Assembly (NCBI GenBank): GCA_030429235.1 | Contig: JAUIDB010000007.1 | Span: 52,677 to 116,676 of the forward strand | Direction of reading: 5' to 3' | DNA: 64,000 nucleotides | Source of the DNA: Thermoanaerobaculia bacterium | GTDB taxonomy: Bacteria > Acidobacteriota > Thermoanaerobaculia > Multivoradales > JAIOJS01 | Shown here: positions 1 through 64,000 of the stretch, piece by piece | How the letters are laid out: the number at the start of each line of letters is the position of its first letter | Position numbering within the stretch: the first letter of the stretch is position 1 | Notes under the pieces: model-generated | Seen by the model: only the letters and a program-made list of their open reading frames with translations | Database searches by the model: none | What the model was told of the DNA's origin: nothing | Program-made: the position numbers and the translations under genes

Positions 1-249
1 CCCCAAGATGATGATGTTCTATTTCGACCTTGGTGGTAATTTGACGGAGATCAACTGGTGGGTCTGAAGCGGCTGCCTGCACCGGCACCGAGCAGCCCAA
101 CCGCCAGCCAGCGTGGTAGGCTAGCCTCAGAGTCGCATTAGTTCCGGCAACGAACACGAGACGGGTGAGGGTCTGGCCCAGTGCCCCACTCGGATCGAGC
201 GCTCTACCCTGTATCGGGCACGAGGGTGCCCAAAACTCGGAGGTAGCTC

Positions 250-2007
250 ATGCGCCACACTCAACTCCGTCGTTCCTTGATCCCTGCGGCCCTGGTCCTG
301 GGGATCTGGTCCTCCCTCCCTGCGGCTGCCTGTGGGCCGGCCAAACATGGCCCCACCGTGCACGAGCAGTCGCTGGTGGCGCTGTCGGTGTCCCGACCCG
401 CCAGTTCGACCAATCAGTGCGTCGACGGTTGGGCGGGCAACTACGCCTGTGAGAATGTGGACCTGGTATCCGTGATGCCGCGGGAGGCACTGGGGACCGA
501 TCCGAACGTCGCCACCGGCAACGACCTCTGGGGTTGGGTCGATCCGCAGAACGGTACCGAGTGGGCCATCATGGGTATGGCCGACGGGACGGTGTTCGTC
601 GACCTATCGAATCCGGCGAATCCGCGCTACGTGGGAAAGATGCCGACGCGGCAGGTGATCGTGCCGTGGCGCGACATGAAGGTCTACCGCAACCACTTGT
701 ACGTCGTGGCCGACGGACAGGGCCACGGGATGCAGGTTTTCGACCTCACCCGGCTGCGCGGCGTCGGCTCGCCGCAGACCTTCCAACCCGACGCCGAGTA
801 CTTCGGTCCGGGGCTGGGTCTCAACAGCGGTTTCCTGCTCGGCAACGCGCACAACATCGCGATCAACGAACAGACCGGCTTCGCCTACCTCCTCGGCACG
901 AGCACCTGTGGCCAGGGCCTGCACATGGTCGACTTGAGCGAACCGAAGAACCCGCAGTTTGCCGGCTGTTTTGGTCAGACCGGGTACACCCACGACGCGC
1001 AGTGCGTCATCTACGACGGGGTCGACGAGCGCTATCTGGGACGGGAACTCTGTTTCGACAGCGACCCGCAACCCTCGGCTCTGACCATCGTCGACGTCAC
1101 CGACAAGGACAACCCACACATCGTCGGCCGGCACGTCTACGAAGGGGGGGCCTACTCCCACCAGGGCTGGCTGTCGCCCAACCACCAGTACTTCTACCTC
1201 GGCGACGAGCTGGACGAGGCGACTTTCGGGCACGAGACACGGACCGCGATCTTCGACCTGCGGGATCTCGAGAACCCGACGGTGACCAACGTTTACAACG
1301 CCACCACGCTGTCGATCGGGCACAACATGTACACCGTGGGCAAGGACCTCTACCAGGCGAACTACACCGCCGGTCTGCGCATCCTGCGGCGCCAGGGGGC
1401 GAACCTCACCGAGATCGGATTCTTCGACCTCTTCCCCGAGACCGACGCTCCCGCCTTCCGCGGCGCCTGGACGGCGTACCCCTACCTGCCCAGTGGCAAC
1501 GTGATCGTCAGTTCGATCGAAGGGGGCCTTTTCGTATTGCGGCCGCGCCTTCCTGAACCGCCGGGCGCCAACAGCGGCAACGGCAAGACCCCTCCCTTGC
1601 GGCCGTCGTCGCTCTACATCGCGCTCCAGGAGTCCGCTCTGCACCTGACCTGGAACGACCGCGCCACCAACGAGGACGGATTCCGGGTCTTCCGGTCGGT
1701 CGATCAGGGCCCCTCGGAACTCTACGCCGAACTCGGCATCGACGAGACGTTGTTCATCGATGGCGATGTCGAGCCGGGTGTGGTGTACGAGTATCGGGTT
1801 CGTTCCTTCAACCGCCACGGCCAGTCGCGGCCGATTCGCGCCAGCATCGCGATTCCCACCGCCACCGGACCCGGCGGACCCTTGCCGCAGCATCCCATGG
1901 AGCCCTGTCTCAACGCCTGGGGTCACGGCAATCGACAGGGCGGAGGGCACAACCATCTGCGCTCGCAGGACTGTGGCCTGCGCAAACCCTTCGGGCACGA
2001 CGACTAG
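250..2007 (+). CDS. Secreted LVIVD-repeat (choice-of-anchor B-like) beta-propeller protein with C-terminal fibronectin type III domain
   Basis: ATG at 250 preceded by GGAGG. N-terminal signal peptide (LGIWSSLPAAACG). Repeated hydrophobic-VVAD-like blades (NHLYVVADGQGHGMQVFDL). C-terminal FN3-like segment (VFRSVDQGPSELYAEL...YEYRVRSFNRHGQS). Family assignment from motif recognition only. Confidence 0.75.
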   Translation: MRHTQLRRSLIPAALVLGIWSSLPAAACGPAKHGPTVHEQSLVALSVSRPASSTNQCVDGWAGNYACENVDLVSVMPREALGTDPNVATGNDLWGWVDPQNGTEWAIMGMADGTVFVDLSNPANPRYVGKMPTRQVIVPWRDMKVYRNHLYVVADGQGHGMQVFDLTRLRGVGSPQTFQPDAEYFGPGLGLNSGFLLGNAHNIAINEQTGFAYLLGTSTCGQGLHMVDLSEPKNPQFAGCFGQTGYTHDAQCVIYDGVDERYLGRELCFDSDPQPSALTIVDVTDKDNPHIVGRHVYEGGAYSHQGWLSPNHQYFYLGDELDEATFGHETRTAIFDLRDLENPTVTNVYNATTLSIGHNMYTVGKDLYQANYTAGLRILRRQGANLTEIGFFDLFPETDAPAFRGAWTAYPYLPSGNVIVSSIEGGLFVLRPRLPEPPGANSGNGKTPPLRPSSLYIALQESALHLTWNDRATNEDGFRVFRSVDQGPSELYAELGIDETLFIDGDVEPGVVYEYRVRSFNRHGQSRPIRASIAIPTATGPGGPLPQHPMEPCLNAWGHGNRQGGGHNHLRSQDCGLRKPFGHDD

Positions 2008-2083
2008 GAACCCAGCTGGATCGATCGTTTCGAAGGGGGGAGAGGTGGGTCTTGCCGGAGGCCGGGTGGATGAGTAGTCTCAG

Positions 2084-3880
2084 GTGATGCGAACTCACCG
2101 TACTCTCGTCATCGCTCTGGCCTGCTTGCTTTCGCTGTCGTTGGTCACCTGCCAGTCGCCCTCGGTCGAGCCGGTACCGTCGGCCGCAGGCCCCGCCGAG
2201 GCCGCGGCGGAGGTGATCGAGCTGGCCGACCGGTACGTCGAGGCCTACTTCGAGACCTTCCCCGCCAGCGCCACCGCCGAGGGGATCGCCACCGCCGATC
2301 ACGGGCGCTTGCCGGACCTCTCCGAGGCGGGGCTGGCGCCCTGGCGGGCGTTGGAGGACGAACTCTTGGCTTCGCTCCGATCGGTCGACTTCGACCAGCT
2401 CTCGGCCGAAGCGCGGATCACGGCCGAGTTTCTGCTCGAGCAGCTCGAGGCGTCGATCGGCTGGCGTGCCTGTCGGATGGAACTCTGGAACGTCAGTCCC
2501 ACCTGGACCGGGTGGCAGTCGGAGCTCGCCTTCATCGCCTCGATCCAGCCGATAGCGAGCTCGGAGGAGCGTCAGCAGGCCCTGGACCGCGCCCGGGCGC
2601 TGGTCCCCTATTTGCAGCGCGAAATCGACAACCTGACGCGCGGCGTCGCGGCCGGAATCACGGCCCCCCGCAACAACGTCGACCGGGTGATCGAACAGAC
2701 CGAGGCCCTGCTGACGGCGAATCCGCAGGACTCGCCCTTCGCCGATCCCGCGCGCCGGGCCGAGGATCCCGACTTCGCCATCGCCCTGCACGGGATCATC
2801 GAGCACGACGTCAACCCCGCGGTGCAGGCCTACCTCGAGTTCCTGCAGACGACCTACCGGTCGGCGGCCCGCGAAGAGATCGGGGTGACGAGCAACCCGG
2901 AGGGCGAAGCCTGCTACCGAGCGGCGGTCCGGTACCACTCCTCGCTCGAGCTCAGCGCCGAACAGATCCACGCCACCGGTCTGGAACAGATGGAGCGCAT
3001 CACAGCGGAGATGCAGGCGATCGGCGAACGCTCCTTCGGCACCTCCGATGTCGCGGAGTTGCTGCGGACCGCGCTGACCGATCCGCGCTACACCTTCTCG
3101 GATCGTCAGGAGATCGTCGATTACGCGCAGGCCGCGATCGATCGCATGCGCGGCCGGATCCCGGACTGGTTCGGTCTGGTACCGGAGGCCGAGGTTGCGA
3201 TCGTCCCCTACCCTCCGTTCCGTGAGAAGTCGGCGCCGGGGGCGGAGTACATGGCGGCGCCGGACGACGGCTCGCGGCCGGCGACCTACCTGATCAACAC
3301 CTACCGGCCGACCGAGCAGAGCAAGGCGGGCGTCGAAGCGACCGCCTTCCACGAGGCCTACCCGGGGCACCACCTACAGATCGCGATCGCCAAGGAGCGC
3401 GGCAGTTCCCATGCGGTCCAGCGGTACTTCGGCTCCTCCGGTTTCTCCGAGGGGTGGGCCCTCTACACCGAACGCCTGGCGGCGGAGATGGAGGCCTACG
3501 GCGGCGACATCGACCGGTTGGGTCTGCTCTCCAACGAGGCTTTGCGGGCCGGGCGTCTGGTCGTCGATTCGGGGATGCACGCCCTCGGTTGGAGTCGCCA
3601 GCAGGCCGTCGAGTACCTCAGTAGCCATACCGCCGAATCGCCGGCTTCGGTGCAAGCGGAGATCGACCGCTACATCGCGGTGCCGGGCCAAGCCACGGCC
3701 TACATGCTGGGGGCACTGGAGATTCGACGCCTCCGCGATCGCGTCGAGGCCGCCCAGGGTGACCGCTTCGATGTTCGCTCCTTCCACGACCGAGTGCTCG
3801 AGGACGGGGCCGTGACCCTGTCGATGCTGGGCCAGAAGATCGACCGGTGGCTGGCGGAGAGTGAGGGGGCCGAGCCCTGA
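2084..3880 (+). CDS. DUF885 family lipoprotein (metallopeptidase-like)
   Basis: 598-aa ORF. Signal peptide with possible lipobox (LVTCQ). Central HEAYPGHHLQ motif is characteristic of DUF885. Confidence 0.75.
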   Translation: MMRTHRTLVIALACLLSLSLVTCQSPSVEPVPSAAGPAEAAAEVIELADRYVEAYFETFPASATAEGIATADHGRLPDLSEAGLAPWRALEDELLASLRSVDFDQLSAEARITAEFLLEQLEASIGWRACRMELWNVSPTWTGWQSELAFIASIQPIASSEERQQALDRARALVPYLQREIDNLTRGVAAGITAPRNNVDRVIEQTEALLTANPQDSPFADPARRAEDPDFAIALHGIIEHDVNPAVQAYLEFLQTTYRSAAREEIGVTSNPEGEACYRAAVRYHSSLELSAEQIHATGLEQMERITAEMQAIGERSFGTSDVAELLRTALTDPRYTFSDRQEIVDYAQAAIDRMRGRIPDWFGLVPEAEVAIVPYPPFREKSAPGAEYMAAPDDGSRPATYLINTYRPTEQSKAGVEATAFHEAYPGHHLQIAIAKERGSSHAVQRYFGSSGFSEGWALYTERLAAEMEAYGGDIDRLGLLSNEALRAGRLVVDSGMHALGWSRQQAVEYLSSHTAESPASVQAEIDRYIAVPGQATAYMLGALEIRRLRDRVEAAQGDRFDVRSFHDRVLEDGAVTLSMLGQKIDRWLAESEGAEP

Positions 3881-3885
3881 ATTCG

Positions 3886-4461
3886 CTGAGTGGTTTCTCG
3901 CCAAACGGGAGGTTCGCCCTGCTGCTGGCGTCGGTTGTCGTCCTGCTGCTGCCGAGCGGGGCCGCAGCGCAGAGGGCGCACCTCGAACTGTTCGTCGGGC
4001 TCTACCAGACGGACGAAGACTCCCTTGGATCCGAAGAGGTCTACGGCGTGCGAGGAGGGTACGACCTGGCTCCGCAGTGGGGCCTCGAGATCAGCGCGAG
4101 CCAATTCGACGACGGACCCGAGGCCATGGTCGACGACCCGGCGGGGCCGATCCGTGTTCGCTTCCAGGCCTTCCTCCTCGACTTCTCGTTCGTCTGGCAC
4201 GCCTGGCGGGACCAGCTGTTGCTCTTTGCGGGGCCGGGTTTGGTCGATGTGGATTACGAGTTCTACTTCGGTAGCGAGGAGGAACCCGAGGTCGAGTTCA
4301 CCACGTCGCACGACCTCGCCTGGCACGCCGGGGTCGCCTACCGCTGGTCCCCCTCGCCCGGGTTCTATCTCCGTCTGGACGTCCGCGGACGCTACAGCGA
4401 TACCGAACTGTACGACCAGCGCGATCTCGAGGCCTCGATCGCGGCCGGCTGGCGATTCTGA
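3886..4461 (+). CDS. Small outer-membrane beta-barrel protein (OmpA/OmpW-like barrel)
   Basis: Frame is open from 3865 and encodes a textbook signal peptide (RFALLLASVVVLLLPSGAAAQ). Alternating amphipathic strands follow, ending in a C-terminal aromatic (AAGWRF). There is no ATG/GTG/TTG upstream of the signal peptide, so the first canonical start (GTG 4048) would delete it. Start drawn at CTG 3886 after a GAGGGGG SD-like element, and is uncertain. Confidence 0.5.
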   Translation: MSGFSPNGRFALLLASVVVLLLPSGAAAQRAHLELFVGLYQTDEDSLGSEEVYGVRGGYDLAPQWGLEISASQFDDGPEAMVDDPAGPIRVRFQAFLLDFSFVWHAWRDQLLLFAGPGLVDVDYEFYFGSEEEPEVEFTTSHDLAWHAGVAYRWSPSPGFYLRLDVRGRYSDTELYDQRDLEASIAAGWRF

Positions 4462-5103
4462 GGAGCCGGAGACAGGAGACGGGGAGACGGTCCCGAAGGC
4501 AGGCCCTGGGGATGCCCGAAACGGCGGCTTGGTTTAGACTGGTCTGGTGAGCGACTCGTGGCCCCGGCGATCGATCGCCGGCACCCTCTGTCTGGGTTGG
4601 GCGTCCGCCTGGTTGGCGCCTCTGCTCCTGCTCGCCCTGGCGCAGGGTTTCTGTGCCGACTGTAGCTGTTGCGGGGATCTGTTCGGCGGCCGCGTGGCCT
4701 GTGTACGGGGCCTCGAACCGCCGGTTGACGGGCCCACGATGAGCTGCGACGACGACCACCACGAGACTCCGACCACCGTGCCGCCGCTCCTCGGGAAGGT
4801 ACGCCCTGGGGTTCTCGCCACGAGTTCCGTGGCGCCGGTCTTCGAGCACCCGGGTCGGCTCGACCTTCGTCTTGGAACCCGGCTCTCGATGGATCTCCCG
4901 GCCCCCGAGCTGCCTCCTCCCCGCGTCTGAGACCTCGCCGCGACCGACAGGCCGAAGCACGTTCGGCCGCCGTGGCGGGGTGGCTGCAGTGAGGCCGGGG
5001 CCGAAAGGACCCGGGTGATCAACCTTGACGACCCTCCGAGGTCGCTACAGACGCCGACGTGGTCCGACCTGCGGTTGCGGATGCCGTCGGCAGGGGATAG
5101 AGC

Positions 5104-7197
5104 ATGTGGAAGACAAGGACGATGAGAAGGATTGGCCTTCTCGCGCTGGCGAGTTGGTTGGCCTGGACTCCCGGACTGGGAGCCGAGGATTCGGATCAGG
5201 GCGAGGACGAGAAGAAACAACCGAAGTTCGAGCAGAGTCTCGAGGTCACGACACACGTGGCGCTGCTCGGTGAGGACGCCATCGACGGCGGTGAAGTACG
5301 CGAAGCGGAGATCCCAGACCTGGGAACCGCGTTGCGCTCGGAACCGGGTCTCGGCGCGGCACGCCGGGGACCGATCAACCTCGAACCCCAGGTTCGGGGA
5401 CTGGCGGAAGGTCAGCTGCTCGTGCTGGTCGACGGGACCCGGACGCTAGCCGCCGGACCGGCCAGGATGGACTCGGATCTCTCTCACGTGGGGCCGCGGG
5501 CGGTCGACACCGTGCGGGTGGTGAAGGGTCCCTACGCCCTGGCTTGGGGTCCTGGTGCCTTCGGCGCCATCGACGTGCAGACCCTCGCGCCGGCTGCGAG
5601 CGACGTACCGACCTGGGGAGCCCTCGGTGGCCTCTCCTACGTCGACAACGGCGACCTGTTCGAGGCCGGGGCGACGGTCTGGGGAAGCTCCCCCCGGGCG
5701 CGCTATTGGTTGGGGCACCAGTTCCGAGAGGGATCTGACTACGAGACCGGCGGCGGTGCGACCTTGCCGGGAGACTACACCTCGGCGGAGACGCGATGGG
5801 GTTTCGGTTGGAGCCTCACTCCAGAGTTCACCGCGGAGTACCGTGGTAGCTACCAGGCGCAGGACGATATCGACTATCCGGGCCGGCTGCTCGATGCGAC
5901 GCTGTTCCGCCATCGATCCCACCGCCTGGCTCTCGACTGGCAGCGGACCGACTCGGCTGCGCTGCGAGCAGCGGGTCTGACGGTCTACCGCAACGACAAG
6001 CGCCACCGCATGAACAACGATGCGAAGCCGACGGCTCGGCCGATGCCGGGACGGATGCCTCCCTTTGCCCTCGACGTCGATCTACCGACCACCTCGGACA
6101 CGGTCGGGGGCCGGGGCCACGTCGAGTGGTCGGTCGGTGAGTGGAGTCTGCGGACCGGAACCGACTTCAGTTCCGTCGAGCAGGACGCGACCCGGACCAT
6201 CTCCCGGCGCGACAGTGGCCGGGTCCTCTTCGTCGACCGGGTCTGGCCGGAGACCGAGATCGATTCTCTCGGTCTCTACCTTCAGTCGACCCGGGCCACG
6301 TCGCGGGGCTGGTTGTCGGGAACGCTGCGGCTGGACAGCAACCAGGCCACCGCGACCGACCCGTCGGCGTTCTATCTAGACCACACGGTGGGTTCCCTCG
6401 ATCAGGACAACGAGGACGTGAGTCTGGCGTTCTCCGGACTGTGGCGGGTAGGTCCCGAGGCCGTCCTGACCGCCGGAGCGGGTCGGGTGGTGCGGTTTCC
6501 CACCAGCCTCGAGCGGTACTCGGACCGATTCCCGTCGACCCGTTTCCAGGTGGCGGCCGAGTTTCTCGGCTCGCCGCTGCTCGATCCCGAGACGGCGGTC
6601 CAGTTCGACCTGGGCCTCCAGGTGGGGCGTGCCGGCACCACTGCGCGTGTCGATCTCTACTACCGCACGGTGGACGACTACATCACGGTCCAGGCGGACC
6701 CGACCCTGAACCGACGTCTGCCGCTCTCGCCGACCACCGTCTACCGCTATATCAACGGCGACGAAGCGAGTTTCTTTGGGGCCGAGTTCAGTTGGCGGCA
6801 GTCGCTGGGCGAGGACTGGACCCTGGCGATCGGCGCGTCCTACCTGAGGGGTGACGACGAGACCTTCGACGAGCCCGCCTTCGGAGTTCCGCCGTTGCAG
6901 GGTACGGTCGGGCTGCGCTGGACCCCGGTGCCGGCCGCTTTCGTGGAGGCGCTGTTCGAGGTTACCGATCGACAGGATCGCGTGGCGACCCGCCGGATGG
7001 AGCGCGCGACGCCGGGATACGAGGTGGTCGACCTCGTCGCGGGTTGGGAGTTCACCCACTTCGAGCTGCGGGGTGGGGTGCGCAACCTGCTCGACGAGGA
7101 GTACTCGGACCATCTGAACACCTTGAACCCCTTCGTCGGTCAGCGACTGCCGGAGCCGGGACGCAGCGTGTTCGTCGGCATCGACTTCTCGCTGTAG
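5104..7197 (+). CDS. TonB-dependent receptor
   Basis: 697 aa. Signal peptide, plug-domain motifs (LLVLVDGTRT, VVKGPYALAWGPGAFGAIDV), then a long beta-barrel with alternating aromatic strands. Confidence 0.85.
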   Translation: MWKTRTMRRIGLLALASWLAWTPGLGAEDSDQGEDEKKQPKFEQSLEVTTHVALLGEDAIDGGEVREAEIPDLGTALRSEPGLGAARRGPINLEPQVRGLAEGQLLVLVDGTRTLAAGPARMDSDLSHVGPRAVDTVRVVKGPYALAWGPGAFGAIDVQTLAPAASDVPTWGALGGLSYVDNGDLFEAGATVWGSSPRARYWLGHQFREGSDYETGGGATLPGDYTSAETRWGFGWSLTPEFTAEYRGSYQAQDDIDYPGRLLDATLFRHRSHRLALDWQRTDSAALRAAGLTVYRNDKRHRMNNDAKPTARPMPGRMPPFALDVDLPTTSDTVGGRGHVEWSVGEWSLRTGTDFSSVEQDATRTISRRDSGRVLFVDRVWPETEIDSLGLYLQSTRATSRGWLSGTLRLDSNQATATDPSAFYLDHTVGSLDQDNEDVSLAFSGLWRVGPEAVLTAGAGRVVRFPTSLERYSDRFPSTRFQVAAEFLGSPLLDPETAVQFDLGLQVGRAGTTARVDLYYRTVDDYITVQADPTLNRRLPLSPTTVYRYINGDEASFFGAEFSWRQSLGEDWTLAIGASYLRGDDETFDEPAFGVPPLQGTVGLRWTPVPAAFVEALFEVTDRQDRVATRRMERATPGYEVVDLVAGWEFTHFELRGGVRNLLDEEYSDHLNTLNPFVGQRLPEPGRSVFVGIDFSL

Positions 7198-7255
7198 GGA
7201 TCTCGGTCGGCCGGCGGTCCTCGACGGGGCCTGCCGGTCGACCGGAACCCGTTCC

Positions 7256-7501
7256 CTAGTGGGTCGGTGCCGAGCCGCCCGGCCGCTGGCTACGGCGGGC
7301 TCGGAGTACGGCGGTCAGGTAGCCAGCGGCGAAACCCAGGAGCAGGGCCCCGCCCAACAAGAGGATGCGAGAGAGGGTGAATTCCCAGCCCAGGAATCGC
7401 ATCGACACCACCTCGGTGTTCTGGGTGATCACCACGAGGGCCAGTGTCGTGAGGGCCAGGAGGAGACCGATTTTGACCTCCCGCCAGGTGGGTTTCCGCA
7501 T
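7256..7501 (-). CDS. LapA-like (DUF1049) small inner-membrane protein
   Basis: 81-aa C-terminal portion of a long spurious antisense ORF. Two TM helices separated by QNTEVVSMRFLGWEF resemble the LapA domain. Start ATG at 7501. No obvious SD. Confidence 0.4.
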   Translation of the reverse strand: MRKPTWREVKIGLLLALTTLALVVITQNTEVVSMRFLGWEFTLSRILLLGGALLLGFAAGYLTAVLRARRSQRPGGSAPTH

Positions 7502-7564
7502 GGCCGCAGTATAGAGGGTGAGAACCACTCGCGGACCGAGGGAACGGGATAGACTCGCCCCACC

Positions 7565-8590
7565 ATGCGTCAAAGATCTCGAGCTCTCGTTTCGACCCTC
7601 CTCTCCCTCTTCGCCCTGGCTGGAATGACTCTCTGGGTCGGTTGCGGCCCATCCGCCGACACCCCGGCCGTCGACTCGACGTCGACCGCGTCCGAACTGC
7701 CCCGCTTCCTGAGCCTCGGTACGGCTCCCCCCGGGGGCGCCTTCTACGTGGTCGGAGGCGCGCTGGCCGCGACGCTGCAGGAAGATCCGGCGGGCGGTGG
7801 CTGGCAGGTCACGGCCGAGGCGACCAAGGGGACCCAGGAGAACATCCGCCGCCTCTCCTCCGGTGAACTCGACTTTGCTCTGGCCAACTCCGCGATCAGC
7901 TACTTCGCGGCGCGCGGGGAAGGGTGGGATCGGGCGCACGAGCTCCGTTCGGTGATGACGTTGGCTCCCAACGTCGGACTGTTCGTGGCGCCGCAGGGCT
8001 CGGGGGTCGAAACCATGGCGGACCTGGCCGGCCAGCGAGTCGTGCTGGGACCGGCCGGTGCCGGCTTCCACTTCTTCCTCACGCCGATCCTGGCGGCGCA
8101 CGGCGTGGCCTGGGACGAGGTCGACGCTCTGCACGCCACCCAGGCCGGCGCGGTCGATCTCCTCGGGGACGGTTCGGCGGCGGCGGCGTTCCTGGGGGGG
8201 GCAGTGCCCACTGCCTCGATCGTGCAGGCCGCGGCGAGCGGCGATCTCCACTACGTACCCTTCGACCCCGAGGCCCATGAGCAGCTGATCGCGGACTTTC
8301 CTTTCTTCCGTCCCGCGACCTTGGCGGCCGGTACCTACCGCGGTCTCGAGGAAGAGTTCGCCGGCCTCGACGTGGGATCGATGCACCTCATCACCTCGGC
8401 CTCGGCGCCGGAGGAACTGGTCTACACCGTGACCAAGGCGCTGTGGGAGGGCCGCGAAGCGGTGGTGTCGCGACATCCGGCGGGCAAGGCGATCCAAGCG
8501 CAGAACGTCGTGCGAAGCACCGGCACCGAGTTCCACCCGGGGGCGATTCGCTACTACGAGGAGATCGGCATCTGGCCGAACCAGGAGTAG
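7565..8590 (+). CDS. TRAP transporter solute-binding protein, TAXI family
   Basis: Lipoprotein signal (LWVGCG). The LSLGTAPPGGAFYVVGGALA motif and overall TAXI architecture match. 341 aa. Confidence 0.85.
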   Translation: MRQRSRALVSTLLSLFALAGMTLWVGCGPSADTPAVDSTSTASELPRFLSLGTAPPGGAFYVVGGALAATLQEDPAGGGWQVTAEATKGTQENIRRLSSGELDFALANSAISYFAARGEGWDRAHELRSVMTLAPNVGLFVAPQGSGVETMADLAGQRVVLGPAGAGFHFFLTPILAAHGVAWDEVDALHATQAGAVDLLGDGSAAAAFLGGAVPTASIVQAAASGDLHYVPFDPEAHEQLIADFPFFRPATLAAGTYRGLEEEFAGLDVGSMHLITSASAPEELVYTVTKALWEGREAVVSRHPAGKAIQAQNVVRSTGTEFHPGAIRYYEEIGIWPNQE

Positions 8591-8598
8591 CGGCTGGA

Positions 8599-10566
8599 GT
8601 CGTCAGCTCGGGGCAGCAGCGGCCCGAGGCGCGGGAGAAGGGCGGCTGGCTGGCCCTTCTCCTGGCTCTGTTCGTCCTGGTCGAGGTCAACCACCCCCAG
8701 GTCAGTCCGACCTCCCAGCTCGCGCTCTTTGCGCTGGGTGGCTGTCTCCTGCTCTTTCTCGCGCTGCGTCGCGGTACGGAGCGACCCCGCTGGCAGCGGA
8801 ACGTCGACACTCTCTGGGCCGTGGCCAGCCTGTTCGCGTTCGGAGCCGTGGTGGTCCAGACCGAGCCCCTCTTTCGCAGCTTGTGGTGGGGCGAGGGGTC
8901 GCTAGGAGACCGGGCCGGAGCAGAGGGCAGGATCGATCTGGTGGTTGGCCTCGTCGGGTTGGTCGTCGTCCTCGAGGCGGCGCGCCGCAGTCTGGGCTGG
9001 TCGCTTCCCGTCCTAGCCGGCCTGGCCCTGGCCTACGGCGCCCTGGGACCGCATCTTCCCAACTGGCTGCTACCCCATCGCGGGTACGGCGTCGAGCGGT
9101 TGGTGGCCCAGACCTTCCTGCACAGCCAGGGTGTTTTCGGCGTCGCCCTGCGGGTGATGTTCGTCTATGTGTTCCTGTTCGTGCTCTTCGGCGCTCTGCT
9201 CGAAGCGACCGGGGCCACCGGTTTCATCGTGGAGACCTCGCGCCGGCTCTTTCGACGCAGCCCCGGGGGAGCCGCCAAGGTCTCGGTCGTCAGCAGCGGT
9301 CTGCTCGGTTCGCTGTCCGGTAGCGCCGTGGCTAATACCGCGACGACCGGTGCCTTCACGATCCCGATGATGCGCAGTGCCGGCTTCTCGCCCCGCGTCG
9401 CCGCCGGGGTCGAGGCGGCCGCGAGTTCCGGCGGTGCCCTGGTGCCTCCCGTGATGGGCGCCGGAGCGTACATGATGCTCGAACTGGTGCAGCCCGCTGT
9501 GACCTACGTCGAGATCCTCCGCGCGGCGCTCTTGCCGGCGCTGCTCTACTATCTGGCCCTGCTGTTGATGGTCGATGGCCAGGCGCGACGGGTCGGGGCG
9601 CTGACGGTCGCTTCGACCGACCCCTCGGCGCCGGGGGACTCCACGGCTCCGTCCGCCGGGCAGCGCTGGGAAGGTGTCGTCTTCGGCGGTGGATTGGCCG
9701 CCTTGCTCGGTCTGCTGTTGGCTGGGTTTTCGGTGTTCCGGGCGGTGACCGGGGCGATGGCGGCGGTGCTCCTGCTCGCCGCCCTCCACCCGCGGACCCG
9801 CCTGGGGTGGAGGGCCACCTATCGGGCGCTGGTGCGCGGCACCCGAACCGCGGTGCCGCTGATCGCCGCCGGCGCTTCGGTCGGCATCGTCATCGGCGTG
9901 GTCACCCTGACCGGTGCCGGGTCCCGACTGCCCGGTCTGATCGTGCCGCTGGCGGAAGGTGGCCTGTTCCCCGCCCTGGCCCTGCTGATGGTCTCTTCCC
10001 TGGTCCTGGGCATGGGACTCCCCTCAGCCGTCTGCTACCTTCTTCTTGCCACCTTCGTGGGCCCCGCGCTGGGCGATCTCGGGGTGGTACCACTCGCCGG
10101 CCATCTCTTCCTGTTCTACTTCGGCATGATGTCGATGGTCACGCCGCCGGTGGCGCTGGCCGCCTACGCCGCGAGTTCGATCGCCGACTCGCCTCTGATG
10201 CCGACCGCGTTCTCGGCCTTCAGGTTTTCGTTGATCGGCTTTGCCCTGCCGTATCTCTTCGTCTACCGGCCGGAGCTTCTGATGCTGCAGTCGTCGGGGG
10301 AGGTGGCGACGGCGGGCGCAGTGCTCGCGGCCCTGGCCTGGGCGCTGGGGGGGCTCCTGCCCTTGGCCGCCGGTCTGTCGGGATACCTCTTCCGACCGCT
10401 CGCCCTGCCGGCGCGAGGGGTTCTCCTCGTCGGGGCGCTGGTGGCCTGGGGTGTACCCTTGTATTGGTCGAGCTCGGTGGGGCAATGGGTCTTCGTGGTC
10501 CTGTTCGCCCTGCTGGCAGGAGTGGGCTCGCTGTACCGTAGACAACCCGAAGGAGGATCGCCATGA
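8599..10566 (+). CDS. TRAP transporter fused permease (4TM/12TM, TAXI-associated)
   Basis: Multi-TM ORF immediately after the TAXI gene. DctM-like motifs (SGSAVANTATTGAFTIPMM, GGALVPPVMGAGAYMM). The frame is open from 8443, overlapping the TAXI gene. No canonical start exists between the TAXI stop (8590) and the first TM helix, so the 5' end is uncertain. Confidence 0.75.
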   Translation, partial: VVSSGQQRPEAREKGGWLALLLALFVLVEVNHPQVSPTSQLALFALGGCLLLFLALRRGTERPRWQRNVDTLWAVASLFAFGAVVVQTEPLFRSLWWGEGSLGDRAGAEGRIDLVVGLVGLVVVLEAARRSLGWSLPVLAGLALAYGALGPHLPNWLLPHRGYGVERLVAQTFLHSQGVFGVALRVMFVYVFLFVLFGALLEATGATGFIVETSRRLFRRSPGGAAKVSVVSSGLLGSLSGSAVANTATTGAFTIPMMRSAGFSPRVAAGVEAAASSGGALVPPVMGAGAYMMLELVQPAVTYVEILRAALLPALLYYLALLLMVDGQARRVGALTVASTDPSAPGDSTAPSAGQRWEGVVFGGGLAALLGLLLAGFSVFRAVTGAMAAVLLLAALHPRTRLGWRATYRALVRGTRTAVPLIAAGASVGIVIGVVTLTGAGSRLPGLIVPLAEGGLFPALALLMVSSLVLGMGLPSAVCYLLLATFVGPALGDLGVVPLAGHLFLFYFGMMSMVTPPVALAAYAASSIADSPLMPTAFSAFRFSLIGFALPYLFVYRPELLMLQSSGEVATAGAVLAALAWALGGLLPLAAGLSGYLFRPLALPARGVLLVGALVAWGVPLYWSSSVGQWVFVVLFALLAGVGSLYRRQPEGGSP

Positions 10567-12068
10567 CTCGACCGGTAGGCATCCGCTGGTGGCCCGCCGC
10601 CTTGATCCTGGCGCTGGCCGTGCTCCTCTGGGGGCTGATTCGAGCTGCTGATACCGATCGGCAGTCGCAGGTGATGCAGAGCCTGGGTGTCCTCCTTCTC
10701 ACCGTTCTCCTCTTGCTGCTGTGGGTGGCGTTTTTGTCTCGGCTTCCCCGTCGCGGCTGGTGGACCCTGGGTCTGATCGCGCTGCTGGTGGGGTTTGGCA
10801 CGCTGTTCCGGATCGTCGGCGTCGACGGTGACCTGATGCCGATTCTCGAGTGGCGCTTTCAGAGTGAGGTCGCCGCTCCAGATGTCGGTCGCGCGAGCGC
10901 CGTCGACATCGAACCCACGGGTCACGACTTCCCGCAGGCGCTGGGGCCGCAACGCGACAGCCGGGTCGACCTGCAGCTGGTAGACGACTGGAAGGCCTCT
11001 CCCCCGCAAGAGCTGTGGCGGCAGCCGGTGGGGCCGGGGTGGGCGGGTTTCGCCGTCGTCGGCCAGCTCGCCGTGACCCACAGCCAGAGCGGCGACGAGG
11101 AGGTCGTCCTGGCGCTCGATCTGGCCACCGGCGAGCCGCGTTGGAGCTTCTCCTACCCCGCTCGGTACGACACCACGGTCGGAGGGGTCGGACCGCGCAC
11201 CGTGCCGACGATCGCCGCCGGTCGGGTGTTTGCGCTCGGCGGCACCGGGGTGCTCACGGCTCTCGATCTGGCCAGCGGGGAGAAGTTATGGCAGCGCGCG
11301 GTGGTGGACGAAGCCGTGCTTCCGGACTGGGGCAAGAGCGGCGCGCCTCTGGTGCTCGACGATGTCGTAGTGGTGAGTCCCGGCGGTGAAGGGCAGTCGT
11401 TGGCCGCCTATGAGATCGAAGACGGTGAGCTTCGATGGAGCGCCGGTTCGGACCTCCCGAGCTACTCCTCGCCGACGCTGCTGGAGCTGGACGGGGTCGA
11501 GCAGATCGTCGTGTTCAACCAGACCTCGGTGGTAGGTCACGACCCTCTGAGCGGCGAGCTGCTGTGGCGTCACCCGGTGCCCGAGTACCAGCCCAACGTC
11601 ACCAACCCCATCGCGCTCGACCACGACAGTTTCCTGGTGTCGACCGGCTACGGGATCGGGAGCCGGCGCTTGCAGGTCCAAGGGGGGGGCGAGGCGACCT
11701 GGAGCGTGACCGAGGAGTGGACCTCGACTCGCCTGAAGAGCAAGTTCGCCAACCTGATCCTCGAGCAAGGGGTGCTGTACGGGCTCGACGACGGGGTGTT
11801 GGCGGCGGTCGATCCGACGAATGGCGAGCGCCTCTGGAAGCGAGGACGCTACGGTCACGGCCAGCTCCTCCTGGTGAAGGACCTCCTCCTGGTCCAGACC
11901 GAGAAGGGGGAGCTGGTGCTGCTCTCCGTCACAGCGCAGGGAGCGGAGGAACGGGCGCGGTACCAGGTCTTCTCCGGCAAGACGTGGAATCCCCCGGCCC
12001 TGGCGGGTGACGTGCTCCTGGTGCGCAACGACGAGGAAGCCGTGGCGCTCAGGCTTCCGTCGCTCTAG
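10563..12068 (+). CDS. PQQ-like beta-propeller repeat protein with N-terminal TM helices (BamB-like fold)
   Basis: ATGA overlap with the upstream permease stop. Three N-terminal TM helices, then repeated hydrophobic-Ala/Gly-Leu-Asp blade loops (LALDLATGEPRW, LTALDLASGEKLW, LAAVDPTNGERLW). Confidence 0.75.
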   Translation: MTRPVGIRWWPAALILALAVLLWGLIRAADTDRQSQVMQSLGVLLLTVLLLLLWVAFLSRLPRRGWWTLGLIALLVGFGTLFRIVGVDGDLMPILEWRFQSEVAAPDVGRASAVDIEPTGHDFPQALGPQRDSRVDLQLVDDWKASPPQELWRQPVGPGWAGFAVVGQLAVTHSQSGDEEVVLALDLATGEPRWSFSYPARYDTTVGGVGPRTVPTIAAGRVFALGGTGVLTALDLASGEKLWQRAVVDEAVLPDWGKSGAPLVLDDVVVVSPGGEGQSLAAYEIEDGELRWSAGSDLPSYSSPTLLELDGVEQIVVFNQTSVVGHDPLSGELLWRHPVPEYQPNVTNPIALDHDSFLVSTGYGIGSRRLQVQGGGEATWSVTEEWTSTRLKSKFANLILEQGVLYGLDDGVLAAVDPTNGERLWKRGRYGHGQLLLVKDLLLVQTEKGELVLLSVTAQGAEERARYQVFSGKTWNPPALAGDVLLVRNDEEAVALRLPSL

Positions 12069-15000
12069 CGGGGAGGCGGGATGCGGCGGACCCTTCGCGC
12101 CGCGAACAGGGTGGCCAGGAAGCCGGCCGCGAACAGTCCGGCGGTGGTCGAGACGAGAGCCGACCAGGGCAGGCTGCGGTAGCCGCTGACGAGTTCGGGA
12201 GCGGCCGCGGCCAGACCGGCCAGAGTGCCGAGCAGGATGCCTCCGAGGAGGAGAGCCAGGTTCTCTACCAGCACCGCTCGTCCCAGGGTGCGGGTCCGAA
12301 ATCCGAGAGCCGACAGCGCCGACAGTTCCGTGCGGCGCTCCAGGACGTTGCGGAGCAGAACGACCCCGAGTCCCAGCGTGCCGAGCAGGAACCCCAGCCC
12401 TCCCAGGGCCTGGAAGGTGGCCAGGTAGGTGTGTTCGATGGCGTCGTAGGCCGCCAACCGGTCGGCCGTGGATTCTGCGTCGAAGCCGTACCGTTCGAGA
12501 CCCGACTCGAGGACGGTTCGGACCTCTTCGGTCCCCTGCTGCGAGGTCTCGAGGAGGAAGAAGCGGTACCCCGCTCGGTCGGGGAAGAGGGTGACGAACG
12601 CCTCTTCGGCGATCAACAGCTCGCTCTGAAAGAGGGAACCGTCGAGCAACGCCACGAGCTGCAAGCGCACCGGTTCCCCGCCTTCGGTGGTCACCTCGAT
12701 CGTATCCCCGAGCCCCTTGTGCAGGATCCACTGGGCCGAGGCAAAGTCGGCGATCGCCGGATAGACCCCGGGTTCGAGCTGCTCCTCGAGCCAGCTCCAG
12801 GGGTTGTCCCGCGTCTCGAGCATGGAGTGAAACTCAAAGCGGTTCAGTGCACGGAATTGTGGCGGTACCCCGAGGATCCGCGGTTCGCTGGGTCGGTACA
12901 GGTTGAGACAGCTCGCGTCGTCGCCGGGGCGCAGACGGAAGGGGCTGGCGGCGAGGCCCTGGAGCCGCACGGCGTCGTCGGCCTCCGAGCCCAGGCCGCG
13001 GCCGAGGCCGAGCTCGCCGCGATCGGCGGGATCACCGAGGTCTCGGGTCAGGGGCAGGGAACTCTCGGCCCACAGCGAGAAGCCGCCGGCGCGGTGCACC
13101 AGCTCCTCGCTACTGATCGAGCCGCTGCCGCGAAAGGCGGTCACCAGACTGACGACGAAGCAGGCACTCGCGATCATGGCCACCGACAGGATGCTCCGCC
13201 GAGGTTGTCGCCCGAGGTTGCGAACCCCCAACACCCAGAGGGTGGGACCGCCGAGGGGGCGGGACGAGGTGCGGGGTCGGCGCAGCCGGTCGGCGAACAG
13301 CAGCACCCCTCCGATCAGGAGCAGGGCGCCCGCAGCCAGCGTCACCAGGGCGGTCGAGCTGGGAGGGAGCCAGGGGTGCGTGGCCAGCAGGAAGACGCCG
13401 AGAAAACCCAAGGCGGGGCCGAGCCAGCGGCGGCCGGAGTGCGGCGCAGCCGAGAGGGGGTCCTCGGGGCGCTCGGTCAGCGCCGCGATCGGGTCCTGGG
13501 ACGCCAGCCTTCGCACCGTCCAGCGGATGGTGGCCAGCACCAGAGCGCTGCTGACGAACGCGCCGATCAGCAAGCTTCCGACCTGGAGGTGCAGGGTCAA
13601 GGCCGAGGTGCCCACCGCGGGGAGCCACCAGGTCTTCAGGCCGTGTAGCATGATCGAGGCGAAGAGGAGGGCGCCGAGCGTACCGAGGACGACTCCGCCG
13701 AGGCCGACGACGGCGCCTTCGGCCAGGAATCGGCGCTGCACTCTCGCCGGCGGGAAGCCGACGGCCAGCAGTAGGCCGACCTCACCCCGGCGGGTCTCGA
13801 TGCCGAGCCGGAACAGCAGCGAGGTCAGCAGCGCGGCAGCGGCGATGAGGAAGAAGCCGAACCCCAGGAAGAGCTGCGAGAAGTCGGTCGCCCCGACCGA
13901 ACCTTCCAGGGCCTGTTGGCGAACCGGTCGAAAGGTCAGGCCGAGGTCGGCGGGTTGCAGTCGTTGGACCAGGGTGGCGAGAAAACGTCCTTCGACGGTG
14001 GGGTCGAGGCTGCCTGCCGGCGCGGTGAGACGCAGCGAGGTCGCCGATCCGAACCGGCCCGCCCAGAAGCTGCGGCCGGCGGTCGACGAGACGAACGCCT
14101 TGGGGGCAGCTCCGTAGAGATCCCAGTACTCCTCGTCGCGATCGCGGATCAGGTCGAAGTCGATAGGGAAAGGCGGTTTCCAGCTCGAGATGTCGTCGAC
14201 CTCGCTCATCCCCGGATAGGGTGGAGTCAGCGAGTCGTCGACCGCCAGACCTTCGAGTGCCGCGATGGCGGCCAGTCGGAAGCTCGCGGTCCGTGGCGTC
14301 AGCTGTTCGTGCGACCCAACCTCGAACCAGGTGAGTTCCAGCCAATCACCCAGTTGGGCTCCGAGGTCGTCGGCCGCCCAGCGGTCGAGCACGATTTCGT
14401 CGTCGGCGAGACTGGCGATCGGCAGGCCGTCGCCGTCGACCAGGAGACTCGATCCGGCGCCCGGGTCGAGGGCGCTGACGGTGGAATAGGAGACCACCCG
14501 GTCGGGCTCGCCGGCCACCGTCATTCGATTGGCCAGGTAGGTGAGGATCGGTGCGGCGTCGAGTCCGAGCTGTTCGGCCGCGGCGCGACCGGCCGCGGCT
14601 TCCGCCTCGGAGAGGATCAGGCGCTGGCTTTCGAGGACCGCGGTTTCGGGCGTGGCGCCGCGGCGCAGCGTCAGACCGAGGTCGTCAGGAGTCCAGAGGT
14701 GCTGCAGGCTGCTCTCCAGGTCTGCGGACGAGGCGCCGCGTGCCAGCAGGGCGTTGGCCCGGCCCGACTGGCCCAGGGCTCTCTGGGCCCGCGCCAGGGG
14801 CAGGTAGAGGGTCGGGGTCGAGCTCTGCGACTGGTCGAGGGAGAAGCGGTCGAGATCGGGGCCCGAGCCGGCTCGTGGCTGCAGGATGTCGACCAGGGTC
14901 AGTCGCTGGCTCTCGACCGCACCCTCGGCCCGTCGACCGACCAGGCTCTCCCGGGGCACCAGCGACACGGCGTCGAAGGTGACCAGGATCTCGTCGCCGA

Positions 15001-15466
15001 CCGCGGCGTCCAACTGGCGAGCCAGGGCCTGGTTGACGATGGCCGAAGGGAAGATCTGGCCGCGGGCGCGGGCAAAGTCTGGCGGCTCGGTCCCACTGGC
15101 ATCGAACGCCTCGAAGAACCGCTCGTCGACCCCCAAGAGCGTGGTGTGTTGGTGGCGGCGGCCGCTCTTTGCGTGGCGTACGGCGGCCGGGATCACGATC
15201 GCCGGGGCCACGAAGGGAGGCCTCTCGGAGTTGTCGGTCTTCGCCTGGAGGCTGTGGGTGAGTTCGTCGGCGAGGGGGTCGCGGACGAAGCGGGGACTGA
15301 CCAGGACCGACTCGAGGTCGCCCAGGCGTCCGAGCGCGATCTGCTGCAGGCTTCCGCGCATCGAGTCGCCGACCACCAGCGAGCCGGTGAGCACAGCGGT
15401 GGCGACGGCGCAGCCGAAGGCCACCGCCAGGTGACTGCGCCAGAACCAGAGAAGGGAACGCAACAC
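12065..15466 (-). CDS. Giant ABC transporter permease, FtsX/MacB-like (two FtsX domains)
   Basis: 1133 aa. N-terminal TM plus large periplasmic domain, 4-TM FtsX cluster mid-protein, second periplasmic domain, C-terminal 4-TM FtsX cluster. Stop overlaps the start of the downstream PQQ gene on the other strand (convergent). Confidence 0.8.
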   Translation of the reverse strand: MLRSLLWFWRSHLAVAFGCAVATAVLTGSLVVGDSMRGSLQQIALGRLGDLESVLVSPRFVRDPLADELTHSLQAKTDNSERPPFVAPAIVIPAAVRHAKSGRRHQHTTLLGVDERFFEAFDASGTEPPDFARARGQIFPSAIVNQALARQLDAAVGDEILVTFDAVSLVPRESLVGRRAEGAVESQRLTLVDILQPRAGSGPDLDRFSLDQSQSSTPTLYLPLARAQRALGQSGRANALLARGASSADLESSLQHLWTPDDLGLTLRRGATPETAVLESQRLILSEAEAAAGRAAAEQLGLDAAPILTYLANRMTVAGEPDRVVSYSTVSALDPGAGSSLLVDGDGLPIASLADDEIVLDRWAADDLGAQLGDWLELTWFEVGSHEQLTPRTASFRLAAIAALEGLAVDDSLTPPYPGMSEVDDISSWKPPFPIDFDLIRDRDEEYWDLYGAAPKAFVSSTAGRSFWAGRFGSATSLRLTAPAGSLDPTVEGRFLATLVQRLQPADLGLTFRPVRQQALEGSVGATDFSQLFLGFGFFLIAAAALLTSLLFRLGIETRRGEVGLLLAVGFPPARVQRRFLAEGAVVGLGGVVLGTLGALLFASIMLHGLKTWWLPAVGTSALTLHLQVGSLLIGAFVSSALVLATIRWTVRRLASQDPIAALTERPEDPLSAAPHSGRRWLGPALGFLGVFLLATHPWLPPSSTALVTLAAGALLLIGGVLLFADRLRRPRTSSRPLGGPTLWVLGVRNLGRQPRRSILSVAMIASACFVVSLVTAFRGSGSISSEELVHRAGGFSLWAESSLPLTRDLGDPADRGELGLGRGLGSEADDAVRLQGLAASPFRLRPGDDASCLNLYRPSEPRILGVPPQFRALNRFEFHSMLETRDNPWSWLEEQLEPGVYPAIADFASAQWILHKGLGDTIEVTTEGGEPVRLQLVALLDGSLFQSELLIAEEAFVTLFPDRAGYRFFLLETSQQGTEEVRTVLESGLERYGFDAESTADRLAAYDAIEHTYLATFQALGGLGFLLGTLGLGVVLLRNVLERRTELSALSALGFRTRTLGRAVLVENLALLLGGILLGTLAGLAAAAPELVSGYRSLPWSALVSTTAGLFAAGFLATLFAARRVRRIPPPR

Positions 15467-15478
15467 GCTAGGTCCCTC

Positions 15479-16144
15479 CTAGAGGGCGGTCAATTCGAGG
15501 CGACGGGGAAAGCGCTGCGCTAACGACTCGCTGTGGGTCACCGCCACCATCGTGGTGCCCTGCTCCTCCTGGAGTTCGAGCAGCAGGTCCGCCACCCGGT
15601 CGGCGGTGGCCGGGTCGAGACTCCCGGTGGGCTCGTCGCAGAGGAGGAGGCGGGGCCGCAGGACCAGCGCGCGGGCCAGAGCGGTCCGTTGCCGCTCGCC
15701 GCCCGACAGCTCGCCGGGTCGATGCTCGAGACGATGGCTCAGTCCGACCCGGTCGAGAAGCTCACGGCTCCAGCCTTCGTCGCGGGGTGTGTCGGGAAAG
15801 GCCAGACAGGGCAGCAGCACGTTCTCGAGCACCGTGTATTGCGGCAGCAGGTGGTGGTGCTGGAAGACGAACCCGACCCGCTGATTGCGGAAGCGGGCCA
15901 GTTCGGTGTCGTCCAGTGTGGCTAGGTCGACGCCATCGACGAGGATCCGACCCTGGTCCGGCGGTTCGAGGGCCCCGAGGAGATGGAGCAAGGTGCTCTT
16001 GCCACTGCCCGAAGGACCCGTGATCGCCAGGGCTTCTCCCGCTTCGAGGGTTAGCGAGAGGTCCTTCAGCACCTCCACCCGCGAGTCGCCCAGGCGGTAG
16101 CCTTTGCCCACCGCTTCGAGGTACACCCGACCCCGGTCGCTCAC
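15479..16144 (-). CDS. ABC transporter ATP-binding protein (LolD/MacB-type)
   Basis: Walker A GPSGSGKST, signature LSGGERQR, Walker B LLLCDEPTGSLD. 221 aa. Confidence 0.9.
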   Translation of the reverse strand: MSDRGRVYLEAVGKGYRLGDSRVEVLKDLSLTLEAGEALAITGPSGSGKSTLLHLLGALEPPDQGRILVDGVDLATLDDTELARFRNQRVGFVFQHHHLLPQYTVLENVLLPCLAFPDTPRDEGWSRELLDRVGLSHRLEHRPGELSGGERQRTALARALVLRPRLLLCDEPTGSLDPATADRVADLLLELQEEQGTTMVAVTHSESLAQRFPRRLELTAL

Positions 16145-16578
16145 GCCGGACTCCGAGGTTCGAGGGCGTCGATCGCCGCCGCCAGGGGTTCGGGGATCGG
16201 CACCAGCTCGAGGCTCTCACCCCCCACCCGACAGCAGACCGAGGCCAGCTCGCCGCGGGCGACGAGCCGCTCCTCCACCGACAGTTCGAACGAGAAGGTC
16301 AGAGAGCTGCGTCCGCGCCGGGACACCGCCACCGCGATGGCGACCTCGTCGCCGAAGCGCAGGGGACTCTTGTAGTCGCACTCGGCGTGGACCCTCGGCC
16401 AGCCAATGGCGACGCCCTCGACTTCGGTGTGCACCTCGAATCCGAGCGCCTGGCGAAAGGCGTGCTCGGCCGTTTCCATGAAGATGAAGTAGCGCGAGAA
16501 GTGCGCGATTCCGGAGAGGTCGGTATCGGCGAACTCTACGCGGCGATGGACGATGAACGGAGTCTTCACGGCGCCCAT
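16141..16578 (-). CDS. Acyl-CoA thioesterase, hotdog fold (YbgC/4HBT-like)
   Basis: 145 aa. N-terminus HRRVEFADTDLSGIAHFSRYFIFMETAEHAF is typical of the 4HBT family. 4-nt overlap with the downstream ABC ATPase start. Confidence 0.75.
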   Translation of the reverse strand: MGAVKTPFIVHRRVEFADTDLSGIAHFSRYFIFMETAEHAFRQALGFEVHTEVEGVAIGWPRVHAECDYKSPLRFGDEVAIAVAVSRRGRSSLTFSFELSVEERLVARGELASVCCRVGGESLELVPIPEPLAAAIDALEPRSPA

Positions 16579-16658
16579 TGTCGCACGCCGGCCGCTGGGC
16601 GCGGCGGCCCACCGGAACCCGCGACGAGGTCTCGGTGGACGCCGGGGGATCGCTTGGT

Positions 16659-18050
16659 TCAGTCCTGGCGCGCCAGGAGTTGGTCGAACCCGTGGATTCG
16701 GATGCGCAGCAGGTCGTCCTGGCTCAGGTTGGTCATCCCGCGGTCCGCCAACTCCCGGACCAGATCTGGCGTCACGCCGTGGATTCGGAAGGCGAGGAGA
16801 TCGTCGCTCGACAGGTCGCCGTAGCCGACCTCGGCCATCGATTGGATGAAAGCTGGCGTCACCCCGTGGATCCGGAAAGCGAGGAGATCGTCCGCCGACA
16901 GGTGGTCGAACCCCGCCGCCCGCATCGATTCGATGAACTCGGTGGAGACCCCGTGGATACGGAAGGCCAAGAGGTCGTCTTCGCTCAAGTGCCGGTAGCC
17001 CTGACGGGCGAGTTCGTCGGCGTAGGCGGCGGTGACGCCATGGATCTTGCGGGCGATCATCTGCTTCAGGTCCGGTGGGCTCTGCCCGGCCTCGATCTCC
17101 GCCTCGATCTCCGCCACTTCGATACCGTGGACTCGCAGTTCGATGAGACGATGTGGAGGCAGCTTTCGATACCCCAGGCGCTCGAGCTGCTCGATGAAGG
17201 TGGGCGTGACCCCGTGGATCGAGAAGGCCAGCAGGTCTTCGTCGTCGAGCCCAGGGTAGCCCGCGCGCTCGAGGTCGGCGACGAAGGCGGGCGTGATGCC
17301 GTGGATGCGGCGGGCTACCAGGTCGCGGAGCCGAGGAAGGGGCTCACCGGCCGCGATCTGAGCCCGCACCTCGTCGAGGTCGACGCCGTGGATTCGGACT
17401 TCCAACAGCTGGTCGGGGCTGGGGCGACCGTAACCGAGTTCGTCGAGCTCGCGGATGAACTCGGGCGAGACGCCGTGGATGCGGAGGGCCACCGCATCGT
17501 CGAGCCCGAGGTCGTAGCCCAACGCTTCGAGGCCTTCTAGATAGGCCAGAGAGAGATCGATGAGAGCGAGAAAGGGGGCTTCCTCGTGCACCTCCTCGAC
17601 CGGGAATCCACGCTGGTGCAGGGCTCGCTGGTATTCGAGGTTCGGAGCGAAGGAGAAGACGCCGGCCTCACGGTAGCCTCGCCGTTCCTCCAATTCGAAC
17701 CGGAAGGTCCCGGCCTCACGCTCGAGCCGATAGCCGCCGCCTTCCAGAGGCACGAGGGCATCCCGCTGCCGTTGAGAGAGGGTCGTTCCAAAGCGGTTGC
17801 GCTGCCGCTCGTCGCGCAGGGTGAGGTGGGCCTCTCCCCCGGGGCGGGACTCGAGCGACCAGCGACCGGTGGCCAACGACTGGCCGGTACGGGAGGTCGA
17901 CAGCGTATCGCCGGGGTCCGGTGTGAGCGGAGAGGGTCCCATCCAACTCGTGCCGGGTGGTACTCCGACGAGCAGGGTCAGACCGGCGAGAGCGGTAGCA
18001 CGGAACCATCGTGGCAGGAGGGGGGCAAGGGAGGAGGCGGATCGCGTCAT
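16659..18050 (-). CDS. Secreted tandem-repeat protein (about nine 37-aa repeats, consensus LxxDDLLAFRIHGVTPEFIxxMxxxGY)
   Basis: 463 aa. N-terminal signal peptide (ATALAGLTLLVGVPPG). A non-repetitive ~160-aa region precedes about nine near-identical repeats, visible at DNA level as ~111-bp tandem repeats. The antisense ORF 16578..17540 is an artefact of the repeats. Confidence 0.6.
   Translation of the reverse strand: MTRSASSLAPLLPRWFRATALAGLTLLVGVPPGTSWMGPSPLTPDPGDTLSTSRTGQSLATGRWSLESRPGGEAHLTLRDERQRNRFGTTLSQRQRDALVPLEGGGYRLEREAGTFRFELEERRGYREAGVFSFAPNLEYQRALHQRGFPVEEVHEEAPFLALIDLSLAYLEGLEALGYDLGLDDAVALRIHGVSPEFIRELDELGYGRPSPDQLLEVRIHGVDLDEVRAQIAAGEPLPRLRDLVARRIHGITPAFVADLERAGYPGLDDEDLLAFSIHGVTPTFIEQLERLGYRKLPPHRLIELRVHGIEVAEIEAEIEAGQSPPDLKQMIARKIHGVTAAYADELARQGYRHLSEDDLLAFRIHGVSTEFIESMRAAGFDHLSADDLLAFRIHGVTPAFIQSMAEVGYGDLSSDDLLAFRIHGVTPDLVRELADRGMTNLSQDDLLRIRIHGFDQLLARQD
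16673..17543 (-). repeat. In-frame ~111-bp tandem repeats (x~8-9) inside CDS 16659..18050
   Basis: Recurrent DNA unit such as gtcacgccgtggattcggaaggcgaggagatcgtc, encoding RIHGVTP...DDLLAF. Confidence 0.6.
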
Positions 18051-18160
18051 GAGGGACTTCCTGGGGTAGAGATTGGGTGGGGTCTACCTCGGAACTACCG
18101 TGGCCGGGCGCAGAGGTTACGCCGTTGGCATCTGGCGGGCCCAGCGGTCAGAATGGGGCG

Positions 18161-18637
18161 ATGGAGAACCTGTGGAAGAAACTACAGCTCGCGACGGTCG
18201 ACCGAGTCGTGCTGCTCGAGGCGCCGGAGAGTTTCCGGAGCGCCGAGCAGGCGTTGGGAGACGTCGAGGTCGTGCGGAGTCTGGAGGAGGTGGAGGCGGT
18301 CGGGTTCCTTCTCGCGTTCGTCCGAAGTGCCGGCGAGATCCCCGTGGTGGCGAAGGCCTTGGACGGTCGCTTCGCCGAGGATCCCACCGTGTGGCTGGCC
18401 TATCCCAAGAAGTCCTCGAAGCGGTACGAGAGTGACATCGAGCGAGACCACAGCTGGCGTCCGTTGGGTGAGCTCGGATTCGAGGCGGTTCGCCAGGTGG
18501 CGATCGACGAAGACTGGTCGGCGTTGCGGTTTCGACGGGTCGAGCAGATCGCGACGCTGCGGCGGGATCCGCGGCGGGCGATGACGGTCGAAGGCAAGCG
18601 CCGTGCTGCCTCGGCGACCCGCCGAGACGGCGACTAG
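18161..18637 (+). CDS. DUF3052-like hypothetical protein
   Basis: ATG at 18161 (MENLWKKLQ). Motifs VVLLEAPESF, FLLAFVRSAGEI and VWLAYPKKSSKRYESDIERD...DEDWSALRFRR follow the DUF3052 layout. The track ORF starts earlier (18077) in the same frame. Confidence 0.55.
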   Translation: MENLWKKLQLATVDRVVLLEAPESFRSAEQALGDVEVVRSLEEVEAVGFLLAFVRSAGEIPVVAKALDGRFAEDPTVWLAYPKKSSKRYESDIERDHSWRPLGELGFEAVRQVAIDEDWSALRFRRVEQIATLRRDPRRAMTVEGKRRAASATRRDGD

Positions 18638-19962
18638 GGGGTAGAACCCGAACCGGTCGTGGCCGAGTCCGCGGCCAGGATCGACCGATAGACCGCCAGT
18701 GTTCGCTCGGCCATCGTCGTGTCGTCGAAGTCGCGGTGGACGGCGGCCCGGCCGGCCGTGGCGAGTCGTCGTCGGGTGGGCTCGTCGTCGAGGAGCCGAC
18801 GCAGGCTGCCGGCGAGGGCGCTGATCGAACCGGCGGCGTGCAGTACGCCGCCGCCGGTGGCGCGCACCATCTCGGGGAAGGAGCCGTGGTCGGGGAGAAC
18901 CGTGGGGACTCCCGCGGCCATCGCTTCGAGGGCAGAGAGTCCCTTGGCCTCGCGGTAGGTGGTGGGAAGAGCGAACAGGTGGACCCGGCCCAAGAGACCG
19001 AGTTTTCCGGCCCGGTCGACCTCCCCCAGGTACTCGAAACGATCGGCGAGCCCCCACGCCTCGACCTGTTGTCGGAGTCCGGCGAAGTACGCCTGGTCGC
19101 GGGTTCCCAGGTAACCGGCGGCCAGGATGCGGGTGCTGTCGTCGCCCTCGTCGCGCAGGGTCCGCAGAGCGGCGACCAGGTGGTGCAGGCCCTTCTCGGG
19201 GCAGATCCGGGCCAGGAAACCGATGGTCGGCGGACCCGTCGGGTCGGCGGCGGTGTAACCGTCGAGGGAGATGCCGAGGGGCACGACCGCGATCCGGTCC
19301 GGTTCGACAGCGAGTCGATCGGCCATCGCGTCCGCGTAGTACCGACTGGGGGCGAGAAAGCGATCGACCTCGGCGGCGCGCCGGCGCATCTCGGTTTCCG
19401 CGGCCTTGCGGTGGCTCGGGAGCAGGTCGTCGAGGAAGAGGTCCTCGCCCTGGAGCGAGACCACGACGGGTACGCCGACTTCGCGGCGCAGCTGTCGGAC
19501 GAGACCGAGGAACAGCGAATTGGTGATGTGGATGACGTCGGGCTGGAGCTCCCGCAGCCAGCGACAGAGCTTGTCGAGTTCCTTGCGTTGCGGGCCCGCC
19601 TCCCCTTGCAGCACGGCCAGCGTCAGTTCGCCCAGCTCGCGGGCGTCGGTCGAGCCGGCAAACCGCGACACCCAACGCAGCAGACCGCGTTGATCGAGGA
19701 GTCGGTCGAGGAACCGGGGGGTGTGGCGGAAGAGCCCCGTCTTGAGCTGGAGGTAGACGTTGATGGCACCGTAAAACACCCGACCCTGGCTGACGTTCGG
19801 CTCGTCGGTTCGCATCGGGGTGTAGGTAGGGATCAACGTCACGTCGTGTCCCAGTTGGAGCATGGCGGCGGCCAGCGCGTTGTCGTGGATGCAGCTGCCG
19901 CAGTACATCCCGGCGGCGCCCGCCGCGATGTAGGCGACCTTCAGCGGCGTAGGCTCCGTCAT
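18634..19962 (-). CDS. Glycosyltransferase family 4 (GT-B) with N-terminal CGSC motif
   Basis: 442 aa. N-terminus MYCGSCIHDNALAAAMLQLGHDV. C-terminal GT4 sugar-donor motif region (EAKGLSALEAMAAGVPTV). 4-nt overlap with the upstream SSS gene. Confidence 0.8.
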   Translation of the reverse strand: MTEPTPLKVAYIAAGAAGMYCGSCIHDNALAAAMLQLGHDVTLIPTYTPMRTDEPNVSQGRVFYGAINVYLQLKTGLFRHTPRFLDRLLDQRGLLRWVSRFAGSTDARELGELTLAVLQGEAGPQRKELDKLCRWLRELQPDVIHITNSLFLGLVRQLRREVGVPVVVSLQGEDLFLDDLLPSHRKAAETEMRRRAAEVDRFLAPSRYYADAMADRLAVEPDRIAVVPLGISLDGYTAADPTGPPTIGFLARICPEKGLHHLVAALRTLRDEGDDSTRILAAGYLGTRDQAYFAGLRQQVEAWGLADRFEYLGEVDRAGKLGLLGRVHLFALPTTYREAKGLSALEAMAAGVPTVLPDHGSFPEMVRATGGGVLHAAGSISALAGSLRRLLDDEPTRRRLATAGRAAVHRDFDDTTMAERTLAVYRSILAADSATTGSGSTP

Positions 19963-21449
19963 ACCGACTCCTCGCTCCCTTCGCCGAAGAAGCGACCGAG
20001 GTGGGCGGTCGAAGGCGCCTGTGAGAACCAGGAGCCGAGCAGCAGAGCGGCGGCCGAAGCGAGCAGAAGCTGGGCGATCGGCGGCGCGCCGTGGCCGTGG
20101 CCCCAGGAGCGCCAGAGTAGGACACTCCAGCCGATGGCGGTGGTCAGCAGACAGGCCACCGCCCCGGTAGCGGTCGACCGGCGCCAGTAGAGAGCGGCCA
20201 GCACCAACGGCAGCAGGCCGGTGAAGCCGGTGAACGACCAGATCCCCAGACGGAAGATCGTGCTCTCGACCGTGATCGCCAGGACGAAGGCCACCACCAT
20301 GACCAGCGCCACTCCGAGCCGTCCCCAGAAGAGCTGTCGGGTTTCGCTGCCCTGCGCTCCTCCGAGACCACGACTGATCAGGGTACCGAGGGCGAGGACC
20401 TGGGAGTCGAGAGAGGACATCACCGCCGCCAGCACACCCGCCGCCAGGACCCCGGCCATGATGGCCGGCGTGTGACCTTCGATCAGTCGGATCAGGATCG
20501 AACTGGCAGCCGGACCCTCGAGGCCGGGGAGGACCACGGCTCCGACCACGCCGAGCAGCACGCTCGGAAGCCAGACGGCTGCCACGCAGAGGGGGTAGGC
20601 CACGACCGGCAGTCGAAACGCCGCCTGACTTCGTGCCGTCAGCCAGTGCATGAAGAGGTGGGGAAACATGCCGACCGAAAGCGGCACCAGGGTGTAGGAG
20701 AGCATCTCTCGGGGCGTGATCAGGTCACCGCGCACCAGGAGTTCGGGTCGTTCGCGCTGGGCGCTGTCGAGGATTGCCTCCAGCCCTCCCACGCTCCGCA
20801 GGATGAGGAGGGTCGCCACCCCGCCCAGGACCACGAACACCGTGGTCTGCAGGGCGTTGGCCCAGGCGGTGCCCCGGGCTCCTCCCAGGCTCACGTAGGT
20901 CAGGACCACTGCACACAGCAGGAGCGATCCGACCCATTCGGCGATCACTCCGCTCGTAATCTGGGAGAGGGTGAGGCCGGCGCCCTTGATGCCGATCAGG
21001 AGGTAGGGCAACAGGAAGAGCACGACGATCGGCAGCAGCAGCTTGCCGACCACCGCCGAACCCCAACGGGCCTCGAAGAGTTCGGTCTGGGTGACGAACC
21101 CGTGGCGTCGGCCAAGGCGCCACAGCGGTCGGCCGACGAAGAGAAAGACGACGGGTACGACCAACGCCGAGGACGAGGCCATCAGGGCGAAGACCCCGAT
21201 CCCCCGCCGGTACGCTTCGCCGGAGGCTCCCAAGAGGGAGAACGCCGTCATGTGCGTGCCGAACAGGGAGAGCAGCAGCAGGAGCGGCCCGATCGAGCGG
21301 CTGGCCACGAAGTAGTCCTCACCGGTGCTCTGCAGGCGGATGCGGCTCGCCACTCCCACCCCGAGGACGAGGCAGAGGTAGAGCGCGATGACGAAGAGGG
21401 TCACTGCGACTGGCTCCGCGGGGCGTCGAGGCGACGCACCACCCACCAC
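19959..21449 (-). CDS. Sodium:solute symporter (SSS) family transporter
   Basis: 496 aa with about 13 TM helices. N-terminal YFVASRSIGPLLL motif typical of SSS. Confidence 0.85.
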   Translation of the reverse strand: MVGGASPRRPAEPVAVTLFVIALYLCLVLGVGVASRIRLQSTGEDYFVASRSIGPLLLLLSLFGTHMTAFSLLGASGEAYRRGIGVFALMASSSALVVPVVFLFVGRPLWRLGRRHGFVTQTELFEARWGSAVVGKLLLPIVVLFLLPYLLIGIKGAGLTLSQITSGVIAEWVGSLLLCAVVLTYVSLGGARGTAWANALQTTVFVVLGGVATLLILRSVGGLEAILDSAQRERPELLVRGDLITPREMLSYTLVPLSVGMFPHLFMHWLTARSQAAFRLPVVAYPLCVAAVWLPSVLLGVVGAVVLPGLEGPAASSILIRLIEGHTPAIMAGVLAAGVLAAVMSSLDSQVLALGTLISRGLGGAQGSETRQLFWGRLGVALVMVVAFVLAITVESTIFRLGIWSFTGFTGLLPLVLAALYWRRSTATGAVACLLTTAIGWSVLLWRSWGHGHGAPPIAQLLLASAAALLLGSWFSQAPSTAHLGRFFGEGSEESV

Positions 21450-21607
21450 AACGCGGCACTGACCAACCCGCAGTAGAGCAGATGGAAGGTCAAGCCGATC
21501 GGCAGGCCGAGTAGCCGCTGGCTAGCGTTCCACCACCAGAGGTCCTGATGGAGCAGGAAGAGGACCAGCAGCAGAGCGGCGATCGCGGCGCGGCCGAAAC
21601 CGCTCAC
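21401..21607 (-). CDS. DUF3311 small membrane protein (SSS-transporter partner)
   Basis: 68 aa with two TM helices. Overlaps the SSS start. DUF3311 proteins are typically encoded immediately upstream of SSS genes. Confidence 0.55.
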   Translation of the reverse strand: MSGFGRAAIAALLLVLFLLHQDLWWWNASQRLLGLPIGLTFHLLYCGLVSAALWWVVRRLDAPRSQSQ

Positions 21608-22893
21608 GAGACGGGTTCGGCCGGCTGGTCCGCGAGGTGGGCATCGAGGTCGGCCAGCAGTCCGGCCGGCGAACGCTCGAAGACGCGCCCCACGAGCATG
21701 TCCACCAGGTCCTGGCGGCGGTGCGGATAGGCCCGGAGGAAGGATCCGAAGTGGAAGTCCGGGTCGTAGTAGGCACGCACCAGCCGCTTGAGGGCATCCA
21801 GGCCGGCCGTGAACTCGGCCTCGAAGCGCCCCAACGAGGCCGCCGACAGGTCGTCGTCGCGCAGCGCCGCGTCGATGGCGTCGGCCGCCATCTCCCCGGA
21901 GGTCAACGCCAGGAAGACGCCGGTCGAATAGATCGGGTCGAGGAATCCGAAAGCGTCACCGACCAACACCCAGCCGTCGCCGCTGAGGGATCGACTGCGG
22001 TAGGAAAAGTCGCGCAGCGCGGTCACCGGCAGGACCCGCTCGGCCTCCGCCAGGCGTTCGGCCAGCGCCGGGCAGTCGGCGAGTTCCTCTTCGAACACGA
22101 TCTGAGGGTCAGCGGTCCGGCCGTCGATGAGGTGCGTGAGGGGGGCCACCACCCCGACACTCGCGAGGTCTTCCGGAAGGGGGATGAACCAGAGCCAGGC
22201 GCGCCGGCTCGACGTCTGATAGATGATGGTCGCCCCTTCGTCGCGGCCGGAGTCCCGCCGAGCCCTGCGGTAGTGGGTGAAGAAGCTGACGTTGCGGTCG
22301 AGACCCGGCTCCTCGTGGCGCAGGCCGAGCTTCCGGGCGATGAGGGTGCTCTGGCCGGTGGCGTCCACGACCACGCGGGCGCTGACCTGACGCTCGGCGC
22401 CGTCGCGCCGCAGGCGAACCCCGGTGGCGCGGCCCTGGTCATCGAAGAGAACCTGTCGCACCTGAGTTCCGACCTCGACGGTGGCTCCACAACGTTCGGC
22501 ATTGCGGCGCAGCATCGGGTCGAACTCGGAGCGCAGGACCTGCCAGGTCTGGGCGCGCTCTCCGAGGTCGGTCTCGGTGAAATAGAAGGGCGCGGAGGCG
22601 CGCCCTCCTCCCGAGAAGAACTGCACGCTGTGCTTGGCCGGGAAGTGGCTACGGCGCATTTCGTCGAGAACACCGAGGCGATGCAGGACGTCGAAGGTCG
22701 CCGGCATCAGCGACTCGCCGATCCGAAACTCGGGCTGCGCCGCCTTCTCCACCAGCAGCACCCGGTGGCCCAGTTGGGCCACCAGAGCGGCAACGGTGGC
22801 GCCGGCCGGCCCTCCTCCCGCTACGACCACGTCGTAGTCAGAGGGGGGGCTACTGAGAGGCTCCTCGGTACCGACGGTCGGGACATGCGACAA
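21604..22893 (-). CDS. FAD-dependent oxidoreductase of the flavin-halogenase (tryptophan halogenase-like) family
   Basis: GxGxxG (VVAGGGPAGATV). WxWxIP motif (AWLWFIPL). FLDPIYSTG motif. Positions aligning to PrnA Lys79 and Glu346 appear to be Asp and Tyr (hand alignment). Confidence 0.75.
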   Translation of the reverse strand: MSHVPTVGTEEPLSSPPSDYDVVVAGGGPAGATVAALVAQLGHRVLLVEKAAQPEFRIGESLMPATFDVLHRLGVLDEMRRSHFPAKHSVQFFSGGGRASAPFYFTETDLGERAQTWQVLRSEFDPMLRRNAERCGATVEVGTQVRQVLFDDQGRATGVRLRRDGAERQVSARVVVDATGQSTLIARKLGLRHEEPGLDRNVSFFTHYRRARRDSGRDEGATIIYQTSSRRAWLWFIPLPEDLASVGVVAPLTHLIDGRTADPQIVFEEELADCPALAERLAEAERVLPVTALRDFSYRSRSLSGDGWVLVGDAFGFLDPIYSTGVFLALTSGEMAADAIDAALRDDDLSAASLGRFEAEFTAGLDALKRLVRAYYDPDFHFGSFLRAYPHRRQDLVDMLVGRVFERSPAGLLADLDAHLADQPAEPVS

Positions 22894-22951
22894 GGGTGGG
22901 GTCCTCCGGGTCGAGATGAAGGGGCGGTAGGCCCCGCAGCAGATCAGACGA

Positions 22952-25117
22952 TCAGAATCGTACCTCGACTCCTAGCCGGGCACCGAACGGCGAACCGGGG
23001 ATGGCCGAGTTCGAGCCAAACCCGCGGCTCTCGTACTCGGTGTCGGCGAGGTTGTCGAGATGCAGCGAGAAGCGCCATCGGGGCAGGGAGTAGATCAGAC
23101 TGGCGTCGAGGATCGAGTAGGCGTCGATCTCCGCCGCGTTGTCTTCGGCCAGGAACTGGTCGTCGACGTATCGTGCTCCCAGGCTCGCGACCCAGGAGCC
23201 GACGTGGTGGCTGACCCAGAGCGTCGCCAGGTGCTCGGGAGAGAGCGCCGAGCGGTTGCCGGAGCGGTCGAAGACGAGGAACGGCGGATTGCTGCCGGTC
23301 GGGACCAGCTCCGAGAATCGGGTCAAGGTGGAGTCGGTGTAGGCGTAGACGAAGGTGGCGCGGGTCTGGTCCGAGAGGCGAGCCCTGAACTCGAGCTCCA
23401 ATCCCTGCGCCTCCTGGTCTCCGATCTGTTGCGTGAAGCCGTTGTCGTCGGCGATGGCGATGTTGTCGCGCACGATCTCGAACAGCGCCACCGACACGGT
23501 GCCGCGGCCGCCCCAGAGTTCGTGGCGGGCGCCGATCTCGATCTGCTGACTCTCTTCGGGCTGTCGCTCTCCGACCACCCGGGCGGAGGGGGGAGCGAAG
23601 GAGCGGGCGCTGTTGGCGTAGATCGAGAACCGCCGGTTTGGCGAGTAGACCAGTCCGACTAGCGGCGACAGTTCGTCGTCGGAGCGAGAATCACCGCGCA
23701 CGGAGTCCTCGAATTCGATCCGGTCGAAGCGCGCGCCGAGGAGCAGTTGCCAATGCTCGGAGAGCGCCATCTGGTCGATGAAGTAAGGGGCCAGGATCTC
23801 GGTGGTCGAGTTGCCGGCCTGGTGTTGACTGGGGAGGAAGAAGAGCGGTTCGCTGGCCGTCTCTACCGGAGCGAGCAGGTCCATGAAGGGCAAGATGGCG
23901 ACGTCGAGGGTGTACTCGTCCTCGAGGCGAGCGATCTCGAGGCCGAACAGGAAGCGGTGCTGGATCGAGCCGGTGTCCAGACTCCAGACCACCTCGGACT
24001 GGTTGCCGAGAAAGCTCTGGTCGTCGTCGAGGGCGGTCAGGGTCCGAGCCAGGGTGAGGCGCCCGCCGGCGAACGGATTGGGGAACACTCCCGACATCAG
24101 GGTGCCGGTGGACTCCCAGTCGAGTCCTCGGAGGTAGCTCTTGTTGCGCAGGGTGAGGCGGTCGGAGACCTGGTGCTCGACGTCGACCTGGAACCGCGTG
24201 ATGTCCTGCTCCGAGAAGTCGAAGGGTGAACCGTAGGATCGCTTGCGATCGATCTCGGAGAGCAGTTCGCCGCCGACGAGGGGGAGTCCGCCATCGGGCA
24301 GGAAGTCGGAGGATGCGAGTTCGACGTTGAAGTGGAGGCTGGTGCGATCGTCGGGCCGCCAGCCGAGCACCGGATTGACCGCGATCACCTCGCTGTCGGT
24401 CGCGTCCCGGTAGCCACCGCGCTCACGGTAGATGCCGTTGAGGCGAAAGGTCAGGGCGTCGCCCCCCAGAGGTTGATTGAGATCGATCTGCGCCTCGGTG
24501 GTGTCGAAGCTGCCCCCGGCGAGTCGCGCGATGCCGAACGAAGTCGGCGTCGGCTGCTTACGGACCAGGTTGACCGCCGCCGCCAGAGGGTTGCTGCCGT
24601 AGAGGAAACCCGCCGGGCCCTTGAAGACCTCGACCCGTTCGGTGTTGTACATCTGGTAGAACGTGGCCTCGGGTTCGGGGGCTCCGTCGGTCAGGACGAG
24701 TCCGCTCGAGGTCGAGTCGAATCCACGCACGATGAAGAGGTCGAACACGCCGTTGCCGGTCTGCGCGTTGACTCCGCTCACTCCGGCCAGGGCGTCGCCG
24801 AGCACCTCGGCTCCTTGCTCGATCAGCAGATCGGCGGAGACGACGCCGACGTGAGCGGGGGTCAGAGCGAGCGGCACCGGAAGCTTGGTGGCGATCGTGT
24901 TCGAAGTCGGAGCGAAGGGTAGGCTCTCCTCGACCAGGAGGCGTTCTTCGAGAACCAGGGCGACTCGACACTCCTGGCTCGACACTTCGGTCGAGTCGCA
25001 GGAATCGTCCTGGCCTCCCTCCTCGGTGGAGAACGTCGGCGGTGCGAGCCAGAGAAGGGCCGCCAGGGCGGCGGTCGCACTCCGGCGGAGAGGCAGAAGG
25101 GTCTTGCTTGGCGTCAT
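22952..25117 (-). CDS. TonB-dependent receptor
   Basis: 721 aa. Signal peptide, plug motifs (VVSADLLIEQGAEVLGDALAGVSGV, VEVFKGPAGFLYGSNP), and a C-terminal aromatic terminus (LGVEVRF). Confidence 0.85.
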   Translation of the reverse strand: MTPSKTLLPLRRSATAALAALLWLAPPTFSTEEGGQDDSCDSTEVSSQECRVALVLEERLLVEESLPFAPTSNTIATKLPVPLALTPAHVGVVSADLLIEQGAEVLGDALAGVSGVNAQTGNGVFDLFIVRGFDSTSSGLVLTDGAPEPEATFYQMYNTERVEVFKGPAGFLYGSNPLAAAVNLVRKQPTPTSFGIARLAGGSFDTTEAQIDLNQPLGGDALTFRLNGIYRERGGYRDATDSEVIAVNPVLGWRPDDRTSLHFNVELASSDFLPDGGLPLVGGELLSEIDRKRSYGSPFDFSEQDITRFQVDVEHQVSDRLTLRNKSYLRGLDWESTGTLMSGVFPNPFAGGRLTLARTLTALDDDQSFLGNQSEVVWSLDTGSIQHRFLFGLEIARLEDEYTLDVAILPFMDLLAPVETASEPLFFLPSQHQAGNSTTEILAPYFIDQMALSEHWQLLLGARFDRIEFEDSVRGDSRSDDELSPLVGLVYSPNRRFSIYANSARSFAPPSARVVGERQPEESQQIEIGARHELWGGRGTVSVALFEIVRDNIAIADDNGFTQQIGDQEAQGLELEFRARLSDQTRATFVYAYTDSTLTRFSELVPTGSNPPFLVFDRSGNRSALSPEHLATLWVSHHVGSWVASLGARYVDDQFLAEDNAAEIDAYSILDASLIYSLPRWRFSLHLDNLADTEYESRGFGSNSAIPGSPFGARLGVEVRF

Positions 25118-25231
25118 GCTGTGGCGTATCCAGACCGAGCTCGAAGCATCGGCACTTGTTGTTCTCGTGGTTCTCGGGACCTGCTGCCTTCGCGGCCCGG
25201 TCCCGATGGTGAGGGCGACTCTACTGCAGGA

Positions 25232-26515
25232 TCAGCGGCCGACGGCGAGGGCGACCATCTCGGATTGCGAACGAAGGTAGAGGATGCCGTCGGCCAGGGC
25301 CGGCTGGCCCCAGGTCCGTGCCTTGAAGGGTCGACTCTCGGCGCTGGCTTCGAAGCCATCGGGGGAAGCCTTGCCGATCAGCAGCTGCCCCTGTTCCCCG
25401 AACACGATCAGCTGGCCGTCGGCATAGATCAGCGATCCCTTGCCCAGTCCGCGGTGTCCCCAGTGCTCTTCGCCACTGACCGCGTCGATGCACTTGAGCG
25501 TGCCGTTGTCGAAGCCGTAGATCTTGCCGTCGACCAGGACCGAGCTGTTGAAGTGGTTGCGCATGCCGCGACTCTTCCAGACCTCTCGGGTCACGAAGTC
25601 CTCACCCTCCTTGTCGATACGAAAGAAGGCCGCGCCGACGTCGTAGGCCGAAGAGAAGAAGACCCCGTTCGGGGGCACGAACACCGGCATCGCCGCGTTG
25701 ACGTCGTAGGAGGTGCGCCACGGGATCTCCCAGTAGCGGTCGCCGTTGTCTGCATCGATCGAAACCAGGCCCGCTGCGGTGAAGAAGAGCACCTGGGGCG
25801 TGCCGGCGATGGTCACCGCCAGCGGTGACGAGTAGCCGGGAGACTCGTTGCCCGAGGCCCAGTTGAGAGAGCCGGTCGCGGTGTCGAAGGAGGCCACCGA
25901 GTGTCCGCGGCGTCCGCCGACCTCGACCAGGAGTTGGTCGCCGAGCACCAACGGTGATCCCGAGATCCCCCACTGCGGGATCTTGGCACCGTACTCTTCG
26001 ACCAGGTCGACCTTCCAGCGCACCGTTCCGCTCTCGGCGTCGAGGGCAGCGAGCTTCCCGAGCGCGCCGAGGACGTACACGCTGTCGCCGGCGACGGTGG
26101 GCGTAGCGCGGGGGCCGCCGCCCTGACCATCGGGACGGTCGCGGTCGATGATCTGCTTCCACAGGCGCTGGCCGGTCTTGGCGTCGTGAGCGACGGCCAT
26201 TTCGGTACCGGCCGAGGAGACCAGGGTGTGGACCCGACCGTCCGCGACCGCCATCGACGAGTAGCCTAGGTCTCCCACGTTGACGCGCCAGAGTTCTTGC
26301 GGCCCGGTTTCCGGCCACGCCGCCCGCAGCTTCTCAGTGGCGGCATGGCCATCGCGGTCGTTGCCCCGGTACTGCGTCCAGTCGGCAGCTCCCGCGGGCA
26401 GGGTCAGTAGGGCTCCGAGCGTGGCCACGCAGAGAAGAAAAGGCACGGGGCGGGGGGTCGTGGGCATAGGTCCTCCGGCGGGGTCGAGCGGTTGAAGGTC
26501 AGGTGTAGCGGGCAC
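25232..26515 (-). CDS. PQQ-like beta-propeller repeat protein (secreted)
   Basis: Signal peptide, then DWTQYRGNDRDG, then about eight blades with hydrophobic-Ala-Leu-Asp/GxxxW loops. Confidence 0.75.
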   Translation of the reverse strand: MPATPDLQPLDPAGGPMPTTPRPVPFLLCVATLGALLTLPAGAADWTQYRGNDRDGHAATEKLRAAWPETGPQELWRVNVGDLGYSSMAVADGRVHTLVSSAGTEMAVAHDAKTGQRLWKQIIDRDRPDGQGGGPRATPTVAGDSVYVLGALGKLAALDAESGTVRWKVDLVEEYGAKIPQWGISGSPLVLGDQLLVEVGGRRGHSVASFDTATGSLNWASGNESPGYSSPLAVTIAGTPQVLFFTAAGLVSIDADNGDRYWEIPWRTSYDVNAAMPVFVPPNGVFFSSAYDVGAAFFRIDKEGEDFVTREVWKSRGMRNHFNSSVLVDGKIYGFDNGTLKCIDAVSGEEHWGHRGLGKGSLIYADGQLIVFGEQGQLLIGKASPDGFEASAESRPFKARTWGQPALADGILYLRSQSEMVALAVGR

Positions 26516-27866
26516 CGCGATAGCGGTCGGCGTAGAAGCGCGGGAGCAGCGAGTCGACGCGCAGCAGCCCGTCGGTGGTCAGGACGATCTCGTCGGGCCC
26601 AAAGTCGAGCATTCCTTCGTCGCGCAGGGCGGTGAGCGGCTCGTACCAACGCTGGACGACGTCGACCCCGAACTTCGCGGCAAACGGGGTGGTGGCGAGT
26701 CGACCGAGCTTGAGCTGCAGGATGAACTCCCGGGTGAGACGGTCCTCTTCGCTGGTGACGAAGGCGCGGGCGACCGTCGACTCGCCGCGCGTGGCCCGGG
26801 CGAGGTACTCTCCCCAGCCGTCGAGGTTCTGGAAGTGCACTCCCGACAGGTGCGAGAACGAGGCCACGCCGGTTCCCAGGAGATCGCAGCCCTGCCACAC
26901 CGAGTTGCGGTAGACGAAGCGTTGCTTCGGCTCCTTGACCATGGTGTAGGCGCTCGACTGGTGGTAGCCGGCGGCGGCGAGCTGTTCGAAGGCGTAGAGC
27001 TGCCAGGCGCGCTTCTGGTCCCAGTCGGCGAAGGAGTTGTCGACCTCGCCCTGCATCAGACCCTTGGCGTAGCGGGTGTTGAAGGGCAGTTCGAGTTGGT
27101 AGATGGTCACGCTGTCAGGGGCGAGGTCGACGGTACGGGCGACCGTGTCGCGCCAGGCGGTCCAGTTCTCTCCCACCATGCCGGCGATCAGGTCGATGTT
27201 GAGCTGCTCGAAGCCGAGTTCCTCGATCCACGGCAGGCACCGCCAGATCTCCTTCGAGACGTGGGCTCGGCCGTTCTCGCGCAGCACCTCGTCGTCGAAG
27301 TTCTCGATGCCCAACGACAGGCGGGTGACCCCGATGGCGCGGATCGCCTCCAGTTTGCTGCGGGTCAACGTGCCCGGCTCGCACTCGAAGGTGACCTCTT
27401 CGACCCCGTTCCAGGGCAGGGCTCCCTGCACCCGCTCCACCAGTCGATGGAGGTGCTTGACCGAGAGGTAGGACGGCGTCCCGCCGCCGAAGTAGACAAA
27501 ACGCAGTGGCCGTCCCGCCACGGCGGGCTGCTGAGACAGGGCTTCGACTTCGGCGGCCAAGGCATCGACGTAGCTGCCGATCTCGTCGAAGTTCTTGTCG
27601 GTGTAGACCCGGAAGTAGCAGAATTTACAGCGCTTGCGGCAGAACGGGATGTGGAGATAGAGGCCGAGCGGCGTCGCCGTCTGCGGTGGGCCGCTCAGGG
27701 CCCTTTCGACGGCTGGCACCGCCTCCTCGCTCCAGGCCGAGTACGGGGGGTAGTTCGAGACGAAGACACTGCCGACTTCGGTCTCGGGCGTTGCCATCCC
27801 CGCAGTCGCCGGTTCGGGGCGCTCGATCGGAGGGGTAGAGGAGGTCGAACTGGGGTTCTGCGTCAT
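26499..27866 (-). CDS. HemN-like radical SAM protein (HemW/HemN/ChuW family)
   Basis: CxxxCxxC cluster LYLHIPFCRKRCKFCYF, then GGGTPS. 455 aa. Subfamily cannot be resolved from sequence alone. Confidence 0.8.
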   Translation of the reverse strand: MTQNPSSTSSTPPIERPEPATAGMATPETEVGSVFVSNYPPYSAWSEEAVPAVERALSGPPQTATPLGLYLHIPFCRKRCKFCYFRVYTDKNFDEIGSYVDALAAEVEALSQQPAVAGRPLRFVYFGGGTPSYLSVKHLHRLVERVQGALPWNGVEEVTFECEPGTLTRSKLEAIRAIGVTRLSLGIENFDDEVLRENGRAHVSKEIWRCLPWIEELGFEQLNIDLIAGMVGENWTAWRDTVARTVDLAPDSVTIYQLELPFNTRYAKGLMQGEVDNSFADWDQKRAWQLYAFEQLAAAGYHQSSAYTMVKEPKQRFVYRNSVWQGCDLLGTGVASFSHLSGVHFQNLDGWGEYLARATRGESTVARAFVTSEEDRLTREFILQLKLGRLATTPFAAKFGVDVVQRWYEPLTALRDEGMLDFGPDEIVLTTDGLLRVDSLLPRFYADRYRGARYT

Positions 27867-28306
27867 CTTGGGACCTTCTGCCGCGGTGCTGTCCGGGTGG
27901 TGGTTTGGGGGGAGCTGGGGCGAGCCGGCGGCAGTATAGCAACGGCTACGCCTTAGGTACGGAGGCTACGCCGCAGGGTTGCGGCCAACCCGCCGGCCAC
28001 TCCGAAACACCGTCTCGGGTCCGGTCGGTGCGGTGGGCTCCGGTGCCGGACCAGGCTGGGTTCGGAGGTCATCCGAGGTGCGTCGTCCCGCAGATCGACC
28101 CTCCTCGGACCCAGGGAAAGCCTGGCTGGGGCGAGTCGGATGGCCCGAGTCGCCTGGCGGGAGCTGGGTCCTCTGTCCTCTCTGGCGCGGGAGTGTCATC
28201 TCCCGGGGGCGTCCGGGTGCCCGGAGAGGACGGCCGACGGCAACGACTCGTCGGAGAAGGCCGGCTTGGGGCAGGTGCCGCGGCTGGTATGGTCTGTGCA
28301 GTCAAA

Positions 28307-28326
28307 ACTGTCGAGACATCGACAGT
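28307..28326. promoter_or_regulatory. Perfect 8-bp inverted repeat ACTGTCGA-gaca-TCGACAGT, ~25 bp upstream of the VWFA gene in a locally AT-richer patch
   Basis: Seen directly in the 485-bp divergent intergenic region between the radical-SAM operon and the VWFA gene. Candidate operator or structured 5' leader. Confidence 0.3.
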
Positions 28327-28350
28327 CCTCTACCGACCCGGAGTTTCGCC

Positions 28351-29973
28351 ATGCGACACATCGCCTCCCTTTCTTCTGGCGCGGCCCTGCTACTGGCCCT
28401 GGTCTCGACCTTCCCGGGGGGAGGGGCGCGGCCGGCAGTGGCGCAGGCGAACCCCGGCGCTGGTGTGGAGGCCTTCGGCGAAACCGTCGACGTCCACCTG
28501 GTGACGGTGGAAGTCTCGGTCAAGGCTTTCTTGGGTGAGCGCAACCACATGGAGTTCACCGCCGAAGACTTCGAAATCTACGAGGACGGCGAGCCGCGAC
28601 CGATCACCCACTTCGAGAGGATGGCTGAGGGTCAGATGTCGAGCGTGGTCGCGCCGGTCGCGGCGGCGGGATCTTCCGTCGTCGGCACCCCGCGTACCGT
28701 TCCCCGCTCGGTGGTTCTCGCCTTCGACCTCGCGAGCCTCCGGGGTCACGAGATCCAGCGTGTGGCCCAGCGCGCGTTGCACTACGTCGAGACCTCGGCC
28801 GACCCGACGGTACGCTGGGCGATCGTCACCGTCGGTCCAGGGTCGCGGGTTCTCCTGCCGTTCACCGCTGAAAGGCCTGCCCTGCGGGCGGTCTTGAATT
28901 CGCTCACGGATCAGGCGCCAGGGGTTCCGATCATGGGCTGGGGAGTCGGTTCGTTCATCGATCTGCCCGAGCCAGCGCCCGAGGAGCCTCTTCCTACTGA
29001 CCAGGAGCGGTTCGCTGATCTCCAGTCGGTGGACCAGCTTATCGGGTACAGCACGTCTCGCGTGGCCAAGATGCGGGCGCACGCCCTCTTCGACTCGTTG
29101 CGCCAGCTGCTGCAAGGTTGGTCGAGCCTCGAGGGCGCCAAGGACCTGGTGATGTTCTACCGGCCGGGCCTGAGCTACCTACCCCCCAACTCGGGCCGGG
29201 TCTCGATCTCGGACCTGCACCAGATCCACGAGGAGGTCGAGGACGTGGCCCGCTGGGCGGCGGCGGCTGGTTTCAGCCTGCACGCTCTCGACGCAGGGGG
29301 CTTGTCGAATCCGGCCGTGGATGACCAGGCTCGAAGCCTGACAGACGGGCATACGGTGCCCCAGGCCCTGGCGGTGGAGAGCGGAGGCCGCCACCTGGCT
29401 CTCAACGATCTCGGGCGGGGCCTCGATCTGGCCACCGACCGTTCCCGCAATCACTATCGGCTCTCCTTCCAGGTCGCGCGGGCCGCCGATGGCCGGGAGC
29501 ACGAGATCGAGGTCAAGCTGCGGCACCCCGGGCTGTTCCGGGTGCGGCACCCGACCACCTACCTCGACCTGACTCCGCGGCAGCGGCTGCTGCACCAACT
29601 CGCGACTTCGGCCAACATTCCCAAGACGGCGGATCGGCTACCGGTGGCTCTGGTGGTTCGGGTCCTGCCCGAACGGAAGGGTCGGATGCCCCTGCACGCG
29701 TTGCTCTCGGTTCCGGCCGAGCGTCTCGGGCTACTCTGGGACGAGGAGCGGCGGACCGCCGAGGTCGAGTTCTTTCTCGCCGTCTACGACGCGCGGGGGG
29801 AGCTGATGGCGGTCGAGAGCGAACGACGCAGTGTCGAGCAGCCGGCGACCGGCGAGCAGCTCAGCCAGGTGTTCTCGACCGAGCTACCGGCCGGGAACTA
29901 CACCATCGCCATGGAGGCGCTCGACACCGTCGATGGCAACGTCGGGATGGACTACGCTCAGATCCACCCCTAG
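28351..29973 (+). CDS. VWFA-related Acidobacterial domain protein (TIGR03436-like)
   Basis: ATG at 28351 (MRHIASLSSGAALLLALVS). Signature N-terminal block VDVHLVTVEVSVKA...FTAEDFEIYEDGEPRPITHFER. The track ORF starts earlier (27979) in the same frame, but the signal peptide begins at 28351. Confidence 0.75.
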   Translation: MRHIASLSSGAALLLALVSTFPGGGARPAVAQANPGAGVEAFGETVDVHLVTVEVSVKAFLGERNHMEFTAEDFEIYEDGEPRPITHFERMAEGQMSSVVAPVAAAGSSVVGTPRTVPRSVVLAFDLASLRGHEIQRVAQRALHYVETSADPTVRWAIVTVGPGSRVLLPFTAERPALRAVLNSLTDQAPGVPIMGWGVGSFIDLPEPAPEEPLPTDQERFADLQSVDQLIGYSTSRVAKMRAHALFDSLRQLLQGWSSLEGAKDLVMFYRPGLSYLPPNSGRVSISDLHQIHEEVEDVARWAAAAGFSLHALDAGGLSNPAVDDQARSLTDGHTVPQALAVESGGRHLALNDLGRGLDLATDRSRNHYRLSFQVARAADGREHEIEVKLRHPGLFRVRHPTTYLDLTPRQRLLHQLATSANIPKTADRLPVALVVRVLPERKGRMPLHALLSVPAERLGLLWDEERRTAEVEFFLAVYDARGELMAVESERRSVEQPATGEQLSQVFSTELPAGNYTIAMEALDTVDGNVGMDYAQIHP

Positions 29974-31136
29974 CGACGGTCGGCCTCGGGCGCGGCACCA
30001 AAGGCCAACAGCAGGCCATCGAGGTTGCCCAAGATCAGGTATCCGTTGCCGACCGCGGGCGAGGCGGTGAAGTCGCTGCCGCCATCAAACTGCCAACGGA
30101 CGCTGCCGTCCGCCAGATCGAGGGCGTACAGATGACCGCTGAGCGACGCGACGAAGACCCGGTCTCCGACGATGACTGGCGACGAGTCCACCCGGGCTGG
30201 AGTCGAGTGGCTCCAGATCAGGGAGCCGGTCGTCAGGTCGAGCGCGTGGACCCGTTTGTCGCGACCGCCGATCACGGCGCGGCCGTCGCGCACGGCCGGC
30301 GACGAGTAGAAGGGGAACTCGCTCGACGGCGGGTCGTAGCTCCACTGCGTGGCCGCTTTCTCGAGATCGATCCCCAGGACGCGGCTCTCCATCGTGCCCA
30401 CGATGGCTTGACTTCCCACGATGGCGGAGCTTCCGGCGAGGATCGCACCGAGGTCCGCCTGCCGCCGCTCCGCACCGGTGGCAGCGTCGATCTCGCGGAA
30501 GACGCCATCGCACCCGCCGACGAACAACGACCCACCGACCACCGCCGGAGTGGCGTTGACGTAGGAGGCGGTCTCCAACTTCCAGGCCAGCGAACCATCC
30601 TTCTTCTGCAGGGCGTAGACGAACTGGTCGTAGGAGCCGAACAGCACGAGATCGCCGAAGAAGTTGGCCGAGGAGGTGATCCCACTGTCGGCGAGAAAGC
30701 TCCAACGCTGCTCGCCCGTGGTGCGATCGAGGGCGTGGAAGACGCCCCCTTCGTCGCCCAGGTAGAGGGTGTCGCCCAGGACCGAAGGAGAGGATTTGAT
30801 CGGGTGCTCGGCCACGAACTGCCAGCGTTCACCGCCGGTGGCGAGGTCCAGAGCGTAGACGTGCCCGGCGTCGCTGGCCACGTAGACCGTATCGCCGACG
30901 ATGGCCGCGGTCGACTCGATGCCGCCCTCGGCATCGAAACTCCACAGCGGAACGAGCTCCGCCGGCAGCGGGTCGGTGGCGACGCCGGTCAACGCGGCGT
31001 CGCCGCGGAAGGAGGGCCAATCCGCCGCCGCCGTCGAGGCCAGTGCGAGTCCGGTGCCGATCAACAGGAGCCGGCCGAGGGGCCGGAAGCCAAGGCTGCC
31101 CAGCCGGGTTCGGGGGTGGGGGTCAAGCAACGCCAC
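29970..31136 (-). CDS. PQQ-like beta-propeller repeat protein
   Basis: GTG at 31136 with AGGAGC SD 6 nt upstream. Signal-like N-terminus, then DWPSFRGDAALTG and repeated blades. Confidence 0.7.
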   Translation of the reverse strand: MALLDPHPRTRLGSLGFRPLGRLLLIGTGLALASTAAADWPSFRGDAALTGVATDPLPAELVPLWSFDAEGGIESTAAIVGDTVYVASDAGHVYALDLATGGERWQFVAEHPIKSSPSVLGDTLYLGDEGGVFHALDRTTGEQRWSFLADSGITSSANFFGDLVLFGSYDQFVYALQKKDGSLAWKLETASYVNATPAVVGGSLFVGGCDGVFREIDAATGAERRQADLGAILAGSSAIVGSQAIVGTMESRVLGIDLEKAATQWSYDPPSSEFPFYSSPAVRDGRAVIGGRDKRVHALDLTTGSLIWSHSTPARVDSSPVIVGDRVFVASLSGHLYALDLADGSVRWQFDGGSDFTASPAVGNGYLILGNLDGLLLAFGAAPEADRR

Positions 31137-32307
31137 GGTAAAGCTCCTCGAAGTCGGACGCCGTGAGAGGGCGTGGATTGTAGGTACCGGTCCACTCCTC
31201 GGTGGCGAGGGCGGCGAGTTCGGCCCAACGGCCCGCCTCCACTCCGAGTGCGCCGAGCCCGTCGGGGAGGCCGAGGCTGCGACCGATCTCCTGCAGTCGG
31301 GCCGCCAGCGTGGCCGCACCGCCCAGGGCCTCGTAGCGGCTCGCGACCTCGGAGTCCGCACCGTTGAAGCGAACCACCGCCGGCAGCAGCAGTCCAACCG
31401 CCACGCCGTGCCGCACCCCGCAGCGTGCCGTCAGGGGATTGGCGGCGGCGTGGGCCGCACCGAGCATCGATTGTTCGATGGCGGCGCCGGCCAGGTGGGC
31501 CCCGAGGGCCATGCGACCGAGGGCCGACTCGCTCCCGGCCAGCGCCTCCTCCCACGCGGGTTCCAGGAGGTGCCAGGCGAGCAGCGACAGGGTGCGAGAG
31601 GTCGGGGTGGCGGCGCGGCTCACCAGGCTCTCTACGGCGTGCGACAGGGCATCGAGCGCGGCGGCGGCCGCGATCGCCGGGGGGGCGGTGGCCAGGATCG
31701 ACGGGTCGAGTAGCACCGCCGAGTAGCGAGCTCCGGCGGCGCCACACGCCATCTTGCGCCCACTTTCGGGATGGGAGAGCACCGCGTAGGCCTGGGCCTC
31801 CGAACCGGTGCCGGCGGTGGCCGGAATCGCCACGGAGGGCCACATCGGTTCGCTGGTTTCGACGTAACCCCAATAGTCGGCCATCTTGCCCCCCTGGGTC
31901 AGCAGAAGGTGCAGACCCTTGGCGGCGTCGAGCACGCTGCCCCCGCCGAGGGCGACCAGGCTGTCGATCGGTTCGTCCCGCAGCCGTCCCGCCGTCGCTT
32001 CGACCCACTCGGTGGTGGGATTCTCGGTGACTTCGTCGACCACGATCGGTTCCAGTCCAGCCGCGGCGAGCGAGTTCCACACCACGTCGACCTGACCGGC
32101 GTCGGTCATGCCGCGGTCGGTGATGAGAAGAGGCGTCTGTCCCCGACCAGCGATCCAGGCACCGGCCCGGTCGGCGTAGCCGATCCCGGCGTGCAGCTCG
32201 ATCCCGGCGAGTCGGGCCGTCCAGGGGTCGGCCCCGCGCCGCGACTGGAGCAGCGGCGGCAGTCGGCGGAGTGCGGCCAGATCACGGCGCGCCTCCGCCT
32301 CGGACAT
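31123..32307 (-). CDS. Iron-containing alcohol dehydrogenase
   Basis: ATG (MSEAEARRDL). Motifs LVALGGGSVLDAAKG and GTGSEAQAYAVLSHPESGRK. About 394 aa. Confidence 0.8.
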   Translation of the reverse strand: MSEAEARRDLAALRRLPPLLQSRRGADPWTARLAGIELHAGIGYADRAGAWIAGRGQTPLLITDRGMTDAGQVDVVWNSLAAAGLEPIVVDEVTENPTTEWVEATAGRLRDEPIDSLVALGGGSVLDAAKGLHLLLTQGGKMADYWGYVETSEPMWPSVAIPATAGTGSEAQAYAVLSHPESGRKMACGAAGARYSAVLLDPSILATAPPAIAAAAALDALSHAVESLVSRAATPTSRTLSLLAWHLLEPAWEEALAGSESALGRMALGAHLAGAAIEQSMLGAAHAAANPLTARCGVRHGVAVGLLLPAVVRFNGADSEVASRYEALGGAATLAARLQEIGRSLGLPDGLGALGVEAGRWAELAALATEEWTGTYNPRPLTASDFEELYRGVA

Positions 32308-32318
32308 CAGGTAGCCGG

Positions 32319-33788
32319 TCACCGGGGTGATGGACTCCCAGCGCTCGTAGCGAGGTCGTGCTGCAACGCGCGCTGCTCGAACAGGTGGTGGAACAGGTTC
32401 CCCTCGTGCGGTTGATCCCACGATACCCGAGTGGTGGGAATCGCTCCCAGGTTGAGTCGGTCGACGCGCCGGTCGTCGAGGAAGCGTCGCTGGAATCCGG
32501 GGTCGTCACTGATCACCGACAGCACCAACGTCTCGCCCAGGTGATCGATCAGTTGCTCTGTGGGAGCTTCGACGATCGTGACCAGCGGGAAGAGCAGCTC
32601 GGTCTGAGCCAGCAGGTGGGTCGGGTCGTCGGTGTAGAGGACGGTGGGGAGAAGGAAACTCGAGCCGTCGACGGTGGCGACCCGGCCCGCCGCTCCCGGA
32701 TCCCGGAACCGAGCGGTGAGGTCCTCGGCGCGGCCGCCGGCCAATCGTTGCTCGACGAACTGCGAGACCGCCTCGGCGGCCGCCGCCGAGGGTTGGGCTG
32801 CCAGGGCCGCCGCCGGGTCGTCGAGGGCGCGAGCCGGAATCGTGGACAGCTTTTCGGCCAGGGCCAGACCGAACTGGTGACCGTGCGATGGCATCCACAC
32901 TCCCGAGGCGTTGATGCAGGAACGTCCGCCGTTGGCCGCCACCGACTCGGCGACGAGCTCCAGGTGATCGGCGGCTCGCGCCGCGCAGTCGGGGCCGAAG
33001 AGCACCTTGCTCCAGCCGGGGCCGTGCAGCTGCACGCCCGGGTCGTGGCGCCAGGGGGCGACGGTGGCGCGATCGCCGAACAGCAGGGAGCGTCCACTGC
33101 GCAGCAAGATCTCGGCCGCACCGGCATGGCTCGTCGGGTAGATCCCGAGCATGGCGGGTGGGGTACCGGCGGCGAGCAGCGCCTGGGCGATGCGCATCGG
33201 TGTCCAGGGCTCCTGGCGACCCGGTTTCAGGGCGAGACAGGTCTTCAGGGCCAGGGCCGGAATCCACAGAGAGTGGACCCCCGGGGAGTTCGAGGGCAGA
33301 ACGGCACCCAACAGGTCGCTGGTGCGTCGGAACGAGACCATCCGCTCGTCCTCGTGCCAACCGTCGTCGATCGCGTCGAGGGGAAGGTCGCGGGTCAGGC
33401 CAGCCAGCACCCGCTCCATCTCGCGTAGGACGAAGGCAATCTTGTCCATGTTGCGCCGGCCCATCGCCAGCGGCATGCCGGTGGTGGCGGCGAGGTGGGC
33501 GAGATAGTCCTCTCGGCCGTGCGACCGCTGGCCCGCCGGTAGTTCGCCGTCGAGGAAGAGCTCGGCGGCCTTCCCGCAGATCCCCACCAGCTCCTCGCAG
33601 CGGATGCCGTCGCGGAGCGACCGCGCCTCGGCCTGGGTCTCGGTCAGGTCGCGAGCGATGAGCCCGGGGTTGGCTAGAGAGAGCTCGGCGACACGTTGGC
33701 CGGTACGGAGATCGGCCAGCGGCTGGACGTCGAGGCTACGGTAGGGCGAACCGCGCCGCAGAACGGGTAGGTGCAACACCGGATCCAA
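32319..33788 (-). CDS. Aldehyde dehydrogenase superfamily protein, LuxC-like acyl-CoA/acyl-protein reductase
   Basis: 489 aa. ALDH-like catalytic region HGPGWSKVLF...ANGGRSCINASGVWMP (Cys in a GQxCxAxSR-like context). Lies 5 nt downstream of the adenylating-enzyme gene. Confidence 0.65.
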   Translation of the reverse strand: MDPVLHLPVLRRGSPYRSLDVQPLADLRTGQRVAELSLANPGLIARDLTETQAEARSLRDGIRCEELVGICGKAAELFLDGELPAGQRSHGREDYLAHLAATTGMPLAMGRRNMDKIAFVLREMERVLAGLTRDLPLDAIDDGWHEDERMVSFRRTSDLLGAVLPSNSPGVHSLWIPALALKTCLALKPGRQEPWTPMRIAQALLAAGTPPAMLGIYPTSHAGAAEILLRSGRSLLFGDRATVAPWRHDPGVQLHGPGWSKVLFGPDCAARAADHLELVAESVAANGGRSCINASGVWMPSHGHQFGLALAEKLSTIPARALDDPAAALAAQPSAAAAEAVSQFVEQRLAGGRAEDLTARFRDPGAAGRVATVDGSSFLLPTVLYTDDPTHLLAQTELLFPLVTIVEAPTEQLIDHLGETLVLSVISDDPGFQRRFLDDRRVDRLNLGAIPTTRVSWDQPHEGNLFHHLFEQRALQHDLATSAGSPSPR

Positions 33789-33793
33789 GGTCC

Positions 33794-34912
33794 CTAGTAC
33801 ACCCCGACCACGACCGACTCGCCGAAGCGCTGGAAGAGCCGCAGACCACTGACGCCATCCCAGGGATAGGCGACGATCGGCGCCTCGCGCTCCCCCTCGT
33901 CTCGCTCCAGGAATCGAGGCATGAAGAACTCGCGGGTCAGGGTGGTGAGCATGACGCGTCCGGTCTCGCCGTAGTCCACCGTACGGGACGGGTCGTCGGG
34001 GTCGACCAGATCGAAGATCGCACGCGGATGCGGCGGGTAGTAGGTGATGGTGTAGTCCGGATCACCACCCCCCTCCGGCTCGGCGACGAAGGGCCGCGAG
34101 CAGGCCAGCCCCATCAGGGTGTTGCCGTAGGTCGGGATGAAATCGATGCCAGGCACCAGCTCCTCGCGTGCGAAGCGGTGGAACTGAGCGTTCATCTCGG
34201 TACCGCCGCAGAAGATCCCGCGGATGCCGAGCTTGACGAGAGAGACCTTCTCGCAGAGCGCCTCCAGCAGTTTGGGGGTGGTGAAGAGGCAGCGGACCCC
34301 GTCGTGGCCCCGCAGGATCTTGAGCGCCTGATCGATCACGTGCTCCTTGTAGGCGGCCATCTCCTGGTGGCGGCCGCCTCGCACCAGTTTGTTCACCCAG
34401 CGTGGGTCGAGGTCGACGTGGAAGGCGGCTCCTCCCCGGTGTTGGGCCAGGTGCTCGATCGCCAGACGGAGGCGGCGCGGTCCAGTGGGGCCCAGCATCA
34501 GCCAGTCGCTGCCGGGGGGAAAGCTCTCGTCCGACAGAGTGTCGCTGTAGAGCTCGTAGTCGGTCTGGAAGTCGCGGATGTTGATGCGGCTCTTGGGCAG
34601 GCCGGTGCTGCCGCCGGTTTCGAAAACGTACAGCGGCTGTCCCGCCAATCCCTGGGGCACCCACCGTCGGATTGGCCCACCGCGCAACCACTCGTCCTGG
34701 AAGTGGCCGAGGCGATGCAGGTCGGCGTAGCCGCCGATGACGTCTCGGGGATCGAAGTCGAGACCTTCGGCGTATTCGAGCCAGAAGGGACAGCCCGTGG
34801 CCCGATCGAAGTGCCAGGCGACCATCTCGCGCACGTGAGCGTCGAGGCGCTCACGGGCGTCCGCGATCGCCTCGGCTCCCGCCGGAGCCGCCAGAGCCGC
34901 GGCGTCGCTCAC
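33794..34912 (-). CDS. LuxE/PaaK-like adenylate-forming enzyme (acyl-protein synthetase / phenylacetate-CoA ligase-like)
   Basis: AMP-binding P-loop-like motif FETGGSTGLPKS. GTG at 34912 overlaps the stop of the upstream PQQ gene (GTGA). The track ORF extends to 34978. Confidence 0.65.
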   Translation of the reverse strand: MSDAAALAAPAGAEAIADARERLDAHVREMVAWHFDRATGCPFWLEYAEGLDFDPRDVIGGYADLHRLGHFQDEWLRGGPIRRWVPQGLAGQPLYVFETGGSTGLPKSRINIRDFQTDYELYSDTLSDESFPPGSDWLMLGPTGPRRLRLAIEHLAQHRGGAAFHVDLDPRWVNKLVRGGRHQEMAAYKEHVIDQALKILRGHDGVRCLFTTPKLLEALCEKVSLVKLGIRGIFCGGTEMNAQFHRFAREELVPGIDFIPTYGNTLMGLACSRPFVAEPEGGGDPDYTITYYPPHPRAIFDLVDPDDPSRTVDYGETGRVMLTTLTREFFMPRFLERDEGEREAPIVAYPWDGVSGLRLFQRFGESVVVGVY

Positions 34913-36333
34913 CGTCCCTCCGCGCCCTTCTCGGCCGCCTCGGCGGGAGCGGGTTTGGCTCCCTCGGCGATCGCCCACAGGTGGTTGCGGGTGGCCACGT
35001 AGAGCACGCCGTCTTCCGCCACCGGCGTGGTGTAGGTCGCGCTGCCCATGTTGATCTCGTCGATCACCTCGAGCTCCTTGCCGGTCTTCAAGATGGCGAT
35101 ATCGCCATCTTCGTCCCCCATGTAGACCTTGCCGTCGGCGACGAAGGCGGAACCCCAGACGGCGGCGAAAGCATCGTAGGTCCAGAAGTGTTCACCGGTG
35201 TTGGCATCGAGAGCGTAGAGACGACCGGAGAGGTCCGGGATGTACAGGATCCCGTCGGCGATCGCGGCGGTGGAGATCGTGCGTCCGAACTCCTCGCCTC
35301 CGCGGTGCCAGACGGCGCCGCTGGCCGTGATGTCGCCGCTGCCGGAGGCGTCGATGACCCAGAAGTTCCCGGGGCCCTCTCCGTGCTCGGGGTCCTGACC
35401 GACCCCGATGTAGACCTTGCCGTCGTGGAACACCGGCGTGCCCACCAGGTTGTTGCGGGTTCCCATGCCCCCGAGCTCCCAGATGGAGTCCTTGGGGTTG
35501 GTGTCGAACTTCCAGATCAGCTTGCCGCTCTTGGGGTCGAGGGAGTAGACCCAGCCGTCGCCCCCCGGGAAGATCACCTGGGCTCGCCCGCCGGCTTCGC
35601 CGTAGGCCGGGTTCGACCACTGACCGTGCAGGATGTTGCCAGCCGGGAGATCGCTCTCCCACACCAGTTCGCCGGTCCTCTTGTTGACGGCGATGAAGCT
35701 AGGGCCGAGCGGGGAGGGGATATTGACGTGCCCTTCGTCGACGCCGTTGCCGGTGACGGTGAACAGGATGTCGCCGATGATCAGGGGGCTCCCGGCGGCC
35801 AGGTTGTGGGGGAAGACATCGAGTTCTTCGATCATGTCGAGCGACCACTTGGTGTCCCCGGTCGCGGTTTCGGCCGCGATGACGTGGGCCTTGTTCGACA
35901 CGTAGTAGATCGTCTCGCCCTCGATGTAGGGCGTCGAGCAGATTCCCTGGTAGGGCCAATCGTGGACCCGGCCGGCGGACAGCTTGTCGTGCACCACCTG
36001 CCAACGGAAGTCACCGCTCTCCTTGTCGAACGCCATCAGAACGCCTTTGTCGCCCTGGATCGAAGGATCCCGCGGCACTTCGTTGTTGGTGCCGATGTAC
36101 ACCGCGTCGCCGGCGACCACCGGGCCACCGTAGCTCTGTGACCCGAGGGCCTGGTCCCACTTGATGTTCTCGCCGCTGTCCGCGTCCCAACCGGCGGGCA
36201 GGTTCTTGGCCGAGGAGACCATGTTGCGAGAGGGCGTGCCGCCGAACATGGCGGGATCGGAGGCGATGCCCGGGGCGGCGAGAGCACCGACCGCGAGAAA
36301 CGAGACGAGCGAGCGAAGGACAGAACAGTTCAT
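34909..36333 (-). CDS. PQQ-like beta-propeller repeat protein (secreted)
   Basis: ATG (MNCSVLRSLVSFLAVGALAAPG signal peptide), then DPAMFGGTPSRN and eight blades. ATGA overlap with the upstream gene. Confidence 0.75.
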   Translation of the reverse strand: MNCSVLRSLVSFLAVGALAAPGIASDPAMFGGTPSRNMVSSAKNLPAGWDADSGENIKWDQALGSQSYGGPVVAGDAVYIGTNNEVPRDPSIQGDKGVLMAFDKESGDFRWQVVHDKLSAGRVHDWPYQGICSTPYIEGETIYYVSNKAHVIAAETATGDTKWSLDMIEELDVFPHNLAAGSPLIIGDILFTVTGNGVDEGHVNIPSPLGPSFIAVNKRTGELVWESDLPAGNILHGQWSNPAYGEAGGRAQVIFPGGDGWVYSLDPKSGKLIWKFDTNPKDSIWELGGMGTRNNLVGTPVFHDGKVYIGVGQDPEHGEGPGNFWVIDASGSGDITASGAVWHRGGEEFGRTISTAAIADGILYIPDLSGRLYALDANTGEHFWTYDAFAAVWGSAFVADGKVYMGDEDGDIAILKTGKELEVIDEINMGSATYTTPVAEDGVLYVATRNHLWAIAEGAKPAPAEAAEKGAEGR

Positions 36334-38552
36334 GAAGGGTTCCTCGTGACAGTGATGTTGTCGAAGTAGATCGGGCTGGGGGAGAAGCCGTAGAGGCCCG
36401 GGCTTCCGGTCTGAATCCCGTGGGGGTCCTCGACCTCCAGGGTCCAGGCGTCCGGCTCGGGAGCCTCCTTCTTCCACACCTTGGCGCGGATCACGGTGGC
36501 GCTACCGCGATTCTCGACCTGCATCTTGGCGCGGTACCAGACTCCCATCTCCCAGGGGAAGTCGATCTGCTGCCGCATGCGGAGAGCCGAACCCCAGGAC
36601 CGGATCTCGAGTTTCTGGTGGGCGCCGAGAAGATCCAGGGTGTACCCCTGGGCCAGCAGTCCCATGTCCGCGCGCTTGCGTCCGGTCTGGGTTCCCATGA
36701 GGTCGGCGCTGATGGTGTAGTCGTGGTCGTCGTAGCGGCCCAGGAAGGTGATGTGCCGGTGGATCTTGACCGGCGAGGGGTTCTTGGCCAGAACATGCCC
36801 GTCGACTCCCTCCTTCTCCTCGACCTCGAAGCGGCCGACGTATCCGAGGAAGTAGCTGGGTCGCGAGCCGACCTCGGTGTGGTCGAAGTCTTCGGTGATC
36901 GGTAGCCCAGTGAGCACGCGCAACCGGGCGCGACCGGTGACTCCGCCGACCGTGGCCGAGATCTGTCCGCTGTGCGAGGCGGCTTGCGGAGAGGGGGTGA
37001 ACGTGCCGTCGGGACCGATCGTGCCCGCGGCGCCGTCGACGGTCCAGGTCACCTCGGCCGAACGATCGATGGGCCGACCCTTGGCGTCGTAGAGTCGCAC
37101 CGCGAACTGCGCCGTCTCGTCGCGGGTCAGGTGGACCTCGCCCGGAACGACCTGGACGGTAGCGATCGCGGCGTCGGCCGGCGCGCTCTCGGGGGCCTTA
37201 GGGGCCGCAGTCTCGGCCGCCTCAGGGCGCCATTGGCCGAGGGCGTAGATCCCCTCCTCGGTGGTGAAGAACACGACGCCATGGCTCACGGCAGGCGAGC
37301 CGTAGACCTCGGCGTAGCGTCCCTCCGGCATGGTGAGTTCTTTCTTGTCGAGGATCGTGCCTCCCTCGTCGCCAGGCTTGACGATCAGGAAGTGACCGTT
37401 CACCTCGGTGACGTAGAGCTTGCCGTCAGCCCATACCGGTGACCCCTTGCCCACGGTGCCTAGGTTGAGTTCCCACAGGTGGGAGCCGTCCTTGGCTGAC
37501 AGAGCGTGCAGGTTGGCGGAGTTGTCGACGACGTAGAGTCGGTCGCCCTTGGCCACCAGCGAGGAGAAACCGGCGCCCACTGGCGAGCGCCAGATCTCAT
37601 GACTGGTGGTGACATCCCCGCTGCCGGTGGCATCGATCGCCACGATTCGCCCCATGGAGCCACCGTCGAGGTTCTCTTCACTGTGACTGGCGTACACGGT
37701 GGTGCCTTCGACCACCACGGAGGTGTTGATACCGCGCTTCGACAGGCCGTATCCCCAGACCTGCTCTCCGGTCCGAGCGTCGACGGCGAAGATCCAGCCT
37801 CCCCCGTTGCCGTGGATGGCGAGTCGACGACCGTCGACCTCGGCGATGTTGACGGTCGATTGCGAGTTCTTGTCAGCCATCGAGGAGGCGGGCGAAGAGC
37901 GCCACAGCAGGTCGCCGGTGCGCTTGTCGAAGGCGTAGAGTCGGTGGAGGGGACGAGACTCGGCGCCCCAGTTGGTCGAGGCGAAGGTGACGATGACGCG
38001 GTCTTCGTCGACGGTCGGGGTCTGGGTACGGCCGCCGTAACCCTCCATGAACCCGTACTCCTCGATCAGGTTTTTCTCCCAGACGACCCGCCCGTCGCGG
38101 CTGTCGAGGCAGAGGAAGGTGCCACCGACGCCCTGCACGTACAGGTATCCGGTCTCGGCGTCGGCCGTCGGATTGGCCCAGCCGACCCGATTCCAGGGGA
38201 CTGTGGTCTGGTAGACGTTGAACCGGTACTCCCACTGCTTCTCGCCGGTGGCGGCGTCGAAGCAGGCCACCATCTCCTGGCGGTCGATTCCCTCGCCGGC
38301 CCGCCCGTTGGCACAGACCCGGCCGTCGAGGACCACCGGCGTCGACCGGCCGGTGAAGTCCTGCCGCCAGAGCAGGTTCTCGCCGTCGAGCGACCACGAG
38401 TCGACCAGTCCGGTCTCGGTGGACACGCCGTTGCGCTGCGGACCCCGCCAGTTGGCCCAGTCGTCGGCGATCGAGGCGGTGGTGGTGGCGATCAGGAAGA
38501 GCGCGGCGAGCCCTCCCCAGCCCGCCCGTCGGGCGATTGAATACTGTTGCAT
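36330..38552 (-). CDS. PQQ-like beta-propeller protein with C-terminal Ig-like and beta-sandwich extension
   Basis: ATG (MQQYSIARRAGWGGLAALFLIATTTASIADDWANWRGPQRNG). Propeller spans ~450 aa. Then an Ig-like segment (TVQVVPGEVHLTRDETAQFAVRLYD) and a ~220-aa domain. Confidence 0.75.
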   Translation of the reverse strand: MQQYSIARRAGWGGLAALFLIATTTASIADDWANWRGPQRNGVSTETGLVDSWSLDGENLLWRQDFTGRSTPVVLDGRVCANGRAGEGIDRQEMVACFDAATGEKQWEYRFNVYQTTVPWNRVGWANPTADAETGYLYVQGVGGTFLCLDSRDGRVVWEKNLIEEYGFMEGYGGRTQTPTVDEDRVIVTFASTNWGAESRPLHRLYAFDKRTGDLLWRSSPASSMADKNSQSTVNIAEVDGRRLAIHGNGGGWIFAVDARTGEQVWGYGLSKRGINTSVVVEGTTVYASHSEENLDGGSMGRIVAIDATGSGDVTTSHEIWRSPVGAGFSSLVAKGDRLYVVDNSANLHALSAKDGSHLWELNLGTVGKGSPVWADGKLYVTEVNGHFLIVKPGDEGGTILDKKELTMPEGRYAEVYGSPAVSHGVVFFTTEEGIYALGQWRPEAAETAAPKAPESAPADAAIATVQVVPGEVHLTRDETAQFAVRLYDAKGRPIDRSAEVTWTVDGAAGTIGPDGTFTPSPQAASHSGQISATVGGVTGRARLRVLTGLPITEDFDHTEVGSRPSYFLGYVGRFEVEEKEGVDGHVLAKNPSPVKIHRHITFLGRYDDHDYTISADLMGTQTGRKRADMGLLAQGYTLDLLGAHQKLEIRSWGSALRMRQQIDFPWEMGVWYRAKMQVENRGSATVIRAKVWKKEAPEPDAWTLEVEDPHGIQTGSPGLYGFSPSPIYFDNITVTRNPS

Positions 38553-38658
38553 GTGGGGTCCTCCTTGTCGCTCGGACGAAACTCTAACCGAGCTTATCAT
38601 CGCGGCCGAGCCGCGGCGCTGGGGCGGCGGGGCTCAGCGACTTCTACGAATCTACGGG

Positions 38659-39231
38659 TCAGAGGTTTGCGGAATCGGTGGTCGGGGTGGCCACTTCCAC
38701 CGTTGCGGGTTGCGTTTGGGGTGGCGCCGGGGTCGGCTTGTAGAGGGTGACCAGGCCACCGCCGATCGCGGCCAGGGCGATGCCGGCCACGAACTGCCAG
38801 CGCAGGCCTCCCCAGCCTCCGGCCGGGGGGTGCAGGGCGGTGGCTACGATGGCGTTGACGATGGGCGCACCGGCAAAGATGATGCTCATGACCACGGCGG
38901 GAGTGCCCTTGGCGCCGAAGGCGAGGAGCACACAGAACGCGCCGGCGGCTCCCACCAGGCCGGCGAGCAGTGACCACAGCACGCCGCTGGACGGGAAACT
39001 GAAGGCGTTGCCCGCACTGCGCTGGCTCGCCAGGATCGCCAACGGGGCGAGCACCGCGGTCAGGAAGTAGGCGATGCCGACGAAGAGGAACGCCTTGTAG
39101 CGCCCGAGGTCGGGGTCCTGCATCTGCACCTGTCCCTTGTGCAGGAAGATCCCGTAGAGCCCCCAGGTGGCCACCGTCATCAGGGCGAAGAGCAGCCAGG
39201 TCATCGAAGTCGGGTGGGAAGCAGCAGTCAT
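38659..39231 (-). CDS. Hypothetical small integral membrane protein (4-5 TM)
   Basis: 190 aa with hydrophobic helices. No recognisable family. Confidence 0.45.
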   Translation of the reverse strand: MTAASHPTSMTWLLFALMTVATWGLYGIFLHKGQVQMQDPDLGRYKAFLFVGIAYFLTAVLAPLAILASQRSAGNAFSFPSSGVLWSLLAGLVGAAGAFCVLLAFGAKGTPAVVMSIIFAGAPIVNAIVATALHPPAGGWGGLRWQFVAGIALAAIGGGLVTLYKPTPAPPQTQPATVEVATPTTDSANL

Positions 39232-39488
39232 GATGGTGGTTCTCCTGGTAGTCCGTCGATCGGCCGCAGGGTAGCACTATTGCAGAGACAGTTCGCGGGC
39301 TGGTTTGGGGCTCGAGGGATCACGCCCGAGGCGGTACGTGTCCCCTCCCGGGACTGATCCCAGACCAAGCCCTGACCAATGCCTGACCGAAGAGCCTCTC
39401 GAAGGCTGACACACTACGACTTCGCCGGAAGCGTGGTGCGCCCCCCGAGATCGCCTCGGCGCAGGGGCGCTGGTACAGGCTCAACCAA

Positions 39489-41012
39489 GTGAGGGAACCT
39501 CCATTGGAACATCCGACGATCATCCAGGGTGGTATGGGTGTCGCTGTCTCAGGCTGGCGACTGGCTCGTACCGTGTCGCGAACCGGCCAGCTCGGAGTCG
39601 TCTCCGGCACGGCCCTCGACACCGTTCTGGTTCGGCAACTGCAGGACGGAGATCCCGGGGGCCACCACCGACGCGCGATGGCGCGCTTTCCGATCGTCGG
39701 GGTTGCCGATCGGGTCCTCGAGACCTACTTCGTCGAGGGCGGCAAGGGCGCCGAGGTTCCCTACGCCCTGGTTCCCAAGCCGAGACTCCCCCTGAAGCAG
39801 CACTACCTCGAACTCCTGGCCCTAGGCAACTTCGTCGAAGTCACCCTGGCCAAGGAGGGGCACGATGGCCAGGTGGGCATCAACTTCCTGGAGAAGATCC
39901 AGATCCCGACCCTGGCCTCGCTCTACGGAGCCATGCTCGCCGGGGTCGACTACGTGCTCATGGGAGCGGGGATCCCGCGCGAGATCCCCGGGGCCATGGA
40001 TGCCTTCGCCGAGGGTCGGAAGGCCGAACTGTCGATCTACGTGCAAGGGGCTCAGAAGGGCGAGGTCACGACAACGGAGGTCGATCCCGCCGCCCTGGGC
40101 TGGCCGACGCCACCGAAGCGGCCCTACTTCCTCGCCATCGTGGCTTCGGTGTCGTTGGCGACCATGCTGTCGCGCAAAGCGACCGGTCACGTCGACGGTT
40201 TCGTCATCGAACGGGAGACGGCCGGGGGGCACAACGCGCCTCCCCGCGGCAAGCTGCAGCTCTCGGAGAGTGGGGAACCGATCTACGGACCTCGCGACGT
40301 GGTCGACCTGGAGCAGATCCACCACTTGGGGCGCCCCTTCTGGCTCGCCGGAGCCTGCGCCAGTCCCCAGTCGGTGGCCGAGGTTCAGGCCTTCGGCGGT
40401 CAGGGCGTACAGATTGGCACGACCTTCGCCCTGTCACGGGAATCCGGCCTGCACGGGCCGATCCGCGACGAACTCCTACGGCGGGCATCGGCCGACCGGC
40501 TGAAGGTTCGCACCGACGCCCGTGCCTCTCCCACCGGTTTTCCCTTCAAGGTGGTCGAGATCGAGGACTCCATCGCCGAGGACTCGACCTACCGGCAGCG
40601 GCAGCGAGTCTGCGACCTGGGCTACTTGCGCACGGTGTTTCGGAAAGAGAACGGAGGCCTCGGCTACCGCTGCGCCTCGGAGCCGATCAAGACCTATGTC
40701 GCGAAGGGGGGGCTCGAGGAGGACACCGAGGGCCGTCGTTGTCTCTGCAACGCGCTCCTGGCCACCGTCGACATGCCCCAGGCCCTCGACGACGGCAGCC
40801 ACGAGATCCCGATCGTCACGTCCGGGGACGACTACTCCCTGGCCCGCAAGCTGCTGCTGGCCCACGGCGGTTCGTACTCGGCGACGCAGGTGATCGACTA
40901 TCTGCTCGGGCGCGAGCCGGCCGTCGGGACCGAGGACGCCCTCGTGGCAGATCCCGGCGTGGCGAGCGATCCCGCCACCGAGGGGGAGCCGGCTCTGGTT
41001 GGACGCACCTAG
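39489..41012 (+). CDS. Nitronate monooxygenase (NMO / 2-nitropropane dioxygenase-like FMN enzyme)
   Basis: N-terminal EHPTIIQGGMGVAVS motif. TIM-barrel length. GTG start. Confidence 0.8.
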   Translation: MREPPLEHPTIIQGGMGVAVSGWRLARTVSRTGQLGVVSGTALDTVLVRQLQDGDPGGHHRRAMARFPIVGVADRVLETYFVEGGKGAEVPYALVPKPRLPLKQHYLELLALGNFVEVTLAKEGHDGQVGINFLEKIQIPTLASLYGAMLAGVDYVLMGAGIPREIPGAMDAFAEGRKAELSIYVQGAQKGEVTTTEVDPAALGWPTPPKRPYFLAIVASVSLATMLSRKATGHVDGFVIERETAGGHNAPPRGKLQLSESGEPIYGPRDVVDLEQIHHLGRPFWLAGACASPQSVAEVQAFGGQGVQIGTTFALSRESGLHGPIRDELLRRASADRLKVRTDARASPTGFPFKVVEIEDSIAEDSTYRQRQRVCDLGYLRTVFRKENGGLGYRCASEPIKTYVAKGGLEEDTEGRRCLCNALLATVDMPQALDDGSHEIPIVTSGDDYSLARKLLLAHGGSYSATQVIDYLLGREPAVGTEDALVADPGVASDPATEGEPALVGRT

Positions 41013-41083
41013 CGGTGCAGCCCCCTCGGTTGGGAGCTCCCCGCTCCGCGGCTCAGATTCTGCGGGTCTGGTAGGTTTCTACC

Positions 41084-42445
41084 GTGCAGTACCGTACCCT
41101 CGATCCGTCGACGGGTGAGCTCCTGCGGGAGTATCCCCGGGCGTCGTCCGCGGAGATGGAGCAGGCCCTCGAGGCGGCCGGCCGAGCCTTCGTCGGCTGG
41201 CACCGAGCCGACCTGGCGGCCCGGACGACGGTACTCGTCGCCCTCGCCGAGCGGTTGGAAGCCCGCGGCGAGTCGCTGGCCGAACTGATGGCACTGGAGA
41301 TGGGCAAGCCCCTGGCCCAGGGACGCTCCGAGGTCGAGAAGTGTGCCTGGGTCTGCCGGTACTACGCCGAGCACAGCGAGGTCCTGCTGACGAGCGACCC
41401 GCGCGACAGCGACGCCGCGGCCGAGGTGCGCTACGAACCGCTGGGGCCGGTGTTGGCCATCATGCCGTGGAACTTTCCCTTCTGGCAGGTCTTCCGTTTC
41501 CTCGCTCCCGCCCTGGCCCTCGGCAACGTGGGTCTGTTGAAGCATGCTCCTTCGACTCCCGGGTGCGCCCTGGCCATCGTCGACCTGGTCGCCGAGGCCG
41601 GTGCCCCCGAGGGGGTGTTGCAGAACCTCTTTCTCTCGAACGAGCAGGCGGCGGAGCTGATCGCCGACTCCCGGGTTCGTGGGGTCACCTTGACCGGCTC
41701 GACGGCCGCCGGTCGGGAAGTGGCGGCAGCGGCGGGACGAGCTCTGAAGCCGATGGTGGCGGAACTCGGGGGGAGTGATCCGTTCCTGGTGTTCGAGGAT
41801 GCGGACCTCGAGGCGGCGGTTCGGGTGGGGGTCCAGTCGCGCTGTCTGAACTCGGGCCAGAGCTGTATCGCGGCCAAGCGCTTCCTGGTGGCGGCTCCGA
41901 TCTGGGACGAGTTTGTCGAACGCTTCACGGCCGCCATGGCGGCCCAGCGGGTGGGGAACCCGACCGTCGAAGGGATCGATGTCGGCCCGCTGGCGCGGCA
42001 CGACCTGCGCCAGACCCTCGTCGACCAGGTCGAGGCGGCGCGCCAGGCCGGCGGTCGCGTGCTGGTCGGTGGAGAGCCCACCCCCGGTCCAGGGTTCTAT
42101 TACCCTCCGACCGTCATCGCCGGTCTCGACCCCCGGCGGCCGCCCAGCGATCAGGAGTTCTTCGGGCCGGTCGCGACGGTCTATCGATTCTCCGACGAAG
42201 AGGAGGCGCTGTCGATCGCCAATGCGACTCCCTATGGGTTGGGGGCCTCCGTCTGGACCGAAGATCGAGCGCGACTCGAACGTCTCGTCCCCCGACTCGA
42301 GGTGGGGTCGGTGTTCGTGCGCGGACTCGTCAAGTCGGACCCCCGCCTGCCCTTCGGGGGCGTCAAGGATTCCGGTTTCGGCCGGGAACTGGCGCGCGAG
42401 GGGATGCTGGAGTTCGCCAACGTCAAGACGGTCTGGGTGGGTTGA
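41084..42445 (+). CDS. NAD(P)-dependent succinate-semialdehyde dehydrogenase-like aldehyde dehydrogenase
   Basis: 453 aa. ELGGSDP and NSGQSCIAAKRF catalytic Cys motif. Short-form SSADH architecture. Confidence 0.8.
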   Translation: MQYRTLDPSTGELLREYPRASSAEMEQALEAAGRAFVGWHRADLAARTTVLVALAERLEARGESLAELMALEMGKPLAQGRSEVEKCAWVCRYYAEHSEVLLTSDPRDSDAAAEVRYEPLGPVLAIMPWNFPFWQVFRFLAPALALGNVGLLKHAPSTPGCALAIVDLVAEAGAPEGVLQNLFLSNEQAAELIADSRVRGVTLTGSTAAGREVAAAAGRALKPMVAELGGSDPFLVFEDADLEAAVRVGVQSRCLNSGQSCIAAKRFLVAAPIWDEFVERFTAAMAAQRVGNPTVEGIDVGPLARHDLRQTLVDQVEAARQAGGRVLVGGEPTPGPGFYYPPTVIAGLDPRRPPSDQEFFGPVATVYRFSDEEEALSIANATPYGLGASVWTEDRARLERLVPRLEVGSVFVRGLVKSDPRLPFGGVKDSGFGRELAREGMLEFANVKTVWVG

Positions 42446-42524
42446 CGCCCCTCGACCACGCGGCCTGGCGGCGTCGCCCACGTCGATCCGCCGGACACTA
42501 GCCGTTCGGATATCCTCGTCGGCC

Positions 42525-43679
42525 ATGGACCCGATTCGGCCGGACCCGCTGCTGCGTCATGGCTGGCGGAGCTACGCGATCCTGGGAGTGGCTTGGCTCC
42601 TGCCTGCTCTGATGGTGGCGGCCCTGGTCTACGCGATCCAGGCGGGGGCCGAGGGGAGCGAGTCCCTCGGTACCATCCTCCTCCGGAGTCTCTGGTTCTA
42701 CGGTCAACTCGCGGTCCTTTGCCCCCTGGTCTACCGGCTGCAGCAGCACCTGTCGTTCTCGCCGGGGCGCTGGCCGATCGCTTGTCTCGCGTACGGGGTG
42801 TTGGCGGTGGGCGTCGTCGTGGCGCTCACGGCTCTGAGCGGGGTGGCGAACTGGGTCCTGGACCAGGGCGAAACAACCCTTGCCGAGTTCGTTCGGCTCG
42901 AGTTCACGACGCCACCGGGTCAGTTCCAGGCCGTCGTCTACCTCTTCTACTTTGCGCTGATCGTGGCGGCGATGATGATCGTCAGCCTGCGGCGACAGAG
43001 CCGCCGGCAGGGCGAGCAAGCCGCTGAGCTGGCCCTGCAGGCGTCGCGGCTCGAGGCTCAGGTGGCTCTCGCCCGGCTGAAGGCACTCGAGAGCCAGCTG
43101 AACCCCCACTTCCTGTTCAACGCGCTCAACGGCGTAGCCTCCCTGGTCCAGCTCGGGCGCTCCGACCAGGCCTACGAAGCGATCGCTCTGCTGGGCGAAC
43201 TCCTGCGTGAGAGCCTGCACGAGGGGGATCGCCACTCGATCTCCCTGGAGCGGGAGGTCGAGTTGCTCGAGAAGTACCTCGATCTCGAGCGGATCCGCTT
43301 CAGCGATCGGCTGCGGGTCTCGGTCGCGGTCGACGCGGCGTGTTCGTCGGCGGTGGTGCCGGCGATGGTCTTGCAGCCACTGGTCGAGAACGCCTTGCGG
43401 CACGGGATCTCGGAACATCCGGACGCCGGACAGCTACAGATCGAGGTGCGTCGCCACGGTCCGCGGGTCGTGGTCGCGGTGCAGGACGATGGCCCCGGGG
43501 TGCCAGCGGGTTGGAGTTTCGACGCCGACGCCGGGGTCGGTCTGCGCAACCTGCGGGATCGACTCGCGGTGCACTACGGGTCGGTCTTCGAGTTGACGCT
43601 GGCCTCGGCTCGCCCCCGTGGAACCCTGGTGACGCTGGCGTTCCCCTATCGAACCCTTGCGGGAGGGGCGGCGCCGTGA
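42525..43679 (+). CDS. Sensor histidine kinase, LytS/YehU family
   Basis: ATG at 42525. Six N-terminal TM helices. His_kinase motif LNPHFLFNALN. HATPase_c region. The longer track ORF (from 41913) overlaps the SSADH gene in another frame and is rejected. Confidence 0.85.
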   Translation: MDPIRPDPLLRHGWRSYAILGVAWLLPALMVAALVYAIQAGAEGSESLGTILLRSLWFYGQLAVLCPLVYRLQQHLSFSPGRWPIACLAYGVLAVGVVVALTALSGVANWVLDQGETTLAEFVRLEFTTPPGQFQAVVYLFYFALIVAAMMIVSLRRQSRRQGEQAAELALQASRLEAQVALARLKALESQLNPHFLFNALNGVASLVQLGRSDQAYEAIALLGELLRESLHEGDRHSISLEREVELLEKYLDLERIRFSDRLRVSVAVDAACSSAVVPAMVLQPLVENALRHGISEHPDAGQLQIEVRRHGPRVVVAVQDDGPGVPAGWSFDADAGVGLRNLRDRLAVHYGSVFELTLASARPRGTLVTLAFPYRTLAGGAAP

Positions 43680-44470
43680 TCCGCACCATGATCGTCGACG
43701 ACGAACCCCTGGCGCGCGAGCTGATTCGGGATCTCTTGCGTGAGGATTCCGAGATCGAGGTGGTGGCCGAGTGTAGGAACGGTCAGGAAGCGCTGGAGTC
43801 CATCGGCCTGCTCCAACCCGACCTGCTCTTCCTCGATGTGCAGATGCCGGGAGCCTCGGGAATGGAGGTGGTGGCGCGACTGCCTGCCGACCAGATCCCG
43901 CAAGTGGTGTTCGTGACGGCCTACGATCGGTATGCCATCGAAGCGTTCCGGGCGCGGGCGCTCGACTACCTGCTCAAACCGTTCTCGAAGGAGCGCTTTC
44001 GGGAGAGTCTGCGCCGCGCCAAGGAGGCGATCCAGCGTCGCAGGTTGGTCGGCCTGGCGGCGGAGATGACGGCGCTGGCACGCTCCTACGCCGACCTCCA
44101 CGCGTCCCTGGCGGTCGACACCGAGGTCGAGACCGAATTCGTGGAGTTCTTGAGCTTTCGGTCGGGGCGGCAGCTCAAGCGTCTGGCGGTGTCGGAGATC
44201 GCCTGGATCGAGGCCGCCAACCAGTACGTGCGGCTCCACACCGCCACCGGAAGCTGCCTGCTCGCCAGGTCGCTGAACAGCCTCGAGCGCGAGCTCGATC
44301 CCGCCCGTTTCTGCCGGATCCACCGCTCGACGATCGTCCAGACTTCGCAGGTGCGGGAGGTGCGACTCGAAAAGAACGGCGCCTGCTCGGTTCTGCTGGT
44401 CGGAGGAGAGCGGTTGCGCGTGAGCCGCCGCCGGCGCCAGGCCTGGGAAGCGGCGTGGTCCGCCCGCTGA
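43676..44470 (+). CDS. LytTR-family response regulator
   Basis: GTG at 43676 overlaps the kinase stop. Receiver domain (MIVDDEPLAR...LDVQMPG) plus C-terminal LytTR DNA-binding domain. Confidence 0.85.
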   Translation: MIRTMIVDDEPLARELIRDLLREDSEIEVVAECRNGQEALESIGLLQPDLLFLDVQMPGASGMEVVARLPADQIPQVVFVTAYDRYAIEAFRARALDYLLKPFSKERFRESLRRAKEAIQRRRLVGLAAEMTALARSYADLHASLAVDTEVETEFVEFLSFRSGRQLKRLAVSEIAWIEAANQYVRLHTATGSCLLARSLNSLERELDPARFCRIHRSTIVQTSQVREVRLEKNGACSVLLVGGERLRVSRRRRQAWEAAWSAR

Positions 44471-44603
44471 CACTGCCGTTGGCGAGGTGAGGCGACCGTT
44501 GGCCGGCAACATGGGCCGTTGACCGGCTAGGTTCTCGGTCTCCTACCGGGTCCTCGTAGGATGGCTCCACCCGACGGTGCAGTCGAGAGCGAGGAGGTGC
44601 AGC

Positions 44604-46205
44604 ATGGCCGTTTCCGGAGTCGAAAACCAGTCGAAGCGAACCCGGTGCCGCGTCGGCTGGTGGGGGGTCGTGCTCCTCGTCGTGTGCCCTAGTCTGGGGG
44701 CTCAGGTGACGCCCCGGATGGAGCAGGATCCGACCCGAAACAACCTGGTCCACCCCGAGGGACACCCCACGGCGCCGGCGGGTACCCTGGGGGAGGTCCT
44801 CTGGCGCGGAGAGGGCCCGGTGGATCTGGTGCTGATCGCCGGCGCGGGGTTCGGGGGCGACGTCTTCGAGGAGTTCATGCAACGGCATAGCGCCGACTAC
44901 CGGATGGCGGCGGTGACCCTGCCTGGCTTCGGGGGCAGTCTCGCCCCACCGATGCCTCCGGCGAAGACCAGCTACGGAGAGCTCAGCTGGACCCGCTCGG
45001 TGCGCGACGCCGTGGCCGAGCTCATCGTGCGGGAGGAACTCGATCGCCCGGTGGTGGTCGGACACTGGCTCGCGGCCACGACGGTGGCCATCGAACTCGC
45101 CCTGGAGCGTCCCGACCTCGTCCGCGGTGCGGTGGTGGTCAGCGGGGTTCCCAAGTTCGTGCCGATGGAAGGCAGCGGCATGGCCGAGCCAGAGACGGTG
45201 GCCCAGCGGGTGGCGATGGTCGACCACTACCTGGCGCCCGAGTGGTTCAAGACGGTGACCCGCGCGACGTGGGATGACGGCAACTTTCTGCCCCGGGACT
45301 ACGCGATCCACCCGCTGCGGGCGCAGCAGCTCTGGATCGAGGCGGCTCGGGCGAGCCTGCCGGTTTGGATCCGCTACCTCTGTGAGGCGTGGGCGCAGGA
45401 CAGCACGGCGGAGCTGGGGGAGCTGCAGGTGCCGCTCCTGGTGTTGCAGCCCGAGTTGGATTCGCTCTACCACCAGGGGCCGCAGACCGGGGCCTACCTC
45501 GACGCGTTTCTGCACCGGGCCTGGGAGGGTGTGGACTCGCGGTTCGAGAACGTGACGGTGGCGACGATCCACGACTCGCGAGTCTTCATCATGGACGACC
45601 AGCCGGAGCTCCTGTCGGAAGCGGTGGTCCGGTTCGTCGCCGAGGCTTCGGCCCGTCCCCGGACGGTGCGGACCCCGAGACTCCGTCCTCCGGCCCCGGA
45701 TCCACTCGCGCTCTGGGGCGGTACGGTGGTCGGCGAAGGGGATCACTACGATCTGACCGATGCCGGAGTGTCGATCCGTCGGCCCGACGCCAGCTGGACG
45801 CTCGAGCCGGTGCTCGAGGAGCCGCCGCTGCTCGCTCGTCTCTGGGACGAAGAAGAGAGCGCGACGGTGACGCTGCAGGTGCGCCCCACGATGGGTTTCG
45901 CCCTGGAAGAACTGATCCCGATGGTGCTGAGCAACCTGTCCCAGCAGTTGGCCGACTTCGTGCTGCTGAGCCGCGAGCGCAGCCGTTTCGGTGCGCAGGC
46001 TGGGTGGCGGCTCGAATTCCGCCATCGAGGGGAGGACTCCGACCCCCAGACCCTCCTCTGGGTGACCGACTTCGACCGCGGTCAGATGATCAGTCTGACC
46101 GCGCAGGCGGCGGTCGATCGTTTCGAGGCGTTGCGGGATCCGTTCGCGGCGATGGCCGACAGCGTCCGGCTGGAGGCGTCTACCCCAGCGGAAGGATCGG
46201 AGTGA
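44604..46205 (+). CDS. Secreted alpha/beta-hydrolase-fold protein with non-canonical nucleophile elbow (G-H-W-L-A) and ~220-aa C-terminal extension
   Basis: ATG at 44604 with GAGGAGG SD 6 nt upstream. Signal peptide. a/b-hydrolase core (LVLIAGAGFGG...VVVGHWLAATTVAIE), where the expected Ser of GxSxG is Trp. Confidence 0.55.
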   Translation: MAVSGVENQSKRTRCRVGWWGVVLLVVCPSLGAQVTPRMEQDPTRNNLVHPEGHPTAPAGTLGEVLWRGEGPVDLVLIAGAGFGGDVFEEFMQRHSADYRMAAVTLPGFGGSLAPPMPPAKTSYGELSWTRSVRDAVAELIVREELDRPVVVGHWLAATTVAIELALERPDLVRGAVVVSGVPKFVPMEGSGMAEPETVAQRVAMVDHYLAPEWFKTVTRATWDDGNFLPRDYAIHPLRAQQLWIEAARASLPVWIRYLCEAWAQDSTAELGELQVPLLVLQPELDSLYHQGPQTGAYLDAFLHRAWEGVDSRFENVTVATIHDSRVFIMDDQPELLSEAVVRFVAEASARPRTVRTPRLRPPAPDPLALWGGTVVGEGDHYDLTDAGVSIRRPDASWTLEPVLEEPPLLARLWDEEESATVTLQVRPTMGFALEELIPMVLSNLSQQLADFVLLSRERSRFGAQAGWRLEFRHRGEDSDPQTLLWVTDFDRGQMISLTAQAAVDRFEALRDPFAAMADSVRLEASTPAEGSE

Positions 46206-46215
46206 CGATTTCGGG

Positions 46216-46246
46216 CCAGGCTCCGCGCATTCCGGCGGAGCCTTGG
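46216..46246. terminator. Hairpin (ccaGGCTCCGC-gcattcc-GGCGGAGCCttgg) between convergent genes
   Basis: 8-11 bp GC-rich stem in the 48-bp gap between the + gene ending at 46205 and the - gene ending at 46254. Candidate bidirectional intrinsic terminator. Confidence 0.3.
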
Positions 46247-46253
46247 TCAGCCC

Positions 46254-46931
46254 TCAGCGTCGAGCGAGCAGGTGGTCGGCGAGCTCCTCACACTGGCGGA
46301 GGAAGGCGTCGACCTCGCTGGGACGGACTCGTTTGGCGGCGCGGGTGAGGACCAGCCACCGACCCTGACCCTCGGCCGTCCAGCCAGGGTTCAGTTCCAA
46401 CCAGTTGCGAGCCTGCACCCCGAGCTGGGTTCGAACTGCCTCCTCGTCGTCTCCCTGGACCAGGTAGAGCTTCGAGAAGTGCGGAGCGTCCTCGAAGTCG
46501 ATGTCCTGCATGCCGAAGCCGGCCCCGATGCGGTGGAAGGTGTGCTCGGGGCGCAACTGGAACCTGGGCAACTCAGCTTGCCCCTGGCGCGCGAAGACGG
46601 TCTGGTGCACGTTCGACTGGTGCTGCCCGCCTCCCTGGGTAAAGCGGTAGTCGAAGAGCAGGCTCTCGCCCTCGCCGCCGCGCCGGCGCCAGACGTTGCG
46701 GACCCGGCCGCGACGACCCCGGGCGAAGAAGGGGAGGTCAGTCAGCTCGCCGCTGAGCACCGTCGGATCGGTTTCGAGGAAGTCGTAGCCCAGGCTGAAC
46801 GCCGCACTCTGCAGCTCCTCGGTGCGTCGCCTCCCCGCGCGTTGGGCCAGGATCCCGATGGTCACGATGAGCAGGAGCACGCTGCCGACCGCGGCCGCGG
46901 CGATGAGGATGGTCTGGGTCGTGGGATCCAT
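46254..46931 (-). CDS. Hypothetical membrane-anchored protein (single N-terminal TM)
   Basis: 225 aa. N-terminus TILIAAAAVGSVLLLIVTIGILA, then a soluble domain. No family recognised. Confidence 0.45.
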   Translation of the reverse strand: MDPTTQTILIAAAAVGSVLLLIVTIGILAQRAGRRRTEELQSAAFSLGYDFLETDPTVLSGELTDLPFFARGRRGRVRNVWRRRGGEGESLLFDYRFTQGGGQHQSNVHQTVFARQGQAELPRFQLRPEHTFHRIGAGFGMQDIDFEDAPHFSKLYLVQGDDEEAVRTQLGVQARNWLELNPGWTAEGQGRWLVLTRAAKRVRPSEVDAFLRQCEELADHLLARR

Positions 46932-47074
46932 GGCGGGCCTTTCTGGGATGGGACTGCTCTACTCTACGTTCGAGCGGTGGTTCCTCTTCCCAACTTCTCT
47001 CGTTGCCGCCCCCGCCCTCCTCGCTGGCTCCTCGGGGGGCGAGGAGGAACCAGGTCGTATGACCCGGCGCGAAC

Positions 47075-48241
47075 CTAGAATCGGAAGTTGTAGTCGACGC
47101 GGAACCGCTTGCCATCCTGGATCGAGGAGATCGCTTCGACGAGGTACAGGCGGGCGGTCAGGCTGCCGGCCGAACCTAGGCCGTAGACGAACCGCAACTC
47201 GTGGCCGCGCAGGTCGCTGCTGTCGGTCTCGGTGGCCGAGCCCCAGCGCACCCAGTCGTCCTGGGCGTAGGAAGCGTTGACGGCCAGGGCCTCGATCGAG
47301 GCGTACCAATACCCCAGGGCCCACTCTCCGGCCTGTCGAGCCTGGCCCCACTGGACGGAACCGATCCAGCCGTCGGTGGCTCCACGGCGGGCGAAGGCGA
47401 AGGAGTCCCCGGGGCCGTAGTTCTCGGAGTTGTGCAGGAGATCGAGGCCCAGCTTCAGAGGCCGATCCGCCGCTCGAAGGCGAGCCTGGGCGCTGAGGAG
47501 GCCGACCGAGTAGTCTCGCAACCCGTTGCCGTGACGGAGTCGGACGGCGTCGGGATCCTCGGGATCGGCCCCGAAGTGGTAGTAGCCGGCAGCCACCGTC
47601 CAGGCGCAACCCGCCGCCGGCTGCTCCCAGACCACTTGCAGTGCCGACAGAGAGCCCGCGAAGTCCTTCATCCCCACGGGCAGCCCGAACTCGGCGGCGC
47701 GGACCGAGAGGCCGCCAGAGGTCCAGCCGCCGGCCAGCCCTACCGGGGTGACGTCGTCATCCCAGAAGAACTCGTTCTGCTTCCAGAAGGGAAAACCGTT
47801 GCGTCCGGCCCAGCCCCAGGTGTGGTCGCCTCTCGCTTCGAGATACCACCGGTCGAAGCTGAAGTCCGCGCTCCCGGTGTCGTTGTTGTCGAAGTCGAGG
47901 ACGGTGACGTGGGGACTCTGGTGGCTGGCCTCGGCGCCGCTGCGGAGCCGCAACCCGAAGGTCAGACGCGGGGTCGCTTCCCACTGCATCCCGAGGCGGG
48001 CCCGCACCCGAGCCCGGAGGCGATCCGCGCGCTCGGTGCCGTCGGCTCGCTGCGAGTCCCAGTCCTGCTCGAGTCGCAGGCGGAAGTCTCCGGACCAGGA
48101 GGGACGGGACGTTTCCTCGGTCGGTTCGGTGGCGACAGCGATGCCCGAACCGAGGAGGATCAGCACGCTGAGTCGGCCGACCGCCAAGAGGGGGCGCCAG
48201 AGGAGGAGTCGAGAGGATGACGTTAGCATCGACCCCATCAT
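47075..48241 (-). CDS. Putative porin / outer-membrane beta-barrel
   Basis: ATG-ATG at 48241 (MMGSMLTSSSRLLLWRPLLAVGRLSVLILLGSGIAVA). Alternating aromatic strands. C-terminal YNFRF terminus typical of OMPs. Confidence 0.6.
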   Translation of the reverse strand: MMGSMLTSSSRLLLWRPLLAVGRLSVLILLGSGIAVATEPTEETSRPSWSGDFRLRLEQDWDSQRADGTERADRLRARVRARLGMQWEATPRLTFGLRLRSGAEASHQSPHVTVLDFDNNDTGSADFSFDRWYLEARGDHTWGWAGRNGFPFWKQNEFFWDDDVTPVGLAGGWTSGGLSVRAAEFGLPVGMKDFAGSLSALQVVWEQPAAGCAWTVAAGYYHFGADPEDPDAVRLRHGNGLRDYSVGLLSAQARLRAADRPLKLGLDLLHNSENYGPGDSFAFARRGATDGWIGSVQWGQARQAGEWALGYWYASIEALAVNASYAQDDWVRWGSATETDSSDLRGHELRFVYGLGSAGSLTARLYLVEAISSIQDGKRFRVDYNFRF

Positions 48242-48342
48242 ACCGGCAAGAAATGTCGTGCAGAAGGGTAGCGAATCCTTGCGCTCCGTGCTAACGTCCG
48301 AGCCCGTCCACGTTGCACCGATCCCACCGACTACCCTAGCCA

Positions 48343-50034
48343 ATGCTCAAGACCTCTCGCTTTTCCTTGCTCGTCGTTCTGCTCCTGGTGCTTCAGGGTT
48401 GTGGAGGGGCTCCGGAATCGGGGACGCCGGCCTCGACCGCCAGCGGTGAGACCCTGACCGCCGAGTTTTGGCCCACGGAGACCTACGGCAGCGAGGCGTC
48501 CGACACCAAGAACGTGATCGTCGCCACCTACACCAGCGGCACCCTCGAGCCGTCCGCTCTTACGAGTTTCGAGGCCGAGTTCCGCGGCGAGGCCTTCGGC
48601 CGTCGCCCCCTGGCGGCTCCCCGCATCGAGTCGGGGGTCGAGATTCGCGACTGGCTCGATCTCGAGTCGGACCTCTCGGCCGAGGCCTTTCGGGAGAGCT
48701 GGAATCGGTACCTTGCCGAGTTCGAGGAGATTCTGACCGTCGAGAAGCACACCTGGGAGGTGCAGCTCCGGCCCGGCCCGGCGGGTGAGCCGGGCATCGA
48801 GTCGAAGGAGTCGATGTGGATTCTCGGCCGACTCGCCGACGGCCGCCTGCGCGAGGATCGCCTCAACCTGGTGCTCGACCTCGTGAAGCGCGGCGACGAG
48901 TGGCGCCTGTCGGGGGTTTCGTCGGAGGCCGGACGCACCACGATCGCTCCCGGTCCTTACTTCCACGACGTCACCAGTCAGGTCCTACCTCCCGGTTTCG
49001 ACCAGACCGGAGCCCAGATCTACACCGACGGCGGTCCGGTGCTGGCCGATTTCGACGGCGACGACGACATCGATCTTTTCCTCCCCCGCCTCCACGCGTC
49101 GGCTCGGCTCTACGCCAACGACGGTGAGGGGTACTTCGACGACGTCACTGCCGCCTGGGGGCTCGAGGTGAACGCCCTGCGGCAAGGTACCAACAGTGGA
49201 CTGTTCCTCGATTTCGACAACGACGGCGATCTCGATCTGGTAGCCGGGGTGAAGCGCGAAGGGCTGCTGCTGTTCCGCAATCAGGGGAGTTCGTTCGAGG
49301 ACGTTACCGGACCGTCGCCGCTGGGGGGAGCCGGCGAGTGGGAAGCCCTGGCCGCTGCCGACTACGACGGCGACCGCCGGATCGACATCTACCTGACGAA
49401 CTACGGGCTGATCGATCCCGACCACCAGCCCGAGAGTTACGTCGACGCCCGCGACGGACAACCGAACGTGCTGCTGCGCAACCTCGGCGATGGCCGATTC
49501 GAGGACGCCACCGAGGCCGCCGGCCTGGTTCCCAACCGGGAGCGGTGGTCGTACGCGGCCGCCTGGGCTGACTACGATGGGGACGGCGACCTCGACCTCT
49601 ACGTCGCCAACGACTACGCCACCAACAGCCTCTACCGCAATCGCGGCGAAGGCACCTTCGAAGAGGTCGCGGCGGAAGTCGGGGCTCTCGACGGTGGCAA
49701 CGGCATGGGTGTCTCCTGGGCCGATTTCGACGGCGACCTGCGGCTGGACCTCTACATCTCCAACATGCAGTCGTTCGCCGGCAACCGCATCACGCGGCTG
49801 GAGAACTTTCCCGGAACCGCCGACCAGCGGGCCCTCTATCGGCGGTTCTCCAAGGGCAACACACTGCTGCAGAACCAAGGCGACGGCACCTTCGAGGACG
49901 TCACCGAGGCTTCCGGGGCCAAGCCCGCTTTCTGGGCCTGGGGCAACGCTCCGCTGGACTACGACTCCGACGGTGACTTGGACATCCTGGTCAGCGGGGG
50001 GTTCTACACGGGGCTTCGCGCCAAAGACACGTGA
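48343..50034 (+). CDS. CRTAC1-family lipoprotein, FG-GAP/VCBS-repeat part; truncated by an in-frame TGA at 50032
   Basis: Lipobox LVLQGCG. Multiple DxDxDGxxD FG-GAP blades (FDGDDDIDLFL, DFDNDGDLDLV, DYDGDGDLDLYV). The reading frame continues in the same frame after TGA 50032-50034 into the next ORF. Confidence 0.6.
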   Translation: MLKTSRFSLLVVLLLVLQGCGGAPESGTPASTASGETLTAEFWPTETYGSEASDTKNVIVATYTSGTLEPSALTSFEAEFRGEAFGRRPLAAPRIESGVEIRDWLDLESDLSAEAFRESWNRYLAEFEEILTVEKHTWEVQLRPGPAGEPGIESKESMWILGRLADGRLREDRLNLVLDLVKRGDEWRLSGVSSEAGRTTIAPGPYFHDVTSQVLPPGFDQTGAQIYTDGGPVLADFDGDDDIDLFLPRLHASARLYANDGEGYFDDVTAAWGLEVNALRQGTNSGLFLDFDNDGDLDLVAGVKREGLLLFRNQGSSFEDVTGPSPLGGAGEWEALAAADYDGDRRIDIYLTNYGLIDPDHQPESYVDARDGQPNVLLRNLGDGRFEDATEAAGLVPNRERWSYAAAWADYDGDGDLDLYVANDYATNSLYRNRGEGTFEEVAAEVGALDGGNGMGVSWADFDGDLRLDLYISNMQSFAGNRITRLENFPGTADQRALYRRFSKGNTLLQNQGDGTFEDVTEASGAKPAFWAWGNAPLDYDSDGDLDILVSGGFYTGLRAKDT

Positions 50035-50055
50035 AGCATCTTCTGGCGCCAGGTC

Positions 50056-51117
50056 TTGGCGTCTGAGAGTGCGGGGCAGGAAGGGGACAAGGATACCGGT
50101 CACCGCAACCACTTCCAGCTGCTGCAGGAGGAGGGATTCTCCTGGAGCGGCAAAGAGCCGAACACGCTCTTCCAGAATCGAGGCGACGGCACTTTCGACG
50201 AGGTCGGGAACGTCCTCGGGACCTATCTGCGACTCGACAGCCGGGGTGCCGCGGCCGCTGATTTCGACGGCGACGGTGATCTCGACCTGGCGGTCTACAA
50301 CCGCAACAACCCGGTGATCAAGCTGTTCCGCAACGACGCCCCGGGGCAGGGCAACGCCCTGGAGATCGACCTCACCGGCACCGAGTCCGGGCCGATGGCG
50401 GTGGGAGCGCAGGTGGTGGCTCGCTGTGGCGAGCGGCAGCTCCTGCGCCAGGTCGAGGTAGGGTCGGGATTCATCTCGCAGCCACCTCCTCGCCTGCACT
50501 TCGGTCTGGGCGAGTGTCGGACGGTCGACTCGGTCTCCATCCGTTGGCCTAGTGGGCTCGAGCAGACCCTGTCCGACCTACCGGTCAACCACCGGGTCGA
50601 GATCACCGAGGGCGAGAACGAGTTCGAGAGCTTTGCCCTCCGCCCCCGCAACTACAACCGCCGGGACCTGGCTCCGGTGGCGGGGGAGCTTTCGGCTCCG
50701 CGCCCCGACCTCCGGTTCCGTCGACTGACGGGCGAGGGCGAGCTGGCGCTGGCGGATCTCGACCGGGAGACCGTCGTCCTCAACTTCTGGGCCACCTGGT
50801 GCACCGCCTGTGTGCTGGAGATGCCGGACCTCCAGTCGCTGGCGTCGCGTTTTGCCGGGAGGGTGCGCTTCCTCGGGGTCTCCCTCGATCTGGAGCGAAC
50901 CGACGACGAGATCGTTGCGTTCGCAGAGGAGCTCGGAACCACCTACGAGCAGCTCCTGGGTACGGTGGAGGACCAGGTGCCGTTCAGTTCGCTGGGGGCT
51001 TCGCCGCCGGGGGCCGTGCCGCTCACCGCCGTGATCCACCAAGGCACGGTGCGGGCGGTGTACGTCGGGCAGATCGACGTCGACGATCTCGCCCAGCTGC
51101 TCGAGAGCCTGGAGTGA
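50056..51117 (+). CDS. CRTAC1-family C-terminal part: last FG-GAP blade, ASPIC/UnbV domain and TlpA-like thioredoxin domain (WCTAC)
   Basis: Same frame as 48343..50034. ASPIC/UnbV-like segment (GAQVVARCGERQLLRQVEVGSGFISQ). TlpA/ResA-like CxxC NFWATWCTAC. Either an independently initiated fragment (GTG 50056) or the downstream half of a nonsense-interrupted gene. Confidence 0.55.
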   Translation: MASESAGQEGDKDTGHRNHFQLLQEEGFSWSGKEPNTLFQNRGDGTFDEVGNVLGTYLRLDSRGAAAADFDGDGDLDLAVYNRNNPVIKLFRNDAPGQGNALEIDLTGTESGPMAVGAQVVARCGERQLLRQVEVGSGFISQPPPRLHFGLGECRTVDSVSIRWPSGLEQTLSDLPVNHRVEITEGENEFESFALRPRNYNRRDLAPVAGELSAPRPDLRFRRLTGEGELALADLDRETVVLNFWATWCTACVLEMPDLQSLASRFAGRVRFLGVSLDLERTDDEIVAFAEELGTTYEQLLGTVEDQVPFSSLGASPPGAVPLTAVIHQGTVRAVYVGQIDVDDLAQLLESLE

Positions 51118-54100
51118 CACCCGCGAGGGCGGTCGTGGCCCTCGGCGTCGGTCTCGGACTGGGGCTCGCCGTCGGCTGCTCTCCGGCGCCGAATCCCTCG
51201 GGGCCGTCGTCAGAGCCTGGCCAGGAGCAGCCGCTGGTACCCGACCTGATGGTGCGCGGGGTGGCGCACGCCGAGATCGACGAGTGGCCGGCGGCCATCG
51301 CCAGCTTCGAGCAGGCACTGGCCATCGGCGGCGACGATCCTGTGCTGGTGTACAACCTGGCCGTCTGTCAGCTGCGTTCCGACCAGCCAGAGTTCGCCGT
51401 CGCCACCCTCCAGCGCATCGACGACACGGCGCCGGCCGAGGTCCGGGCGCGAGCCCACTACCTGCGCGGCAAACTAGCCCTGGAGGCGGGGGATCTCGAG
51501 TCGGAACTGGCGGCCTACCGGCAGGCGATGGCCCTGGACCCGAGCGAGCCGGCGTACCCCTTTGCCCTCTCCCAGTTGGTGCCGAGGCTCGGCGCGGCGG
51601 GCGAGGCCGAGGTCGGTCCCCTGCTCGAGCGGGCGGCCGAGATCTGGCCCGACAACGCTCGGCTGGAGGCGGATCTGATCGCCTGGAGTCTGAGTCAGCC
51701 CGATCCCGACGCGTGGCCAGGCGCCCTCGACCGTCTGTCGCGCCTCACCCCCGGAGAAGCACAGGCGGCGGCACTGCTCGAACGGGCACGAGCCGAACTG
51801 GTGGCCGAACCGGAGCGGGCGCCGACCTCGGCGCGGCGAGCCCTCAACGTCCTGCGGCCGGGAAAGCGGTTCCAGAGCGACTGGGCCGCCCTCGAAGCTC
51901 GACTGGCCTTGCTGCCTCGCCGCTGGCCGGCGAGGCCGGAACTCCTCGCGAGTCCAGCGGCTGCGGTCGCGACTCCGACGCTCGAGCTCGCCGACCTGCT
52001 ACCGGACCCCGCGCTGGCTAGCGACGAGGGCGTGCTCGCATTGGTCGCTTCGATCGATGCAGTCGACGCCGCGTCGCCTGCCCTACGGGCCACGGATCTG
52101 ACCCTCCTGACCGACCGGCGACTCGTGGCCCTCGACCGCGCACGGGACAGCTTCCGTCCGGTGGGGGAAGTGGCCGGTGGCCGCCGACTCCTGATCGGAG
52201 ACCTCGATGCCGACGGCCGGATGGAGCGAATCGTTCTCGGTGACCACGGACTCGCGGTGTTCCGTCGGCAGGCCGAGGAGGGATGGTCCCAGGACCCAGG
52301 GCCGGCCAGTCCGCCGCTGTCCGACGGCATCCTGGTCGACTACGAACTCGATGGCGACCTCGATCTGCTACTGATCGAGGCCCAGGGCGAGATCCTGCTA
52401 GCGCGCAACCTCGGCGAGGGGGGCCTCGCCGCCCCCACCGACGCCGGCCTTCCCGTCGCTCGCGGGACTCGGTTGCTGGCTCGCGACCTCGACGGCGACG
52501 TCGATCCCGAGCTTCTGGTCGCCGACGGCGAGCGGATCACTCTGCTGCGCAATCTGCGGCAGGAGGAGTACCGGTGGGACGGGGAGCTCTCCGTGGAGGG
52601 TGCGGTCGAGGACTGGCTGGTGATCGACCTGGATGGCGATGCCACCCTCGACCTGATCGTGGTGGTCGCGGGCCGGCTGCGGATCTTTCGCTCGCGCGGG
52701 CTGCAGGGGTTCGAGCCCGATCTCGAGGCGGACGCCACTGTGGCCTCGCGGCTCGGGGAAGCCTCCGCGGTCCTCTCGATCGACGCCGCGGACCTGGATC
52801 TCGACGGCGCTCCGGAACTGGTGGTCGAGTATCGCGACGTCGGCGAGGGGCGCACGGTCGAGGTGCTAGCGATCGACAGCTGGACCTCCCTCGTCGCGGT
52901 CCACGGTCTCGACCCGAAGGGCGAGGGGTTGGTGACGACCGACCTCGACCGCGATCGCGATCCGGACCTCGTCCTGCTGACTCCGAGGGGCCTGAAGACG
53001 CTGCACTCCGGCGGAGCCGAGGGGCAAGGGTGGGTCGAGCTCGTGCTTCGGGGCCTGGCCAGCAAGGTTCCCCTCGACGGTCGGGGCGCCAGAGTCGACG
53101 TCTGGTTCGGGCTCGAGCGCCGCTCTTTCCAACCGGACCTACCTGAGATCGTGGTCGGAGCCGGCGGCCGCCGCCCTGCCTTGGTGGAAGTGACCTGGCC
53201 GAACGGCATCACCGAGTTCGTCTTCGAGCCCGAGGTCGAGAGGACCCACGAGGTGAAGCAGGAGTTGCGGGTCGAAGGGTCCTGTCCCTTCCTCTACGCC
53301 TCGGACGGGCGCGACCTGCGGTTCGTGACCGACGTCTTGAGTCTCGCCCCCCTGGGGATGCTGGCCGACGGCGAGCGGTACGTTCCGGCCGACCCCGAAG
53401 AGTACCTCCGGCTGCCGGATTGGGTGGTCCCAGATGTCGACAGCGGCGATCTCAGGTTGGCGATTACCGAGGAGCTGCGAGAAGTGGCGTACCTCGATCA
53501 GGCCGAGCTGGTGGTGGTCGATGCGCCAGCCGAGGTCAACGTCTACAACGGCGAGCGCTGGATCGAGGGGATGGTCGAGGGCTTGGATCTCCGGCTGCTG
53601 GGCCCCCTGCAGCGCCCCACCCGCGTGCGGGATGCGGCGGACCGCGACGTGCTGGATCTGGTCGCGGAACGCGACCATCGTTACCTGCGGCATTCCGCCC
53701 CGGGCCGTCGGTATCAGGGGGCCGGCCACGCGCGGGCCCTCGAGTTCGCCGTGCCTTCGGAGCTGGCGGCGACCGGGCGGGTGGCGCTCCTCATGACCGG
53801 CTGGCTGCACTGGGGCAACACCAGCACCAACGTCGCTCGCTCCCAGGACCCCGAGGGCCGTCCGGTCTTTCCCTACCTGGAGCTCCCCAACGCCGATGGC
53901 AGCTGGCGCCGCGTGGAGCTGGCGGTGGGGCTGCCGGCCGGCAAGACCAAGCCGATCGTGGTCGAACTCGGCGATCGGCTCGATCCCGAGGATCCGCGGT
54001 TCCGGATCACCACCGACTTCGAGGTCTACTGGGACTGGATCGCGGTCGCCGAGGCACTGCCCCTAGGCCGCAGTCCACACCGCGAGCAGCGCCTGGCCCC

Positions 54101-54617
54101 GGCGCGGGCAGAGCTGGGCTTCGCCGGCTTTTCTCGCTGGTACCGGCCGGCTCCCGACGGCCCCTACCTCTTCGATCGGACCGATCGCCGACCCTACCCG
54201 TGGCGGCCGACAGAGAGCGGCGAGCGCGTGCTCTCCTGGACCGAGCACCAGGGGTTCTACTCGCCCTACGGGGAGGCGACGGCGGCGATCACCGGACTCG
54301 ACGACCAGTTGGTGGTCTTCGGCTCGGGAGAAGAGCTCACTCTGGACTTCGATCTGGGTGCTCTCGCCCCGCCACCGGCGGGCTGGGAACGAACCTACTT
54401 CCTTCACCTCGAGGGTTGGGAGAAGGATGGTGATCCCAATGTGGCCTGCTCCCAGACCGTGGGCCCACTGCCCAGGCGGGGAGCCGGCGCCTACTCTTGC
54501 GAAGGTGTGGTCTCGCCGAATGCCGAGCCGAGCACCGCCACCGGTCGCTGGGTCGACGGTCAGCGGCTCCACCGCCGGGTGCGGGCGGCGCTTCGGAGTG
54601 GCCTGGGACCCCGTTAG
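51114..54617 (+). CDS. TPR-repeat lipoprotein with FG-GAP repeats, ASPIC/UnbV domain and large C-terminal domain
   Basis: GTG at 51114 overlapping the upstream stop (GTGA). Lipobox LAVGCS. N-terminal TPR-like helices. FG-GAP blades (LIGDLDADGRME, YELDGDLDLLL). ASPIC-like segment (GQGWVELVLRGLASKVPLDGRGARVDVWFG). ~440-aa C-terminal domain. The track ORF from 50799 is an upstream in-frame extension. Confidence 0.75.
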   Translation: MTPARAVVALGVGLGLGLAVGCSPAPNPSGPSSEPGQEQPLVPDLMVRGVAHAEIDEWPAAIASFEQALAIGGDDPVLVYNLAVCQLRSDQPEFAVATLQRIDDTAPAEVRARAHYLRGKLALEAGDLESELAAYRQAMALDPSEPAYPFALSQLVPRLGAAGEAEVGPLLERAAEIWPDNARLEADLIAWSLSQPDPDAWPGALDRLSRLTPGEAQAAALLERARAELVAEPERAPTSARRALNVLRPGKRFQSDWAALEARLALLPRRWPARPELLASPAAAVATPTLELADLLPDPALASDEGVLALVASIDAVDAASPALRATDLTLLTDRRLVALDRARDSFRPVGEVAGGRRLLIGDLDADGRMERIVLGDHGLAVFRRQAEEGWSQDPGPASPPLSDGILVDYELDGDLDLLLIEAQGEILLARNLGEGGLAAPTDAGLPVARGTRLLARDLDGDVDPELLVADGERITLLRNLRQEEYRWDGELSVEGAVEDWLVIDLDGDATLDLIVVVAGRLRIFRSRGLQGFEPDLEADATVASRLGEASAVLSIDAADLDLDGAPELVVEYRDVGEGRTVEVLAIDSWTSLVAVHGLDPKGEGLVTTDLDRDRDPDLVLLTPRGLKTLHSGGAEGQGWVELVLRGLASKVPLDGRGARVDVWFGLERRSFQPDLPEIVVGAGGRRPALVEVTWPNGITEFVFEPEVERTHEVKQELRVEGSCPFLYASDGRDLRFVTDVLSLAPLGMLADGERYVPADPEEYLRLPDWVVPDVDSGDLRLAITEELREVAYLDQAELVVVDAPAEVNVYNGERWIEGMVEGLDLRLLGPLQRPTRVRDAADRDVLDLVAERDHRYLRHSAPGRRYQGAGHARALEFAVPSELAATGRVALLMTGWLHWGNTSTNVARSQDPEGRPVFPYLELPNADGSWRRVELAVGLPAGKTKPIVVELGDRLDPEDPRFRITTDFEVYWDWIAVAEALPLGRSPHREQRLAPARAELGFAGFSRWYRPAPDGPYLFDRTDRRPYPWRPTESGERVLSWTEHQGFYSPYGEATAAITGLDDQLVVFGSGEELTLDFDLGALAPPPAGWERTYFLHLEGWEKDGDPNVACSQTVGPLPRRGAGAYSCEGVVSPNAEPSTATGRWVDGQRLHRRVRAALRSGLGPR

Positions 54618-54632
54618 ACACGAGGCCAGGCG

Positions 54633-55802
54633 TCATCGCTCGACGCTGGCCGCCACCTTCCGGGTCGTGTCGCAGATCTCCTGGCTCGGCAACGTTTCCT
54701 CGGGGCCCGGCTCCGGCGGCGCGCCGTAGAGCCGCCGCCGGAACGCGAGACTGACGTGCACCAGTCCGATCAGGACCGGTACTTCCACCAGCGGTCCGAT
54801 GACGGCGGCAAAGGCGACCGGCGAGCTGATCCCGAAGACCCCGATCGCCACCGCGATGGCGAGTTCAAAGTTGTTACCCGAGGCGGTGAAAGCGAGGGTC
54901 GCGGCGCGGGAGTAGTCTGCGCCGACCTTCCAGGCCATCAGGAAACTGACCAGGAACATGACCGCAAAGTAGACGCTGAGCGGAATCGCGATCCATAGAA
55001 CATCGAGCGGCTGCCCCAGGATCCGTTCGCCCTGGGTCGAGAACATGACCACGATGGTGAACAGCAGGGCGACCAGGGTGAGGGGAGAGATGCGGGGGAC
55101 GAAGACCCGGTCGTACCACTCGGCCCCCTTTCGCGGCAGGAGAATCTGGCGACTGGCGATCCCTGCGGCGAAGGGGATCCCGAGGTAGATCATCACGCTG
55201 ACGAAGATCTCGGCCACCGAGACCTCGACCACCGCCCCCTCCAGACCGAAGAGCGGCGGCAGAACAGTCACGAAGACCCAGGCGTAGAGCCCGAAGGTGA
55301 GGATCTGAAAGACGCTGTTGAGCGCCACCAGCCCGGCGGCGTACTCGCTGTTGCCGCGGGCGAGTTGGTTCCACACCAGGACCATCGCGATGCACCGCGC
55401 GATCCCCACCAGGATCAGCCCGACCATGTAGAGGCTCCATCGCGGATCCGGCCCCAGCAGAGTGGGAGCCAGGAAGCCGAAGAAACCGATGGCCAGGCCG
55501 AACATGAGCAGGGGGCCTACGATCCAGTTCTGGAAGAGGGACAGGCCGAGGACCTTGCCGTCGGCGAAGACCTTCGGCATCAGCTCGTAGCGGACCTTGG
55601 CCAGCGGCGGGTACATCATCAGGATCAGCCCGGCCGCGATCAGGAGGTTGGTGTTGTCGCCCACCGTGAGGGCCGCGTTGAAGCGCTCCACCGGCTCCTG
55701 GAAGAGGTAGCCGACGAGCACGCCGATCCCCATGGCCAGGAAGATCCAGAGCGTCAGGTAGCGGTCGAGCCAGGAGAGTTTATGGCTGAGTCGTGGTTCC
55801 AT
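54633..55802 (-). CDS. arsB: Arsenite efflux transporter, ACR3 family
   Basis: 389 aa, 10 TM. N-terminus [24 protein letters not shown] typical of ACR3. Lies in an ars operon. Confidence 0.9.
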
Positions 55803-55855
55803 GGGATAGTCCGTCGTCCTTCTTTCTTCGATTTCTCTGGGTCCGGGGGAGGCTC

Positions 55856-56296
55856 TTACACCGGTGGGGCTTCGGTCTCCAGCCAGTCGACGATCCGAGC
55901 CTCGATCAGGTCGCGGATCTCCCGGAATTTTTGCAGCTTCTCCGCCTCGCTACCCTGGAACGAAGCCGGATCCTCGAACGGCCAGAAGAGTCGTTCGTAG
56001 GCCCCGGGCCAAACGGCGGGACAGGTCTGGTTGGCTCCGTCGCAGACGATGATGGCGCTGTGAATCGGGACCTTTCCGAGGAACTCTCCTACGGTCTTCG
56101 GCACCTGGTCGGAGATGTCGATCCCCTTTTCCTTCATCACGATTTGGCTCAGGGGGTGGACGCGCTCGGCGGGTTCGGTGCCGGCGCTGTAGGCCGCAAA
56201 TCGGTCGCCGGCGTAGTGGCGGAGGAACCCCTCCGCCATCTGGCTGCGGCAGGAGTTTCCAGTGCAGAGAACGATGATGCCTGGTTTGCGAGTCAT
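55856..56296 (-). CDS. arsC: Arsenate reductase, LMW-PTP family (thioredoxin-coupled)
   Basis: P-loop [13 protein letters not shown]. 146 aa. Confidence 0.9.
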
Positions 56297-56348
56297 GGGA
56301 TCTCCAGTCTTCGGGATGTCGGGTTCGAGACGATCAGGGGTCTTTCGA

Positions 56349-56747
56349 TCAGAAGGGGCTTCCGATGAGTTCGATCTGTGCCGCGGAGTTCACGGACGCC
56401 GGAAGGCGGCGGAGCTCGATGAGATAGCTGTCCGTCTCGGTCGCCATACGAGCGGACAGAGAGTCGTGGGTGGTCTCGACTCGAAACCCCGCCGCCGCGA
56501 GTTCGCGAGACCAGGTAGCGTGAAACTCGGTCCAGGGAGTGTCGGCCTGCACCTGCCATCGGAGTCTTTGGCGGTGGGGCTGCGAGAGGTTCTCCGTCGA
56601 GAGAGTCTTGGCTTCCGTCGCCTCGATGAGCCGTTCGATCTGCTGCGGCACATCGAGCCCTGCCCGGTGACAAGCCAGGAGCAGCGTTACGATCAAGGCC
56701 ACGGTGCCTGCCCGTCGCAGCGCCGTCGGCGGAGAGCAGGTGCTCAC
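56349..56747 (-). CDS. Hypothetical small lipoprotein embedded in the ars operon
   Basis: GTG at 56747 overlapping the arsR stop (GTGA). Lipobox-like LLLACH. ~132 aa. No family recognised. Call rests on coupling and operon context. Confidence 0.4.
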
Positions 56748-57091
56748 AGGGCCGCGACCAGCGCCTTGGCGCGCCGTAGGGTCTGCGGGGAGAGGCAGTA
56801 GCAGACGCGGGGACCGTCTACCGTGCCGCGCACCAGACCGGCGTCCTTGAGGATCTTCAGATGCTGCGAAACCGTCGACTGAGCGAGGGGCAGCTCGTGC
56901 ACGATCTCTCCACACAAGCACTCGGACCTTCGCGCCAACAGGCGGAGGATCTTCACCCGAGCCGGGTGACCGAGCGCTTTGGCCAGTAGCGCGAGTTCTT
57001 CGTCGGCGTCTTCCCCTTCGACAGGGCGAGTGTCGAACACGTCAGGATCGGGTGGGCAAGCGCAAGCGCCGTCGGTCGTCTTATCGTTCAT
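56744..57091 (-). CDS. arsR: ArsR/SmtB family transcriptional repressor
   Basis: 115 aa. HTH core [31 protein letters not shown] with the metal-binding CxC. Confidence 0.85.
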
Positions 57092-57106
57092 CGCCGTTCA
57101 ACGATA
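57082..57106. promoter_or_regulatory. Imperfect inverted repeat TATCGTTCA-N7-TCAACGATA overlapping the arsR start codon; candidate ArsR operator
   Basis: Seen directly. Arms match 8 of 9. Position over the start codon fits autoregulation. Confidence 0.3.
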
Positions 57107-57283
57107 ACACGGTCGAGACTCGTGGGCGACCCAACGGGTCGTATCCCCGCCTCCGACGACGTTTGGAGCAATCTCGCTCCCTACGGCAAGGAATGAGGAT
57201 CGCTGGTCCTGCGGTGCTCTCGCCGAGAGCGATGGCTCGGGAGCTCGCTACGATGGCTCGTGGGGCAAGCTGGAGAGATGGGA

Positions 57284-59104
57284 CTAGCCTCCGGAATCTC
57301 TCCGGTCCCGTACCTCGGCCGTTGCCAGTACGATCTCCTCGACCAGCCCCTCGAGCGGAGGGGCAAGGCTTGGCTTTCCGGGTAGGGGGCGACCGAGGGA
57401 GAGAATTGCTCGGTCCGCGCTCCAGAAGACCCGTTCCTCCCCTAGCTCGTCGAGGAAGCCGACCCGACGCAACAAGGCGTCGACTCGCATCTGGAGGCCT
57501 GCCAAGAGCAGGCTTCCACCTCCCCGGCGTTGTCGATCCAGCAGCTCGTGCAGGACCTCGAGTCCCGTGGCGTCGACCAGAGGGACACCTCGAAGGGAGA
57601 GGATCAGGTGAGTTTCCCCTCCGTCGTGAGCCTCGACCTCGTCGATGAGCTTGCGCGCGGCCGCGAAGAACAGAGGGCCAGTGAGTGTGTACACGGCCAC
57701 TGAGCCTTCGGGAGCCAAGAAACGATGTCCTGCAGCCTCTAGGCGTCCGGGGTCGATCCCTTGTCGGACTATGACCAGATCGCTCATCTGGGCCATGAAG
57801 ATCATGGTACTCAGGCCGAAACCGATCACGATCGCTTGAGTGAGGTCGAGCACGACGGTTGCACTCAGTGTAGCGAGAAACGCGGCGATGGCATGCCGAA
57901 GCCGCTTGGAGAAGAAGAAGCGAATCGCAGCCCAGTCGTTCATCTTCCAGGCGGTTACGAGCAGCACTCCGGCCAGCGCCGCCAAGGGGATCTTTTCGAG
58001 AAGCGGCGCAAACAGGAGGGCCACCCCCAGGAGCACGATGCCGTGGATCACGGGGGCGGCGCGAGTCACTCCGCCGCTCTTGATATTGACGCTGGTTCGG
58101 GCGATCGCCGCTGTGGCGGGCACGCCACCGAAGAAGGGGATCAGCATATTACCTACGCCCTGCGCCACGAGCTCGACACTGCTGTGCAGCCGGATTCCCG
58201 TCATGTTGCCTCCTACGGCACCACACAGGAGGCTCTCGACGGCGCCCAAAGCCGCTACCGACAACGCCGGGATGACCAGTTCCGCTAGCCCTTCCCACGG
58301 GATGGTTCCGAACCGCAGCCGATCGGCGAGCAAGAGGCTTCGAGGGACCGAGCCAATCGTGGGTACATCCCAACCGCCGATCACCATTGCTACGGTAGCT
58401 ACCACGATGCCTACCAGAGCACCGGGAAGCCGGCCCGGCAACGGGAGACGTGGCCACCACACTGTCACGATCACCACCGCGAGGGTGGTACCTAGCGCTA
58501 CCGCGTTCGGATGCAGGTCAGAGGTAGTTAGTACCAACAACTTGTCGACGACCGACTCGGTCGGGGGCAGAGCGACACCGAGGGCGTTGTCGATCTGTCC
58601 GAAGGCGATGAGCACCGCGATTCCGCTCGTAAATCCAGTGATCACCGGAGCGGGGATTAGAGAAACGACACGACCGAGTCGAAACAGCCCCAGGACCACG
58701 AGCAGAGCTCCGGCCATCAGGCCCGTCGCCCACAGTGCCGGAAGGCCATGCCGAGAGGCAACGAGGACCAGTACCGCCGACATCGCCCCCGTTGGTCCCG
58801 AAATCTGGTAGGGAGCTCCACCCAGGAGCCCGATGACCAGACCGGCAAGGATCGCCGTGACCAGGCCGGACGCCGCGTCGGCACCGGAGGCGACACCAAA
58901 GGCGAGGGCGAGCGGCAGAGCCACTGCCGCCACCGTCACTCCGGCTAGCGTGTCATGGAGTAGCCGGTTCCGATCGTAACCTTCGAACTCACGCTGTAGG
59001 AGCGTGCGCCACTCGCCTATGAGCCCCATCCGAAGACCTCCTCGCCGGCAACGGTAACCCAAATCTGACCGAAGAGTCATGCCTCTGTCCAGGCTGATGC
59101 TCAC
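57284..59104 (-). CDS. SulP family inorganic anion transporter with C-terminal STAS domain
   Basis: SulP motif GVTVAAVALPLALAFGVASGA, about 11 TM, then a STAS-like C-terminus. The true start may be the internal ATG (MGLIGEW, ~59029). Confidence 0.85.
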   Translation of the reverse strand: MSISLDRGMTLRSDLGYRCRRGGLRMGLIGEWRTLLQREFEGYDRNRLLHDTLAGVTVAAVALPLALAFGVASGADAASGLVTAILAGLVIGLLGGAPYQISGPTGAMSAVLVLVASRHGLPALWATGLMAGALLVVLGLFRLGRVVSLIPAPVITGFTSGIAVLIAFGQIDNALGVALPPTESVVDKLLVLTTSDLHPNAVALGTTLAVVIVTVWWPRLPLPGRLPGALVGIVVATVAMVIGGWDVPTIGSVPRSLLLADRLRFGTIPWEGLAELVIPALSVAALGAVESLLCGAVGGNMTGIRLHSSVELVAQGVGNMLIPFFGGVPATAAIARTSVNIKSGGVTRAAPVIHGIVLLGVALLFAPLLEKIPLAALAGVLLVTAWKMNDWAAIRFFFSKRLRHAIAAFLATLSATVVLDLTQAIVIGFGLSTMIFMAQMSDLVIVRQGIDPGRLEAAGHRFLAPEGSVAVYTLTGPLFFAAARKLIDEVEAHDGGETHLILSLRGVPLVDATGLEVLHELLDRQRRGGGSLLLAGLQMRVDALLRRVGFLDELGEERVFWSADRAILSLGRPLPGKPSLAPPLEGLVEEIVLATAEVRDRRDSGG

Positions 59105-59198
59105 GGCTCGACGACCGAGCGGAGGATCGCGAGGCCAGGACTCTGCTGTTGCCAGGGCTCTTTGATCTGTCTAGGATCGCCCGGATGGGATCGAGTTC

Positions 59199-63767
<4,569 letters not shown>

Positions 63768-63783
63768 GGAAAGACCCTCTATC

Positions 63784-64000
63784 ATGCAGCCGAGAACCTC
63801 GATCGCGATCCTCCTGTGCCTCCTCTCTCTCAGTGCCTGCGGCGGCCGGGAAGAACATGCGAGCGAGTCCTCCGTGGTGCCGGATTCTGAGGTCACCGAC
63901 GAGCTGGCACGTCTTCGCAACCTCGGCAAGGCGTTCTACGAAAACCCGACCACCCAGTATGAAGCGATCGATGTCCTTCGCTCGGCCTGGGAGCTGGCGC
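63784..64000 (+). CDS. Lipoprotein with TPR-like N-terminus (5' partial; paralog of 51114..54617)
   Basis: ATG at 63784. Lipobox LSLSACGG. Sequence runs off the window end. Confidence 0.5.
   Translation, partial: MQPRTSIAILLCLLSLSACGGREEHASESSVVPDSEVTDELARLRNLGKAFYENPTTQYEAIDVLRSAWELA

Follow-up and report, generated by a model that had tools for sequence, protein, structure and literature searches.

The seven minus-strand genes that a first-pass annotation had described as an operon form the core of a larger, ~30-kb cluster that occupies about 7.5-39.2 kb of the window (the whole 64-kb stretch of Thermoanaerobaculia DNA analysed). The cluster probably halogenates, and then further modifies, a hydroxybenzoate-type aromatic acid, and is most likely a still-orphan, multi-phylum pathway that yields a halogenated benzenoid and has its own transport systems.

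Extent and conservation of the gene cluster

The seven ORFs are present with the domains and motifs originally listed (CRKRCKFC, GGGPAG, AWLWFIPL, FLDPIYSTG, PATFDVL and, in the GT4 glycosyltransferase, CGSC). Junctions within the block are overlaps of 4 or 17 bp, except on either side of the TonB-dependent receptor gene where there are gaps of 58 and 114 bp. The gene block is real, but it is not complete. In this genome, it is flanked by two insertions, a VWA gene (27979-29973, plus strand) and ORFs at 16659-18637, that split a cluster found contiguous elsewhere, so that the 'seven-gene operon' is a fragment. Outside the block, the cluster encodes an EhpF/EhpG-like aryl-acid reductase pair, an iron-containing alcohol dehydrogenase (Fe-ADH), a hotdog thioesterase, a MacB-type ABC exporter, a TAXI-TRAP importer, a small membrane protein and several beta-propellers (Table 1). 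The cluster genes scanned include neither a flavin reductase nor a carrier protein.

Table 1. Features of the cluster, with positions in the window
Feature	Position	Strand	Evidence
TAXI-type TRAP transporter	7565-10566 (binding protein 7565-8590, fused permease 8443-10566)	+	NMT1_3 200 bits, DctM 247 bits
Duplicated FtsX/MacB-type permease, 1133 aa	12065-15466	-	FtsX matched twice, MacB_PCD
ABC ATPase, LolD/MacB/DevA type	15479-16144	-	LolD 251 bits (cut-off 308), DevA 169 bits
Hotdog (4HBT/YbgC-type) acyl-CoA thioesterase	16141-16578	-	4HBT_2 and 4HBT matches
GT4 glycosyltransferase subfamily	18634-19962	-	Glycos_transf_1 98 bits, Glyco_transf_4 70 bits
Sodium:solute symporter (SSS), anion-substrate branch (PanF/SMVT/NIS-like)	19959-21404	-	SSF 100.6 bits
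DUF3311 small membrane protein, SSS partner	21401-21607	-	PF11755 30.6 bits (cut-off 30)
Flavin-dependent halogenase, phenol/pyrrole class	21604-22893	-	429 aa, TTG start; Trp_halogenase/FAD_binding_3
TonB-dependent receptor, siderophore-receptor subfamily	22952-25117	-	Plug and TonB barrel; TIGR01783 277 bits (cut-off 223.5)
PQQ_2 (BamB-like) beta-propeller	25232-26515	-	PQQ_2 96.5 bits
HemN-like (class C type) radical SAM enzyme	26499-27866	-	CRKRCKFC cluster motif, GGGTPS
Conserved beta-propeller 'PQQa'	29970-31397 (true start near 31.1 kb)	-	Beta-prop_ACSF4 174 bits, PQQ_2 148 bits
Iron-containing alcohol dehydrogenase	31123-32421	-	Fe-ADH 127 bits, ADH_Fe_C 89 bits
Divergent aldehyde-dehydrogenase-fold protein (EhpG-like reductase partner)	32319-33788	-	Aldedh 46 bits
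EhpF-like adenylating enzyme without ANL C-terminal domain	33794-34978 (true start probably near 34.86-34.9 kb)	-	PDB EhpF 3l2k/3hgu 153 bits
Two PQQ_2 propeller genes	34909-36477, 36330-38600	-	PQQ_2 111 and 114 bits
Conserved multi-pass membrane protein, 190 aa	38659-39231	-	No Pfam match

Dozens of genomes keep the same gene order, with protein identities of 44-80%, and the arrangement is far beyond chance. Acidobacteriota retain this order, and a large part of the gene set also occurs in Latescibacterota, Poribacteria, KSB1, Gemmatimonadota and Planctomycetota; these phyla are mostly uncultured. Counts given below as fractions of 84 refer to the halogenase loci compared. Orphan 'Halo_AMP' clusters with a similar FDH, A, rSAM, PQQ, GT, TE and TonB content have been described in sponge Acidobacteriota, Latescibacterota and Poribacteria (10.64898/2026.08.03.742642).

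An intact phenol-type halogenase

On sequence, the halogenase belongs to the CndH/PltA/Bmp2 phenol-pyrrole class. A phmmer search of the PDB matched FasV (8zop, 215 bits), CndH (189), PltA (182) and Bmp2 (181), with E-values of 1e-52 to 1e-62, and no PrnA/RebH-type tryptophan halogenase chain at E <= 1e-5. An AF2 model (pLDDT 87.7) superimposes on FasV, Bmp2, PltA, ChlB4 and Mpy16 with TM scores of 0.82-0.89 (Foldseek). The proposed likeness to the receptor-associated 'tryptophan halogenases' of Xanthomonas and Caulobacter is not supported; the class differs, and a receptor gene is adjacent only in Acidobacteriota/Latescibacterota-type loci.

The active site has the make-up of a competent halogenase. 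GGGPAG, WLWFIP and FLDPIYSTG are at residues 26-31, 233-238 and 317-325, and the catalytic K87 (FPAKHSVQF) is opposite CndH K76 and PrnA K79 in both phmmer and MAFFT alignments; K87, W233, W235, I237 and P238 are invariant in 14 orthologs. The earlier report that this lysine is replaced by an aspartate arose from a misalignment, as the residue concerned, D68 in PATFDVL, aligns with PrnA K57 rather than K79. The position of PrnA Glu346 is indeed occupied by a tyrosine (Tyr322), but is Phe or Leu in the active halogenases PltA, Bmp2, CndH and FasV, and the tyrosine is therefore uninformative on activity. The conclusion that the enzyme probably cannot halogenate is thus not sustained.

A dedicated radical SAM partner

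The most constant partner of the halogenase gene is the radical SAM gene, positioned within 10 kb in 47 of the 84 loci. In Vicinamibacterales the radical SAM stop codon overlaps the halogenase start, and there, in Poribacteria and in Planctomycetota, the pair occurs without any receptor. In a neighbour-joining tree, the window halogenase falls in a clade in which 38 of 53 members have a radical SAM gene within 10 kb, as opposed to none of 17 basal Planctomycetota halogenases. The protein matches Radical_SAM (80.7 bits) and, below the cut-off, HemN_C (20 bits), and its PDB matches include HemN (126 bits) and NocN (107 bits). Assignment to HemN, HemW or ChuW/HutW, suggested as a check in the first-pass annotation, was attempted with the NCBIfam equivalog models, and all scores were below the cut-offs (HutW 187/400, STM4012 182/380, HemN 171/325, HemW 159/205 bits). 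With no equivalog cut-off reached and a frequent tie to the halogenase, a housekeeping hemW or hemN is ruled out, and the proposal of a dedicated, co-inherited pathway stands. The roles assigned below to this enzyme and to the five propellers are guesses.

Precursor supply and tailoring enzymes

In 13 related loci, mostly from Planctomycetota, a gene encoding a ~180-aa chorismate-lyase-like protein is directly upstream of the halogenase gene, and this points to 4-hydroxybenzoate chemistry. Members of this family have no Pfam match, but a profile matches the DUF98 structure 2nwi (E 1e-4) and Escherichia coli UbiC (hhalign probability 82%, E 1e-5), the counterparts of UbiC M34 and R76 do not vary, and many homologs are named chorismate-pyruvate lyase by JGI. 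In two cultured planctomycetes, a member of the family stands by itself with no halogenase gene. The same two-gene arrangement is seen in baaA-baaB of a planctomycete, a gene pair tentatively assigned to 3,5-dibromo-p-anisic acid; the likeness lies in the arrangement of the genes (10.1101/723874). A PaaK-like aryl-CoA ligase is encoded in 14 loci, in most directly upstream of the halogenase. Neither a chorismate lyase nor a PaaK-like ligase is encoded anywhere in the window, and the substrate is therefore deduced from orthologs in other phyla that are only 45-52% identical. The slot held by precursor-supply genes in other phyla is filled here by the receptor and its adjacent propeller.

The thioesterase is closest in the PDB to 5wh9 (E 5.5e-16), which was deposited under the name '4-hydroxybenzoyl-CoA thioesterase'. 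The thioesterase gene is present in 35 of the 84 loci, and in Vicinamibacterales no partner besides it and the radical SAM gene is conserved, leaving a minimal triad of radical SAM enzyme, halogenase and thioesterase. The adenylating enzyme, residues 48-394 of which align with EhpF 23-366, has no match to LuxE and is the most conserved protein of the cluster, with 79% identity to its counterpart in the related locus L003 compared with 44-67% for the others. The aldehyde-dehydrogenase-fold protein aligns over its full length (BLASTP 9e-44) with an 'aldehyde dehydrogenase' encoded in a chorismate-derived cluster on a Burkholderia ubonensis plasmid, where the start of the gene overlaps the stop of an EhpF-like gene; its GGRSCINAS cysteine motif is almost fully conserved and, by eye, LHGPGWSK replaces ELGGK. 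The Fe-ADH (24 of the 84 loci) and the GT4 reach no NCBIfam equivalog. The GT4 has an N-terminal AGAAGMYCG[ST]C motif, with both cysteines of the CxxC kept in all 18 aligned orthologs.

Transporters and beta-propellers

The receptor gene is a lineage-specific insert between the radical SAM and halogenase genes, found in 23 of the 84 loci and solely in Acidobacteriota/Latescibacterota-type clades. The nearest solved relatives are the enantio-pyochelin receptor (3qlb), the catecholate receptor Fiu, and the three chains 5fp1, 5nec and 5fok, whose PDB entries say no more than TonB-dependent siderophore or iron-transport receptor; haem receptor models score 64 and 51 bits (cut-offs 317 and 324). 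The adjacent propeller, with a hydrophobic N-terminal stretch that by eye resembles a signal peptide, co-occurs with the receptor in these loci and is likewise lineage-specific. PQQa, present in 31 of the 84 loci, is encoded ahead of the radical SAM gene elsewhere and has 55% identity to the product of the gene directly upstream in L003, where a propeller gene also precedes the ANL gene, at the position of the 34909-38600 genes.

The SSS ORF extends to 21449, but the independent gene call (481 aa) places the start at 21404. PanF (118 bits) and the sss superfamily (114 bits) are matched below cut-off, and SMVT (3e-7) and NIS (2e-6) are matched in the PDB. The order halogenase-DUF3311-SSS also occurs in the Planctomycetota loci L021, L030, L034 and L075. 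TRAP transporters are carboxylate importers where characterised; the TAXI-TRAP genes are a peripheral part of the cluster, with a TAXI homolog (45-64% identity) in 13 loci that, in Poribacteria, directly follows the halogenase. At the Sinorhizobium fredii rpuS/R locus, a DUF3311 gene adjoins a monocarboxylate permease gene and both are RpuS-dependent (PMC9100948). The FtsX/MacB-type permease, likely an exporter, is 44% identical to an ortholog at the same position in L003, and the gene of its ABC ATPase neighbour overlaps the thioesterase gene by 4 bp. The cluster thus combines three importers (receptor, DUF3311-SSS, TAXI-TRAP) with an exporter. The 190-aa membrane protein has homologs in 18 loci, with 58-70% identity in 14 (from KSB1, Latescibacterota, Poribacteria, Gemmatimonadota and Acidobacteriota) and 37-42% in the remaining four.

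Proposed pathway and alternatives

We propose, with moderate confidence, that the halogenase and the dedicated radical SAM enzyme act on a hydroxybenzoate-type aromatic acid. The substrate would be an aryl acid, most likely 4-hydroxybenzoate or its CoA thioester, which may be supplied by the chorismate-lyase-like enzyme in some phyla and activated by the PaaK-like ligase in others; in this lineage, it is probably drawn from general metabolism or from outside the cell. Halogenation would occur ortho to the hydroxyl group, followed by a radical SAM modification, most plausibly C-methylation of an sp2 carbon. The thioesterase would then release the acid, the EhpF/EhpG-like pair could, via an acyl-adenylate, reduce its carboxylate to an aldehyde, which the Fe-ADH could reduce further to a benzyl alcohol. 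The GT4 may glycosylate the product and the MacB-type ABC/FtsX pump may export it, with the receptor and periplasmic propeller, DUF3311-SSS and TAXI-TRAP presumably importing an aromatic precursor or the released product. Three importers are, however, unusual for a purely biosynthetic cluster, and the Fe-ADH, aldehyde dehydrogenase and ANL trio could be oxidative instead of reductive.

It is conceivable, if doubtful, that in this lineage nothing is synthesized de novo and that an exogenous aromatic acid is imported and then halogenated, reduced and glycosylated; lignin- or humic-derived hydroxybenzoates, entering via the TonB receptor, propeller, SSS or TAXI-TRAP, would be examples. Consistent with this are the receptor and propeller in place of the precursor-supply genes, and three importers conserved with the cluster, of which the DUF3311-SSS and TAXI-TRAP types import carboxylates where characterised (for SSS, PMC9100948). 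Against it, the halogenase-DUF3311-SSS triad also occurs in Planctomycetota loci with their own chorismate-lyase-like gene, so that the SSS is not simply a substitute for precursor synthesis; the conservation of the MacB-type exporter speaks in favour of secretion of a product, and it is hard to see what a cell would gain by importing, modifying and re-exporting a compound. The siderophore-type receptor, closest to pyochelin and catecholate receptors, and the pairing of export with import would fit a metallophore-like cycle in which a halogenated phenolate or catecholate leaves through the MacB-type pump, binds metal and re-enters via receptor and symporter. Siderophore systems also include hotdog thioesterases and MacB-type exporters. 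Such a cycle is nevertheless unlikely: the cluster genes scanned include no NRPS, NIS synthetase or catechol-forming enzyme, the whole window is free of Fur-box-like sites at five or fewer mismatches, most cluster-bearing phyla lack the receptor, and the study that described Halo_AMP likewise saw no further signs of a metallophore in its clusters (10.64898/2026.08.03.742642).

Slightly less probable still is an envelope glycolipid pathway. The adenylating enzyme, aldehyde dehydrogenase and ADH would make a fatty alcohol from a fatty acid, the GT4 would attach a sugar, the halogenase might also act on it, and the DevA/LolD-like ABC system would carry the product to the outer membrane. The ATPase does resemble LolD and DevA, the sponge clusters are reported to match the bartoloside glycolipid exporter protein BrtI frequently (gene class unstated; 10.64898/2026.08.03.742642), the GT4, thioesterase and FtsX permease genes are of kinds typical for the envelope, and the very wide distribution and the 79% conserved adenylating enzyme resemble core physiology more than secondary metabolism. 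That enzyme, however, matches EhpF, an aromatic-acid enzyme, and not LuxE, this halogenase class works on activated aromatic or enolate carbons, other phyla have chorismate-lyase-like and PaaK-like genes within the cluster, and the scanned cluster genes contain no fatty-acid or polyketide synthase. The original reading, a flavin enzyme in an uptake pathway that lacks Lys and Glu and cannot halogenate, and that might then act as a monooxygenase or reductase, is very improbable; sub-cut-off scores for QhpG (147 bits), geranylgeranyl reductases (142 bits) and LodB (106 bits) and Tyr322 could be cited for it, but K87 and WxWxIP are present and invariant, the Glu is missing from all active phenol/pyrrole halogenases aligned, and halogenases make up all of the top matches by sequence and by fold. 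Anaerobic haem uptake and degradation of the chu/hut type, with haem imported by the receptor and its ring opened by a ChuW/HutW-like radical SAM enzyme, is scarcely credible. Although ChuW/HutW is the best NCBIfam match of the radical SAM enzyme and its gene is two genes from the receptor, the score is far below the cut-off, with HemN, HemW and STM4012 scoring alike; the receptor exceeds the siderophore-model cut-off and falls well short of both haem models, and the radical SAM-halogenase pair exists in three groups without a receptor.

The halogenase and its active site

When the 429-aa FAD enzyme was used in a phmmer search of the PDB, the top matches were halogenases only (FasV 8zop at 215 bits, together with CndH, PltA, Bmp2, Mpy16, CmlS and ChlB4), and no PrnA/RebH-type tryptophan halogenase chain was matched at E <= 1e-5. 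The N-terminal GxGxxG FAD-binding motif is present as GGGPAG at residues 26-31 and the WxWxIP motif as W233-L-W235-F-I237-P238. Residues G26, G28, P29 and G31, W233, W235, I237 and P238, and also K87, are invariant in 14 orthologs (54-74% identity). An AlphaFold (AF2) model of the enzyme (pLDDT 87.7, pTM 0.88) was matched by Foldseek to FasV, Bmp2, ChlB4, PltA and Mpy16 with TM-scores of 0.82-0.89 and E-values of 1e-36 to 1e-39. The solved phenol/pyrrole halogenases FasV (8zop), CndH (3e1t), PltA (5dbj), Bmp2 (5bva), Mpy16 (5buk) and ChlB4 (7fco) share the fold, FAD motif and WxWxIP motif with the window enzyme, and both they and it carry the catalytic Lys and lack an acidic residue where PrnA has Glu346, although the identity in structure-based alignments is just 28-33%.

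The first-pass annotation had concluded, from a hand alignment, that the catalytic Lys and Glu of flavin-dependent halogenases (FDHs) were lost and that this homolog probably could not halogenate. The lysine is in place. The phmmer alignments set FPAKHSVQF opposite FPIKRGGTF in CndH, FPKKFGAAW in PltA and FPDKPGVNV in Bmp2, and by phmmer and MAFFT K87 is opposite the catalytic-Lys position of CndH, PltA, Bmp2, FasV and PrnA, that is CndH K76 and PrnA K79. The number K76, for the catalytic lysine of CndH, was obtained by counting along the 3e1t chain; in the MAFFT alignment, which also contains the PrnA N-terminus, K87 is one of eight invariant columns, and counting along PrnA again gives K79. 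The Asp previously read as the replacement is D68 in PATFDVL, which is opposite PrnA K57, and the hand alignment was therefore displaced by one helix. Tyr322 does occupy the Glu346 position, but CndH, PltA and Bmp2 have Phe there and FasV has Leu, so the missing Glu is a trait of the class rather than a loss. Assignment as a tryptophan halogenase of the PrnA/RebH type was rejected, given Tyr322 at the Glu346 position and the PDB search result; Pfam PF04820 matches the protein in two pieces only. Judged by its sequence, the enzyme belongs to the phenol/pyrrole class (CndH/PltA/Bmp2/FasV) with all the hallmarks of activity, ordinary-looking and intact, and its supposed inability to halogenate resulted from misalignment. 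PltA, Bmp2 and Mpy16 act on carrier-protein-bound pyrroles; unlike in those systems, no carrier protein was found among the scanned cluster genes. With the inactive halogenase gone, what is left is an uncharacterised and strongly conserved cluster.

Extent and organization of the cluster

The seven minus-strand ORFs described in the first-pass annotation all lie where it placed them, and the motifs it quoted all occur in the sequence. The window has a G+C content of ~68% and its protein set is identical to gene calls of public metagenome assemblies, the closest named relatives being Thermoanaerobaculia (Acidobacteriota) MAGs. Neighboring genes overlap by 4 bp or 17 bp; only the receptor gene is flanked by gaps, one of 58 bp and one of 114 bp. 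The seven genes are real, but they are part of a bigger conserved cluster, and the boundaries of the proposed operon were made by two insertions. Halogenase orthologs number in the thousands, and the contigs that carry them have a near-invariant, longer gene order: propeller – EhpF-like adenylating enzyme – ALDH-fold protein – Fe-ADH – propeller – radical SAM – propeller – TonB receptor – halogenase – DUF3311 – SSS – GT4 – hotdog thioesterase – ABC ATPase – duplicated FtsX permease. Every cluster protein of the related locus L003 has a tblastn match in the window, where there are ~19 conserved cluster genes. Homologs of the 190-aa membrane protein are present in 18 related loci, in 14 of which (from KSB1, Latescibacterota, Poribacteria, Gemmatimonadota and Acidobacteriota) the identity is 58-70%.

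Table. Positions of cluster genes, inserted genes and flanking genes in the window
Feature	Position	Strand	Basis or remark
Second TonB-dependent receptor	5104-7197	+	
TAXI-TRAP transporter	7565-10566	+	conserved; binding protein found in 13 loci
PQQ_2 (BamB-like) propeller	10563-12068	+	
FtsX permease, duplicated	12065-15466	-	tblastn from L003
ABC ATPase	15479-16144	-	tblastn from L003
Hotdog thioesterase	16141-16578	-	tblastn from L003
ORF between thioesterase and GT4	16659-18050	-	coding-like GC3 bias
ORF between thioesterase and GT4	18077-18637	+	coding-like GC3 bias
GT4 glycosyltransferase	18634-19962	-	family match
Sodium:solute symporter (SSS)	19959-21449	-	independent gene call of 481 aa gives start at 21404
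DUF3311	21401-21607	-	Pfam match barely over cut-off
FAD enzyme (halogenase)	21604-22893	-	Trp_halogenase and FAD_binding_3 matches
TonB-dependent receptor	22952-25117	-	over TIGR01783 siderophore-receptor cut-off
PQQ_2 beta-propeller	25232-26515	-	family match
HemN-like radical SAM protein	26499-27866	-	family match
VWA-domain gene	27979-29973	+	TIGR03436 acidobact_VWFA, 105 bits, cut-off 81
Propeller (PQQa)	29970-31397	-	tblastn from L003
Fe-ADH	31123-32421	-	tblastn from L003
ALDH-fold protein	32319-33788	-	tblastn from L003
EhpF-like adenylating enzyme	33794-34978	-	tblastn from L003, 79% identity, highest of all
Propeller	34909-36477	-	conserved cluster member
Propeller	36330-38600	-	conserved cluster member
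Multi-pass membrane protein, 190 aa	38659-39231	-	conserved; no family match
NMO-like gene and aldehyde dehydrogenase	39489-42445	+	divergent from cluster
1522-aa ORF	59199-63767	+	near window end

The VWA gene separates the conserved propeller gene from the radical SAM gene, a pair that is adjacent in other genomes. The interval between the thioesterase and GT4 genes, empty in other genomes, holds a pair of ORFs in the window that match no family in Pfam or NCBIfam and have no homolog at any of the 84 related loci. Together, the VWA gene and this ORF pair account for the apparent seven-gene boundaries. As the VWA insertion splits an ancestral operon, the radical SAM gene would need a new promoter within the 112-bp gap that precedes it; a TATACT hexamer is located ~60 nt upstream of the radical SAM start. 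A scan of 15.8-31.6 kb for promoters and terminators gave no interpretable signal: its single promoter-like site is on the wrong strand, and terminator-like sites are no commoner than expected from shuffled sequence. An Rfam scan of 5-42 kb at E <= 1 detected neither riboswitches nor any other RNA, and no Fur box with <= 5 mismatches is present in the entire window.

In several other genomes, selfish or toxin-type genes are inserted within the cluster (L002 11319-12037, L020 3819-4406 and L074 7811-9313); they encode Uma2-family endonucleases and a PIN toxin accompanied by a small partner. At L002, such genes are in place of the DUF3311-SSS pair.

Distribution and conserved core

Scanning one genome per species gave 80 loci, from Acidobacteriota (Thermoanaerobaculia, Vicinamibacteria and others), Latescibacterota, Poribacteria, KSB1, Gemmatimonadota, Armatimonadota and many Planctomycetota. 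Partner genes were counted within 10-kb flanks at 84 loci, with many flanks incomplete; the radical SAM gene is present at 47 of these, the thioesterase at 35, the conserved propeller (PQQa) at 31, GT4 at 25, Fe-ADH at 24, the TonB receptor and the SSS at 23 each and the ABC ATPase at 22. In a neighbor-joining tree of the halogenases, 17 basal planctomycete sequences lack the radical SAM partner and almost all of the others; the other clade, which includes the window halogenase, has a radical SAM gene nearby for 38 of 53 sequences. Vicinamibacterales loci are reduced to radical SAM – halogenase – thioesterase, with the radical SAM stop codon overlapping the halogenase start. The neighbors of these minimal loci, and of two-gene planctomycete loci, are unrelated housekeeping genes that give no further clue to the pathway. 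The cluster is a genuine, widespread and uncharacterised variant of halogenase-centred aromatic pathways.

Radical SAM enzyme, glycosyltransferase and propellers

The radical SAM protein has the CxxxCxxC cluster motif as CRKRCKFC and a Radical_SAM match of 80.7 bits. Its HemN_C match is weak (20 bits, with a cut-off of 24), and HemN 1olt aligns with it over residues 39-440, so that on sequence grounds it is a member of the HemN-like superfamily. The first-pass annotation had left its family to HMM assignment, and a housekeeping role was then still conceivable. The protein reaches none of the NCBIfam equivalog cut-offs for HutW (ChuW/HutW; 187/400), STM4012 (182/380), HemN (171/325), HemW (159/205) or HemZ (157/321), and it is a dedicated partner of the halogenase, not a housekeeping enzyme.

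At residues ~15-27 of the GT4 protein, AGAAGMYCGSCIHDN is present at the usual position of the glycine-rich loop of GT4 enzymes. The CxxC is conserved in 18 of 18 aligned orthologs, across phyla, and marks a distinct GT4 subfamily; it may be a redox or metal site. Five PQQ_2 (BamB-like) propeller paralogs are encoded in and around the cluster. PQQ-like domains were noted as frequent in a recent set of sponge clusters and as rare in known biosynthetic clusters (10.64898/2026.08.03.742642).

The EhpF/EhpG-like pair and the thioesterase

EhpF aligns end to end with the window adenylating enzyme at 153 bits. The window enzyme is of the ANL type without a C-terminal domain, and the gene for the ALDH-fold protein adjoins it at a distance of 5 bp. 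An ALDH encoded on a Burkholderia plasmid matches the ALDH-fold protein at 9e-44, and its gene overlaps an EhpF-like gene within a chorismate-derived cluster; the window pair and the plasmid-borne homologs are ~35-37% identical. The ALDH-fold family retains the catalytic Cys motif and, by eye, has His at the position of the general-base Glu of hydrolytic ALDHs, which fits a putative role as a reductase. A fatty-acid reductase of the LuxC/LuxE type was considered for the two proteins and rejected, as there was no LuxE or LuxC match and EhpF was matched. The two proteins thus have the features of an EhpF/EhpG-type pair, predicted to adenylate and reduce an aryl acid. In D-alanylgriseoluteic acid biosynthesis in Pantoea agglomerans, EhpF is likewise an adenylating enzyme without a C-terminal domain and is followed by the divergent ALDH-fold protein EhpG. 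Bera and colleagues are said to have proposed, in 2010, that EhpF/EhpG convert phenazine-1,6-dicarboxylate to the 6-formyl compound; unlike in that system, no phenazine genes are present at the cluster.

The identity of the adenylating enzyme to its L003 ortholog exceeds that of the rest of the cluster proteins (44-67%) and is 57-73% even with Planctomycetota and Poribacteria. The constraint is unusually strong for a supposed enzyme of secondary metabolism. The best solved relative of the hotdog thioesterase was deposited as a 4-hydroxybenzoyl-CoA thioesterase.

Transporters

With Plug and barrel Pfam matches and 277 bits against the TIGR01783 cut-off of 223.5, the receptor is predicted to be a TonB-dependent siderophore receptor (plug plus 22-strand barrel). 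Among its nearest solved relatives are receptors for pyochelin and for catecholate ligands. The genes for the receptor and its propeller form an insert that separates the radical SAM and halogenase genes and is confined to Acidobacteriota and Latescibacterota-type loci. The SSS falls in the PanF/SMVT/NIS branch, with NIS as its second-best solved relative. A role as a halide symporter was considered and is unsupported, as the window protein has Ser, and SMVT has Ala, opposite the iodide-site residue Q72 of NIS. In S. fredii, a DUF3311 gene adjoins a monocarboxylate permease gene and both are RpuS-dependent (PMC9100948). The FDH-DUF3311-SSS triad is also present in planctomycete loci that carry a chorismate-lyase-like gene, so the SSS is not merely a substitute for precursor synthesis.

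The precursor slot

The position immediately 5′ of the halogenase gene varies among loci and is filled by the TonB receptor in the window. At 13 loci, mostly of Planctomycetota with one each of Armatimonadota and Acidobacteriota, it holds a gene for a ~180-aa protein, and the halogenases of these loci are 46-53% identical to that of the window. The profile of the ~180-aa protein matches the DUF98 structure 2nwi (E 1e-4) and, by hhalign, E. coli UbiC (82%, E 1e-5), and the positions opposite UbiC M34 and R76 are invariant in the family. Many homologs carry the JGI name chorismate-pyruvate lyase, and a Pfam scan of ten of the proteins gave no relevant family; the label chorismate-lyase-like is based on the 2nwi and UbiC profile matches and the JGI names. 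A profile search in all six frames found no such gene in the window. A PaaK-like aryl-CoA ligase is present at 14 loci, where it mostly occupies the slot upstream of the halogenase; it is clear in the Latescibacterota and Poribacteria relatives and there is none in the window. In the cultured planctomycetes Caulifigura coniformis Pan44 and Planctomicrobium SH661 the chorismate-lyase-like gene is solitary, and no cultured model of the cluster was found.

At L021 6217-9128, in one MAG of Planctomycetales, the set of chorismate-lyase-like gene, halogenase, DUF3311 and SSS is immediately preceded by genes for a DUF116-polyprenyl synthetase fusion and a squalene-hopene-cyclase-like protein. These neighbors may be coincidental, or they might be a hint that the chemistry of this lineage involves prenylated hydroxybenzoates.

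Published counterparts

The baaA-baaB genes of Planctomycetales strain 10988, proposed to direct synthesis of 3,5-dibromo-p-anisic acid (Panter et al. 2019; bioRxiv 10.1101/723874; ACS Chem Biol 14:2713), consist of a chorismate-lyase-like gene directly upstream of an FDH gene on the same strand, as in the 13 related loci, and this arrangement implies a 4-hydroxybenzoate substrate. The likeness is one of gene arrangement only, with BaaB compared by description, and baaAB is itself a proposal. The published locus is reported to have two genes and no methyltransferase, whereas the window cluster has its ~19 conserved genes and a radical SAM enzyme, and its halogenase has no chorismate-lyase-like gene upstream.

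Loureiro et al. (Aug 2026; bioRxiv 10.64898/2026.08.03.742642) described orphan 'Halo_AMP' pseudoclass clusters from sponge Acidobacteriota, Latescibacterota and Poribacteria. The unusual ingredients reported for them resemble those found here: an FDH (best match Bmp2 in that work), an adenylating enzyme, uncharacterised and unclassifiable radical SAM enzymes, frequent PQQ-like domains, a GT, a thioesterase, ABC and TonB transporters and toxin-antitoxin genes. That work was, however, limited to sponge and seawater metagenomes and centres on a P450-containing variant, whereas the window cluster has no P450. The EhpF-like enzyme has a Pfam AMP-binding match of 24.3 bits, under the 29.9 cut-off, so the authors' detection rule might miss the window-type variant even with the halogenase present. 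The preprint makes a speculative tie to brominated diketopiperazines (barettins), with hydroxybenzoates nowhere in its text (10.64898/2026.08.03.742642), and neither it nor the baaAB proposal (10.1101/723874) gives a product for this cluster family. The present analysis adds the link to hydroxybenzoates, the reductase module of EhpF/EhpG type, how far the cluster extends and its occurrence outside sponges. Searching the literature on the FasV structure 8ZOP, on halogenase–radical SAM pairing in Planctomycetes or Acidobacteria and on the pairing of tryptophan halogenases with TonB-dependent receptors turned up no explanation of the cluster. In the Xanthomonas and Caulobacter carbohydrate loci (proteins compared by description), to which the first-pass annotation had likened this one, a Pfam Trp_halogenase match also adjoins a TonB-dependent receptor. 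The window enzyme, in contrast, is of the CndH/PltA/Bmp2 class, and the receptor is siderophore-type and adjacent in some lineages only.

Proposed pathway

The slot genes, the EhpF-like pair and the relatives of the thioesterase and transporters together point to a pathway for a hydroxybenzoate-type acid. From the active-site competence of the halogenase and from homologies only, we infer the substrate, step order and product. A hydroxybenzoate-type aromatic acid would be halogenated by the FDH and then modified by the radical SAM enzyme, after which release from a thioester, reduction of the carboxylate, glycosylation and export would follow. The most far-reaching reading, which we regard as rather unlikely, is that a ~19-gene system common to Acidobacteriota, Planctomycetota, Latescibacterota, Poribacteria, KSB1 and Gemmatimonadota combines a 4-hydroxybenzoate-type halogenase and a new HemN-like radical SAM subfamily to make a halogenated, reduced and glycosylated benzenoid that is exported and then re-imported. 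If true, soils, sediments and sponges would have in this cluster a bacterial source of natural organohalogens that has so far gone unrecognised and may be a major one, and the radical SAM enzyme would act on a halophenol by chemistry not yet known for its class.

The hosts belong to several phyla, abundant and largely uncultured, in the microbiomes of soil, sediment, freshwater and sponges. If the product is a halogenated benzenoid, these bacteria would be candidate producers of natural organohalogens such as bromo- and chlorophenols, and anisyl-type compounds that have so far been ascribed chiefly to fungi and algae. Three targets for biochemistry are a halogenase subfamily that probably acts on a simple substrate, an as yet uncharacterised subfamily of HemN-like radical SAM enzymes and the GT4 subfamily with the conserved CxxC. 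The comparative map, a conserved core with a variable slot for precursor supply (chorismate lyase, aryl-CoA ligase or TonB receptor), makes the orphan cluster directly testable by enzyme assays.

At the cluster edge, the second TonB-dependent receptor gene is directly upstream of the TAXI-TRAP genes and has no counterpart in the other loci examined. At the opposite edge, a gene for a 507-aa NMO-like protein (nitronate monooxygenase family) and one for a canonical aldehyde dehydrogenase (452 bits) are transcribed divergently from the cluster, and a 1522-aa ORF is located near the window end.

Follow-up and report, generated by a model that had tools for sequence, protein, structure and literature searches.

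A conserved gene cluster joining an EhpF/EhpG-like enzyme pair to exported PQQ-like propellers

Described systems closest to the locus

EhpF and EhpG of Pantoea agglomerans (D-alanylgriseoluteic acid, a phenazine; PDB: 3L2K, 3HGU) combine a stand-alone adenylating enzyme of the ANL N-terminal-domain type, ~360-370 aa long, with an adjacent ALDH-fold protein that has a catalytic Cys and lacks the general-base Glu, and their proposed role is the conversion of a carboxylate to an aldehyde. The locus analysed here shares this arrangement and the proposed role, and both of its proteins are homologous to EhpF and EhpG over their full length. It differs in that identity is only ~27-37%, that the window (the whole stretch of 64,000 nt that was analysed) is devoid of phz/ehp core genes, and that the present orthologues form a single tight cluster (one full-length representative at 50% identity) always placed among exported propellers.

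Aldehydes are also formed from acids by LuxC/LuxE, through ATP-dependent acyl activation, transfer to an ALDH-superfamily thiol enzyme and reduction by NADPH, and by type I carboxylic acid reductases (A-PCP-R; Nocardia CAR), which use acid, ATP and NADPH. Unlike LuxC/LuxE, the locus has no detectable LuxE/LuxC domain and no LuxD-type transferase or luciferase, and its context points to aromatics; unlike CAR, it has no carrier-protein domain, phosphopantetheine arm or SDR-type reductase domain, and two separate proteins share the function, the reductase having an ALDH fold. An ANL enzyme is likewise combined with a PQQ-like propeller in eukaryotic ACSF4/AASDH (adenylation domain fused to a PF13570 propeller), but the propellers here are separate and exported, and therefore do not share a compartment with the adenylating enzyme. 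The siderophore cycle of pyoverdine (PvdMNOPQ, PvdRT-OpmQ, FpvA) resembles the locus in mixing assembly genes with exported periplasmic proteins and in having a MacB-type exporter and a siderophore-class TonB receptor; it differs in that we found no NRPS/scaffold synthetase or iron-regulation signal here, and in that the periplasmic proteins here are propellers unrelated to Pvd enzymes.

Clusters named "Halo_AMP" were described from sponge microbiomes, in Acidobacteriota and Poribacteria, with an AMP-binding enzyme with extremely conserved adenylation-site residues, a flavin halogenase, a radical SAM enzyme, a TonB transporter and a PQQ-like domain "at high frequency" (bioRxiv 10.64898/2026.08.03.742642). 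That preprint focuses on a P450-containing variant and proposes a link to barettins, with function not assigned. The EhpF/EhpG pairing is identified here and not there, and the habitats found here extend well beyond sponges, to sediment, soil and water metagenomes.

Layout and conservation of the cluster

On the minus strand at 29970-38552, all six ORFs of the initial annotation are present, run in one direction and overlap (Table 1). The three junctions given there were read from the sequence: an ATGA overlap joins PQQ-A to PQQ-B (36330/36333), a GTGA overlap joins PQQ-B to the adenylating enzyme (34909/34912), and 5 nt separate the TAG stop of the latter from a TTG at 33788, a possible start of the EhpG-like gene (GTG at 33779 in the public gene call of the identical contig). 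Two junctions can be added: a GTGA overlap between the ALDH and Fe-ADH genes (Fe-ADH start: 32322) and a 14-nt overlap between Fe-ADH and PQQ-C (PQQ-C start: 31136). Further downstream, an ATGA overlap joins the SSF and GT4 genes.

Table 1. Genes of the conserved cluster, with positions in the window
Feature	Position	Strand	Description
M190	38659..39231	-	190-aa membrane protein; opens the block in Acidobacteriota
PQQ-A	36330..38552	-	Exported 8-bladed PQQ_2/BamB-like propeller with Ig-like domain and ConA/CBM66-like beta-sandwich
PQQ-B	34909..36333	-	Exported 8-bladed propeller
EhpF-like adenylating enzyme	33794..34912	-	Stand-alone; ANL N-terminal domain only
EhpG-like ALDH-superfamily thiol reductase	32319..33788	-	Alternative GTG start at 33779
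Fe-ADH	31123..32322	-	Iron-containing alcohol dehydrogenase, group III
PQQ-C	29970..31136	-	Exported propeller, PF13570 (Beta-prop_ACSF4) type
HemN-like radical SAM enzyme	26499..27866	-	Class C type; beyond the coordinates of the initial annotation, within the same conserved cluster
PQQ-D	25232..26467	-	Fourth exported PQQ_2 propeller
TonB-dependent receptor	22952..25117	-	Siderophore-receptor family
Flavin-dependent halogenase	21604..22971	-	Phenol/pyrrole type
SSF sodium:solute symporter	19959..21521	-	PF00474; 12 TM-like segments
GT4 glycosyltransferase	18634..19962	-	PF00534 and PF13439
4HBT-type hotdog thioesterase	16141..16578	-	PF13279 and PF03061
MacB-type ABC exporter	12065..16144	-	ATPase 15479-16144; duplicated FtsX permease 12065-15466

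These genes were at first taken for a unit of six; they make up the upstream half of a larger cluster, ~16 genes over ~27 kb, that is conserved in hundreds of mostly uncultured bacteria of several phyla. It runs in the order of Table 1, from the membrane protein to the exporter. Co-occurrence was counted over those 67 loci, from Acidobacteriota, Poribacteria, Calditrichia and KSB1, whose flanks are long enough: the ALDH is present in 65/67, PQQ-A in 61/67 and PQQ-B in 60/67, so the association with the propellers is not coincidental, while Fe-ADH, PQQ-C and the radical SAM gene lie within 10 kb in 32, 27 and 24 of 59 loci, respectively. The complete order through GT, thioesterase, ABC ATPase and FtsX recurs in six metagenome contigs (L094, L097, L110, L114 and L119, and L093 without the SSF gene); L098 and L112 have the same order with the thioesterase match absent. 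Its recurrence in this order at dozens of loci of several phyla puts the arrangement far beyond chance.

The M190 protein has five hydrophobic, TM-like segments and no Pfam family in domain searches; its orthologues (61-76% identical) occupy the same position in L006, L007, L010, L020, L093, L094, L097, L119 and L165. The halogenase, TonB receptor and symporter were seen mainly in Acidobacteriota-type loci, the 10-kb flanks of the Poribacteria loci ending before them, and L168 has a PQQ-A/PQQ-B pair with no adjoining EhpF/EhpG pair; both observations were counted against the explanation of the whole cluster given below. Distant variants place radical SAM and halogenase genes beside a PaaK-like ligase.

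Core enzymes, propellers and neighbouring genes

The adenylating enzyme is homologous to EhpF over its full length (E=1.2e-43, residues 26-372). PF00501 is weak in it (24 bits, below cut-off), and no ANL C-terminal lid domain was found. Its P-loop (ETGGSTGxPK) is invariant across 94 orthologues, identity of the enzyme across phyla is 71-88%, and the FETGGSTGLPKS motif quoted in the initial annotation is present. Some EhpF homologues are named "arylcarboxylate reductase" by NCBI; the characterised or named relatives use aryl acids, not fatty acids. The ALDH-like protein (PF00171, 4e-12) carries the GGRSCINASG motif, as initially noted, and matches EhpG of an ehp/phz cluster by BLASTP (E=4e-35). 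Asn167 and Cys291 are invariant among ~90 aligned orthologues, and in 87/88 of these proteins the general-base Glu is replaced by His255 with the catalytic Cys kept. The LuxE/PaaK-like and LuxC-like labels given to the two enzymes had to be abandoned: neither LuxE (PF04443) nor LuxC (PF05893) nor a PaaK-type C-terminal domain was detected, even at E<=10. In L170, an EhpF-like gene that is 43% identical and lies in an unrelated context again directly precedes an ALDH gene, and the pair therefore behaves as a unit. The third enzyme is an iron-containing alcohol dehydrogenase as first assigned (PF00465, 7e-37; PF25137), and looks intact and functional from its GGGS nucleotide motif and Asp/His metal ligands.

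Signal-like N-termini were found in the four propellers and the TonB receptor, and not in the three core enzymes. All three propellers of the six-gene block have a PQQ_2 domain; judged by sequence, the propellers are not PQQ enzymes. The C-terminal extension first noted in PQQ-A is present in its AlphaFold model (pLDDT 89.7) as an Ig-like domain (~465-547) and a beta-sandwich (~550-740), the latter a predicted lectin-like domain. PQQ-B, the best-conserved propeller (57-73% identity across phyla; model pLDDT 83.5), has BamB, PQQ-ADH and tetrathionate hydrolase as Foldseek matches and retains invariant stretches (TNNE, DWPxQGxC, FPHNLA, NGVDEGH, GQDPEHGEG and GDEDG). The propellers may be binding or scaffold partners, as had been suggested, but the invariant polar loops of PQQ-B look more like a ligand site or an active site. 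PQQ-C exceeds the cut-off of PF13570 (173.9 against 133 bits). The positions of PQQ-C after Fe-ADH, of the radical SAM gene after PQQ-C and of PQQ-D after the radical SAM gene are conserved in other loci.

The HemN-like enzyme (PF04055) matches HemN (1e-35) and the methyltransferase NocN (7e-30) in the PDB, and CxxxCxxC and GGGTP are invariant in 107 radical SAM sequences. The TonB receptor scores 277 bits against TIGR01783 (cut-off: 223.5), and its nearest structures, the enantio-pyochelin receptor (1e-43), PiuA/PirA/Fiu, FhuA and CntO/FoxA, are all metallophore receptors. In the PDB, the halogenase matches 8ZOP (2e-62), CndH, PltA, Bmp2, Mpy16 and CmlS, with WLWFIP (WxWxIP) and the catalytic Lys113 invariant in 44-46 orthologues. 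The symporter, whose place after the halogenase is conserved, is nearest to PanF, PutP and MctP. The GT4 gene is conserved in L093-L119, and the thioesterase follows it in other loci and also occurs in distant radical SAM-halogenase-thioesterase trios. The exporter (PF00005 in the ATPase; FtsX and MacB_PCD in the permease) closes the cluster in L093, L094, L097, L098, L110, L112, L114 and L119.

Proposed route and alternative explanations

A route from carboxylate through acyl-adenylate/acyl-enzyme to aldehyde and alcohol is the most economical reading of the adjoining enzyme trio and, from the sequences, the likely core chemistry. The EhpF-like enzyme would adenylate a carboxylic acid; having no ANL C-terminal domain for the thioester-forming half-reaction, it would pass the acyl group to Cys291 of its EhpG-like partner. 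The thioester would there be reduced by NAD(P)H to the aldehyde and not hydrolysed, because an invariant His replaces the hydrolytic Glu, and Fe-ADH would turn the aldehyde into a primary alcohol. This logic had been proposed in the initial annotation and stands; the fatty substrate attached to it does not agree with the aryl acids used by the known relatives. Nothing directly supports a fatty or amphipathic alcohol as the product either; the phenol/pyrrole-type halogenase and the pyochelin/catecholate-class TonB receptor suggest a small molecule that is aromatic or resembles a metallophore.

For the cluster as a whole, the best explanation, of slightly less than even probability, is the production, export and re-import of a small tailored compound that the propellers handle in the periplasm; we infer that role, and a compound that is probably aromatic and possibly metal-binding. 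The sequence of steps from acid to re-uptake is more doubtful and was drawn from gene content. The substrate would be an acid, probably a small aromatic one, which the 4HBT thioesterase may release from a CoA thioester. The HemN-like enzyme would C-methylate or rearrange it further, the flavin-dependent halogenase would add a halogen and GT4 a sugar. Export would proceed by the MacB-type pump and/or M190. The four exported propellers, all 8-bladed in this model, would bind or mature the product, PQQ-A contributing its lectin-like domain and PQQ-B an enzyme-like set of polar loops, and the product or its metal complex would re-enter through the TonB receptor and the Na+/solute symporter, in the overall logic of a metallophore production, export and re-uptake cycle. 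Counting against this explanation, the conserved block has no NRPS, PKS, NIS synthetase, chorismate-utilising enzyme or flavin reductase, phenazine genes are absent, searches for a Fur-box-like site, a riboswitch and a conserved upstream motif gave none, and EhpF/EhpG chemistry is only in part demonstrated in the accessible literature.

A lipid route, close to the idea of the initial annotation, is unlikely. The thioesterase would free a fatty acid, the core trio would convert it by way of the fatty aldehyde to the fatty alcohol, GT4 would make an alkyl glycoside or glycolipid, and the MacB-type pump and propellers would carry this to the outer membrane, in parallel to heterocyst glycolipid export by HglT and DevBCA. 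The cluster does hold a hotdog thioesterase, a GT4 and a MacB-type exporter, the propellers have the envelope-assembly fold of BamB, and the PQQ-A lectin-like domain could hold the sugar head group; but LuxE, LuxC and FAR domains are absent, the relatives of the adenylating enzyme use aryl acids, electron-rich aromatic rings are the substrates of flavin halogenases from this clade, and a siderophore-class importer with a symporter has no obvious part in lipid export.

Uptake and catabolism, in the layout of a polysaccharide-utilisation locus, appears improbable: the receptor would import an environmental compound (e.g. an aromatic acid or conjugate) for periplasmic processing by the propellers, entry by the symporter and transformation by the cytoplasmic enzymes. 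Uptake loci usually pair a TonB receptor with periplasmic proteins and a symporter, "tryptophan-halogenase-like" genes often stand beside TonB receptors in the carbohydrate-uptake loci of Proteobacteria, and the PaaK-like ligase that accompanies the radical SAM enzyme and halogenase in distant variants is an activating enzyme typical of catabolism. However, an ATP-driven conversion of carboxylate to alcohol and a halogenation that needs O2 are anabolic or tailoring steps; GT4 and the MacB-type exporter suggest export, not breakdown; and no ring-cleavage or beta-oxidation genes are present.

It is very improbable that the halogenase-like flavoprotein and the radical SAM enzyme build a protein-derived cofactor in one or more propellers, or in an unseen small subunit, before export, as in the QhpG/QhpD/QhpF (quinohemoprotein amine dehydrogenase) or LodB/GoxB systems. 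The cluster resembles a qhp operon in combining a propeller with a radical SAM enzyme, a flavoprotein and an ABC exporter, the flavoprotein matches the QhpG, LodB and GoxB models (147, 106 and 86 bits, respectively), and the propeller sequences are not those of PQQ enzymes. Yet the flavoprotein is far nearer to true halogenases (2e-62) than to QhpG (3e-6) and keeps the invariant halogenase Lys and WxWxIP, the radical SAM enzyme is HemN-like and not SPASM-type, no intergenic gap could accommodate an ORF for a small subunit or a precursor, and the EhpF/EhpG/Fe-ADH trio would be left unexplained. A chance neighbourhood of unrelated genes has a negligible probability and is contradicted by the shared order across phyla, the ~90% co-occurrence and the translational coupling.

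The six-gene block and its core enzyme pair

The six co-directional minus-strand genes on which the initial annotation was built are real, since the ORF listing, a GC3-based filter and the gene calls on the identical public contig concur (see table). The junctions named there (ATGA, GTGA and a 5-nt gap before TTG) were correct on reading of the sequence; in addition, the ALDH-like and Fe-ADH genes overlap by 4 nt (GTGA) and the Fe-ADH and PQQ-C genes by 14 nt. Pfam searches of the six proteins returned PQQ_2 propellers, a weak AMP-binding match, Aldedh, and Fe-ADH with ADH_Fe_C; signal-peptide-like N-termini were present in the propellers and absent from the three enzymes.

Features of the window, listed from the conserved block outwards (positions in nucleotides of the window)
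Feature	Position	Strand	Length (aa)	Location or content
PQQ-A	36330-38552	-	740
PQQ-B	34909-36333	-	474
Adenylating enzyme (EhpF-like)	33794-34912	-	372
ALDH-like protein (EhpG-like)	32319-33788, or GTG start 33779	-	489 or 486
Fe-ADH	31123-32322	-	399
PQQ-C	29970-31136	-	388
VWA-domain protein, Acidobacteria-type (TIGR03436)	27979-29973	+		between PQQ-C and radical SAM gene
463-aa protein	16659-18050	-	463	between GT4 and thioesterase genes
186-aa protein	18077-18637	+	186	between GT4 and thioesterase genes
Flavoprotein, aldehyde dehydrogenase, two-component system	39489-43679	+		upstream of the cluster
Fifth PQQ_2 propeller	10542-12068	+		converging on the end of the FtsX permease gene
TAXI/TRAP-type transporter (NMT1_3 + DctM) and second TonB-dependent receptor	5101-7197, 7553-8590, 8281-10566	+		upstream of the fifth propeller
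FG-GAP/ASPIC(UnbV) repeat proteins	48340-51117, 59175-63767	+		large repeat proteins

The family names first given to the core enzymes (LuxE, LuxC and PaaK) were undetectable even at E ≤ 10; an EhpF/EhpG pair was found instead. For the adenylating enzyme the sole match was PF00501 (24.5 bits), which rules out LuxE (PF04443), and neither PF14535 nor an NCBIfam PaaK model matched; for the ALDH-like protein it was PF00171 (45.9 bits), which rules out LuxC (PF05893). Type I CAR was likewise ruled out by profile searches. A phmmer search against the PDB aligned residues 26-372 of the adenylating enzyme with residues 23-366 of EhpF from Pantoea agglomerans (3L2K/3HGU; E = 1.2e-43), i.e., homology over the full length, with the C-terminal end of the 372-aa protein coinciding with that of EhpF (366 aa). 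A profile search (E ≤ 10) found neither of the C-terminal lid domains PF13193 and PF14535, and the enzyme thus consists of the ANL N-terminal domain only. EhpF itself, which belongs to the D-alanylgriseoluteic acid pathway, is an atypical ANL enzyme without the C-terminal domain. A tblastn search against plasmids found homologues with 34-37% identity in the Pantoea and E. coli phenazine clusters as well as in Streptomyces, in which some carry the annotation "arylcarboxylate reductase". The P-loop ETGGSTGxPK is invariant in ~90 orthologues. No phz/ehp core genes were found across the 64-kb window, which thus offers no phenazine context.

The gene directly 3' of the EhpF-like gene encodes an ALDH-fold partner of EhpG type. 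In the ehp/phz cluster of an E. coli plasmid the EhpF homologue is followed by an "aldehyde dehydrogenase family protein", EhpG, to which the ALDH-like protein aligned over nearly its full length (BLASTP, E = 4e-35). The residues of the ALDH superfamily thiol mechanism are kept (catalytic Cys291 in 86/86 and oxyanion Asn167 in 88/88 orthologues), and the position of the general-base Glu (ELGGKS motif), which marks the hydrolytic, acid-forming enzymes, is occupied by His255 in 87 of 88 orthologues and by Gln in EhpG. By established ALDH mechanism, a thiol enzyme that is without the hydrolytic base would suit acyl-thioester reduction and not acid formation. The third enzyme scored above the cut-offs of PF00465 (126.9 bits) and PF25137 (89.3 bits), and the GGGS nucleotide motif and the D..H and H..H metal motifs of the Fe-ADH family are present in its sequence. 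EhpF/EhpG homology, the conserved catalytic residues and the Fe-ADH motifs make the chemical logic suggested initially (acid to acyl-adenylate/acyl-enzyme to aldehyde to alcohol) the best reading of the trio. Bera and colleagues are said to have proposed in 2010 that EhpF/EhpG turn phenazine-1,6-dicarboxylate into a 6-formyl compound. For the related Xenorhabdus pathways, an aldehyde intermediate is confirmed in reviews.

Taken together, these data show or strongly imply that the block encodes a two-protein acid-to-aldehyde reductase of EhpF/EhpG type followed by an alcohol dehydrogenase, and that this trio is expressed with exported propellers as one translationally coupled unit. At a homologous locus in an otherwise unrelated context (L170:421-2909; AMP-binding/hydrolase fusion, methyltransferase and Phenol_MetA_deg porin), an EhpF-like gene of 43% identity is again immediately followed by an ALDH gene, which indicates that the two-protein unit travels together.

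Conservation and the extent of the cluster

More than 8000 relatives of the adenylating enzyme were listed in a protein collection clustered at 90% identity, the best 120 of which are 73-88% identical to it and nearly all without a name, and at least 565 were found in a scan of one genome per species. Clustering of a library at 50% identity leaves a single full-length representative of the entire group, beyond which full-length relatives reach no more than 43-45% identity. We retained 80 homologous loci; their sources are Acidobacteriota/Thermoanaerobaculia, a large number of Poribacteria (closed chromosomes among them), Calditrichia and KSB1, and also bins labelled Cytophagia, Polyangiaceae and Acanthopleuribacteraceae. 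By tblastn of the window proteins, gene order and strand are the same across these loci. Among loci with enough flank, PQQ-B was present in 60/67, PQQ-A in 61/67 and the ALDH gene in 65/67; counted within 10 kb, Fe-ADH was present in 32, PQQ-C in 27 and a radical SAM gene in 24 of 59. Independent look-ups recovered the PQQ, PQQ, AMP, Aldedh block in one Calditrichia and one KSB1 genome. The linkage of propellers and core enzymes is strongly conserved, and the grouping therefore passes the test that the initial annotation had set for it, namely that it would be coincidental if the adenylating enzyme were a plain phenylacetate-CoA ligase and the ALDH a standard catabolic one and synteny with the propellers were not conserved.

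The extent first assigned to the unit did not hold, although its genes and synteny did: according to tblastn and to a set of loci collected around the radical SAM gene, the conserved unit comprises 16 genes and maps to window positions 39231 down to 12065. It runs M190 (a 190-aa membrane protein), PQQ-A, PQQ-B, EhpF-like, EhpG-like, Fe-ADH, PQQ-C, radical SAM, PQQ-D, TonB receptor, halogenase, SSF symporter, GT4 glycosyltransferase, 4HBT hotdog thioesterase, ABC ATPase and FtsX permease, the last two forming a MacB-type ABC pump. The radical SAM enzyme is HemN-like (HemN, 1e-35; class C methyltransferase NocN, 7e-30), with CxxxCxxC and the second-SAM motif GGGTP invariant in 107 sequences as in the HemN-like/class C group, and it scored under all equivalog cut-offs examined (HemN, ChuW, HemW, HemZ). 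The halogenase matched PDB 8ZOP, CndH, PltA, Bmp2, Mpy16 and CmlS with E-values of 2e-62 to 1e-47; GGGPAG lies at 52, WLWFIP (at 259) and Lys113 are invariant in 44-46 orthologues, and with GxGxxG, WxWxIP and the catalytic Lys all in place the protein is a bona fide flavin-dependent halogenase. The TonB receptor scored 277 bits against a cut-off of 223.5 for the siderophore-receptor model TIGR01783, and every one of its nearest structures is a metallophore receptor (enantio-pyochelin receptor, 1e-43, then PiuA/PirA/Fiu).

Small precursor-peptide ORFs were rejected because too little space lies between the genes of the cluster, and neither a scaffold-forming enzyme nor a flavin reductase lies in the conserved block. 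A promoter/terminator scan gave background levels, Rfam gave no match over the whole window, and no motif was conserved upstream of the first gene in an alignment of nine loci. No Fur box was found with the E. coli-type consensus, which is uninformative at 68% GC.

In 39 Poribacteria loci a gene for a ~233-aa Vgb-lyase-like beta-propeller lies between the EhpF-like and EhpG-like genes, and farther downstream an M19 dipeptidase and a sulfatase are found repeatedly (examples at L080:11361-12152, L046:15341-16687 and L041:16972-19110). More distant variants from peat and soil metagenomes keep the trio of radical SAM enzyme, halogenase and thioesterase, joined to PQQ_2 propellers, a TonB-like outer-membrane protein of large size and a PaaK-like ligase that carries PF14535. 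At two such loci (L159:6720-15128 and L165:6984-19463) the PaaK-like ligase replaces EhpF/EhpG, the thioesterase is optional, and the outer-membrane protein is of CarboxypepD_reg type; L165 retains orthologues of M190, PQQ-A and PQQ-B, and its 354-aa protein, considered as an ALDH, is not one. The shared theme implies that the combination of an acid-activating enzyme, radical SAM enzyme, halogenase, TonB-type receptor and propellers is older than the version in the window.

A literature search found no paper on the function of this cluster. A preprint (bioRxiv 10.64898/2026.08.03.742642, August 2026) searched sponge metagenomes for clusters with a halogenase and an AMP-binding enzyme and speculates on brominated alkaloids. 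Beyond it, the present analysis identifies the core pair as EhpF/EhpG, defines the architecture of 16 genes, puts numbers on the synteny and places the cluster far outside sponges as well; this last result argues against a sponge-specific product and recasts the brominated-alkaloid proposal.

The exported propellers

PQQ-B was modelled as an 8-bladed propeller (AlphaFold pLDDT 83.5, pTM 0.86), with BamB, YxaL, PQQ alcohol dehydrogenases and a cofactor-less tetrathionate hydrolase as its nearest structures. It is unusually conserved (62-73% identity among the best 120 relatives), and its invariant polar motifs include TNNE, DWPxQGxC, FPHNLA, NGVDEGH, LHGxWxN, GQDPEHGEG and GDEDG. Several of these sit in the only low-confidence loops of the model, for which reason we read the loops as a putative ligand, metal or active site and not as a passive scaffold.

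The propellers share their fold with PQQ dehydrogenases and BamB, and fold searches gave only generic 8-bladed propellers. Assignment as PQQ-dependent dehydrogenases was rejected (TIGR03075, 53-91 bits against 480; TIGR03074, 29-46 against 833), as was assignment as BamB (TIGR03300, 54-153 bits against a cut-off of 285). Their N-termini have Ala-x-Ala-type ends and are without a lipobox Cys. The PQQ-A propeller also resembles Rv3035, a BamB-like protein whose structure was determined together with that of the siderophore-binding FecB; the C-terminal domain of PQQ-A gave no PDB match by sequence-profile search and was identified solely by fold search. PQQ-C scored above the cut-off of PF13570, the family of the propeller that animal ACSF4 carries in fusion with an adenylating enzyme. 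On a TARA ocean contig (L168:7818-11482) a PQQ-A/PQQ-B pair with a 4-nt overlap occurs with no adjoining EhpF/EhpG pair, near genes for a CarboxypepD_reg outer-membrane protein, a GWxTD protein and a MacB/FtsX permease.

Proposed pathway, alternatives and neighbouring genes

From the gene content, a small, probably aromatic acid would be reduced, and the compound would be methylated or rearranged, halogenated and glycosylated; export of the product may follow, with the propellers handling it in the periplasm and the metallophore-class receptor and the symporter bringing it back in. The fatty-alcohol product first proposed was not upheld. As a rival reading, a fatty alcohol or glycolipid route would account for the thioesterase, GT4 and MacB pump in the cluster. 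A second rival takes the cluster for a locus of uptake and catabolism. A third, maturation of a protein cofactor in the manner of the qhp operon, would fit the matches of the flavoprotein to QhpG, LodB and GoxB models, but these are far weaker than its matches to true halogenases.

Overall, the system is an uncharacterised variant with a wide distribution, at the centre of which stands an enzyme pair that is rare but known. To our knowledge, the EhpF/EhpG type of two-protein carboxylate reductase has so far been seen only in a few phenazine pathways; if the core assignment holds, the present group is by far its largest and most conserved (>8000 sequence clusters, ~75% identity between phyla), and the type is potentially useful for converting acids to aldehydes without a carrier protein. 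As a genomic signature the cluster, still uncharacterised, is also widespread among uncultured bacteria of ecological importance (including sponge symbionts and sediment/soil Acidobacteriota), and it offers a concrete functional handle on the "PQQ-like/BamB-like" propellers, which abound in these genomes and for which there is next to no explanation.

A bolder proposal, which we regard as improbable, is that the four exported propellers are periplasmic enzymes or receptors of a new class. Their partner would be a small molecule made by the interleaved cytoplasmic enzymes, an aryl aldehyde or alcohol bearing halogen and methyl groups, and could serve as cofactor, substrate or metal carrier. Were it true, uncultured Acidobacteriota, Poribacteria, Calditrichota and KSB1 would possess a self-contained periplasmic chemistry module with no characterised counterpart, in a role comparable to that of PQQ and the quinoproteins, or of a lanthanophore or siderophore and its enzymes.

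Three window genes break the conserved order. The VWA gene is missing at this position in all other loci and thus appears to be an insertion specific to this genome. The other two, between GT4 and thioesterase, are absent in other loci; the 463-aa protein is exported, carries ~10 repeats of the form "...LLAFRIHGVTPxFI..." and has only spurious Pfam matches, and no family was found for the 186-aa protein. Upstream of the cluster, a divergent group comprising an NMO-like flavoprotein, an SSADH-like aldehyde dehydrogenase and a LytTR-type two-component system adjoins it only in contigs identical to the window. The NMO-like, SSADH-like, VWA, 463-aa and 186-aa genes were treated as neighbours or insertions because they are not conserved with the cluster. 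A thioredoxin/AhpC-like domain is either fused to one of the FG-GAP/ASPIC(UnbV) proteins or comes directly after it.

Follow-up and report, generated by a model that had tools for sequence, protein, structure and literature searches.

An in-frame UGA followed by a SECIS-like hairpin points to a probable selenoprotein family that combines a CRTAC1-like propeller with a thioredoxin-fold domain

The reading frame at positions 48343-51117 of the window, the 64,000-nucleotide stretch of contig JAUIDB010000007.1 from a Thermoanaerobaculia bacterium that was analyzed here, is probably a single lipoprotein gene in which an in-frame UGA specifies selenocysteine (Sec) at residue 564 of a protein that combines a CRTAC1-like propeller with a TlpA-like CxxC domain. 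The TGA at 50032-50034 joins the ORF at 48343..50034, in the same frame, to a sequence that remains open up to the stop codon at 51115-51117. A preliminary description of this locus had noted the in-frame TGA and listed a recent nonsense mutation, an assembly error and recoding (readthrough or Sec) as possible explanations. The comparative analysis supports recoding, and specifically Sec, given the presence of a SECIS-type hairpin at the right distance from the UGA, constraint on synonymous sites, and compensatory base pairs. The public annotation splits the gene into proteins of 563 aa and 353 aa, and in all public gene calls that we examined the orthologous genes are likewise split in two, or in three where a long-read frameshift intervenes.

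The domain architecture anticipated in the preliminary description was borne out, with FG-GAP repeats (PF13517, E 3e-43) upstream of the TGA, and the UnbV_ASPIC domain and a TlpA-like thioredoxin domain with the WCTAC motif downstream of it; the downstream part also contains one further FG-GAP repeat (Table 1). The N-terminal domain of approximately 200 residues has no family match. Judged by eye on the translation, the gene product has the features of a bacterial lipoprotein (MLKTSRFSLLVVLLLVLQGC, with the lipobox Cys present), and Cys20 is invariant among 30 orthologs. The thioredoxin-fold domain yields Pfam matches to AhpC-TSA, Redoxin and Thioredoxin, and its CxxC motif is invariant in all 24 complete orthologs; because the domain scores below the equivalog cut-offs of NCBIfam, its membership in TlpA/ResA applies at the domain level only. 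The two sides of the TGA match the same structure, that of CRTAC1 (PDB 9etn_A), the N-terminal half over residues 4-350 and the C-terminal half over residues 355-499, and purifying selection clearly acts on the downstream half; the downstream frame thus encodes protein and forms part of one fold with the upstream half. The GTGA at 51114, reported previously, is present, and a homolog of the downstream TPR and FG-GAP lipoprotein gene adjoins the TGA gene in 14 related loci, in most of them directly downstream, in one upstream (L007) and in one on the opposite strand (L020).

Table 1. Predicted features of the TGA-containing gene and its downstream neighbor (positions in the window)
Feature	Position	Strand	Details
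Predicted selenoprotein gene	48343..51117	+	924 sense codons plus stop; CRTAC1-like propeller, UnbV/ASPIC and TlpA-like domain
Lipoprotein-type signal peptide, lipobox LQGC	48343..48402	+	Cys20 at 48400-48402; read from the translation
In-frame UGA, predicted selenocysteine codon, residue 564	50032..50034	+	TGA in 37/37 related loci
Codons +1 to +7, SIFWRQV	50035..50055	+	Follow the UGA and precede the first start-type codon
Extended hairpin	50041..50067	+	Lower stem of 2-3 bp (UUC/GAG) below a 1x1 internal loop
Predicted bacterial SECIS hairpin core	50045..50063	+	7-bp stem GGCGCCA/UGGCGUC, apical loop GGUCU (50052-50056)
GHRNHF motif	50098..50115	+	Conserved in the main TGA clade
UnbV_ASPIC domain	50398..50598	+	Pfam PF07593, E 8.7e-22; residues 122-188 of the downstream part
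TlpA/ResA/AhpC-TSA-type thioredoxin-fold domain	50734..51057	+	WCTAC at 50797-50811
TPR and FG-GAP lipoprotein gene	51114..54617	+	Start GTG 51114 (GTGA overlap with the stop) or GTG 51135

The N-terminal ORF has about 72 orthologs at 49-100% identity, all of which stop at the same residue, within the conserved context GGFYTG.SA[KA]DT, and 26 ORFs of a second subfamily (FG-GAP/ASPIC/AhpC-TSA/TPR) stop at the same column, where they possess the same TGA and hairpin. When orthologous loci were compared at the DNA level, all of them shared the TGA at this column: the codon is TGA in each of the 37 loci read as DNA, and TAA, TAG or a sense codon in none. These loci come from metagenome-assembled genomes (MAGs) of Acidobacteriota (Thermoanaerobaculia), Chloroflexota and Planctomycetota and from metagenomes. 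Past the TGA, the frame stays open for 354-371 conserved codons in nearly every locus that is long enough to show this; in two long-read loci, it ends earlier. The codon is followed directly by A in all 37 sequences and then by the conserved peptide S[VI]FWRQV[LM]ASES..GHRNHF... Codons +1 to +7 are conserved in the orthologs, with only synonymous variation at codons +3 and +7, and form a contiguous peptide in paralogs that carry a sense codon at this column (SFFWRQVV); they are translated rather than serving as a spacer. A general reassignment of TGA was considered and rejected given that TGA is the commonest ordinary stop codon in the window, where it terminates 15 of 25 long ORFs, compared with 9 for TAG and 1 for TAA. 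No other recoded TGA emerged from a compositional scan covering the window and all loci; the remaining candidates, among them the one at 46203, look like overlapping frames or neighboring genes.

Folding of the sequence 3' of the TGA, suggested earlier as a check, did reveal a SECIS-like hairpin, which begins 10 nt after the UGA, with its loop 17 nt after it; the 27-nt element has a predicted free energy of -12.5 kcal/mol, and its lower stem is less conserved than the core. The published consensus for bacterial SECIS elements requires a loop of 3-9 nt, an upper stem of 4-16 bp, a G in the first two loop positions, a distance of 16-37 nt from the UGA to the loop, and a minimum free energy of -7.5 kcal/mol or lower (PMC13188914). 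All 34 distinct TGA-gene sequences satisfy this consensus, which is permissive, given that one of five sense-codon controls (L037) passes as well; of five paralogs that have a sense codon and share the peptide, four have no such hairpin and vary in their Arg codons. In the alignment of the hairpin, 97.5% of the cells are paired, a conservation that is in part protein-driven because the stem overlaps the conserved peptide (FWRQV.A). At the synonymous level, 576 windows of 10 codons were compared, and the one starting from the TGA ranks first in codon identity, at 0.80 (mean 0.572, standard deviation 0.089); Ser+1 is AGC and Arg+5 is CGC in 19 of 19 orthologs, and Ala+9 is GCG in 18 of 19. Compensatory changes are seen at pair 18-28 (CG in 28 sequences, GU in 3, GC in 2 and AU in 1, with no unpaired cell) and at pair 20-26 (AU in 31, GU in 2 and GC in 1). 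The covariation score was reached by none of 500 shuffles and is mainly due to six sequences of the second subfamily. The hairpin is therefore conserved and covarying and fits the SECIS consensus. A search of Rfam detected nothing relevant around the TGA site, and a match is not expected for bacterial SECIS elements.

The column occupied by the TGA is variable in homologs that lack it: among about 65-69 sense-codon homologs, the residue is S, D, A, G, E, M, N, W or Q, and none has Cys. No full-length Cys form was found among the top matches in searches of 5.8 billion proteins. By comparison, Cys-containing homologs exist for almost all known selenoproteins (PMC12013277). A search for representatives with the C-terminal half as the query retrieved mostly giant multi-repeat FG-GAP/ASPIC proteins and added little. 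In a structural model of the sense-codon paralog P0225, which matches 9etn_A with E 6.5e-28 and a TM score of 0.70, the column is the residue directly preceding a short helix. The paralogs of the P0081-P0120 type (approximately 1,280 aa; TPR, FG-GAP, ASPIC and AhpC/TSA) share the propeller/ASPIC/thioredoxin-fold architecture with the TGA genes and have SFFWRQVV directly after the column, but differ in having S, A, G or D at the column itself, varied Arg codons and no conserved hairpin. The GHRNHF motif was seen neither in the sense-codon paralogs listed nor in the second-subfamily sequences shown.

For a nonsense mutation of recent date, or an error in sequencing or assembly, the only argument is the bare presence of an in-frame stop inside a domain. 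This explanation is refuted by the identical TGA column in 37 independent loci from different studies and assemblies, spanning at least three phyla and identity down to 49%, the recovery of the same sequence in an independent Logan assembly, and the purifying selection on the downstream half. The origin of the TGA by a single C>T change in an Arg codon CGA, as previously proposed, does not hold either: the paralogous Arg in NYVRDIFEV is encoded by CGC (60570-60572), from which such a change would not produce TGA, and the closer homologs have S, D, A or G. The split in the public gene calls, together with ATG at codon +8 in about half of the orthologs, could suggest a genuine two-gene arrangement in which translation stops at the TGA and re-initiates downstream, the two pieces assembling into a split propeller. 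We give this scenario very little credence. The downstream ORF had been described as keeping a GTG start, but the first start-type codon, at 50056, is TTG; of 19 orthologs, 8 have CTG at codon +8, and those with neither CTG nor ATG have GTG or TTG there, and such variation is incompatible with a conserved start, so a separate downstream gene starting at 50056 was rejected. Moreover, the conserved peptide encoded by codons +1 to +7 is contiguous with the upstream part in the sense-codon paralogs, the split falls within a single CRTAC1-like unit, and, among 37 lineages, a stop codon free to vary should in some cases have become TAG or TAA. TlpA-like domains function outside the cytoplasm and the upstream half is a lipoprotein, yet no signal peptide precedes the downstream part. 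The preliminary description held that orthologs with two separate genes, the second one with a canonical start and a signal peptide, would indicate a genuine two-gene arrangement; gene callers do split the orthologs, but no start is conserved, there is no second signal peptide, and codons +1 to +7 are coding.

Programmed readthrough that does not involve Sec, in which a near-cognate or suppressor tRNA (for example, for Trp) reads the UGA, possibly with assistance from the hairpin that follows and from the A on the 3' side, and yields 563-aa and 924-aa forms, appears quite unlikely. It is compatible with the invariant A that follows the UGA and with the range of residues that paralogs tolerate at this column (S, D, A, G, E, M, N or W, and never Cys), so it may be of minor importance which residue is inserted. 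The search for the Sec machinery, another check proposed at the outset, gave a mixed outcome that also bears on this alternative. In tblastn searches with Escherichia coli SelA, SelB and SelD against about 630 kb, comprising the window and the related loci, the only hit was a SelA (PF03841, E 8e-138) encoded approximately 2.8 kb downstream of the TGA gene in an Ardenticatenales MAG (L013); selA, selB, selD and tRNA-Sec were not found in the 64-kb window or in the other flanks searched, with ARAGORN detecting no tRNA-Sec in 20 loci and no tRNA of any kind in the window. Sec decoding in the genome from which the window derives is accordingly a prediction, and the lack of such hits there counts in favor of Sec-independent readthrough. 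The proximity of SelA to the gene in L013 nevertheless argues against Sec-independent readthrough, as do the geometry of the hairpin and its GGU(C) loop, which are typical of SelB-binding SECIS elements and nearly match the apical motif of fdhF. To our knowledge, there is no bacterial precedent for SelB-independent, hairpin-stimulated readthrough that is conserved across phyla.

Among known systems, the closest parallel for the recoding signal is E. coli fdhF, which encodes formate dehydrogenase H and likewise contains an in-frame UGA followed by a hairpin in the coding region, with an apical loop exposing GGU(C). The motif CAGGUCU is identical in the two genes, with GGU at +21..23 here and +22..24 in fdhF, an offset of 1 nt (the fdhF sequence was verified in 5,419 genomes). 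However, the proteins are unrelated, the stem sequences differ, no bulged U is evident in the present hairpin, for which SelB binding is a prediction, and fdhF has Cys-containing homologs, unlike the TGA family, which has none at the respective column. The protein itself resembles CRTAC1/ASPIC-UnbV proteins (murine CRTAC1, PDB 9etn) in the succession of an FG-GAP beta-propeller and a UnbV_ASPIC domain; it differs in being a bacterial lipoprotein with an extra N-terminal domain, in the replacement of the EGF domain by the thioredoxin-fold domain at the C-terminus, and in the UGA-bearing insertion around CRTAC1 residues 350-355, and selenocysteine is not known in CRTAC1 proteins. The C-terminal domain, with its thioredoxin fold and WCxxC motif, matches models and structures of TlpA/ResA/DsbE oxidoreductases, but scores far below the equivalog cut-offs and is fused to a large propeller. 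In contrast to the Sec-containing ResA-like proteins (NCBIfam NF041054, WAxxUGC_long), the CxxC motif here is all-Cys, and the predicted Sec lies outside it, approximately 255 residues upstream, in the propeller insertion.

Under the selenoprotein interpretation and the standard model of bacterial Sec incorporation, the UGA would be decoded as selenocysteine, with the hairpin acting as a bacterial SECIS that binds SelB carrying Sec-tRNA(Sec); SelB would deliver the charged tRNA to the ribosome paused at the UGA, and translation would continue to give the 924-residue protein, with Sec564 placed in an insertion of the propeller. The inserted residue is presumably Sec and the protein is probably exported; as a weak hypothesis, Sec may function as a redox centre whose oxidised form the fused CxxC domain might recycle. 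Given that the paralogs tolerate diverse residues but never Cys, Sec564 may not be a stand-in for a catalytic Cys, in which case it would represent a new redox or metal site, or else the UGA/SECIS event itself would be under selection; we consider this proposal rather doubtful. On one reading of it, Sec replaced a residue other than Cys, making use of a latent hairpin that the FWRQV peptide already encoded; an extracytoplasmic propeller of the CRTAC1 type would thereby have gained a redox or metal site, to which the GHRNHF motif could belong in the main clade. On the other reading, the UGA/SECIS event would serve as a switch that depends on selenium and yields either a propeller fragment truncated at 563 aa or the complete propeller-thioredoxin protein.

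Searches of the literature for FG-GAP/ASPIC/VCBS/CRTAC selenoproteins and for selenocysteine in Thermoanaerobaculia, including BSepDB 2026, deep-Sep 2025 and reviews, returned nothing relevant. If the present interpretation is correct, these genes comprise a new selenoprotein family that was not found in the papers, databases and NCBIfam models searched and consists of two subfamilies found in environmental Acidobacteriota, Chloroflexota and Planctomycetota and in ocean metagenomes. Because gene calls split these genes, dozens of database entries are truncated and their domain architectures misread; furthermore, with no Cys at the site in any homolog, the standard approach of looking for Sec/Cys pairs cannot detect the family, which thus indicates a gap in the coverage of selenoproteome surveys. 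It would also place selenocysteine in the CRTAC1/ASPIC fold, the biochemical function of which is obscure in both bacteria and animals, and the location of Sec beside a fused thiol-disulfide oxidoreductase domain would provide a concrete redox hypothesis for this fold.

Translation of 48343-51117 in a single frame gives 563 codons, a TGA (50032-50034), 360 further codons and a stop, so the in-frame TGA that the preliminary description placed between two same-frame ORFs is real; the DNA around it reads ...GCC AAA GAC ACG TGA AGC ATC TTC TGG CGC CAG GTC TTG GCG.... Two details of that description required correction: the paralog Arg codon is CGC, not CGA, and the earliest start-type codon downstream of the TGA is a TTG (50056) rather than GTG. 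Pfam domains occur on both sides of the TGA (see the table); by NCBIfam, the C-terminal domain shows only TlpA/ResA/DsbE-like similarity and the N-terminal half matches no model. A compositional scan flagged another in-frame TGA at 46203 (+), which was judged a false positive, the downstream frame being Arg-rich (RFRARLRAFRR...) and resembling an overlapping non-coding frame.

Features of the TGA-containing gene, its surroundings and related loci (window positions unless a locus, L###, is named)
Feature	Location	Strand	Details
FG-GAP_3 repeats, five	upstream of TGA		Pfam
FG-GAP repeat (one more), UnbV_ASPIC, AhpC-TSA/Redoxin/Thioredoxin	downstream of TGA, same frame		Pfam; WCTAC in the last domain
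Hairpin core	50045-50063		GGCGCCA-GGUCU-UGGCGUC; begins 10 nt after UGA
Extended hairpin	50041-50067		with short lower stem
LytTR-type two-component system, two unknown proteins	~42500-48230		upstream neighbours; His_kinase + Response_reg/LytTR; L035 gene calls
Porin_5 protein	~42500-48230	opposite	upstream neighbour; L035 gene calls
TPR + FG-GAP lipoprotein gene	51114-54617	+	1,160-1,167 aa; signal ...GLAVGC
1,522-aa ORF	59199-63767	+	two complete FG-GAP/UnbV_ASPIC (CRTAC1-like) units, TPR repeats between
Second-subfamily TGA sites	L036:7681; L065:5433; L066:5334; L067:3191; L068:833; L069:341
SelA, selenocysteine synthase	L013:11099-12958	+	Ardenticatenales MAG JADYYS010000031.1; PF03841, E 8e-138

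With the read-through sequence as the query, ~72 orthologs of the upstream part (49-100% identity, each ~540-600 aa) were retrieved from 5.8 billion proteins; all terminate at one residue, ...GGFYTG.SA[KA]DT, and none extends to full length through a sense codon at the alignment position of the TGA (hereafter, the column). The reciprocal search with the downstream part yielded ~85 separately called proteins (~352-361 aa, annotated "ASPIC/UnbV domain-containing protein") and likewise no full-length form. The loci read as DNA (L001-L020 and L042-L054) come from species-representative genomes and metagenomes, the MAG labels among L001-L020 being Thermoanaerobaculia, Acidobacteriota, Anaerolineae/Ardenticatenales/Caldilineae, Planctomycetota and "Rickettsiales". 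Every ortholog locus long enough to cover the site has TGA there, and the frame remains open for 354-371 codons beyond it, with the peptide S[VI]FWRQV[LM]ASES..GHRNHF..L.EEG.SWSG.EPN.LFQNRG conserved.

A recent C>T nonsense mutation, the leading interpretation in the preliminary description, is refuted by the presence of the same TGA in all these loci, and the conservation of both the TGA and the open downstream frame excludes a pseudogene. An assembly error, also proposed there, is excluded by the independent loci and by the recovery of the window's own sequence in an independent Logan assembly. The ordinary stops of the 25 long ORFs in the window are TGA (15), TAG (9) and TAA (1); thus, TGA has not been reassigned genome-wide and, given this variation, a free stop at the column would be expected to drift. 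Judging from the sequences compared, the stop at the column is ancient and always TGA.

A genuine two-gene arrangement is what gene callers report in the orthologs, where the halves are separated, but there is neither a conserved start at their preferred codon, +8 after the TGA (ATG 9, CTG 8, GTG 1 and TTG 1 in 19 orthologs), nor a signal peptide on the downstream part. A lipoprotein signal, MLKTSRFSLLVVLLLVLQGC, opens the upstream part, its Cys20 being invariant in 30 orthologs. Codons +1 to +7 encode a conserved peptide, with only synonymous variation at +3 and +7; these features argue against a separate downstream gene. In the sense-codon paralogs (TPR + FG-GAP + ASPIC + AhpC/TSA homologs with an ordinary residue at the column), the SFFWRQVV peptide runs on unbroken from the upstream sequence. 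One solved chain, murine CRTAC1 (9etn_A), is matched by both halves, the N-terminal half aligning to residues 4-350 and the C-terminal half to residues 355-499, which places the TGA within an insertion that separates successive segments of one propeller/ASPIC unit. The AlphaFold model of a sense-codon paralog, P0225 (pLDDT 81.7, pTM 0.78), also matches 9etn_A (E 6.5e-28, TM 0.70), and its C-terminal domain resembles ResA and TlpA. Sequence comparison thus indicates that the two parts are one protein.

Folding of the RNA downstream of the TGA, a check suggested in the preliminary description, revealed a SECIS-like hairpin, the 27-nt element having a free energy of -12.5 kcal/mol. The bacterial SECIS (bSECIS) consensus specifies an upper stem of 4-16 bp, a loop of 3-9 nt with G in its first two positions, 16-37 nt from UGA to loop and an MFE of -7.5 kcal/mol or lower (PMC13188914), and all 34 distinct TGA sequences conform to it (loop GGUCN or GUN, stem 5-10 bp, spacing 17-18 nt). 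However, a control with Asp at the column (P0076, L037:4828) also conforms (loop CGUGC, -10.1 kcal/mol); the consensus is therefore permissive and fit to it alone is weak evidence, and the sequence encoding FWR(Q/H)V may be predisposed to such a hairpin. The hairpin is impossible in four of the five sense-codon control paralogs. The 7-mer CAGGUCU is common to the window hairpin and the E. coli fdhF SECIS (verified in 5,419 genomes), with GGU at +21..23 and +22..24, respectively; the SelB contacts in the fdhF loop are G23 and U24.

When 19 orthologs are aligned by codon, synonymous-codon identity peaks, among 576 windows of 10 codons, in the one beginning with the TGA (0.80 vs a mean of 0.572, sd 0.089). 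The six-fold-degenerate Ser at +1 is AGC in 19/19, Arg at +5 is CGC in 19/19, Gln at +6 is CAG in 17/17 and Ala at +9 is GCG in 18/19; the same Arg in five sense-codon paralogs with the same peptide is encoded by CGC, AGG, CGG, AGG and CGG. Pairing in the 7-bp core holds for 97.5% of cells across the 34 sequences, including pairs 18-28 (CG 28, GU 3, GC 2, AU 1; never unpaired), 20-26 (AU 31, GU 2, GC 1) and 15-31 (GU 26, GC 8). Changes at 18-28 couple the third, synonymous position of the Arg codon (CGC, CGG, CGA) with position two of codon +9 (GCG Ala, UCG Ser, CCG Pro). Pairing falls to 30-61% when the 3' partners are slid, and none of 500 shuffles reached the observed covariation score, although the covariation comes mostly from a second subfamily and therefore reflects few independent events. 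Altogether, five lines of evidence from these comparisons argue that the hairpin is a selected RNA element rather than a mere by-product of the peptide.

The second subfamily emerged from P0011 (L036), which reads ...NGYITNEDTKDL-TGA-SFVWRQVVSQSP; a search with this region found 26 more short ORFs (P0232-P0257) that end ...[DS].DL at the same column. The layout is FG-GAP ... NGYIT.EDT.DL-TGA-SFFWRQVVS.SP, and the DNA of five loci (L065-L069, including a Tara Oceans scaffold with 51% G+C) again contains TGA, with the frame open into ASPIC + AhpC/TSA + TPR and the hairpin retained with changed stem bases. The TGA/hairpin pair thus occurs in two architectures of one superfamily, alongside sister proteins with an ordinary residue at the column. 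Three long-read assemblies (ERZ250395xx) have an additional upstream frame change (L065:4969-5001; L067:2841-2858; L066:5001-5040), probably a sequencing indel error rather than biology.

The conserved TGA, the bSECIS-type hairpin, the synonymous constraint and the covariation support recoding as Sec, the third option of the preliminary description, which we consider likely. Against it, the 65-69 sense-codon homologs compared have S, D, A, G, E, M, N, W or Q at the column and never Cys, which is atypical because almost every known selenoprotein has homologs with Cys (PMC12013277). The 64-kb window encodes no tRNA and, by tblastn, no selA, selB or selD. In ~630 kb of window and locus sequence, the only Sec-machinery gene found is the SelA gene of L013, whose product shares 49% identity with its E. 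coli counterpart. It lies ~2.8 kb beyond the 3' end of the TGA gene, and the DNA in between contains a 309-aa ORF of unknown identity plus sortase-domain and ABC-permease-domain ORFs that overlap on opposite strands. As proof of a capacity for Sec synthesis, it covers a single carrier genome. Sec is used by some Acidobacteriota, Occallatibacter riparius having three known selenoprotein genes (PMC12013277).

The lipoprotein gene that follows the TGA gene starts at GTG 51114 (GTGA overlap with the preceding stop) or GTG 51135, and the ~500-residue C-terminal half of its product has no Pfam match. In 14 related loci, a homolog of this lipoprotein gene adjoins the TGA gene, in most cases immediately downstream, and the Porin_5 gene is a neighbour of the TGA gene in L001 and L008. 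The 1,522-aa ORF is free of in-frame stops and does not contain the FWRQV insertion; its true start probably lies downstream of position 59199.

No FG-GAP, VCBS, ASPIC or CRTAC1 selenoprotein is mentioned in BSepDB (2026), deep-Sep (2025), the 2022 and 2026 reviews or full-text searches, and NCBIfam has no model for one. The mechanism is already known in kind; the novelty lies in the family, the missing Cys counterpart and the predicted extracytoplasmic location. Standard SelB/SECIS-directed insertion of Sec at UGA564 appears most likely, and the product would be a 924-residue lipoprotein. In the model of P0225, a short helix (369-375, SFFWRQV) begins directly after the column, within a lower-confidence insertion; a helix N-terminus is the usual place of a reactive Cys or Sec. 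Members of the main TGA clade share a conserved GHRNHF motif (50098-50115), located 22 residues C-terminal to the predicted Sec, which was not seen in the sense-codon paralogs or second-subfamily sequences inspected; as a possible partner of Sec, the motif could form part of a catalytic or metal site, perhaps with His ligands. The TlpA-like C-terminal CxxC is invariant in 24/24 orthologs, and the protein could plausibly be an extracytoplasmic redox protein in which Sec would be recycled by the fused thioredoxin-fold domain.
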